Virus record (IMG/VR): IMGVR_UViG_3300014208_000091
Span: 1-35,213 of that record
Direction: 5' to 3' (one strand)
DNA length: 35,213 bases
Source of the DNA: a virus
Taxonomy: Duplodnaviria; Caudoviricetes
Positions 1-35,213 of the stretch are shown piece by piece. Made by a program: the position numbers and the translations under genes. Position 1 is the first letter of the stretch; the number at the start of each line of letters is the position of its first letter. The notes beneath the pieces were generated by a model that saw nothing but the letters and a program-made list of their open reading frames with translations, was not told the origin of the DNA and ran no database searches.

Positions 1-43
1 AGCTAAAAAGCAAATTAAATGAACTTGTCGAGAGGAAGTAAAA

Positions 44-307
44 ATGGATTTGCGTAAACTTGAATCAGGAAAGTGGACAATGAATAAATTAAATGCAATG
101 ATGTTATTATTTTTATGTTTTGGAATCATATTTGCTAGCATTATAGTTGCACTTACTGATAAAGAAGATTGTTCAAAAGTAACAGTACCAGAGACACTTA
201 CTATAAATAACATGACTTATGGTAAAGTAGTTGAGTCTCCGATAGATATACCAAGGATATATAATAATACAAAAAATAGCATGATGAAACATCATGGAGA
301 GGAATAA
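44..307 (+). CDS. Hypothetical membrane-anchored protein
   Basis: ORF with one hydrophobic segment (MMLLFLCFGIIFASIIVAL); GAGG upstream. Confidence 0.6.
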   Translation: MDLRKLESGKWTMNKLNAMMLLFLCFGIIFASIIVALTDKEDCSKVTVPETLTINNMTYGKVVESPIDIPRIYNNTKNSMMKHHGEE

Positions 308-308
308 A

Positions 309-428
309 ATGAAAAGGATACAAATGTGTGAAACATGCAAAAGAAAAACTAGACACAATCAGAAAGGTAAGTGTATTAATCACGAAACAAATAGAGATAA
401 AAAAGAATTTCCAAAGGTGACAAAATGA
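309..428 (+). CDS. Small Cys/His (possible Zn-finger) protein, 39 aa
   Basis: Read by eye: MKRIQMCETCKRKTRHNQKGKCINH...; GGAGG RBS; stop overlaps next ATG (ATGA). Confidence 0.5.
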   Translation: MKRIQMCETCKRKTRHNQKGKCINHETNRDKKEFPKVTK

Positions 429-1267
429 AAATTGACATTGGTGGTGGATTTAATCCAAAGGCAGGATTTGATAGTGTTGATAAATGTAGTGGTGCAAAAT
501 ATAATGTTAATTTTGAACACGAAAGATTACCATTTGCTGATGAATCAGTAGATGAAATATATACAGCACATACTTTTGAACACATAGAAAATTTAATTCA
601 TTTAATGAATGAGATTTGGAGAGTAATGAAATGGGGAGCAAAAATTGAAATAATTGTACCACACCATGAATGTACTCTTGCATTTCAAGACCCAACACAC
701 AAAAGATTTTTTAATTCACAAAGTATGAAATTTTTTGAAGGACAATACTTAAATAAATACCAACTTGCATATGGAATAACAGGTGCATTCATGGAAATAG
801 AAAATCATACTGTTACAAAAGATATAACTGTAAAAGGTGGTTTTGATTTACCATATTTTGTTGAACAAAGATTTGTTTTAATAAAAGATGAAACATATTA
901 TCAAGACCATATGCCATTTTATATGATAGAACCAGCAGAAAAACCAGAAGTATCAGGAAAAGAATTGCAAGAACAAAAGGTTGCAGATACATTTGCTGAT
1001 GAACTACAAAAATCTTGTGATTTATTCATAAAGAAAAATCACGATTATGGAAATGCTTACTTTTCTGGTAAACAACCATTAAATTTAATATTTAGTAACT
1101 TTACAAGAAAGTATGCAAGACTACAAGGATTTTATGAATCAAACAAGATATATACTGTTGGTGATGAGACAGTAGAAGATACTTTAAGAGACATGCTTGT
1201 TTACTCTGGCATGGAATTAACAAGACTAAGACTTGAAAAGGAGAAGAAAAAAGATGACACACAATAG
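425..1267 (+). CDS. Class I SAM-dependent methyltransferase fused to a C-terminal DUF1599/Nmad1 (MazG-like) domain
   Basis: N-term IDIGGG, LPFADESVDEI, HTFEH, EIWRVMK, QDPTH; C-term KKNHDYG...RKYARL...ETVEDTLRDMLVY. Confidence 0.75.
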   Translation: MKIDIGGGFNPKAGFDSVDKCSGAKYNVNFEHERLPFADESVDEIYTAHTFEHIENLIHLMNEIWRVMKWGAKIEIIVPHHECTLAFQDPTHKRFFNSQSMKFFEGQYLNKYQLAYGITGAFMEIENHTVTKDITVKGGFDLPYFVEQRFVLIKDETYYQDHMPFYMIEPAEKPEVSGKELQEQKVADTFADELQKSCDLFIKKNHDYGNAYFSGKQPLNLIFSNFTRKYARLQGFYESNKIYTVGDETVEDTLRDMLVYSGMELTRLRLEKEKKKDDTQ

Positions 1268-1625
1268 ATACTTTACATCAAAAGAGGAGTTTTATGAGAT
1301 TGATATGTTAAACAAATCTCTTGATGGAAAAGTTATATTGATGACAGATACGAATAAAAATGATTCAGCATTTTATCTTGCACATGTTCTTAGAAGTTTT
1401 GCACTAAGAACATATTGTGTAGACGAAACATATAAAATGATAAATGAGCCAGAAGGATTTCGTGTAATAGAAGATGGTAGAGTAATATTAATAAAAGGAA
1501 ATTTGAGAACAGAAAAAGATAAAATATATAAACTAATTGATAAAATAAATCCAGGAGAAAAAATAGATTTAGAGATAATAATTGGAGGTACACAAAATGA
1601 GCATTGTAGCAAGAGGAGAATTTAA
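1254..1625 (+). CDS. Hypothetical protein
   Basis: ORF in co-oriented array; start MTHNRY chosen because GGAG lies upstream. Confidence 0.6.
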   Translation: MTHNRYFTSKEEFYEIDMLNKSLDGKVILMTDTNKNDSAFYLAHVLRSFALRTYCVDETYKMINEPEGFRVIEDGRVILIKGNLRTEKDKIYKLIDKINPGEKIDLEIIIGGTQNEHCSKRRI

Positions 1626-1752
1626 GGGAAACAAGATGATTATCTTGAAGAAAGATGAGCAGGACAAATTTCCTTTCCAATTTGGAAAGAATAAAGCAAA
1701 GATGATTGTAGAAAATTTTGATGCAATAAAAGAATTTGCTGAAGAGGAATGA
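1597..1752 (+). CDS. Small protein, 51 aa, possibly PC4-like ssDNA-binding fold
   Basis: Not in ORF track: MSIVARGEFKGNKMIILKKDEQDKFPFQFGKNKAKMIVENFDAIKEFAEEE; GGAGGT RBS at 1584; strands followed by a helix. Confidence 0.55.
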   Translation: MSIVARGEFKGNKMIILKKDEQDKFPFQFGKNKAKMIVENFDAIKEFAEEE

Positions 1753-2063
1753 TTGATATGAAAATAATAGAATCTGAGCACAAAAAGATTTCGTCTGAAA
1801 TAATTTCTATCATAGAAAAGTTTGAGATTGAAATGCCAAAATATAAACTTATTGTAGACACAGAGGTAGCTGATTGGATTGATGTTGTTTTTACAATTGC
1901 TGATAGGAAATGGTTTTTTAGTAGAAGTGAAATTGACATATGTTGTGAAGAAGGTGATTGGGTAATTAGAGAAGTTTCAAAAGAAGATATTGAATATTTT
2001 AAACAGCAAATTGAATATCTTGAAAAGCTATTAAAGAAAAAAATTACTGTATTTGTGGAGTAA
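1749..2063 (+). CDS. Hypothetical protein
   Basis: ORF coupled to neighbours; no recognisable motif. Confidence 0.55.
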   Translation: MIDMKIIESEHKKISSEIISIIEKFEIEMPKYKLIVDTEVADWIDVVFTIADRKWFFSRSEIDICCEEGDWVIREVSKEDIEYFKQQIEYLEKLLKKKITVFVE

Positions 2064-2066
2064 ATT

Positions 2067-5000
2067 ATGACAGCAGCAGAAGATTTAGTAAAAGTAGCAA
2101 GGGAGCATCCCTTGTATGAAAATATCAGAACTACTAAAGGTAAGATAGTTATTGGTAGAGGAGAGAAAGAGTCGCCAGAATATTTATTTATAGGTGAATA
2201 TTTAGATAGAGAAGATAATATTGCTGGCAAGCCATTTTCTGGCAAAAATGGAAAGATTTTAAATGATTGGATAAAAGAATCAGGAATAAAAAGTTACACT
2301 GTCATAAATACGCTACCAATAATTCCTCTTGATTCAGAAAATTCAATAAGATTATTAACCCAAGAGGAAATAGAATATTTTAGACCATATATAAAAGCAT
2401 TAATTAAAGAAATAAAACCAAAAAGAATAATCTGTCTTGGCAAATCAGTAGCAAAATTTATTGAAAAAGAAAAAGAGTTTAAAAATAAGCAATGGTCTGG
2501 TAGAATAGGTTATATATATACTACCAGTTTTTTTATAAAAAATGGCAAAGATGGTATTACTGATTTCGCTGAATTAATAAAGAATGCACCACAACCAAAA
2601 CAGAAAGAAGTAGAAAAAGGATTATTTAAAAATGAAGTTGAATTTAAAAATATGCCATCAGAAGAAGCAGTAAAAAAATTTATCAGCATGATTGGAGGAA
2701 ATTTTATTGATAAAGATAGGTTTACTTATGGTGGTGAGAAATGGTTTGTTGATTATCATCCATTTGCTCATTCAGATGATATTATAATTCATGAAGATGA
2801 TGTTGCAAATTATGATAAATTTTTACTTGTTAAAACAGGTTCAGACAGAGTAAGAATTCCAGGATTTACAGATAGAGCAAAGCTTATATCAACACCTAAA
2901 AGAGATATTTATAGAAATGGAAAATATTATTATATAGTTCATGATACAAATGTAAATAGCTTAGTATCTTTACAAATTCCAGATACAGATAAAATTTTAA
3001 AAACAAATTTTTTAATCAATCAACAGAAGGCAGAAAATCTTGGTCATACTGAAATGATATCAGGAATACTTGCTGGATTACATTCATTTGCAAAGCAATC
3101 AGGAATATTTTTTAAAGACATAAATCAAAAGGATGAATGCATACTTGGTGAAAATAAAGTAAAGATATATACAAGAGATGCAATGTCAGATGAAGATATG
3201 CTTATTTATGATGAATATTATCAAAAGCATCCAGAAATTACATTATATGTTTGCTGTAAAATAAAAGCAGGAAATTATAATTATATAGGATATATTGATA
3301 AGGCAGTTGTAGACCAAACAAGAATTGTTCAAATGATTGGGTCTGATAGTAATTCTGCAAGTAATGATATAAGAAGAATATTTGCTGAACAATATAAAAA
3401 TTTATCAGATTTTATTAAAATATATGAGACAGAAAAAAAAGAAGAAGAAATAATAATACCACAATCATATGTTCCTCTACATGTTCATTGTGAATTCTCT
3501 ATTGGTGATGCATTTGGAACAACAAAATATCTTGCTGAAACTGCATATAAAAAAGGATTTAAAGCTATAACATTAACTGACCATGGTACATTGGCAGGAA
3601 CATGGGAATTCAAAAAAAATTGTCTTGAAAAAAATATTAAACCAATACTTGGGTGTGAAATATATATGAAGAGAGAAGGAGACGACAAGAGATATCATCT
3701 TGGAGTATTAGTTAAAAATGAACAAGGATGGAAAAATTTATTAAAACTTCATAGTATGGCTGTTCGTGATAATTTTTATTATAAACCAATAGTATTACTT
3801 GAAGACTTATTTAAATATAAAGAAGGTCTTATAATATTGTCTGGATGTACAAGCAGTCTTATTCACACTTTAATAAGAAATGATGAAATGAAAGAAGCAG
3901 ATGCTTTAATAAAAAGATTTAAAGACGAGTTTGGTGATGATTTTTATGCTGAAATGCAAGTACATAACATAATAGAAACAAGGAATCAAGAAGTACTTAA
4001 AATATTATTTGATAGAGCAAATCATTTTGGAATAAAATCGGTAATCACAACAGACAGCCATTATCCAAAGGCTGAAGATAAAGAATTTCATGATGCAATA
4101 AAAGCAATTGATACAAAGAAGCCATATGGTACTGCAGGATATGGTGATGACTGCTTTTATTTAATGGAGGATAAAGACATAGAGCAAAGAATACCAGAAA
4201 CTGATTGGAAATTTTTGCATTATAAAGATTTTATGAAAAATACTTTTGAAGTCTCTGACAAATGTAATTTTCAGATTAAAAATTCTGGAGAAAAAGATAC
4301 ATTACCAAAAATAGATTTTGGAAACATATCAAGAGCAGATATGCTTAAGAAGATGGCAATTGAAGGACTTGAAAAAAATACTCCATATAAATATGATGGA
4401 AAAATAAAGGAAAGACTTGACCTTGAACTTAATAGATTTATTGCAAAAGGATATGAAAATTATTTTTTAATGGTTGCTGATATGATAAGATGGGCAAAAA
4501 CAAATGGTATATCAGTAGGTCCTTGCAGAGGAAGTGCTGGTGCAAGTCTTGCTGCATATGCACTAAATATTACAGAAGTTGACCCAATAGAACACGATTT
4601 ATTATTTGATAGATTTATTTCAGAAATAAGAAGAGATGCTCCAGATATTGATGTTGATTACATGGACATAAGAAAAGATGAAATGTACAAATATCTATGT
4701 GAGAAATATGGAAAAGAGCATTGTGCAAAAGTTGCAACATATGCAAGATTTCATCCTAAAGGAATATTAAGAGATGTTGGTAGGATATTTAAAATTCCAT
4801 TAAATGAAACTGAAAAAGTGTGTTCAATGGTATTAGAGAGAAGTGGAGGAGATGCAAGAGCATCATTTGGTTTGACAGATACATTTGCAGAATTTGCAGA
4901 AGCAAAAAATTATGTTGATAGATATCCACAGCCAGCAAAAATTGCAATGGCACTTGAAGGACACATAAGACATAGAGGGATACATGCAGCAGCTGTTGTT

Positions 5001-6251
5001 GCTACTGAAAGAGAAATTTCAAGTTATCTACCAATAACAAAGATTGGAGGAGAAATAGCAACAGAATGGGAAAAACAATTATGTGAAGATATTGGATTAA
5101 TTAAATTTGATATCTTAGGATTACAGACACTTACAATAATTAAAGATTGCATTGATAGTGCAGGAATAAAATTACCTACAAATTTCAATGATGAAGTGGT
5201 ATATAAGAATGTATTTTGGAAAGGCAATACAGTTGGAATATTTCAATTTTCAACTGTTGGTATGACAAAGTTTTCACAATCATTAAATGTTGAAACATTC
5301 AATGATTTGTACGATGCCACAACTTTATTCCGTCCAGGAGCACTACACTGTGTAGATGGACAAACAGCAATTAAAACCGAGAAAGGAGAAATAAAAATAA
5401 AAGATTTATTTTATCAGCAACAGCATAATCAAAAATTGCCAAATATATTTGATGGTAAAGGAAATTTATCAAAAGCAAAGAAGATACACAATAATGGAGA
5501 GCAGGAATGTTTTGAACTTATTATTGATTATGGAACATCTAAGAAAAATGGAAGGAAAATAATATGTACAGATAGACATAGATTTTTTACAAAAGATGGA
5601 TGGAAAATGTTATCTGAATTAAAAGAAGGAGATAAGATATTTACAGTAAAGATTGTAAGAGGATATAAAAAAGGACATGATGCTTGGTCAAAAGGTTTAA
5701 GTGCTGATACTGATTATAGAGTAAAAAGAATTGCAGAAGCAAGTAAAAATAGAATACCACCAAATAAAGGAAAAAAGATGAATTTTACACCAGATACAAG
5801 AAAAATGCTTGGAGATAGGTTAAAAACTGTTGGTATTTTTACAAGATATAAAAAAGGAAGTAAACCACACAATAAAGGAGCAATAGGGTGGGGAGCAAAA
5901 TTGCATGAAAAATATCCAGATAGTCATCCAAACTATATACTAAATAAAAATGGTAGAATATCTTACAAACAAAAAGAAATGTTCAATGAAATTTTAAAAT
6001 ACTTTCCTGATGCAGTATTGAATTTAAGAATAAAAACAAAAAATAGTTTTAGATTTTTAGATGTTGCTGTTCCAAGTAAGATGTATGATTTCGAATATGA
6101 TGGAGAATTTTGGCATAAACCAACAGATAAGAATATTGCAGAAGAGGATAGAAGAAATAAAGAATTAAATGCACTTGGATGGAGATGTTTTCATATTACT
6201 AAAAATAATTGGAATGAATTTATAAGAGGTCTTAAAGATGGATTTTATTGA
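2067..6251 (+). CDS. dnaE: DNA polymerase III alpha (family C), N-terminal part: UDG-like domain, two unknown domains, PHP, catalytic core, split-intein N half with endonuclease
   Basis: PHP motifs LHVH, TDHG, GCE, SGC, TDSHY; GPCRGSAGASLAAYAL; FDRFIS; PDIDVD; GIHAAAV; KFDILGL; LFRPG followed by intein Cys1. Confidence 0.95.
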   Translation: MTAAEDLVKVAREHPLYENIRTTKGKIVIGRGEKESPEYLFIGEYLDREDNIAGKPFSGKNGKILNDWIKESGIKSYTVINTLPIIPLDSENSIRLLTQEEIEYFRPYIKALIKEIKPKRIICLGKSVAKFIEKEKEFKNKQWSGRIGYIYTTSFFIKNGKDGITDFAELIKNAPQPKQKEVEKGLFKNEVEFKNMPSEEAVKKFISMIGGNFIDKDRFTYGGEKWFVDYHPFAHSDDIIIHEDDVANYDKFLLVKTGSDRVRIPGFTDRAKLISTPKRDIYRNGKYYYIVHDTNVNSLVSLQIPDTDKILKTNFLINQQKAENLGHTEMISGILAGLHSFAKQSGIFFKDINQKDECILGENKVKIYTRDAMSDEDMLIYDEYYQKHPEITLYVCCKIKAGNYNYIGYIDKAVVDQTRIVQMIGSDSNSASNDIRRIFAEQYKNLSDFIKIYETEKKEEEIIIPQSYVPLHVHCEFSIGDAFGTTKYLAETAYKKGFKAITLTDHGTLAGTWEFKKNCLEKNIKPILGCEIYMKREGDDKRYHLGVLVKNEQGWKNLLKLHSMAVRDNFYYKPIVLLEDLFKYKEGLIILSGCTSSLIHTLIRNDEMKEADALIKRFKDEFGDDFYAEMQVHNIIETRNQEVLKILFDRANHFGIKSVITTDSHYPKAEDKEFHDAIKAIDTKKPYGTAGYGDDCFYLMEDKDIEQRIPETDWKFLHYKDFMKNTFEVSDKCNFQIKNSGEKDTLPKIDFGNISRADMLKKMAIEGLEKNTPYKYDGKIKERLDLELNRFIAKGYENYFLMVADMIRWAKTNGISVGPCRGSAGASLAAYALNITEVDPIEHDLLFDRFISEIRRDAPDIDVDYMDIRKDEMYKYLCEKYGKEHCAKVATYARFHPKGILRDVGRIFKIPLNETEKVCSMVLERSGGDARASFGLTDTFAEFAEAKNYVDRYPQPAKIAMALEGHIRHRGIHAAAVVATEREISSYLPITKIGGEIATEWEKQLCEDIGLIKFDILGLQTLTIIKDCIDSAGIKLPTNFNDEVVYKNVFWKGNTVGIFQFSTVGMTKFSQSLNVETFNDLYDATTLFRPGALHCVDGQTAIKTEKGEIKIKDLFYQQQHNQKLPNIFDGKGNLSKAKKIHNNGEQECFELIIDYGTSKKNGRKIICTDRHRFFTKDGWKMLSELKEGDKIFTVKIVRGYKKGHDAWSKGLSADTDYRVKRIAEASKNRIPPNKGKKMNFTPDTRKMLGDRLKTVGIFTRYKKGSKPHNKGAIGWGAKLHEKYPDSHPNYILNKNGRISYKQKEMFNEILKYFPDAVLNLRIKTKNSFRFLDVAVPSKMYDFEYDGEFWHKPTDKNIAEEDRRNKELNALGWRCFHITKNNWNEFIRGLKDGFY
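5349..6251 (+). mobile_element. Split intein N-fragment (~100 aa HINT) fused to NUMOD3-like repeats and a Vsr/DUF559-like endonuclease
   Basis: Block A CVDGQTAI, block B CTDRHRF (TxxH), GW...L.EGD; then AWSKG/PPNKG/PHNKG and LDVA...EYDGEFWH...DRRN..L...GW. Confidence 0.9.
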
Positions 6252-6357
6252 AGCAGAAATAAAAAGCATTAAACCGATTGGTAAGAGAAAGACATATGAT
6301 ATTACTATGGCTAATGATGAGCCATCATATATTGCAAATAATATAGTTGTACACAAT
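6238..6357 (+). mobile_element. Split intein C-fragment (40 aa), +1 residue Ser
   Basis: Blocks F/G: TYDITMANDEPSYIANNIVVHN, then S at 6358-6360. Confidence 0.9.
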
Positions 6358-7785
6358 TCAGGACAGTCTCAAATGTATTCAAATAGAAAAAGTGGTAAAG
6401 AAAAAATAGATTATATGCATCCAACTCTTGAACCAATAACAAGAGCAACAAAAGGAATTATTTTATATCAAGAACAAATAATGCAGATTATGAATCAGGT
6501 TGGTGGTATGTCATGGGCAACTGCTGAAATGGCAAGAAAAGCAATTACAAAGTCAAAAGGAAAAGATGCTTTTAATAAAATGAGAGATGAATTTGTAAAG
6601 AATGCAAATAAATTACATGATATGCCAACTGAAGAAGCAGAAAGATTATATGATGTTGTTTCAACTTTTGGTTCATACTCATTCAACAAAAGTCATGCTG
6701 TTGGATATTCACAAATTTCATATTGGTGTGCATATTTAAAAACATATTATCCTAAGCATTTTTATAAAGCATTATTAAAATATGAAAATGATGATACTAC
6801 AAGACAAGATATCATACAAGAAGCAAAAAACAATAATATTGATATTGAGTATCCTGATATAAATAAATCAGATTATTCATATGAATTGTTTGGAGAAAAA
6901 ATTTTTGCAGGATTGAATGTTGTTAGTGGAATTGGTGTAAAGGTTGCTGCAAAAATTATAAAATCAAGACCATATGTAAGTGTTGCTGATTTTAAAAAAA
7001 GATGCAAAGTATCAGAAAAATTATTTCAAGGATTAGTTGTTGCTGATGCATTTAGAGAATTTAAAATAAATAAGCAAGCAGAATATATGAATAAACCAGA
7101 AATAAAAGAAGATTTTGACAATGTTACATGGGCAAAACTTATTTTTGAGCATACAACACTTAAACCAAAGATAGATATTTTTCATACTTTTGATTTTGGT
7201 GATTATCCATTCCTTGATATTAAAACACTTGATGATAAAGTTGGAGGAACACATCAATTTTTAAGAGGAATAATTACAGGAACAATAAATAAAGATAAGC
7301 TTATAAGACCAGAAGTTGCAAAACATATACATAAATTTCAGAGACACATGATATATTTGAATTTAAATGATGGTACAGGTAATATTGCTTGTCAAGTTAA
7401 TCCTGCAACTTATGAATTATATCAAAAAGAAATTCAGTTTGTAGAGAATCAGCCAGTTATTGTTTTTGGAACACTTAGCAAAGATGGCAGGAAAATGTAT
7501 GCTGACATGATTCAAATTATTGATGGAGCTCATAAAACAGATGGAATAGATAAAGTTTTTAAAGGCATTGGTGCATTAACTACAAGAGAAGTATATATAG
7601 TGTCTGCTCAACCAGCAGTAAGTAAAAAAGGAAAAAGCTATTATAGACTTGTTTTTCATAATAAAGTTGAAGGATTGTTATTTAAACTTACAAGGAAAAT
7701 ATATCCTGGAATGAAAGTTACATTTTCAATAACACAGCCACCATTTATTGAAAGACTTACAATAATAGAGGATAATAGAGAATGA
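6238..7785 (+). CDS. dnaE: DNA polymerase III alpha C-terminal part, preceded by a 40-aa split-intein C half
   Basis: TYDITM...YIANNIVVHN|S; then GIILYQEQIMQ, YSFNKSHAVGY, YLKTYYP, PDINKS, HhH (VSGIG), OB fold (LNDGTG); own GAGGT RBS at 6226-6230. Confidence 0.93.
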   Translation: MDFIEAEIKSIKPIGKRKTYDITMANDEPSYIANNIVVHNSGQSQMYSNRKSGKEKIDYMHPTLEPITRATKGIILYQEQIMQIMNQVGGMSWATAEMARKAITKSKGKDAFNKMRDEFVKNANKLHDMPTEEAERLYDVVSTFGSYSFNKSHAVGYSQISYWCAYLKTYYPKHFYKALLKYENDDTTRQDIIQEAKNNNIDIEYPDINKSDYSYELFGEKIFAGLNVVSGIGVKVAAKIIKSRPYVSVADFKKRCKVSEKLFQGLVVADAFREFKINKQAEYMNKPEIKEDFDNVTWAKLIFEHTTLKPKIDIFHTFDFGDYPFLDIKTLDDKVGGTHQFLRGIITGTINKDKLIRPEVAKHIHKFQRHMIYLNLNDGTGNIACQVNPATYELYQKEIQFVENQPVIVFGTLSKDGRKMYADMIQIIDGAHKTDGIDKVFKGIGALTTREVYIVSAQPAVSKKGKSYYRLVFHNKVEGLLFKLTRKIYPGMKVTFSITQPPFIERLTIIEDNRE

Positions 7786-8435
7786 AATTTTTGATAAAGC
7801 ACAGTGAGTCTGATTCAGAATTTATTGAAGAATTTGAATCAGAAGAAGCAGCATATGAAGCATATCAAGACATTGATGTTACGATTGAGAGGAAAAAAAT
7901 GGAAATGACAAAAGAACAAAAAAGAGAAAAAGTAATAGCATTGCTGCTTTCTACGAATAGAGAAGGAATGCAAGAATTGATAAATTGGATGAATGAAAAA
8001 GGATTTTTTACATCACCAGCAGCCATGTCACATCATTCAAATTATGATGGTGGATTAGTTGACCATAGCATTAACATATATAATACATATGTAAAACTTT
8101 GCAATGAATATAAACTTGAAGTTCCAAGAGAGACTAAAATAATTGCAGCATTTTGTCATGACTTGTGCAAGGTAGGATTATATATTGGAGAGAATGGAAG
8201 ATATGTATATAATAATTCTGTCGGTTCACAAGGACATGGAGTATTGTCATTAGTTATAACAAGAAGATTTTTGAAACTTACAGAACTTGAAGAAAAAATG
8301 ATTCAGTTTCACATGGGCATGTACACAAAAGATTCAAGTAGAAAAGACCTTGAAGATGCTTTTAATGATATAAAAGTAAAATTGTTTTATTTTGCAGATG
8401 AGATTGCATGTCACTTGATGGAAAAAATAAATTAG
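7782..8435 (+). CDS. HD-domain phosphohydrolase (YhaM-like)
   Basis: SPAA..HH...GGLVDHS, HDLCK, GHG, FHMG, FAD. Confidence 0.85.
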   Translation: MKFLIKHSESDSEFIEEFESEEAAYEAYQDIDVTIERKKMEMTKEQKREKVIALLLSTNREGMQELINWMNEKGFFTSPAAMSHHSNYDGGLVDHSINIYNTYVKLCNEYKLEVPRETKIIAAFCHDLCKVGLYIGENGRYVYNNSVGSQGHGVLSLVITRRFLKLTELEEKMIQFHMGMYTKDSSRKDLEDAFNDIKVKLFYFADEIACHLMEKIN

Positions 8436-8447
8436 GAGGAAAATAAA

Positions 8448-8858
8448 ATGAAATGGATAATACCAACAATATTGATTTTAGCTGTATTAATGACAGCATG
8501 TAGTAGTAAGGAACCAGCAGTTGTTCAGACAGTTGAACAGACTTCAACTGATAAATTATTATTGCCAGAAGATGCAAGTACAATGGTGAATTGTATGAAT
8601 GAAAAAGGAATGGTAATGTATGGAACAGAATGGTGTCCACACTGTCAAAGACAAAAAGCAATGTTTGGTGAAGCAATTGCAGAATTAGCATATGTTGACT
8701 GTGATAAAAATGCAGAATTATGTACTGCTGCTGGTGTAAAAGGTTATCCAACTTGGGTACTTGATGGACAATTATATGAAGGAGAACAAACTTGGAAACA
8801 AATAAAAGACTTAACAGGATGCACAGAACAACCACCAATAGGAAACGAAACACAATGA
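8448..8858 (+). CDS. Thioredoxin-fold lipoprotein (WCPHC)
   Basis: Signal peptide ending LMTAC; MYGTEWCPHC..QK..FG; C-x6-C; GYPTW cis-Pro loop, the pattern of VKOR-associated Trx domains. Confidence 0.85.
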   Translation: MKWIIPTILILAVLMTACSSKEPAVVQTVEQTSTDKLLLPEDASTMVNCMNEKGMVMYGTEWCPHCQRQKAMFGEAIAELAYVDCDKNAELCTAAGVKGYPTWVLDGQLYEGEQTWKQIKDLTGCTEQPPIGNETQ

Positions 8859-9592
8859 TTAAATGTTTATGTGGCTGTGGAAATGAATTATTAGAATCTT
8901 CTTTAAAAAGAGGATTCAAATATATTCAAGGACACAATTCAAAGATAAACAATCCATTTTTGGGTAAACATCACACAGAAGAAACAAAAATAAAATATAA
9001 GGAAAGCATGAAATATTATAGAAATGGTAATCCTCTTTGGAAACAAAAATGTATTAACATAGTGCCAAGGATAGTATCACAGACAGAAAAAATAAACAAA
9101 AGCAATAAAATGAAACAACTTATAGCTGAAGGAAAATTTTTTACAATAGAGCATAGAGAAAAACTGTCAAAGGCAACTAAAGAAACTATGAAAAGTGTAG
9201 AGAATAGACGAATTGGTGAAAAGAATGGTATGTATGGAGTAAAATGTCCTAATTCAAAAAGAGTATTATATAATGGTATTAGTTTCAGAAGTACTTGGGA
9301 AGCAGAAATTGCAAAAGTATTTGATAAAGAAAAAATAGTTTGGCAATATGAATCAAAGAGATTTTATTATAAAAATTTTACTTATCTTCCTGATTTTTAT
9401 TTGCCAGATTATGATTTATATATTGAAGTAAAAGGATGGATTGGTAGAAATCCAGAGGACATCATTAAAATAAATACATTCAAAAAAGAAAATAGCTTAC
9501 TGTTAATAGATGGTATATTTTATAAAAAGATAGTATTGTCTCAGAATATATTACAATATATTTTAGAAGAAGGTGTCAAATGTTCGATTTAA
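8855..9592 (+). CDS. Free-standing putative homing endonuclease (CxCGC + NUMOD3-like + PD-(D/E)xK)
   Basis: KCLCGCG, GKHHTEETK, GEKNGMYG, FRSTWE, WQYE, YLPDFYL, IEVKG. Confidence 0.8.
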   Translation: MIKCLCGCGNELLESSLKRGFKYIQGHNSKINNPFLGKHHTEETKIKYKESMKYYRNGNPLWKQKCINIVPRIVSQTEKINKSNKMKQLIAEGKFFTIEHREKLSKATKETMKSVENRRIGEKNGMYGVKCPNSKRVLYNGISFRSTWEAEIAKVFDKEKIVWQYESKRFYYKNFTYLPDFYLPDYDLYIEVKGWIGRNPEDIIKINTFKKENSLLLIDGIFYKKIVLSQNILQYILEEGVKCSI

Positions 9593-10593
9593 TTAAATAT
9601 TGGAATCATCAAGTAGCATTTCCAGAGAGAGTTACAGTAAAGAATAAAGAACAAATGTTTTCTCTCTTGAATAAAGTAAATAAGATAAAGAACAAAATTT
9701 ATTTTAGTTTATATGATTGTGATGATAATGGAAAATTTTCAAAACCTCATATAGACAAAATTGCACTTGATTTAGATTCATTTAAATCATTCGAAAATAT
9801 AAAAGCTTCACATTACAAATTAATGAAGATGAACAGAAAACATCTTATGATATTTAGTACAGGTGGCTTTTGGCTCTATGAATTTACAAAGAATTATGAT
9901 AATTTAAAATATCCAAACTCAGCATTGTTAAATGCAATTGAATCAGTATTAAAAGAATTGAATTTGACAATGGGAAACGAAAAGGTTTGTGATACTGACC
10001 ATCACTGTGTTGATATTGCAAGAGTTGCAAGATTTCCAAATTCATTTGATAAAAAAAGAGGAATATATTGCATACCAATAACAGAAGAAGACCTTGAAAA
10101 AGGTTTCGATTGGATAAAAGAGAAAGCTAAAAAGCCATGTTATGAATTTATATATTATGGTGAAGAGCTTATTGATATGATACCATTTGATTCAGAGAGA
10201 AAGAAAGTATATAATGTAGAAATGCCAGAGTGGGATGTTGATGACTCTACATTTAAAAATATTTCAGATAACATAATTAGTGATTTCCCACCATGTATGA
10301 AAAGAATATTACTTGAAGACAACATTGATACTTATGACAATAGATATTTATTTGCACTTTATTGTCATGAGATTGGCTTACCTGCAGCGATTTGTAACAA
10401 GATAGCAAAAAAGTATTTTAGTAGAACAGAGAGAACAGATGGATTAGGAACAAATTATGACCATTTTGTAAAATTCAAAGTGCTTGAATATGCATATGGT
10501 AGAGATGATTTTTTTCCAACATGTGATTCTCTGTTTAGGAAAGGGTTGTGCAAAGGAAAGTGCCCAAAGTACAACAAAGCTGTATATAAATGA
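9580..10593 (+). CDS. Archaeo-eukaryotic primase, fused PriS-PriL type with Fe-S domain
   Basis: LDLD motif I, FSTGGFW (motif II variant), D..RVARFPNS; C-term FPPCM...NRY...PTC...GLC.GKC with four Cys. Confidence 0.8.
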   Translation: MFDLIKYWNHQVAFPERVTVKNKEQMFSLLNKVNKIKNKIYFSLYDCDDNGKFSKPHIDKIALDLDSFKSFENIKASHYKLMKMNRKHLMIFSTGGFWLYEFTKNYDNLKYPNSALLNAIESVLKELNLTMGNEKVCDTDHHCVDIARVARFPNSFDKKRGIYCIPITEEDLEKGFDWIKEKAKKPCYEFIYYGEELIDMIPFDSERKKVYNVEMPEWDVDDSTFKNISDNIISDFPPCMKRILLEDNIDTYDNRYLFALYCHEIGLPAAICNKIAKKYFSRTERTDGLGTNYDHFVKFKVLEYAYGRDDFFPTCDSLFRKGLCKGKCPKYNKAVYK

Positions 10594-10694
10594 TTTGAGG
10601 TGCAATAAAATGAAAAAAAATTTTGAATTTGTAGACATAGAAGATTTTGAAAAGAAAAATTGTGGAAATATAAAATTAACGGGAGATGATGAAA

Positions 10695-13600
10695 ATGAAT
10701 AAAGCAATATTATTTGTATTTGGTGTTTTCTTATTTTGTGGAGTAGCAACAGCAGCAACATATGATTGTTGGCAAGAGAATGCTAAGCAATCAACAAGTT
10801 GTGGTGGATTAAATACAGGAAATTATTCTTGGACAGGAACAACTTGGTCAAACATAACAAGAGCATTTGATAACAATTGGCTAACATCAACAAAATATAG
10901 TGTATTTGCTAATGGAGATTTTTATCCTACTTTTGCAAAACCATTAAATGCAGCAAATACAAGCAAATTAAAAATAAGTGCTGGTACATATCTGAGAGAT
11001 GTAAGTATACCTCAACAATGCTTTGTACAGCCACAATTAAAATTTAGGATTAGCATAAATAAAGATGGATGTCCAACCTGTACAAATAGAAACTTAAAAA
11101 CTTATTGCTGGGATGGAACATCATGGTATAAAATGTCATTTGGTAACTCTGGTGCAAATATATTAACTAACATAGGAATGGCATGGAAAATAAATATTGT
11201 TCCTGGAACAGTACAAAATACAACAAATGTTACTTGCCAAAATTGTGTAGCTCCTCCTGCATCAACATCAATACTTTATGGTAAGGTTACAAGAGATGGA
11301 ATTAGTGTCGCAAATCTTACAGTAAAAGTAAGTTGTAATGGATTTAATAAAACAGCAAAAACATCAGCAAATGGAGATTATTCTTTGGCATATTCTGCTA
11401 TACAGTGTACAGTTTATGATAACTATACAGTATCTACAACTGATGGTACTTATTTAGTAACTTCATCTGCATTAGTTGAAAGTGCTTCTGGATGTGGAGT
11501 AAATATTGGTAAATTAGATTTGAATTTACCAATTTGTTCAGTTGGTACAAAGAAGTGTGGAATAGAAACTGTTAATCAGATAATGCAGTGTACCAATGGA
11601 TATTCTTGGAACACAACACTGTGTGAATATGGATGTAGCGATACTCCAGGAACAGTGCCAAAGTGTAATGTATGTGAACAGAACTCATTAAGTTGTAGAA
11701 ATGGTAATACGATAGATTTCTGTACAGGTAGTAATTGGATACAAAATACAACTTGTGAATATGGATGCAAATTAGATGAAAATACTTGTAAAGTATGTGA
11801 AGCAGGAGCAAAGACTTGTGCAGTTAGTTCAAGTGAATTGTCTATTTGTAAAGCAGATGGCTCTGGTTTTGATGTAACTAATTGCCAATATGGATGTGAT
11901 TCAGAAACAAATTCTTGTAGACAACCAATCTGTATAGTAAATGAAACAAAGTGTCTTGATGAAGAAAATATTAGTATTTGTACAGATGGATTTACTTGGG
12001 AGCCAAAAGAAACTTGTGATTATAGTTGTAGTATTGGCAGTAAAGTATGTAAGGAATGTTCTACTGGAGATACACAGTGTAAATTTAATACAGAGCAGAC
12101 AGACTGTATAAATTATGTATGTAAAGGTACAGATGGTTTAAGTTTTGAACAGACATGTGGTGACGATGGCATGTGGGAAACAGAATTAACTTCTTGTTCA
12201 ACAGGATGTGGACCATTCAACTCTTGCTCTGTGTGTGAACCATACTCAAGAACTTGCAATGGAAATGTTTTAGAAACTTGTAATAATATGGGATATGATT
12301 CTACAAGCAAGAAGTGTGAGTTTGGATGTGATGCAGAAACAACTTGGTGTAATATTTGTGCTCCTGGAACAAATGCATGTTTCGGAAATGAAGTAAAAAC
12401 TTGTCTTACAAATGGTAGAGGATGGGACGATGCAACTGTAGAGACTTGTGAAAATGGATGCCATGCAGGAAAATGTACAACTGAAGATAAATGTAATCCA
12501 TCATATGATGATGTTTTACTTGTAACAAATATAAATAGTGAAATAAGTAAAAACATAAGTGATTACTTTATAGAAAAGAGAGGAATTACTCATCAAGTAT
12601 TTATTAATGTAACAGCAAGTGAATCAATAAGTTATGCAAATTATAACAAAAGTATAAGACAAGTAATAGAAAAATATCTTGTAGATAATAATTTGCAAAA
12701 TGAAATAAATTATATAGTAACAACAAAAGGTGTACCATTAAAAACTACTTGGACAGCAGGAATGACAAATGGATATAAGTCTATTGATAATATGCTTGTT
12801 AGTATACTAACAAATTCAACAGATTCAGGAAGTTATGTATCAAATCCTGTATATAATAAAGCAATTACAGACGATAACATAAAACAGACATATAACATAT
12901 ATTTAGTGACAAGACTTGACGGAAGAAATATTGATGACATAAAAAAACTAATACCAGAAAAAACTTGTAACGAATTATCTGGAAAAGTATTACTTGATAG
13001 AAATCCATCAAAGACAGGAGGATATCTTACTTGGGATAAAAAAATTGAAGTAGCAAATAATGTTTTGATAGCAAGAGGATATGCAACACTATTTGATAAT
13101 ACATCTGGTTTTGTAGTAAATAAAACAAATTTAGATGGTTATTATTCTTGGGGAAGTAATGATAAGGGTAGCTGTGATGCAATTTCAAATAGTAGTGCAT
13201 GGGGATTTACTTTTAATCCAGGAAGTATTGGTGACACTGGTGTATCGACATCAGGAAGAACTTTCGATGGATATTGGTCAAGAGCATGGAATGGAACTGC
13301 TTGGGTAAATTGTTCACAAAGCTTGACTGCTGATTTAATAAGCATGGGAATATCAGGAACAAAAGGATATGTTGCTGAACCATATACAACAGCATTATCA
13401 GAACCAGATATTACATATGATAGATATACCAATGGATACAATATTGCACAAGCATTATATATGTCAAGCCAAGTAATAAATTGGATGGATGTATATATTG
13501 GTGATCCAAAAGTAAATATTCAAGCAAATACAGTATCTGAGTGTACAATAAATCAAGCAACTTGTATAAATGAAAACCAATATGGAACTTGTGGTACTGA

Positions 13601-14285
13601 TGGAAAGTGGAAAGTAATAGAGTGCGAATATGGATGTTATTCAGGATTCTGTAGACACTGTCCAGCAGAATGGGAATTGCCATTCGACAGTCCACAATTA
13701 GCAATAAATCCAGTAGAATTTGAGCCATATTCATTTTATAGGAAGGTAGAGTGTAATGGTGCTGATACATATAAAAATTGTTTTCAAGGACAATGGAAAA
13801 CAACAAGCTGTGCATTTGGTTTCTGTAATCCAGAAGACAATACTTGCAGAGGTAGACCAAATTATACTTGTGGATATGGAAGTCTTTCTGGACTGCCAGA
13901 ATGTAGTGGAGTTTCAGTAGTTTATTCAGTTGTTGGAAACATAGCAAATGTTACAAACATATTTGATGGAAATAGAAATACATCTGCGATACCATTAACT
14001 TTCCCGTCATATTTGTATATTAATGTAACATTGCCAGCAAATGCAACTTACTGGCACTTTAATGTATACTCTGCAACAGAAAGTTTGGGATGGTCTTCAG
14101 CAGAGCAGATAAGAACAGCAAATGGAGTTGCCAAATATAGAGTTGTATTTAACAACAATGCAAAAACATATCAAGCATGGAATGGTACTGCTTGGAAAGA
14201 CTTTGGCTACTTATCTGGAGCACCAGCAACAATTGCAAAGGGTAACTACTTGTATGATTTATCCTTTGAATTTGAAGTGCAATAA
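10695..14285 (+). CDS. Large secreted Cys-rich repeat protein with a TIGR03790-like domain
   Basis: Signal peptide; about ten C..G...C......C..G.W....C.YGC repeats; VLLVTN.NS..S..I.DYF..KR, KGVPL, LVTRLDG, WGSND, STSGRT, GYVAEPY, IGDP. Confidence 0.8.
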   Translation: MNKAILFVFGVFLFCGVATAATYDCWQENAKQSTSCGGLNTGNYSWTGTTWSNITRAFDNNWLTSTKYSVFANGDFYPTFAKPLNAANTSKLKISAGTYLRDVSIPQQCFVQPQLKFRISINKDGCPTCTNRNLKTYCWDGTSWYKMSFGNSGANILTNIGMAWKINIVPGTVQNTTNVTCQNCVAPPASTSILYGKVTRDGISVANLTVKVSCNGFNKTAKTSANGDYSLAYSAIQCTVYDNYTVSTTDGTYLVTSSALVESASGCGVNIGKLDLNLPICSVGTKKCGIETVNQIMQCTNGYSWNTTLCEYGCSDTPGTVPKCNVCEQNSLSCRNGNTIDFCTGSNWIQNTTCEYGCKLDENTCKVCEAGAKTCAVSSSELSICKADGSGFDVTNCQYGCDSETNSCRQPICIVNETKCLDEENISICTDGFTWEPKETCDYSCSIGSKVCKECSTGDTQCKFNTEQTDCINYVCKGTDGLSFEQTCGDDGMWETELTSCSTGCGPFNSCSVCEPYSRTCNGNVLETCNNMGYDSTSKKCEFGCDAETTWCNICAPGTNACFGNEVKTCLTNGRGWDDATVETCENGCHAGKCTTEDKCNPSYDDVLLVTNINSEISKNISDYFIEKRGITHQVFINVTASESISYANYNKSIRQVIEKYLVDNNLQNEINYIVTTKGVPLKTTWTAGMTNGYKSIDNMLVSILTNSTDSGSYVSNPVYNKAITDDNIKQTYNIYLVTRLDGRNIDDIKKLIPEKTCNELSGKVLLDRNPSKTGGYLTWDKKIEVANNVLIARGYATLFDNTSGFVVNKTNLDGYYSWGSNDKGSCDAISNSSAWGFTFNPGSIGDTGVSTSGRTFDGYWSRAWNGTAWVNCSQSLTADLISMGISGTKGYVAEPYTTALSEPDITYDRYTNGYNIAQALYMSSQVINWMDVYIGDPKVNIQANTVSECTINQATCINENQYGTCGTDGKWKVIECEYGCYSGFCRHCPAEWELPFDSPQLAINPVEFEPYSFYRKVECNGADTYKNCFQGQWKTTSCAFGFCNPEDNTCRGRPNYTCGYGSLSGLPECSGVSVVYSVVGNIANVTNIFDGNRNTSAIPLTFPSYLYINVTLPANATYWHFNVYSATESLGWSSAEQIRTANGVAKYRVVFNNNAKTYQAWNGTAWKDFGYLSGAPATIAKGNYLYDLSFEFEVQ

Positions 14286-14311
14286 TTTTTTTATTTTTTT
14301 TATATTTTTTT
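14286..14311 (+). terminator. Oligo-T tract terminator (archaeal type)
   Basis: Long T-rich run directly after the stop codon, no hairpin. Confidence 0.6.
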
Positions 14312-14327
14312 GTGGTAGGCAATTAAA

Positions 14328-14534
14328 ATGGATTTATCAGAAATACATTCATGTTCAAAAAGTCATGGAAAGATAGTAAATATTAGGATTGACTATCTTG
14401 GTCAAACATATTGTGGATACTGTGGAGATAAAATAGATTATAAAAAATATTTTGAGTATGAGTTTGAGAATAATATTAAATTCAGAAGACTTGTAGAGGA
14501 GTTTGGTGGTAAAAATGAACAAGAAAGGAAGTAA
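14328..14534 (+). CDS. Small protein with a CxxC motif
   Basis: HSC...H and CGYCG. Confidence 0.55.
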   Translation: MDLSEIHSCSKSHGKIVNIRIDYLGQTYCGYCGDKIDYKKYFEYEFENNIKFRRLVEEFGGKNEQERK

Positions 14535-15006
14535 TGGTGGATTTAACTTTATTTTAGTTATGATATTATTAGTTTCCACAGGATACCTAATATATTCAAT
14601 GAATACAAATAGTGGAATATTTAAACAAACCAGTCTACAAGTTCCACAATATGCTACTAATTGTCCAGCAACATATGAAAAAGAATATAAGAGCTGTATG
14701 GCAGAGAATAAAAATACAGTTGATAATTTTAATGATATTAGGTCAAGATATACAAAGTGTATAGAAAAAATAGCAATAATCCCATGGACAATATTTATTG
14801 TATCAGGAGCATTTTGTATTTTTACAATTGTTGGTATAGTATATAATGAAATTTTGTTAAGAAAAATTCATAAGCACACAGAAGATTTACAAAAACAGAG
14901 AGCTGCTTTTGATATGGAGAAGAGAAGAGCAATCTCTGGTAGTGGTATATTAAAAAATGAGAATGGTGGTGTTTTAGATGGACATGGAAATATTCAAGAA
15001 AAGTAG
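14515..15006 (+). CDS. Membrane protein with two TM segments
   Basis: Two hydrophobic stretches flanking a Cys-containing loop. Confidence 0.6.
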   Translation: MNKKGSNGGFNFILVMILLVSTGYLIYSMNTNSGIFKQTSLQVPQYATNCPATYEKEYKSCMAENKNTVDNFNDIRSRYTKCIEKIAIIPWTIFIVSGAFCIFTIVGIVYNEILLRKIHKHTEDLQKQRAAFDMEKRRAISGSGILKNENGGVLDGHGNIQEK

Positions 15007-15511
15007 AAACCTTGCTGATTTGCAAAAAGAATTAGTAAAGAATGGTGAATTAGTAAATGAAACTACAACAGAAACACCATCAGAGAATAAGTTTGGAAAC
15101 TTAATGACTTCAAATAACATAAAAGTAATTGCAAGTTTTATGTTAAACAATAGGCAATATGATTTTAAACTTTATGATTATCCTATACTTATAGAGATAG
15201 ATGGTGCTATACACAATGAAATGGAGAGAAGACAAAAAGATTATGTAAAAGATAGATATGCAACATCAAAAGGATATAGAGTAATAAGATTTACAAACAA
15301 TGAAATTGAAAGAGAGCAAAGCATGGTTCTTCAATCAGTAAGAGAAGTAATGAAAGGAATGAGTAAGTCTCCAAGAATTGCATATGTTTATCCACTTAGT
15401 ATAAAAGAACAAATACAATATTGGTATTATAAAAAGTTTCATAGAGGAGAAAAATTTACAAAAACATTCCAGTATTTTAAAGAATTAAAAGAACAGAAGG
15501 TGAAAAAATGA
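14978..15511 (+). CDS. DUF559/Vsr-like endonuclease
   Basis: YDF...ILIEIDGAIH...KD..KD......GYRVIRFTN. Confidence 0.8.
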   Translation: MDMEIFKKSRNLADLQKELVKNGELVNETTTETPSENKFGNLMTSNNIKVIASFMLNNRQYDFKLYDYPILIEIDGAIHNEMERRQKDYVKDRYATSKGYRVIRFTNNEIEREQSMVLQSVREVMKGMSKSPRIAYVYPLSIKEQIQYWYYKKFHRGEKFTKTFQYFKELKEQKVKK

Positions 15512-16089
15512 AAAAAAACTCATTATTAATATTTTTTTTATTTACAATATTTTTAACAGGATGCACAGAAGATAGTGGTAAACCAGTAGCAATTGAGAAT
15601 TATATAATTCCAAGTCACTATTTAGTATTCATAGATTTTTTAGATGTAAATGCAAGAACATTTGATGATGCAAGAGATTTAAAATCGTGTTATGATATAG
15701 AAATATATATTCCCTCTAGTAATAGACAATTTTGTCAATATTCATATGAAATGACAATTAAAAATATTACTTACAATGGCAATGATTATTGTTTATACTC
15801 AGACAAAAAAAATATACTTACAAATGATAGGCATACAAGTGAATTTACTATTTATGATAAAATGGAATATCCACCTATAATTAAAATAACTTCAGAAAAA
15901 TTAAATTATACGACAATACATACAATTAGTGATTATTCGACTACTATTTTAGAGCATGTATTAATTAATAAAAATTATACAACAAAATATGTATGTAAAT
16001 TTATGGATAAAGAAATTGCAAATAATTTAACATATGAACAACTTTCAAATTATACTTGCAGCTCATATAATGTAGATTGTAAAAATTAA
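15508..16089 (+). CDS. Putative lipoprotein
   Basis: MKK + hydrophobic stretch + LTGC; several N-x-S/T sequons. Confidence 0.65.
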   Translation: MKKNSLLIFFLFTIFLTGCTEDSGKPVAIENYIIPSHYLVFIDFLDVNARTFDDARDLKSCYDIEIYIPSSNRQFCQYSYEMTIKNITYNGNDYCLYSDKKNILTNDRHTSEFTIYDKMEYPPIIKITSEKLNYTTIHTISDYSTTILEHVLINKNYTTKYVCKFMDKEIANNLTYEQLSNYTCSSYNVDCKN

Positions 16090-16100
16090 AAGGTGAAAAA

Positions 16101-16595
16101 ATGATATTTGTAGGAATTGATGGTGGACTTAATGGAGCAATTGTTGCTATTAATGAGACAGGGAATATTCTTGTAAGAAAAACTATGCCGATTGTTAAGG
16201 GAAAAGGAAGGTCTGAATATGATATTCCGGAAATCATAAAAATATTTAAAGAACTAAAAGCAACTAATGTCGAGCTGATTGCTGGTTTAGAGAAAGCACA
16301 AGTGTCTCCAATCATTAGTAAGAATTCAGCTTTTAGTATGGGGTATTGCAATGGTATGTTCCAAGGTATATTATCTGCTCTTAATATTTCGTACATGGTT
16401 TTTAGAGCAATTGATTGGCAGAAAGATATTTTGCAAGGAATAAATGGAACAGATACAAAACAAAGGTCAATAATGTGGTGCAAGAGAAGGTATCCTGAGC
16501 AAGACTGGAGAGCAACATCAAGAAGTATAAATGACCACGATGGTTTATGTGATGCTACAGGAATAGCTAATTATGTACAGAGGAAAACAAAATGA
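16101..16595 (+). CDS. RuvC-like Holliday junction resolvase
   Basis: IFVGIDGGLNGAI, LEK, SAFSMG...G, WQK, K..S, HDGLCDA. Confidence 0.8.
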   Translation: MIFVGIDGGLNGAIVAINETGNILVRKTMPIVKGKGRSEYDIPEIIKIFKELKATNVELIAGLEKAQVSPIISKNSAFSMGYCNGMFQGILSALNISYMVFRAIDWQKDILQGINGTDTKQRSIMWCKRRYPEQDWRATSRSINDHDGLCDATGIANYVQRKTK

Positions 16596-16792
16596 AAAAA
16601 ATAGATTTTACAAGATTATTGAAACTTGACTTTAAATTTGAAGAGTCTGAAAACTTTGTAGTTGCAAGAAGTAAACACTTCTTTACTATTAAACACACAG
16701 ATATTCTTTTTGAAGAAATGAGAGCAAATGGTTTTATATTAAGAGCTATACATAATGATTTAAGTGCAAGATTTATATTTGAGAGAAAATGA
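16592..16792 (+). CDS. Hypothetical protein
   Basis: ATGA coupling at both ends. Confidence 0.55.
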   Translation: MKKIDFTRLLKLDFKFEESENFVVARSKHFFTIKHTDILFEEMRANGFILRAIHNDLSARFIFERK

Positions 16793-16906
16793 AAAGATAT
16801 TTAAAATATAATTTTACTAAGAAATGTAGTAAATGTAAAAAAGAGCACATAAGCAATCCTGTCTGTGATAAATATCATCAAGATGGTAATTGTATGGAGA
16901 ATAAAA

Positions 16907-17266
16907 ATGGTCAGCAAAAAAATTAAATTATCAAGGCACATAAAAAGGGTCTCAAGGATAAAGACTATAAAAACGATGGCAATCATAGCAATAGTTGTTT
17001 TGCTTATAATGAATTTGTCTGCTATTGGAGATTTATTTAAGTCTTTAGATTGTGAAAAATTTAATGAACATAGAGAAATTAACTCTGGTGTTGGAGAGTG
17101 TCAATCTTGGACACCATCATCTTGCATTTTGTCTACATGTTATGCTTATCATACATTTCAAGATAGTTTGAATGCAATATGTTATCTTATAGTATTAATA
17201 ATTGTAATGTTAGTATTGCTTCTCTTAGAGAATAGAAGATTTTTTAAAGAGCAAACAGAACTCTAG
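16907..17266 (+). CDS. Membrane protein with two TM segments
   Basis: Two hydrophobic segments and a Cys-rich loop; GGAG upstream. Confidence 0.55.
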   Translation: MVSKKIKLSRHIKRVSRIKTIKTMAIIAIVVLLIMNLSAIGDLFKSLDCEKFNEHREINSGVGECQSWTPSSCILSTCYAYHTFQDSLNAICYLIVLIIVMLVLLLLENRRFFKEQTEL

Positions 17267-17274
17267 GTGATAAA

Positions 17275-17424
17275 ATGAAGTTTGGATTTTTTAGTCCATT
17301 TTATGGAGTGGATGATTATTATAGTGGCAAAAAAACAATTGGATTTATTAAATTTGCTTTTAGTGAATTTGTTCAATCAGGATTATGGCTACTTATATTG
17401 TTAAAAATGTTTGGAGGTATTTAA
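17275..17424 (+). CDS. Small membrane protein, 49 aa
   Basis: Read by eye (MKFGFFSPF...); GGTGA RBS. Confidence 0.5.
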   Translation: MKFGFFSPFYGVDDYYSGKKTIGFIKFAFSEFVQSGLWLLILLKMFGGI

Positions 17425-17425
17425 A

Positions 17426-17695
17426 ATGGCAGACTTTAGTATATTCGGATATTTGTTTTGTATGGGACTTGGTGCACTAATATTTTATGGTATTGTTCAA
17501 TCAAATAGAAAGTTATTGCTGCATACAATGAGGATTTACATAAATATGGAAATGCATAATTTACTTATAAATAAAATTGATGCACAACTTAAAAATAATA
17601 ATTCAGATAGAGAAAAAGTTGATGTAGAAAAGATATTGAATGCATTTGATAAGGAATTATCAGTAATGAGAAATATAACTATAAAGAGGAAATAA
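17426..17695 (+). CDS. Membrane-anchored hypothetical protein
   Basis: GGAGGT RBS; N-terminal TM segment. Confidence 0.6.
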   Translation: MADFSIFGYLFCMGLGALIFYGIVQSNRKLLLHTMRIYINMEMHNLLINKIDAQLKNNNSDREKVDVEKILNAFDKELSVMRNITIKRK

Positions 17696-17696
17696 A

Positions 17697-18161
17697 ATGA
17701 AAAAAATAGGAGTAATAACATATATTTTTTCAATTGTTTTTATTTTTATTGGTGCATTCTCTTTAGGTGCATATATGCAAAAATCTTTAGTAATTGGTTC
17801 AATTGACAACAATAAGGCATGCATGAAGTATCTTGGTGAATGCTGGGACAATGAGCATAAATGCTTGGCAAACCAGACAGTAGTAAATTATAATGTTAAT
17901 ATGCCAAGCAATATATCGTATAGTATGGATTTAGGAAATAATTTTATGCAGTTTCTTAATGAGACAAAAGTAGAAGCAGAAAAACAAAAACAATTAGAAC
18001 AGAAAAAAATGAATTTTTCAAATTTTCTAATACCTGCAGAGAGTATAGGAAAATATAAAACAGTTGATAGCTTAAATAATTGCACTTATGATGGATGTAA
18101 TTGGCAGTGCTGTGATAAAGGTATTTGTACGACAACACTTGTTGCATGTTATGAGGAATAA
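17697..18161 (+). CDS. Membrane-anchored protein with a Cys-rich C-terminus
   Basis: N-terminal TM; C-term CTYDGCNWQCCDKGICTTTLVAC. Confidence 0.6.
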   Translation: MKKIGVITYIFSIVFIFIGAFSLGAYMQKSLVIGSIDNNKACMKYLGECWDNEHKCLANQTVVNYNVNMPSNISYSMDLGNNFMQFLNETKVEAEKQKQLEQKKMNFSNFLIPAESIGKYKTVDSLNNCTYDGCNWQCCDKGICTTTLVACYEE

Positions 18162-18163
18162 AT

Positions 18164-18562
18164 ATGGAACATCGCAAAGGTAGGACTTCAGAAGAGTTTA
18201 TTCATAAATTTTTTAAGGGAGAACTTGTGTCTGAGCACATAGACTTTTGCGACCTTGAAACAAAAAAATATCTTTATGAAATAAAAAGCATGAAAATATA
18301 TCATGAAGGAAAAAAAGATAAGAGAATAAGATTTGGAAGATATCAAATAATGCTTGACAATCACAAGAAAATAAAAGAGTCAGCAGATGAAAAGAATAAG
18401 AAAGCAAAATATGTTTTTGTTTTAGTAATTGGTGAAACAAAAGTTTTTAAAGTATTAAGCTGGGAATCAGTAGACAGAATGATAATAGAAAATGGAAAAA
18501 TTGCAAAAAAAGCAAGTGAAGATAGAGAAAGGTGTCACTTATCTATTAATTGTATTTGGTAA
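18164..18562 (+). CDS. PD-(D/E)xK-family nuclease
   Basis: G..SE, CD......YEIKS, GRY, YVFV pattern. Confidence 0.6.
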   Translation: MEHRKGRTSEEFIHKFFKGELVSEHIDFCDLETKKYLYEIKSMKIYHEGKKDKRIRFGRYQIMLDNHKKIKESADEKNKKAKYVFVLVIGETKVFKVLSWESVDRMIIENGKIAKKASEDRERCHLSINCIW

Positions 18563-18567
18563 ATAAA

Positions 18568-18696
18568 ATGGACAACTGCAAATCAATGTGCAAAAAAACA
18601 GGAAAGAGATGTACAAGAAAGGCAGTACTACTTGGATATTGCAATGCACACTTTAATCTTGCAAGAGATAATGGTGAATTAGAAGAGGATGACTAA
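18568..18696 (+). CDS. Small C3H Zn-finger-like protein, 42 aa
   Basis: Read by eye: MDNCKSMCKKTGKRCTRKAVLLGYCNAH. Confidence 0.5.
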   Translation: MDNCKSMCKKTGKRCTRKAVLLGYCNAHFNLARDNGELEEDD

Positions 18697-19830
18697 ATGG
18701 CATTAAAAAATTTAAGAGATTGGCAAAAGTCAGCAAAGATTGTTTTCAAACAGCATAATTACAGAGGAATAGTGAAAGCAGCAACAGGTACTGGTAAAAC
18801 TATTTTTGCAATAGACTTCATTGATGACTTTAAAGCAGATATAATGTTTTCAAGTGAAGAAAGTTTTCTTATAACTGTACATACGGAAAATTTATTAAAT
18901 CAGTGGTCAAGCAAAATTGAAAGCATTACTGGATTTCCAGTTGGGAAAATTGGAGCAGGACACAATCATGAAGAGAAAATTACTGTTGCAATTATTAATT
19001 CTGTTAGAGAGAGAAAGATGAATTATAATAATTTAATAATGGATGAATGTCATCATTATTTGTCAGACATAAATTCTGGATTACTTGAATTAAATAAATT
19101 TCAAAGAATTCTTGGATTGTCAGCAACACCAGAGAGAAGTGATTTAAGAGATTTTTCAAAATATGGTCTTGAAATTATTTTTGAATATACAGTTGATGAG
19201 GCAATTGAAAATAAAGATTTATGTGATTATGAAATTATAAAAGTTGGTGTTGAACTAAATGGTAAGGAAAGAGAATTATATGATAGACAGGAGGAATTAT
19301 TTAAAAAATATTTTCCAGAATTTAGAACTAGCATGAAAGATATATATAATCCTCCATGGTCACTTGAAAAAATGCATTTAAGAAATGCAATAAGAAAAAG
19401 AGTTGCGATTACTTCAAGGTCTCAAGAAAAGATAAAAGAGATTGTTAATTTAATAAAGAAAAATCCAACAAAAAAGGTGATGGTATTTGCACAATATATT
19501 TATACTATGCAGGCAATTTTTCATGCACTTTATGCAGATGGAATTACAAGTGTTAAGTATAATGAAAAAAAGGAAAGGCAGATGGCACTTGATGCATATA
19601 AGAATGATAGAACAAATGTATTAATTAGTGCAAGAGCACTTGATGAAGGACTTGATATTCCTGCAACTGATATGATTATAATATTATCTGGATTTAAAGG
19701 AGAGAGACAATCAAAACAACGTGTTGGTAGAGGTCTTAGAAAAAAAGAGCAGAAAGCAATGGTTTATTTATTGTTTTGTTATAATACAGTTGATGAAAAG
19801 TGGTTAAAGGATGTCTTGAAATATATATAA
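18697..19830 (+). CDS. Superfamily 2 DNA helicase (XPB/Rad25/UvsW-like)
   Basis: LRDWQ, ATGTGKT, DECHH, GLSATP, LDEGLDIP, QRVGRGLR. Confidence 0.92.
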   Translation: MALKNLRDWQKSAKIVFKQHNYRGIVKAATGTGKTIFAIDFIDDFKADIMFSSEESFLITVHTENLLNQWSSKIESITGFPVGKIGAGHNHEEKITVAIINSVRERKMNYNNLIMDECHHYLSDINSGLLELNKFQRILGLSATPERSDLRDFSKYGLEIIFEYTVDEAIENKDLCDYEIIKVGVELNGKERELYDRQEELFKKYFPEFRTSMKDIYNPPWSLEKMHLRNAIRKRVAITSRSQEKIKEIVNLIKKNPTKKVMVFAQYIYTMQAIFHALYADGITSVKYNEKKERQMALDAYKNDRTNVLISARALDEGLDIPATDMIIILSGFKGERQSKQRVGRGLRKKEQKAMVYLLFCYNTVDEKWLKDVLKYI

Positions 19831-20030
19831 GTGGTTGGCTTTCACTTATCTAATTGGTTTAGAACCATGTGTTTTAAGGTTGCTTACAAGGGTATTTTTG
19901 TGATTTATGAGTAAGTCTCCCCATTTTTAGAAGTGTTGTTAAATCGGCTCTAAATTGGTTTTACAGGGTAGGTCGCTAGAAGTCGTAAAAACCACAAATT
20001 TATGGGGTTTAGACGAGCTTAGAACTGATA

Positions 20031-20050
20031 TTCATATTATATAATATGAA
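20031..20050. repeat. Perfect 20-bp palindrome, candidate operator
   Basis: TTCATATTATATAATATGAA equals its own reverse complement and abuts the BRE. Confidence 0.75.
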
Positions 20051-20069
20051 AACGAAACATTTATATATA
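20051..20069 (+). promoter_or_regulatory. Archaeal BRE-TATA promoter
   Basis: AACGAAACATTTATATATA, about 30 nt before the MoxR start; near-identical copy at 23828. Confidence 0.75.
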
Positions 20070-20100
20070 AGTCTGTTCCCTAAATATCATAAAGGTGTGA

Positions 20101-21240
20101 TTGTCACCTGAAACACAATCGGAGACACAAATGATAGACAGGCAAAAAATCTTTGATGAGGTCAAAGACATTCTTTCTAAAAAAGACTCTGCCATATTGA
20201 AGTTTCAAGAAGGTAGTATCAGCCAAAAAATTTATGATAAACTTGAAAAGTTTGACTTTGGTGAGGCAATTGAAATATCTGGTTCTGATGACCAACTTTA
20301 TGGTCAATTAAAAAGGATACAAGCAAAAATCAGACTTGCAGTAAAGGTTCCAGTAGTACAATCTTCTTATACTGTTTCTGAACAGACTACTGATGAGACA
20401 GCAAAGTTAGTTCCTGAAGAAATGCAATCATATGTTCCAAAAACAGATGGATATGTAAGCAGAGCAATTCATGGTACAACTGATGTAAAATTGATGCAAG
20501 GACTTTATGCAAATAAAGATTTTGCACTTCTAATTGGTGATACAGGCTGTGGAAAAACACACTTAGCAAGAAATCTTGCATATCAAAACAAGCAACCATA
20601 TATGAGAGTGAATATGAATGGTGCAACTACACCAGAAGACCTTGCTGGTCAATGGATACCAAATCCAAATCCAAACAGTGATGCTAAATATATATGGCAA
20701 GATGGTGTATTGACAAGATTCATGAGAAATGGTGGTGTTTTTGTTGTTGATGAAATTAATATGGCTCCAGCAGATATCAATTCAATGTTTCATTCAGTTA
20801 CTGATGATGAAAGAAGACTTGTTCTTACTCAAAAAGACGGTGAAGTAATTATTGCTCATCCAAATTTTTGGTTAGTAGCAACAATGAATCCTGATTATGA
20901 GGGAACAAAACCACTTAATCTTGCTTTGAAAGATAGATTCAGAGTAATTTATCTTGGTTACAGCGATAAAGTTGAAAAGAGATTAAACATTGATGATGGA
21001 ATGCTTGATGTTGCATCAAAGTTGAGAAAATCTGAAGAGATATCAACACCAGTTAGCACACGTGATTTAATAAAGTATCGTGATGACCAGACAAAATATG
21101 GTGAAGATGTTGCAAGAGCATTTTTTGTAAACAACTTTGAAAAGGAGCAAGAACAACCAGTAGTAAAGGAATTGCTTGAATTGGTTCTTGATGGCAGACA
21201 AAAAGGAAAACAAAATAGCAATGGAACTTATGGCAATTGA
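20101..21240 (+). CDS. MoxR/CbbQ-family AAA+ ATPase
   Basis: GDTGCGKT, EDLAG, WQDGVL, VVDEIN, ATMNP, ALKDRF, STR; TTG start with GGTG RBS. Confidence 0.9.
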   Translation: MSPETQSETQMIDRQKIFDEVKDILSKKDSAILKFQEGSISQKIYDKLEKFDFGEAIEISGSDDQLYGQLKRIQAKIRLAVKVPVVQSSYTVSEQTTDETAKLVPEEMQSYVPKTDGYVSRAIHGTTDVKLMQGLYANKDFALLIGDTGCGKTHLARNLAYQNKQPYMRVNMNGATTPEDLAGQWIPNPNPNSDAKYIWQDGVLTRFMRNGGVFVVDEINMAPADINSMFHSVTDDERRLVLTQKDGEVIIAHPNFWLVATMNPDYEGTKPLNLALKDRFRVIYLGYSDKVEKRLNIDDGMLDVASKLRKSEEISTPVSTRDLIKYRDDQTKYGEDVARAFFVNNFEKEQEQPVVKELLELVLDGRQKGKQNSNGTYGN

Positions 21241-21249
21241 GGTATTCAG

Positions 21250-23085
21250 ATGAGTCTTACAAACAATACAAATAGTTGGACACGAGGAAAAATTGGTGGC
21301 AAGATTGATTATTCAAGTGAAATTGAATTTTTATTCAAGCTTGATAATACAATTCAAACAGCAAAATCAATACAAGTTCAAGATGGAAGTGTTGGCCACT
21401 ATATTGCTTGTACAGACATGAAAAGAATAATCTTAAATTTTGAACAGATGAGAAATCTTTCTGGTAATAGTTACTTTGACTTTTTAATTTATGTCAAAGG
21501 ATTTAATTATCATGAGATGAGTCATGTAATGTTTACAAGATATGGTGCATATTCAGCACCAAGAGAAGCAAGAGAGTCATTGAATGTTCTTGAAGACCAA
21601 AGAATTGAATGTGTTTTTAGTAAAAAATATCCAAAGAGCAAGAGCTACTTTAGACTATTGTCGCTTGGTTATGTATTAAAAGATGGAATGGAGCCAAATC
21701 ATTATATTTTACTTTATGGACGAAGATTTATAATCGGAAAGCAAGATATTATGGAAGATTTGAGAGACTTATGCGTTGAAAAATATGGTGAAAATATTAT
21801 CAAACAAGCAGAAGCAATCATTGATGAATATATTGAGACAACAGATGTCGATAAACAAATTGCTCTTGGAATAAAATTTTATCACTTGTTTGGTCAAAAA
21901 GTTCAAAGTCCATATCAAAGACCATTTTTACAGACCAAAGGAAAATCTTCAACATCAAATGAAGAAAAAGAACTGACCGAACAAATATCAGAAGATATAA
22001 AGAAAGGATTAGAAAAAATTGAAGAAGAACAAAAAGAAATAGAACAAAAGAATAATCAAAAAACTACTGAATCAGATGAAAGAATTGGTGAGCAATCAAA
22101 TGAAGGAAAAGAAAAGGATGGAATGTCATCAGCAGTTTCACAAAAGACAAGTAAAGATAATGATGATTTGCAATCAGGTAGTGGTTCACAGTCAAATGAA
22201 CAATCTGAATTACAAAGTGCTATTAATAAACTTTTAAAGAAGACAATGCAGGAAGTTCAAGACGAAGTTGAAAGACAAATGAGTTCAATGGGAAAACAAA
22301 CTTTTGAAGGTAGTCAGTCTACATCTGTAAATGATTCAATATTAGTTTTTACTCCTGAATCAAGACACTTTTCAACAATGAGAAAATTAAAAGAGCAAAT
22401 AAAGAAAATGAGAAATGACCTTGATAACAGGACTGTTTATCACCAGAAGAGAGGAAAAATTGACATGCGAAGAGCAATGATAAATAGCAATAGTTATAAA
22501 ATTGCAGATTTTAAAAAGTTTTCACCAAGTAAATTATCTAATACAAGACTTGCTGTTACTGTTTTACTTGATTCAAGTGGTAGCATGAGTAATTCTGATT
22601 TTGATACTGCTGTTGGTTCTGGTTGGGCAATAGCAAATGCTCTTGAAGAGTGTGGTAGTAAGGTAAAAGTTATTGAATTTTCAGATAATTATAGAATACT
22701 TAAAGATTTTGATGAAGACTCAAAGAAAAGCAAATGGGGAAGAAATTATAATAGTGGAACATTTGTAATTTCTGCATTAAAAGATGCTGCAAAATCATTA
22801 GATGAAGTAAGCAAGAGAGATAACATAAAGAATCAAATGATAATGATAATTACTGATGGTGGATTTATGTCAAGAGACACAACAGAAAAAATTACAAAAG
22901 AATTAAAAGATAAGGGAGTTTATGTTACACTATTTAGAGTTGGTAGTAGTACTGATTATGCATCAAGGGACGCATATAATAAAATAGTAACAGTAAGAAA
23001 CTTTACACAACTAACAAAAGGAATGACTGAAATGGTCCAGCATATACAACTTGAAACTGTAAGAAAGGTAAAGATGAATACCTAA
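21250..23085 (+). CDS. vWA-domain partner protein (CobT-like) with an N-terminal HExxH metallopeptidase-like domain
   Basis: HEMSH, NVLEDQRIE, low-complexity linker, GKID, MIDAS DSSGS...GT...ITDG. Confidence 0.88.
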   Translation: MSLTNNTNSWTRGKIGGKIDYSSEIEFLFKLDNTIQTAKSIQVQDGSVGHYIACTDMKRIILNFEQMRNLSGNSYFDFLIYVKGFNYHEMSHVMFTRYGAYSAPREARESLNVLEDQRIECVFSKKYPKSKSYFRLLSLGYVLKDGMEPNHYILLYGRRFIIGKQDIMEDLRDLCVEKYGENIIKQAEAIIDEYIETTDVDKQIALGIKFYHLFGQKVQSPYQRPFLQTKGKSSTSNEEKELTEQISEDIKKGLEKIEEEQKEIEQKNNQKTTESDERIGEQSNEGKEKDGMSSAVSQKTSKDNDDLQSGSGSQSNEQSELQSAINKLLKKTMQEVQDEVERQMSSMGKQTFEGSQSTSVNDSILVFTPESRHFSTMRKLKEQIKKMRNDLDNRTVYHQKRGKIDMRRAMINSNSYKIADFKKFSPSKLSNTRLAVTVLLDSSGSMSNSDFDTAVGSGWAIANALEECGSKVKVIEFSDNYRILKDFDEDSKKSKWGRNYNSGTFVISALKDAAKSLDEVSKRDNIKNQMIMIITDGGFMSRDTTEKITKELKDKGVYVTLFRVGSSTDYASRDAYNKIVTVRNFTQLTKGMTEMVQHIQLETVRKVKMNT

Positions 23086-23204
23086 AAAATCATCGGAGAA
23101 TAAAATGACAAAGAGAGAAATGACTCACTTTTTATTTGAAAAAGGTGAGATGAGTTACGAAATGTTTTTATATGAACACTTCGTAGACATGTTGAGGTGC
23201 TAAA

Positions 23205-23516
23205 ATGAAATATTTAATCAATGTAGAACTAACAAGAACAGTAGAAGTAGAAAATGAAGATGATGCAGATGCAAATTTTTGGGATAATCTTCAGCAAGAG
23301 CATACCATTGGTAATACAACTCTTGAAGTTCAGCTAACAGAAAGCATGACAAAGACAGCAATTGGTGAAAGTAAAGTATTCGTAAAGAAAAAGTATTGTT
23401 GTCCTGTATGTCATTCTGAATATGATGACTTTAATGAAGCAGAAGAATGTGAGACAGACTGCAATGATGAACTTGATAAAGAAATAAATGATGATGACGA
23501 AGATTTGGAGGAATAA
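23205..23516 (+). CDS. Acidic protein with a CxxC motif
   Basis: GAGGTG RBS; YCCPVC...EAEEC. Confidence 0.6.
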   Translation: MKYLINVELTRTVEVENEDDADANFWDNLQQEHTIGNTTLEVQLTESMTKTAIGESKVFVKKKYCCPVCHSEYDDFNEAEECETDCNDELDKEINDDDEDLEE

Positions 23517-23518
23517 AA

Positions 23519-23725
23519 ATGGATAATGGACAACATAATAGACCATCTGGAAAACCACAAGTAAAAAAAGTAAATATATTGCTTCATGTTGGTAATAATA
23601 CTAATCCACAGCAATTAGCTAATACTGTTGAAGAAGTAATAAAAGAACTTGAAATAAGAGGAATAACAGCATCATATAGGAAGGGTGGAGTTACTGTTGA
23701 TGTAGACGGAAAAGCTGAGGAGTAA
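23519..23725 (+). CDS. Hypothetical protein
   Basis: GGAGG RBS; co-oriented. Confidence 0.55.
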   Translation: MDNGQHNRPSGKPQVKKVNILLHVGNNTNPQQLANTVEEVIKELEIRGITASYRKGGVTVDVDGKAEE

Positions 23726-23827
23726 AATGTATGAAGATATAATAGCAACTGAAAACATAAGAATAGACAATAAATATCGTGATACTTTTGATGAGGTTGA
23801 TGAAGTAATAATGAGAGAGTGTAAGGA

Positions 23828-23846
23828 AACGAAACCTTTATAAATA
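23828..23846 (+). promoter_or_regulatory. Archaeal BRE-TATA promoter
   Basis: AACGAAACCTTTATAAATA, 17/19 identical to 20051-20069. Confidence 0.75.
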
Positions 23847-23978
23847 CCACTACTCTCTATATATTATGTTTAAGCAGTAAAATGCTTACACTGAAGGAGG
23901 AAAAAATGAATAAGGATTTTTGGACTGAAGAAGAAATGGAAGGAGAGGAATTGCTTAAATAAGCAAGGAGGAAGCAAA

Positions 23979-24230
23979 ATGGAAGAAGATAAACTAACTG
24001 TAAACTATGATGTAGTAAGTGAGTTTGCAGGACACAAATCAAACACTGGTGTTGGTCTTGGTGAAGCAGTAAAAGACATCTTTAAACTTGTCAAAGAAAA
24101 GTCAATGCAAGTTGCAGTAAAAGGTGTATTTGTTTCATTCGAAACAGTTGACCAATTGAAAGCAAAGCTAAGAGAAGCAGCAATTGAAGGACTTAGCATA
24201 AGAATACACGATGAAAATATTGGAGGATAA
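23979..24230 (+). CDS. Candidate ubiquitin-like (beta-grasp) protein ending in Gly-Gly
   Basis: 83 aa, ends ENIGG*; strand-strand-helix-strand pattern with ThiS-like VAVKGVFV; ThiF/E1 gene 460 nt downstream. Confidence 0.6.
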   Translation: MEEDKLTVNYDVVSEFAGHKSNTGVGLGEAVKDIFKLVKEKSMQVAVKGVFVSFETVDQLKAKLREAAIEGLSIRIHDENIGG

Positions 24231-24232
24231 AA

Positions 24233-24565
24233 ATGAGCAAATACCATAAACACGAAGGAGTAAATGATTATCATTTGATAACACAAAACCATAAAGACCC
24301 AAAGACTAAAAAGGCACACGATGCAGTAATTAAAGGAGCAAATAAACCAGCAGAAAAATTAAAGAAATTATTTAGTAGTAAATCAACAAAGCCAACAGCA
24401 CGAAAAGAGTCTGTAAGACCTGAAGTAAAGCCAGTAGCAAAAATGGTTTCGGCAACACATGAGATTGATTTGACAAAGCATCCTGAAATTGAAAAACTTG
24501 TTGTAAAGTTTGAAGACAAGAATGGTAAGGAAGCAACACTGTCAATACCAAATTACTCAAAATAA
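24233..24565 (+). CDS. Lys-rich hypothetical protein
   Basis: GGAGG RBS; followed by a T tract. Confidence 0.6.
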   Translation: MSKYHKHEGVNDYHLITQNHKDPKTKKAHDAVIKGANKPAEKLKKLFSSKSTKPTARKESVRPEVKPVAKMVSATHEIDLTKHPEIEKLVVKFEDKNGKEATLSIPNYSK

Positions 24566-24579
24566 TTTTTTATTTTTTT
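24566..24579 (+). terminator. Oligo-T tract
   Basis: T-rich run between the stop codon and the tRNA. Confidence 0.45.
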
Positions 24580-24580
24580 A

Positions 24581-24651
24581 GGGAATATGGTGTAGTGGCA
24601 ACATGACTGCCTCCAGAGCAGTTGCTCTCGGTTCGATTCCGAGTATTCCCA
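24581..24651 (+). tRNA. trnW: tRNA-Trp (CCA), intronless, 3'-CCA not encoded
   Basis: Acceptor GGGAATA/TATTCCC, D stem GTGT/ACAT, anticodon arm ACTGC-CTCCAGA-GCAGT, T arm CTCGG-TTCGATT-CCGAG, discriminator A. Confidence 0.93.
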
Positions 24652-24691
24652 TAAAGTTTTGCTGATTTAATAAAATCAGAGGAGAAATAAA

Positions 24692-25330
24692 ATGAGAAAG
24701 ATTGCAATGATTGGTGCAGGTGGTATTCAAAGCTGGGCTGCAAAACATTTAAGAGAGATGATTGATGTATTTTTTCCACAAGAAATGGTTACTGTAGTAA
24801 TATATGATGCAGATATAGTTGAGGAAAAGAACTTGAAAAGGAATGCACAAAATTTTCAACCAGAAGATTTACTTGAAAACAAAGCAGAAGTAATAGCTAA
24901 CAGATATAAGTTTATTGCAGATAATAAATTTATAACAGAAGAAAATATCAAAGAATTAACTGATTTTGATGATGTCATACTTGGTGTTGATAACCACAAA
25001 ACAAGAAAACTTATTTATCATTTTTGTATAGAAAATGAAATATATTGCATTGATATGAGAGCACAAGGAACAAGAATGAGTTATTTTGTAGTTGAACCAA
25101 CAAGCAATAAAGAAAAACAGAAAGAACTAATTGAAAAATATGATAAAAGATTTTTTTCAAATAGTGAAATAATGGAAAGAAGTGGTAGTTGTCAATTGGC
25201 AATAGATATTGAGAATGACCATATTGAAAATGCAAACAAAGCAATAGCATTTTTTTGCATGCAATGCATCTATCTTAAAAGATGGAGAAAAGAAACATTA
25301 TCAACTAATGAGTTTGAGTTTGTATATTGA
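24692..25330 (+). CDS. ThiF/E1-like adenylyltransferase
   Basis: IGAGGI, DADIVEEKNLKRN.QNF, NKAE, GVDNHKTR, ID.R, GSCQ...N; no CxxC Zn motifs. Confidence 0.9.
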   Translation: MRKIAMIGAGGIQSWAAKHLREMIDVFFPQEMVTVVIYDADIVEEKNLKRNAQNFQPEDLLENKAEVIANRYKFIADNKFITEENIKELTDFDDVILGVDNHKTRKLIYHFCIENEIYCIDMRAQGTRMSYFVVEPTSNKEKQKELIEKYDKRFFSNSEIMERSGSCQLAIDIENDHIENANKAIAFFCMQCIYLKRWRKETLSTNEFEFVY

Positions 25331-25339
25331 GGTATCAAA

Positions 25340-27409
25340 ATGAGTTACAATCGAGAAAATCAACAAATATTATTTGAAGAATTTAAATTTTACAACAAAC
25401 AGAATGAGGTTATTGACCAAAAAATACTTGATGATTTAAAAACACAATGTGTAAATGGTCAAGTATTTTGGACAAATAAAGAGCTAGCTGATGATAAAAT
25501 ATGCATAAGAATGTACAAGTTAAATGATGATACTTATATGGAACTTGTAATATTCGAAAAATCAATCACAGTTGAAGACATTGAAAAAACAAAAGACATT
25601 TATTATGATACAATATTTTATGAAGAATTAAAACCTGCTGATATAAAAGCATTTACAAAAATAAGAGAGCAAAATCAAATACACCAGTTGTTAAAAAAGC
25701 AAGCATATCAGAACTTTAAAGAACTTGCAAAAGAAATAATGCCAAAAATTAGAATACATAGTAGAGACTTTACAGACATACAGGAGACTGTAAAAGCTTG
25801 TTTTGATATTGAATTAAAAAAGCCAGTAGCAAAACTTATAATTGAAAGTAGAAGAAATTCATCTACTTTAAATTATATATCAAGTGTTGATGAGGTGATG
25901 ATTAATGGAGTAATAAATAGAGTTGCTGTCATCTGTGAAACAGTATCACCATATCATTATTATGATGGAAATGAATCACCATTTGAAGAATATAAATTAA
26001 GGATTTTCCCAGAATCAGACCCAGAATATAATTATATTGATAAAGATACAACTTTTGTTGAAGAACAAAGATGTGTAAACAACCAATATAAAAATATTCC
26101 ATATTATTTTGACAAAGGATTAAATTTAATTGTTGCAGCAGATGGAGTTGTACAAATAACTTGCTCAGATTTTGATGGAATGTTAAGAAATCTTCACGAT
26201 ATCATAGGAGACAGTAGAAGAATAATAACAAAGAATATATATACATTTTATGTAAGTGAACGAAATAGAATATCATCTGGTAGTAGGGTTGATGAATCAA
26301 TGTTATTAATGATTCAAAAATATCAAAAACTTATAAAAGAAGGAAAAGAAATAAGACTTAATGGCTTACACATTACACAAAATTATATAAGAACTGAAGA
26401 CAATCAATTTACAATAGAGTTTGAGAAAGACTTTATTGATATGATTGAAGATTTTTCAGAATTGAGAGATGAAATAAATTCGCCAGAAATATTATATAAC
26501 TTTAATGTGCTTTTTGAAAATATTTTAAAGAAATCAACATTAAAAATATTTTCAAATAGAGATTTTGCAGCAAGGGCATATAAGGAGTGGAATGAAACAA
26601 ATTTTAAGGTAAATGGAATTGAAATAAAGATTACAAAAGCAGATGCAAGAGTAAAAATAAATGGTATATTTTGTAGAATTGATGATGTTTTTGAAATATT
26701 AAGTAAAGCAATATGCTATAATAATAAAGCTGACTTTGACTTATATGTAAAAGATGTATCATTTATAGGAACAGCATACAAAAAAATGATTGGAACAGGA
26801 ATAACAATTATACTAAGAAATCCATTGTTTAGAAAATTTGCATATGCAAAATCAGATAAACAAATAGAAGAAATGACACTTAGATTTAGTTTATTGTGGG
26901 ATACTGAAAAAAGAAGTAAAATATATTTGTTCTTAAATGGACAAAAATATTTAATCAATGATAAAACTAAGTTTAAAAAACATTTTTTCAAACCTCAAAT
27001 GTATACAAGTGTTGCTCAATTAAAAACAATGCTTAAAGAGTGTATAGAGAAGTTTGGTGAAGAAGAAATAATAAGTATCATTGAAAATGCAATGGCTGAA
27101 GCAAAAATAATAAAAGATAGAGGAGTAATATTTTTAAATGACACAGTAAAAGACATAGGAGCAGAGCTTACTCAATTTAATATCCAAGGAAAAGAAATAA
27201 AGGGATATTATTTCAAAGGAGTTATTACTGGAGCACCATTTTTTGTTGATATGAAAGATATGTCTGTATATAAACAATTAAATGGTCAATGGAATAGAAG
27301 ATGTGTTGTTGATGACCCAAAGAAAAACAGAATATTTGAAGACAGACTTGCAAATAGATTAGCGAACATATACAATGAAAATAAAAATATAAAGCAAATA
27401 CAAAATTGA
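25340..27409 (+). CDS. Large hypothetical protein (689 aa) with a C-terminal Cys-containing domain
   Basis: Long ORF 9 nt after E1; C-term RRCVVDD...DRLANRLANIYNE; no family recognised with certainty. Confidence 0.75.
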   Translation: MSYNRENQQILFEEFKFYNKQNEVIDQKILDDLKTQCVNGQVFWTNKELADDKICIRMYKLNDDTYMELVIFEKSITVEDIEKTKDIYYDTIFYEELKPADIKAFTKIREQNQIHQLLKKQAYQNFKELAKEIMPKIRIHSRDFTDIQETVKACFDIELKKPVAKLIIESRRNSSTLNYISSVDEVMINGVINRVAVICETVSPYHYYDGNESPFEEYKLRIFPESDPEYNYIDKDTTFVEEQRCVNNQYKNIPYYFDKGLNLIVAADGVVQITCSDFDGMLRNLHDIIGDSRRIITKNIYTFYVSERNRISSGSRVDESMLLMIQKYQKLIKEGKEIRLNGLHITQNYIRTEDNQFTIEFEKDFIDMIEDFSELRDEINSPEILYNFNVLFENILKKSTLKIFSNRDFAARAYKEWNETNFKVNGIEIKITKADARVKINGIFCRIDDVFEILSKAICYNNKADFDLYVKDVSFIGTAYKKMIGTGITIILRNPLFRKFAYAKSDKQIEEMTLRFSLLWDTEKRSKIYLFLNGQKYLINDKTKFKKHFFKPQMYTSVAQLKTMLKECIEKFGEEEIISIIENAMAEAKIIKDRGVIFLNDTVKDIGAELTQFNIQGKEIKGYYFKGVITGAPFFVDMKDMSVYKQLNGQWNRRCVVDDPKKNRIFEDRLANRLANIYNENKNIKQIQN

Positions 27410-27418
27410 GGTGATAAA

Positions 27419-27784
27419 ATGAAATTTTTAGGAGCAGTATGGTTTGGACATACAGGAATTGTATTAATGAATAATGATTATGAAGATAAAGCTTATATTG
27501 GTGAAGGATTTGGTGTTGATAGTCATGCAGATGTTACAAGAATATTAAGAAGTGGTATTCCTTTTCCAGTCAATGCAGCAAAAATAATGATACAAGGGGA
27601 AACGAAAGAAATAACTGAGTTAAAAGAAAAAATAAAAGCATTTGAATCACCACTTGGTAAAGCTGTAACAAATAAACTTGGTGAACAAAAAATATTATCT
27701 GAAGCAAAAAAGATACTTTATTTATATAAACTTACTGATACAGAAAGAATTTGGAAATTGAAAGAAATAATCAAGGAGAAGTAA
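27419..27784 (+). CDS. Hypothetical virus protein
   Basis: GAGGTGA RBS; VWF...GIV...KAYIG.G.G.D...D. Confidence 0.65.
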   Translation: MKFLGAVWFGHTGIVLMNNDYEDKAYIGEGFGVDSHADVTRILRSGIPFPVNAAKIMIQGETKEITELKEKIKAFESPLGKAVTNKLGEQKILSEAKKILYLYKLTDTERIWKLKEIIKEK

Positions 27785-27786
27785 AA

Positions 27787-27990
27787 ATGGTTGAACTCAT
27801 AAAAGGAAATTTGAAAAAGATTGGAACATTTTCACACTACAACTGTGCTCTTACTGAAATAGGAGAAGATACTAAAGAGTTATTATTGCGAGACTTTAAA
27901 AATAAAGTTACATTTATAAAAGAAAAAGATTTAGAACAACTTGAAATTCAAATACATTGTAGTTTTTATGAGTATAATGAGAGGACATAA
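27787..27990 (+). CDS. Hypothetical protein
   Basis: GGAG RBS; co-oriented. Confidence 0.5.
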   Translation: MVELIKGNLKKIGTFSHYNCALTEIGEDTKELLLRDFKNKVTFIKEKDLEQLEIQIHCSFYEYNERT

Positions 27991-27991
27991 A

Positions 27992-28105
27992 ATGAAAATA
28001 TGTATAACTGAAGGGTGTGAGAAAGAATGTATGTGCGATGCTTGTGGATGCTGTCAAGAACACCATGATGAGCAACCAGATGTTTATAATGGAATGTGGA
28101 GATGA
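27992..28105 (+). CDS. Tiny Cys-rich (metallothionein-like) peptide, 37 aa
   Basis: Read by eye: MKICITEGCEKECMCDACGCCQEHH...; GAGG RBS. Confidence 0.5.
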   Translation: MKICITEGCEKECMCDACGCCQEHHDEQPDVYNGMWR

Positions 28106-28109
28106 TAAA

Positions 28110-28388
28110 ATGGATTTAAAAAAGTGTTCACAAACAAAATGTATATTTCATAGTTCAAATGGAAACTTATCTTTAATGTGTCCTGAGTGTGCTGAGTGTG
28201 GAGCAGAAGGAAATGTTATAAATGAAAATTGTGTAAACTGTTGGAATTGTTTAAAGGATGCAGGATATGTTAGACAAGGAATGCCAAAAGTTGTTGAACA
28301 AGCAATCATGCAAAGCATACAAGATGTGGGGAAAAATCCAGAGAACGGAATATCAGTTACAATGATTGACTTGTCAAAACAAAGGTGA
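28110..28388 (+). CDS. Cys-rich putative metal-binding protein
   Basis: C-x4-C..H, CPECAECG, CVNCWNC. Confidence 0.6.
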   Translation: MDLKKCSQTKCIFHSSNGNLSLMCPECAECGAEGNVINENCVNCWNCLKDAGYVRQGMPKVVEQAIMQSIQDVGKNPENGISVTMIDLSKQR

Positions 28389-28401
28389 TAAATGGATGAT
28401 G

Positions 28402-28474
28402 CTCAATAGTATATATTGAGACACAGCACAAAAGGTTTTTTAATCAACTCACCTCTTTACCTATGTGCTGTGTC
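28402..28474. repeat. Two adjacent inverted repeats (structured intergenic RNA candidate)
   Basis: CTCAATA/TATTGAG at 28402-28420; perfect 11-bp GACACAGCACA/TGTGCTGTGTC at 28420-28430 and 28464-28474. Confidence 0.65.
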
Positions 28475-28508
28475 ATATTTTAATAAAACGATTGTGGAGG
28501 AAAATAAA

Positions 28509-28736
28509 ATGGAAACATTTAGAGCAAATGAATTTGATGGAAAGTCTATTGAGATGTGTAGTTCTCAAGACATAAGTAAATTGTATGCTATACTTGAGAA
28601 AGAAGAAAATTTTGTTCTTGAGTATACAGATGCAGAAAATCATAGAGCTGCAAAGCTTATGATAGGGACAGAGATATTCCCAAAAGTAAAAACAGGAGAT
28701 TTTACGATTACAGCAAAAGGTAATCAAGTTTGGTAG
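28509..28736 (+). CDS. Hypothetical protein
   Basis: GGAGG RBS before METFRA. Confidence 0.55.
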   Translation: METFRANEFDGKSIEMCSSQDISKLYAILEKEENFVLEYTDAENHRAAKLMIGTEIFPKVKTGDFTITAKGNQVW

Positions 28737-28745
28737 GTGAATAAA

Positions 28746-30173
28746 ATGAATACAATGTTTATAATAGGAGCAATAGTTGGATTAGCAGTTATTCTTGTGT
28801 GGTGGCTTTTAAGTATGTATAGAGTTGTACCACCTAGTGAAGCACACATGATAGTAAGAGCAGGACAAAGAGCAGTAAGGTCAACAGACAAAGGTATATC
28901 AGTAGATGGAAAAGGTTCGTATTTTAAATTTCCATTATGGATACCAAATCTTGGTACCCATGTAAGAATAGTTCCATTAACAACAATGGAAATATTAATT
29001 GACCAAGAAGCAGTTGAAAAAGGACAAGCAAGATACTTGTTAATTTCGTCAACGAAATTTAGAGTAACAAATGTGAATACAGCAGCAGAAAGATTTACAA
29101 GCTTTGAAGAATTAAAAAAACAGCTTGAAGAAATAATTAAGGCAGGAGTAAGAACAGTTGCAGTAAAATATGATATCATAGACGCAAGAGCAAAGAAAAA
29201 AGAAATTGCAGAAGCAATAAACATAGAAATAAAAGATGATTTCGAAGCATATGGTGTACAACTTGTAAATTTCCAGCTTGTAGACTTTAAAGATACAAAA
29301 GATAGTCAGGCTGTATCAAATATATCTTTAATTAAAGAAAAAGAACTTGAAGCAAATAGAAGACAACAAAATGCAGATAGAGAAAAGGCATCAAAGATAA
29401 AAGAAGCATCATCTGATGAAGAAGCAAAGAAAAGAGAAATTGAGAGAGACCAAAAAGTTGGAGAGTATCAACAGCAAAAAATGAAAGCAATTGCTGAAAA
29501 AGAAAAAGAAGCACAAGAAGCAGCCTTTGAAGTAATAAAGGTACAGACAGTAAATCAAGCAAAAATTGAAAAAGAAAAGGCACTTGTTTTAGCAAATCAG
29601 CAAAAAGAAGTTGAATCAATAAATAAAGAAAAGAAACAATTAATAGGAGAGGGTACAAAACTTCAGCAAGAGCAAGAAGCAATAGGTGCAGCAGCAAAAT
29701 ATAAAGAAGATGGTCTTGCACAGGCAGCAGCAAAAGAAGCATTACAAGCAGCATTGAATAAATTCGAAGACAAAGCAATTAGAGCATTAGTTGCTGAACA
29801 ATTAGTTACAGCATGGAAAGAAGTTGGTGTAGCAGGAGCAAAAGCACTTGAAAAGGCTGATGTAAGAATAATGTCTGGTGGAGACCAAACAGCATTCGAT
29901 ACATCTAAAATGATTGAAAGTGTAAGAAATGGTAGTCCTGAAACTGCAATGGCTGTAATTAATAAGATAGCAAGAGGTCTTGACCTTGGACAAGTTGGTC
30001 TTGTTGAAAGTCTTGGAATAAATACTCAAGCACAAAAAGAAAACAATAAGACAACAGAAATTACAGCAAAGGCAGAAATTGAAAAAGCTGAAGCATTAAA
30101 GGCAAAAGCAGAAGCAATTAAAGCTAAATCAGAAGCAGAAATAGCAAAGGCAGGAGGAAGACCTGCTAATTAA
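28746..30173 (+). CDS. SPFH/flotillin-like membrane protein
   Basis: N-term TM, YRVVPPSEAHMI, AAERF, band-7 region, long Ala/Glu/Lys coiled coil. Confidence 0.85.
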   Translation: MNTMFIIGAIVGLAVILVWWLLSMYRVVPPSEAHMIVRAGQRAVRSTDKGISVDGKGSYFKFPLWIPNLGTHVRIVPLTTMEILIDQEAVEKGQARYLLISSTKFRVTNVNTAAERFTSFEELKKQLEEIIKAGVRTVAVKYDIIDARAKKKEIAEAINIEIKDDFEAYGVQLVNFQLVDFKDTKDSQAVSNISLIKEKELEANRRQQNADREKASKIKEASSDEEAKKREIERDQKVGEYQQQKMKAIAEKEKEAQEAAFEVIKVQTVNQAKIEKEKALVLANQQKEVESINKEKKQLIGEGTKLQQEQEAIGAAAKYKEDGLAQAAAKEALQAALNKFEDKAIRALVAEQLVTAWKEVGVAGAKALEKADVRIMSGGDQTAFDTSKMIESVRNGSPETAMAVINKIARGLDLGQVGLVESLGINTQAQKENNKTTEITAKAEIEKAEALKAKAEAIKAKSEAEIAKAGGRPAN

Positions 30174-30199
30174 TTTTTTTAAAATATAAAGGTGAAAAA

Positions 30200-30751
30200 A
30201 TGAATAACAAAACAATAATGTATGGAATAATTTCTTTATTGCTGTTATCAAGCGTAACAGCATTTAGTGTTGGTACTGCAAAAAGTTATGCAATGGAAGA
30301 ATATGTATATAACTTTACAACAAATGATGACTATTATAAAACAATGACTGTACCAATGTCATTGAAAGATAATGATTTTAGCAGTGGATATAGTTATAAA
30401 ACATTTTTGAAAGATGCCTCTGGATATGTTATAAATTGTGGATGGGACAGGCATTTGTATATTGAATATACTCCAACTACTAAACAACAATTTATAATAA
30501 CAAGAGATTCAAGCAAATACAATATGTTTTTGATACCTCAGGAATGTAAAGGAGATAAAATATATGTTGGTGTTATGATGTTAAATCAAGAAGATGGATA
30601 TTGTGGAGCAGGATATAAACCAATGCCAGCACTAGATTATTATTGTTTAAAAAACAATAAGACACCAAATAATTATGGTAGAAATGATACAGTATTTTTA
30701 GGACATAGTAATGCTTATGCATATTATGGACAAATGTTATTTAATGAATAA
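30200..30751 (+). CDS. Secreted hypothetical protein
   Basis: GGTGA RBS; signal peptide ending SVTA. Confidence 0.65.
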   Translation: MNNKTIMYGIISLLLLSSVTAFSVGTAKSYAMEEYVYNFTTNDDYYKTMTVPMSLKDNDFSSGYSYKTFLKDASGYVINCGWDRHLYIEYTPTTKQQFIITRDSSKYNMFLIPQECKGDKIYVGVMMLNQEDGYCGAGYKPMPALDYYCLKNNKTPNNYGRNDTVFLGHSNAYAYYGQMLFNE

Positions 30752-30762
30752 GGGTGATAAAC

Positions 30763-31245
30763 ATGAGCTTTTTTGGAAAAGATAAAACAAAAGAAGAAAC
30801 AACAGTAGCTGAAGAAACAACAGTAACTGAAGAAGATATGGACAATTGTGCAAACTGTGAAAAAGAATTTAAGTCATCAGATTTAAATGATGATAGTCAG
30901 TGCAGTGATTGTGCAAAATTAGCTGAAGAGGAAGAAAAAATGAAGAAAGAAAATAAGGCAAAACTAAAGTATGACTTCATTATTGAGTATCGTGCTGATG
31001 GAGATGGCAATACAGAAGACAATAATGAGAATACAAAGATAAGTAAAGAGGATGCAGAAATTTGTTATAGAAATTTAAAGACAGCACTTGATTCTGGAAA
31101 AGAATTTGTTGAGTTTCCAGAAATGCAAAGTCTTAACGATGATGATGAACCATCAACAATTGATAAGACTTGCGAGTATATTGGAGCTGTACAAAGATTT
31201 TATGTACAAGAAAATCCTGACTACGAAGAGGAGGATGAAGAATAA
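30763..31245 (+). CDS. Acidic protein with a Zn-ribbon
   Basis: CANC...CSDC; EETTV repeat. Confidence 0.65.
   Translation: MSFFGKDKTKEETTVAEETTVTEEDMDNCANCEKEFKSSDLNDDSQCSDCAKLAEEEEKMKKENKAKLKYDFIIEYRADGDGNTEDNNENTKISKEDAEICYRNLKTALDSGKEFVEFPEMQSLNDDDEPSTIDKTCEYIGAVQRFYVQENPDYEEEDEE
30793..30834 (+). repeat. In-frame 18-bp tandem repeat (about 2.3 copies)
   Basis: GAAGAAACAACAGTAGCT GAAGAAACAACAGTAACT GAAGAA. Confidence 0.8.
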
Positions 31246-31270
31246 TTTTTTTTATTTTTTTATTATTTTT
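31246..31270 (+). terminator. Oligo-T tract terminator
   Basis: 25-nt T-rich run directly after the stop codon. Confidence 0.6.
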
Positions 31271-31386
31271 GCTATAAAAATGGAATACTTAGAAGATAGA
31301 ATAAATAGAGAAAGATTTATTCAAAAGAATAGTGAGCTTTGGGAAGACAATTACAATAAAAAGTATTATGAAAGATGGTGATTAAA

Positions 31387-31662
31387 ATGGAAAAGATTGA
31401 GTTAATAGTAACAAGAGATATGGCAAGAAGATATATAGAAAACATACAAGATAGTTTTGGAAAAAATCATGCTTTTACTGTTGCTTTATGTGGTGACAAA
31501 AAAGAAAAAGAGTTATTAAAATCAAGAATTGCTGAGTGGTGTCAAGCATATCCTATAATGACAGAGAAAGTAATGGAAAGTAGTAGCATTTATGATGTAG
31601 AAATTGAATATAATTTTCCAGAATTACCACCAGCATTTGATATAGATGATGAGGATGATTAA
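31387..31662 (+). CDS. Hypothetical protein
   Basis: GGTGA RBS; acidic tail. Confidence 0.6.
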   Translation: MEKIELIVTRDMARRYIENIQDSFGKNHAFTVALCGDKKEKELLKSRIAEWCQAYPIMTEKVMESSSIYDVEIEYNFPELPPAFDIDDEDD

Positions 31663-31663
31663 A

Positions 31664-32230
31664 ATGAATCATGAAACAATTTGTTCAAAGTGTAAAAGTC
31701 CAATACCAGAAGGAAAAGAACATTGTGGTGAATGTGGATATCCAATAGGATGGGAAATAGATAAAAAAGAGAAATTATCTTTACGAATAAATAAAAGATT
31801 ATCATTTGATGATTATTTTATGAAAATATGTGATGTTGTTGCACAAAGAGCAACTTGTCCAAGAAAATCTGTTGGTGCAGTTGTTGTAAAAAATGGTAGA
31901 CTTTTATCAACTGGATATAATGGAGCACCAAGAAGATTTGCACAGTGCAACGATGTAGGATGTAAAGTAGTAAATAATCATTGTGTTAGAGTTGTCCATG
32001 CTGAAATGAATGCATTATTATTTGCAGGAAGAGAAGCAGAAGGAGCAACATTATATTCAACAACACTTCCTTGTGAAATATGTTTTAAACTTTGTGTTCA
32101 GGCAGGAATAAAAAGAGTTGTATATAAAGAAAATTATAATAAAGATAGTGTTCAGTGGATTATCAATGAATCAGGCATTAAGTATGAACAATTAAATGAG
32201 AGTGAAGAAGATGGTAAACAAAAAGAATAA
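31664..32230 (+). CDS. dCMP deaminase (ComEB-like) with an N-terminal Zn-ribbon
   Basis: FDDYFM, RATCPR..VGAV, TGYNG, HAEMNA, PCEIC; N-term CSKC...CGECG. Confidence 0.92.
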   Translation: MNHETICSKCKSPIPEGKEHCGECGYPIGWEIDKKEKLSLRINKRLSFDDYFMKICDVVAQRATCPRKSVGAVVVKNGRLLSTGYNGAPRRFAQCNDVGCKVVNNHCVRVVHAEMNALLFAGREAEGATLYSTTLPCEICFKLCVQAGIKRVVYKENYNKDSVQWIINESGIKYEQLNESEEDGKQKE

Positions 32231-32897
32231 AAAAAATCAACCAAAAAAGCAAAAAACAAAAAAGCAGTATCCATCATTAATTATTCCTGTTACTGTAATT
32301 GTAATAAGTCTTGCAATATTTGGTAGTTTTGAATTAATAAATGATGTAGTTGCATACTTTTCTGTTGGACACAATAAGCAAGCAGAAAACATTGATACTA
32401 ATACAATTATCTTTAGTTCAACTTTGACTTCACAAATAATTGAAGCAAATTATACTTATAATTTATCTGTTGAAACATTTAATAATGAAACAGAAAGGCA
32501 GATATGGTATTATTTAAGTTTTGTAAATACAAGTATTATAAATAAAGTTACATATTCAAATCAAACTGATTGCAAAGGTTTAATCAGTAGATTTAGCCAT
32601 GATGTATACATAAGCCAATGCGATAATGAAAGCTTTAGGAATGTTTATTTGAACTCTACTAATTGGCTACCATTTGTATTATATCATGAAATAGCACATG
32701 CTGTATTAAATACATCAAATCAGTGTAAGGCTGATACTTATGCATTTGAAATGATGGAAAAAATAAATGTATCGGTACAAAAAACTAATGATAACTGTAT
32801 AGAAGAATATTTAAAAATTGATATTGTCGGATATAATGGAACAATATCAGCAGGATATGAAGATGATGGTACAGTAACTGTCATTTTGGAGGAATAA
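32211..32897 (+). CDS. Membrane-anchored HExxH (zincin-like) protein
   Basis: Basic N-term, TM segment, VLYHEIAH...ADTYA; many sequons. Confidence 0.6.
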   Translation: MVNKKNKKNQPKKQKTKKQYPSLIIPVTVIVISLAIFGSFELINDVVAYFSVGHNKQAENIDTNTIIFSSTLTSQIIEANYTYNLSVETFNNETERQIWYYLSFVNTSIINKVTYSNQTDCKGLISRFSHDVYISQCDNESFRNVYLNSTNWLPFVLYHEIAHAVLNTSNQCKADTYAFEMMEKINVSVQKTNDNCIEEYLKIDIVGYNGTISAGYEDDGTVTVILEE

Positions 32898-32898
32898 A

Positions 32899-34197
32899 AT
32901 GAAAATAATTTTATTATTACCATTACTGTTATTATTTTTAACAGGATGTACACAAGAACAGTCTTGCCATTTAGATTCTGAATGTTCTTTTGGACAATAC
33001 TGTTTTGGAGAAGATAATATAATGTCACAAGGTAGATGTATAGAATATCCAAATTATATAGAGACTACTGCAAATGCAGAATATGAATATAATAGTAGAT
33101 GTAATATAATGTTTATGAGTAATTATACTCATTTAATTTCGGTAAATAATGGACCCTTTACAAATTATGATGGAGGAATATGCAATGGTGATGAAATCCT
33201 TGTATTATATCATAACAATACAGGATATACTAATGGTATTTTTAAAGAAAGAGTAAATATTGATACAAATGTTATCGAAGACAAAGAGTTCTTTCTACAT
33301 ATAAAACCAATAGATGAATTAATAATGACAGTAGAGGATGACAGGAATTATATTATCTTAGATGCATCAAATGGTTTAAAAGTTTATCCTGACCAAGATG
33401 TAGTAGTCAAAATAAAAATAAGTAGCATGCACAATACAACAATTCCAGATATGACTTGTATAATAGACCATTCAGATATAACAAAGTCTGAACCAAATAT
33501 TATGATTCATGATTACTATGGAACTGTTGATATTGATAATGAATATTATAGACCAATTAGTTATGCATATAAGTCTGGCAAAAGTAATATTGAAGTTTTT
33601 GATGTAGTAAATAGCAATAAATTAAATAGTATATTATTTAGAGCATACATTGGTGTAAGAGCTGCACAGAGTCTTGGCAATACATCGTTGAACATTGAGT
33701 GCTACAGTAAAGAGTATTATCTTGAGAGAGATGATAAAATATATTATATGTTTGAAGACCATTATGGTATTGTTCAATCAAAAAATATTTTAAAGACTGA
33801 AATATTTATAGAAGAGCAAAAGAGAATGGATGTTTTGTGTCAAAACAATGGTGTTAAAGTAATTGGAGATAGTCAAGCATGGGAAAATTGTACAATAATA
33901 GAAAATGTAGAGGATGGTAAAGATATATATAAAAATGATACATATATCTCAGTAAGTTATTCAGTTCCTGAAAAAGGATTAAGTAAGACTGCCCATGTAT
34001 TTGGTCCATATGCTGAATCAACTGTTGATAAAATGACTGTTACAGACTTGCATTTAAAAGATGTATGCTATATAGAAGGAACAATTTATGAAAATTGTTT
34101 AATTATATTTTCAATATATAATGGAGAAAATATAAGCAATGTTTCTATTAATAAGAATGAATTTTTGGAGTATTATGAGGTGCCAAATGACAGGTGA
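32899..34197 (+). CDS. Putative lipoprotein with a short Cys-rich module
   Basis: LFLTGC lipobox-like motif; SCHLDSECSFGQYC...C. Confidence 0.65.
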   Translation: MKIILLLPLLLLFLTGCTQEQSCHLDSECSFGQYCFGEDNIMSQGRCIEYPNYIETTANAEYEYNSRCNIMFMSNYTHLISVNNGPFTNYDGGICNGDEILVLYHNNTGYTNGIFKERVNIDTNVIEDKEFFLHIKPIDELIMTVEDDRNYIILDASNGLKVYPDQDVVVKIKISSMHNTTIPDMTCIIDHSDITKSEPNIMIHDYYGTVDIDNEYYRPISYAYKSGKSNIEVFDVVNSNKLNSILFRAYIGVRAAQSLGNTSLNIECYSKEYYLERDDKIYYMFEDHYGIVQSKNILKTEIFIEEQKRMDVLCQNNGVKVIGDSQAWENCTIIENVEDGKDIYKNDTYISVSYSVPEKGLSKTAHVFGPYAESTVDKMTVTDLHLKDVCYIEGTIYENCLIIFSIYNGENISNVSINKNEFLEYYEVPNDR

Positions 34198-34495
34198 ATC
34201 AGGAAAACTAAATTTGGATAGTATAAAAGTTGGAGATTATATGCCACAGATATTTAAGAAAGGAGAAAATGAACCATTTTCTGGTGAGGATATAAAGGAC
34301 AATGATGTATTTTGGACAGTAAGACTTGATAAGGAATCATATTATGATACAAGAGAACAAGATACTGCAGTAATTATAAGTCAGCAAGTAAGAATAATGA
34401 AAAAAATTGATATATTAAATTATAATATGGCAATACTTGGATTTATTTGTGGATTTACACTTGTGATTGCTTTAGGGATATTAATTTTGAGGTAA
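34187..34495 (+). CDS. Hypothetical protein with a C-terminal TM segment
   Basis: GAGGTG RBS; hydrophobic C-terminus. Confidence 0.55.
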   Translation: MTGESGKLNLDSIKVGDYMPQIFKKGENEPFSGEDIKDNDVFWTVRLDKESYYDTREQDTAVIISQQVRIMKKIDILNYNMAILGFICGFTLVIALGILILR

Positions 34496-34497
34496 AA

Positions 34498-34746
34498 ATG
34501 GAATCAAAACATTTACAGTTTAGTCAAGATATGGGATATAAAGGACTTACTAAAAAGTTTTTTATAAGAAGCAAGTGGGATGGTAGTATACTTGGTGAAG
34601 TAAAATGGAATCCACAGTGGAGACAATATTGCTTTTATCCAAACATTAGTTTTGAAACACAATGGTCAATAGATTGCTTGCAAGATTTAACAAATTTTAT
34701 TCAAGTACTTAAAGACGAAAGAAAAAACAATAAGGTGATATCATGA
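34498..34746 (+). CDS. Hypothetical virus protein
   Basis: GAGGT RBS; LGEVKW..QWRQYCFYP...DCL. Confidence 0.65.
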   Translation: MESKHLQFSQDMGYKGLTKKFFIRSKWDGSILGEVKWNPQWRQYCFYPNISFETQWSIDCLQDLTNFIQVLKDERKNNKVIS

Positions 34747-34994
34747 AAATATATATAATATTAATTTTACTATTATTTACTATCTTGGCAACAGGTTGTA
34801 CAGATTCAGATGCAACTTATGAAACATTAAGGAAAGCAGGATTTCATGATATCACTACAGGAGATTATGATTTGTTTGCTTGCTCTGATGATGATTTTAC
34901 AGCAACTACATTTACTGCAAAAAATGTAAATAATGATACAGTAACAGGAACTGTATGTTGTGGAATATTTAAGAAATGTACGATAAGATATTGA
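34743..34994 (+). CDS. Small lipoprotein
   Basis: LATGC; F.CS.DD...T.F.A...V.G.VC.G.FK.CTIR. Confidence 0.7.
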   Translation: MKIYIILILLLFTILATGCTDSDATYETLRKAGFHDITTGDYDLFACSDDDFTATTFTAKNVNNDTVTGTVCCGIFKKCTIRY

Positions 34995-35002
34995 GGTGTA
35001 AA

Positions 35003-35213
35003 ATGAAAGAATCATTACTTGGTAAAAAGATAAAAGAAGATTTTTCAATGATGGTATGTTGTAATAAGTGTGGTTTTCCAGTACATACTCAGAGAAAAAA
35101 TGTATTTTTGACAAGTAGTATAATAAGCATGATTGAATATGACAATAATGTTTGTGAAAGCTGTGGACATCAAAAAGATGGAACAACAATTCCTGTAGTT
35201 TATGAGCATTGGC
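35003..35213 (+). CDS. Zn-ribbon protein (truncated at window end)
   Basis: GAGGTG RBS; CNKC...CESC; no stop within the window. Confidence 0.55.
   Translation, partial: MKESLLGKKIKEDFSMMVCCNKCGFPVHTQRKNVFLTSSIISMIEYDNNVCESCGHQKDGTTIPVVYEHW

Follow-up and report, generated by a model that had tools for sequence, protein, structure and literature searches.

The replisomes of Bacteria and of Archaea are unrelated, and the usual rule is that DnaE, the family C replicase, is a property of bacteria and of their phages. A survey of 2016 found that, among viruses, C-family polymerases were confined to bacteriophages, in which AEP primases often accompany parts of bacterial type (PMC4889955). A chromosomal DNA polymerase III beside PolD has been reported in Pacearchaeota (PMC8204110). 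DnaE has been listed for certain DPANN chromosomes, and a published supplement lists it for predicted viruses of DPANN as well. Fused PriS-PriL primases are known from DPANN cluster 2 (PMC7414124), while PolpTN2 of Thermococcus plasmids joins in one chain an AEP domain to a C-terminal domain that resembles PriL (PMC5862659). Finally, fractured genes have been described in which split inteins occur together with Vsr-like endonucleases, with an overlap with the C-intein ORF of 6-69 nt (PMC2677866). In the literature that we searched, the coverage of the sources being partial, we found no account of a DnaE paired with a PriS-PriL-type primase.

We analysed a stretch of 35,213 nucleotides (hereafter the window: IMGVR_UViG_3300014208_000091, positions 1 to 35,213; Duplodnaviria; Caudoviricetes) present in groundwater metagenomes and representing about half of a virus genome (49% complete, which puts the whole at about 70 kb). 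A DnaE and a one-piece archaeal-type primase lie there side by side (Table 1), and they are likely to be a hybrid set of replication genes belonging to archaeal viruses, to which we assign them because the pairing recurs in related viruses and in the cultured methanogen virus PhiF1.

Table 1. Coordinates of the features of the window.
Feature	Position	Strand	Length	Remarks
DnaE N-part	2067..6251	+	1394 aa	family-4 UDG domain (degenerate motifs), tandem PD-(D/E)XK-fold pair, PHP, polymerase core, N-intein
UDG family-4-like domain	2127..2552	+		likely inactive
Two tandem restriction-endonuclease-fold domains	2607..3461	+		putative nucleases; closest is archaeal Hjc (Z 8.5, rmsd 2.8, 101 aligned)
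PHP domain and palm	3468..5348	+		nine invariant metal ligands; PDIDVD, KFDILGL
N-intein	5349..6248	+	300 aa	first residue Cys; ends in in-frame Vsr/DUF559-like nuclease
DnaE C-part	6238..7785	+	515 aa	40-aa C-intein, fingers, HhH, OB, clade-specific ~60-aa C-terminal domain
C-intein	6238..6357	+	40 aa	ends His-Asn; next residue Ser
HD-domain phosphohydrolase	7782..8435	+		
Thioredoxin-like protein	8448..8858	+		
NUMOD3 + PD-(D/E)XK endonuclease	8792..9592	+		
Single-chain primase	9580..10593	+	337 aa	AEP domain and PriL-CTD-like domain
PhiF1-type BRE-TATA site	20052..20068	+		18.3 bits; intergenic, upstream of AAA/vWA genes
PhiF1-type BRE-TATA site	23829..23845	+		15.9 bits; upstream of small-ORF/tRNA cluster
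tRNA-Trp(CCA)	24581..24651	+		G1-C72, A73, no encoded CCA

The DnaE is encoded by two ORFs which overlap by 14 nt and share a split intein, with the Cys that opens the N-intein, the His-Asn (next residue Ser) that closes the C-intein, and separate ORFs for the two. The boundaries of the ORFs and of the intein bear out the 1569 aa that a preliminary description of this DNA had given for the spliced protein. The Pfam domains follow each other in DnaE order over both ORFs (PHP at the N-terminus, then fingers, HhH and OB), the first ORF matching UDG, PHP, Pol III alpha NTPase, finger and N-intein, and the match to TIGR00594 reaches 507 bits (cut-off 434). All the motifs on which the preliminary description had based a complete DnaE are found: the nine of nine PHP ligands, within HVHCEFS (aa 472 of the first ORF), TDHG (504), GCEIY (529), HLG (544), SGC (592) and TDSHY (662); the three catalytic aspartates of the palm, with PDIDVD at aa 859 and KFDILGL at aa 1013, which vary little or not at all across 40 aligned sequences; and FNKSH, in the second ORF. 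The protein is complete, however, only once trans-spliced, and not as a single ORF. That description leaves unmentioned the domains of UDG and nuclease fold that precede PHP. The UDG domain is likely to be inactive, because both of its motifs (GEYLDRE and YTTS) are degenerate relative to those of the relative P0002 (GEAPG and YHPS). Of the nuclease-fold pair, the second domain is present in 66 of 75 clade proteins and the first in 35 of 75; the pair has no match in the ESM Atlas.

The primase begins 1795 nt past the end of the DnaE, which agrees with the preliminary claim of a fused PriS-PriL primase some two kb away, since an AEP fold and a PriL-CTD-like fold do occur in one chain. The AEP residues are D64, D66, D145, R148 and R151, among which D64 and D66 are invariant and D145 nearly so; the position of AEP motif II is a Trp in the window and in most close relatives and a His in the other members and in the canonical motif, and the nearby His88 is conserved. 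The C-terminal domain has four cysteines (Cys239, 315, 324, 328). In the structure model (pLDDT 88.6), aa 1-186 resemble Pyrococcus PriS (1v33; Z 12.9, rmsd 2.9, 171 aligned), and aa 217-337 resemble the Fe-S domain of eukaryotic PriL (6di2; Z 5.8, rmsd 3.8, 106 aligned), a match which is tied with the helical domains of photolyases (Z 6.2). The PriL profile PF04104 matches the window weakly (E 0.007) and the relative G011 above cut-off (E 6e-6). The primase has the same architecture as the cellular fused primases of DPANN cluster 2 and is part of a separate viral family, a large one (332 clusters at E<=1e-30). Membership in the cellular clade itself was rejected: the cellular primases of Nanobdellota, in 26 of 200 genomes (the centre not counted), match only part of the profile, with scores of no more than 18-29 bits. 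The NUMOD3 endonuclease encoded just upstream is probably a free-standing homing endonuclease.

The DnaE of the window falls in a viral clade with some 70-75 member proteins, and the phylogeny that the preliminary description had proposed separates this clade both from bacterial DnaE and from the chromosomal DnaE of Nanobdellota: the main subclade has a support of 98-99, apart from bacterial DnaE, while the chromosomal proteins group with bacteria (support 100). A derivation of the viral DnaE from that of the host chromosome was rejected on these trees. We also rejected the idea that the DP2 beside the cellular DnaE is inactive, its DxDGD motif being intact. Among the matches listed, the generic patterns of our alignment-based searches returned mostly unrelated DnaE, and the relatives number at least as many as given here. 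Of the 20 loci matched by an RSGGDAR-based pattern, 4 are clade members, while 16 lack the primase and represent different groups of viral DnaE. Another two patterns matched 11 and 6 loci, none of them a new clade member, and single-protein searches of viral contigs gave no match.

In the main subclade, a homolog of the primase (175-356 bits) lies at most about 2.5 kb downstream of the DnaE in all 7 other loci having DNA beyond the DnaE end (L001, L081, L161, L162, L204, L206 and L207, of which L204 and L206 are near-copies). Among the loci compared, no DnaE outside the clade has a primase homolog nearby. In GTDB, 2 clade members were found among 37 loci, in MAGs of Nanoarchaeota and Woesearchaeota, each adjoining a primase homolog; the contigs that carry them look viral and may be co-binned. 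Across large divergence the DnaE has stayed linked to genes for the primase, thymidylate synthase, an SSB-like protein and a helicase, and repair genes (XPF, Cas4-like) abound nearby. Genes for a terminase, for head morphogenesis and for an HK97 capsid occur in the relative G004; profile searches found no terminase, portal or HK97 capsid gene in the 49%-complete window. G413 carries a Prim-Pol in place of the PriS-PriL-type primase, and the neighbouring subclade L216, which looks like a phage group by its genes, carries DnaG and a gp32-like SSB.

This recurrence in independent genomes bears on whether assembly made a chimera of the window, or a sequencing error split the DnaE. The longest listed pieces leave a gap of 100 nt within the primase gene (9745-9848), and the run X1 may be the source sample. 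The depth, however, is 6-8 along overlapping contigs, one of which spans 6273-9745; the split lies inside the contigs of two studies, with 0-1 differences; and GC and tetranucleotide use are uniform over the window (r 0.95). Because the split is present in the contigs of both studies and relatives show the pairing again, we concluded that the coverage check suggested in the preliminary description shows no chimera, and we give such an artefact hardly any credence.

The only match of the primase in 50,697 phage records (28%, E 2e-25) is in Methanobacterium virus PhiF1 (MK994522), whose recorded host is Methanothermobacter thermautotrophicus and which carries terminase and portal genes. Its gene order is UDG-DnaE, PD-(D/E)XK, primase, ERCC4, and it has SSB-like and ATPase genes upstream in common with G008. 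As in the window, a UDG-DnaE is followed by a single-chain primase, here the homologous ORF55, which scores 188 bits against the family profile, the BRE-TATA style is the same, and the DnaE bears the C-terminal domain found in the clade (E 1.6e-6; next best non-clade 0.03). The two DnaE are, however, merely 27-36% identical; that of PhiF1 is split inside the PHP-core linker (ORF58/57), contains a contiguous intein at another site and is without the nuclease-fold pair. It joins the clade with a support of 94 under LG+G4 and is unplaced in the core-only tree and with the mixture model. PhiF1 also differs by its thermophilic methanogen host and by its GC (46%, against 30% for the window). Since it carries both genes, the pairing exists in a virus whose host is on record as an archaeon. 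The module was said not to be recognised from characterised systems; this is partly wrong, because the DnaE of PhiF1 is annotated in GenBank, where its primase is 'hypothetical', and it holds in so far as we found no paper describing the pairing.

The archaeal expression signals reported for the window fared unequally. A generic BRE-TATA regex is not significant there (3 against 2.3 and 2 against 0.7 expected), whereas a matrix trained on PhiF1 only finds 2 sites where 0.1 are expected, each lying between genes and on the coding strand. The same matrix finds 13 sites against 2 expected in the sister virus G413 (145 kb, complete), and none of these promoters in G004, G008, G009, G002:C2, L161 and L083. 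The use of GGTGA is confirmed, ahead of 8 of 36 ORFs; the RBS ratio is 3.0 for the window and 2.6 for PhiF1, against 0.06-1.0 for 17 bacterial and phage loci, and the skew is absent from G004, G008, G011 and G002:C2. The tRNA is present, and would be archaeal-type by identity rules. The thioredoxin-like protein is closer to Nanobdellota than to CPR, its type occurring in 114 of 201 Nanobdellota genomes against 20 of 201 in the CPR sample. The host matching by CRISPR spacers and tRNA gave nothing convincing: among 401 Nanobdellota genomes, for each of which 2 candidates were scored, none was singled out by a spacer-like or tRNA match. The best DNA match in these genomes is a dCMP deaminase gene (74%), which without a control is uninformative.

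The host cannot be read from the pairing alone, because phages often combine AEP primases with bacterial-type parts (PMC4889955). A bacteriophage, for instance of CPR bacteria, might pair a DnaE with an AEP-PriL primase and show archaeal signals by chance or as relics, as the L216 subclade, the several relatives devoid of promoter and RBS signals and the thioredoxins of CPR genomes could suggest. But the only cultured virus with this primase has an archaeal host, its promoters are matched by those of the window, both GTDB members of the clade are in archaeal MAGs, and the XPF/ERCC4 nucleases of the relatives have archaeal Hef/Xpf as best NCBIfam matches; we find a phage quite improbable. Because of the two PhiF1-type sites, the RBS use and the relatives binned with Woesearchaeota and Nanoarchaeota, the host is very probably archaeal, and rather likely a member of Nanobdellota. 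The 'virus of archaea' announced earlier is thus likely, its host being deduced from promoters, RBS and bins and not from a spacer.

We think it probable that a tailed archaeal virus, probably of Nanobdellota, has its primase lay primers and a trans-spliced DnaE copy and proofread its genome. The two halves would be translated from the overlapping ORFs and joined by protein trans-splicing into a chain of some 180 kDa, the intact PHP site would do the proofreading, and the C-terminal cysteines of the primase may hold a 4Fe-4S cluster, by analogy with PriL. The source of the DnaE is a viral lineage and not the chromosomal DnaE of the host. The preliminary description had proposed to look for PCNA or a beta-clamp, and for MCM or DnaB; PCNA_N, beta-clamp, MCM and DnaB_C each matched 0 of 5 records, complete PhiF1 included, while controls matched (three or four of each five records are fragments). 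A DUF3987/SF6-like helicase occurs in G004 and G008 and has no homolog in PhiF1, G412, G413 or the window; unwinding might be due to this viral helicase or to host MCM. Because no viral clamp was found, processivity might be provided by the added domains (the C-terminal domain and the nuclease-fold pair) or else by host PCNA, by way of a non-canonical motif.

These absences also suit an archaeal virus whose DnaE would be mainly a recombination or repair polymerase, unfed by the primase, the host replisome doing the bulk of the copying. The repair-rich neighbourhood (UDG, nuclease-fold domains, XPF, Cas4-like) points the same way, as does the PIP-box, absent from 74 of 74 clade proteins in a motif search. 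A beta-clamp motif, by regex search, is found in 3 of 74 clade proteins and not in the window, but this test is weak, the regex having matched only 3 of 41 bacterial controls. A replicative DnaE, moreover, typically has its PHP and palm intact, and the linkage to replication-related genes such as those of the primase and helicase has been kept over large divergence. We hold a repair polymerase to be unlikely, and keep replication by the DnaE and its primase as our reading.

The chimeric replisome in an archaeal virus stands as a conserved hybrid module of tailed viruses with a likely archaeal host, 'unrecognised' being overstated, as PhiF1 has the same. We lean slightly towards a widespread and hitherto undescribed lineage of archaeal tailed viruses, with methanogen and DPANN hosts, in which a self-proofreading family C polymerase is primed by an Fe-S PriS-PriL, either clamp-free or via archaeal PCNA; if true, this would be a working cross-domain replisome, accessible in cultured PhiF1. 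How the replicase of one domain could replace that of the other is a general question, and the module allows a direct test of DnaE with PriL-type primers and with PCNA or no clamp. It can also serve as a marker gene for detecting DPANN viruses.

Finally we compare the window with the known systems. The statement of the 2016 survey (PMC4889955) contrasts with an entire clade of viruses, and with one cultured virus of archaea, in which DnaE is paired with an archaeal-type primase. With phage and bacterial DnaE (Pol III alpha; PF07733, PF02811, TIGR00594) that of the window shares PHP, palm, fingers, HhH, OB and intact catalytic residues, but it is at most 37% identical to them, forms a separate clade, has extra N- and C-terminal domains, and is paired with a PriS-PriL-type primase and not with DnaG. 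Like the chromosomal DNA polymerase III of Pacearchaeota (PMC8204110), it is a polymerase of family C that occurs in an archaeal context; unlike it, it is not cellular and does not group with bacterial DnaE. The primase has the AEP and PriL-like C-terminal domains in one chain, as do the fused primase of DPANN cluster 2 (PMC7414124) and PolpTN2 (PMC5862659), but it is shorter (337 against about 420-680 aa), and PriCT-1/WH parts were not noted in it. The window adds a new natural split intein, and resembles the fractured genes (PMC2677866) by a split intein in DnaE, a Vsr-like nuclease between the halves and a short overlap, with the difference that its nuclease is in frame with the N-intein, whereas theirs is free-standing.

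The family C polymerase of the window is encoded by two ORFs (see the table), the predicted spliced product of which has 1569 aa; its palm aspartates and nine PHP ligands are invariant or nearly so among 40 aligned sequences, in agreement with the complete DnaE of the preliminary description. An intact PHP domain of such a type would proofread. The N-intein starts at Cys1095 and continues, in the same ORF, into a Vsr-like nuclease. The split was found within contigs of both sequencing runs examined (two studies), with 0-1 differences, hence we concluded that it is real; it matches the fractured-gene layout in the available text of PMC2677866. For the Pfam-blank stretch, a confident structure prediction (pLDDT 93) shows two domains of the restriction-endonuclease type; the closest structure is that of archaeal Hjc, at a middling Z of 8.5. 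The UDG motifs are degenerate in the window relative to protein P0002.

Features of the window, by position
Feature	Positions	Remarks
Methyltransferase-DUF1599 fusion	425-1267	
DnaE N-part	2067-6251	In order: family-4 UDG, ~280 aa without Pfam match, PHP, Pol III alpha core, N-intein
DnaE C-part	6238-7785	40-aa C-intein with His-Asn end, then Ser and remaining DnaE
Primase	9580-10593	337 aa
Cys-rich protein	10686-14285	1199 aa, signal peptide
RuvC-like resolvase	16101-16595	
XPB-like SF2 helicase	18697-19830	
CobS-like AAA ATPase and vWA (CobT-like) gene pair	20101-23085	Behind the strongest BRE-TATA site
83-aa ORF, ThiF/E1-like gene, 689-aa ORF	23979-27409	83-aa ORF with Gly-Gly end (ubiquitin-like by end only); 689-aa ORF of no assigned type
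SPFH protein	28737-30173	
dCMP deaminase	31646-32230	

In the predicted structure of the primase, the N-terminal part, with Z 12.9 against Pyrococcus PriS, is an AEP domain and the C-terminal part, which has four cysteines, is a helical domain resembling the Fe-S domain of PriL (Z 5.8, tied with photolyases); this agrees with the fused PriS-PriL primase announced near DnaE. The window and most of its close relatives have Trp in place of the motif II His. The family is large (332 clusters at E<=1e-30 among 1.84 billion).

Among the best 120 of 4902 matches to the window DnaE, one block comprises 76 rows, counting that of the window; its other members are 38-63% identical to the window DnaE, versus 34-37% for bacterial DnaE; UDG is present in 26 of the first 75 rows of the block. 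We computed a FastTree of 319 rows (11 duplicate or odd rows were left out), in which 74 labelled clade rows and two unlabelled ones stand on one side of a branch with support 98. Two smaller trees, of 59 and 36 selected rows, recover the main subclade with support 98-99. The suggested phylogeny places the window DnaE within a separate viral clade. A primase lies within ~2.5 kb past the DnaE end at 7/7 other main-subclade loci with DNA beyond DnaE (L083 ends within the gene), and no primase homolog was found beside any other DnaE among the 220 loci examined. This recurrence, together with the split seen in two studies, argues against an assembly chimera. The one extra primase match (L220, G002:C110), on a 3-kb contig without DnaE, is a second viral-type homolog in the Woesearchaeota MAG that also carries a clade member, next to an SNF2-like helicase. 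A neighbouring DnaE subclade (P0064 group; L216, L082) has a DnaG-type primase and a gp32-like SSB.

The DnaE-primase pair usually has ThyX, a Cas4-like nuclease, ERCC4/XPF and an SNF2 helicase as neighbours. On its upstream side there are an AAA_24 ATPase and an unannotated ~360-aa gene, by position alone a candidate SSB, and, in the viral relatives G004 and G008, a candidate DUF3987-like helicase. The search for PCNA versus beta-clamp and MCM versus DnaB turned up neither side, each being absent from 5/5 records searched.

The window is a linear virus record of 35,213 bases (completeness estimate 49%) and of uniform GC (25-34%), with nearly all genes on the + strand; no virion gene was found in it by Pfam (39 proteins) or PHROGs (29 proteins), and G004 encodes terminase and capsid genes. 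The 1199-aa protein, without match in Pfam or PHROG, is possibly an adhesin or surface protein. G004 also encodes ThiF and a JAB protease, which, with the ThiF region of the window, suggests a ubiquitin-like system encoded by these viruses. The AAA ATPase/vWA pair is already known from tailed viruses (PMC8651126). GATC occurs once in the 35 kb of the window (13503) and never in its replication module, while in G004 12/12 sites are inside its own replication module (47721-57213).

Is the host an archaeon, as had been proposed? The BRE-TATA promoters were recovered in part: a generic regex gave nothing significant on the window, but a matrix trained on 16 sites of the Methanobacterium virus PhiF1 found two intergenic sites (18.3 and 15.9 bits; 0.1 expected). 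A single site equalling the weaker of the two arose in 9/200 resamplings. Three of the 19 control loci have a single marginal site each. Another of them, L024, has two; it proved to be a sister-group member, and its relative G413 has 13 PhiF1-type promoters versus 2 expected. G413/L024 is likely a further archaeal virus with DnaE. G413 (L279-L286) is a complete 145-kb virus with a UDG-DnaE sister to the clade and a Prim-Pol/helicase fusion; it shares NrdD, thymidylate synthase and protease genes with PhiF1. The window has an RBS ratio of 3.0 and PhiF1 one of 2.6, against 0.06-1.0 for the 17 controls. Only two clade members occur in 37 GTDB loci, in Nanoarchaeota and Woesearchaeota MAGs. Window-type thioredoxin is found in 114/201 Nanobdellota versus 20/201 genomes of CPR, the bacterial sample (top 105 versus 91 bits between these two groups). 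Both metagenomes containing the window sequence are groundwater. On the other side, matrix sites are lacking in six relatives and the RBS skew in several, and the DnaG and gp32 of the L216 subclade speak against an archaeal host; the proposed spacer check, with two candidates scored per genome, gave no match in 401 Nanobdellota genomes. We hold an archaeal host to be very probable, and one within Nanobdellota to be somewhat favoured.

DnaE matches occur in 8/401 Nanobdellota genomes and, the centre genome aside, belong to other lineages than the window's. Five genomes share one chromosomal clade with intact catalytic motifs (L268 G330, L269 G372, L270 G386, L271, L272), adjoining or fused to PolD genes in three cases: a single 2151-aa ORF joins DnaE to DP2 in G330 (L268:7078-13530), DnaE lies between MCM and DP2 in G372, and it adjoins Cdc6-DP1-DP2 in G386. 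Pol III adjoining PolD in DPANN chromosomes is already in print (PMC8204110). In the trees, this cellular clade is joined to bacterial DnaE, which makes passage through viruses the most likely origin of the viral enzyme. Nanobdellota fused primases match that of the window weakly (18-29 bits, 26/200 genomes besides the centre genome); PriS and PriL domains were both found in 4/4 scanned, an architecture shared with the window (PMC7414124). Judged by sequence, the window primase is not a recent capture from the host.

The preliminary description did not recognise the module from characterised systems; a cultured virus does have it. The sole primase match in 50,697 phage records is PhiF1 (MK994522; recorded host Methanothermobacter), annotated with UDG-DnaE (ORF58, 57), PD-(D/E)XK, ERCC4 and, as "hypothetical", the primase homolog. 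Its DnaE is distant from the clade and its position varies with the model: it joins the clade at 94 in one tree and is unplaced in two others. A profile of the last 61 positions of the clade DnaE, built without PhiF1, matches it at E 1.6e-6 (best outside DnaE 0.03), and two upstream genes are common to PhiF1 and G008. A virus for which an archaeal host is on record thus carries the same module. The PhiF1 dnaE (L231:13539-18333) consists of two overlapping ORFs and contains an unannotated intein; the break, which follows the PHP domain, may be a true split, a frameshift or an error.

PhiF1 is listed as unclassified in the available part of PMC9796341. No description of the DnaE and PriS-PriL module was found in the literature searched, including the accessible parts of PMC7544198, PMC12926913 and bioRxiv 10.1101/2025.02.15.638363, which hold nothing on the pairing; a 2023 methanogen-virus survey may mention the PhiF1 polymerase. 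In the portions covered, PMC12647753 (2 of 4 supplement rows) lists DnaE (K02337) for predicted DPANN viruses and does not discuss a primase partner, and PMC5862659 treats PolpTN2. We concluded that the DnaE and primase finding is real and conserved, that the module is most likely archaeal, and that it represents a hybrid replication module of viruses, for which PhiF1 is a cultured precedent, apparently unanalysed so far. According to PMC4889955, only bacteriophages have C-family polymerases among viruses, and phages combine AEPs with bacterial parts.
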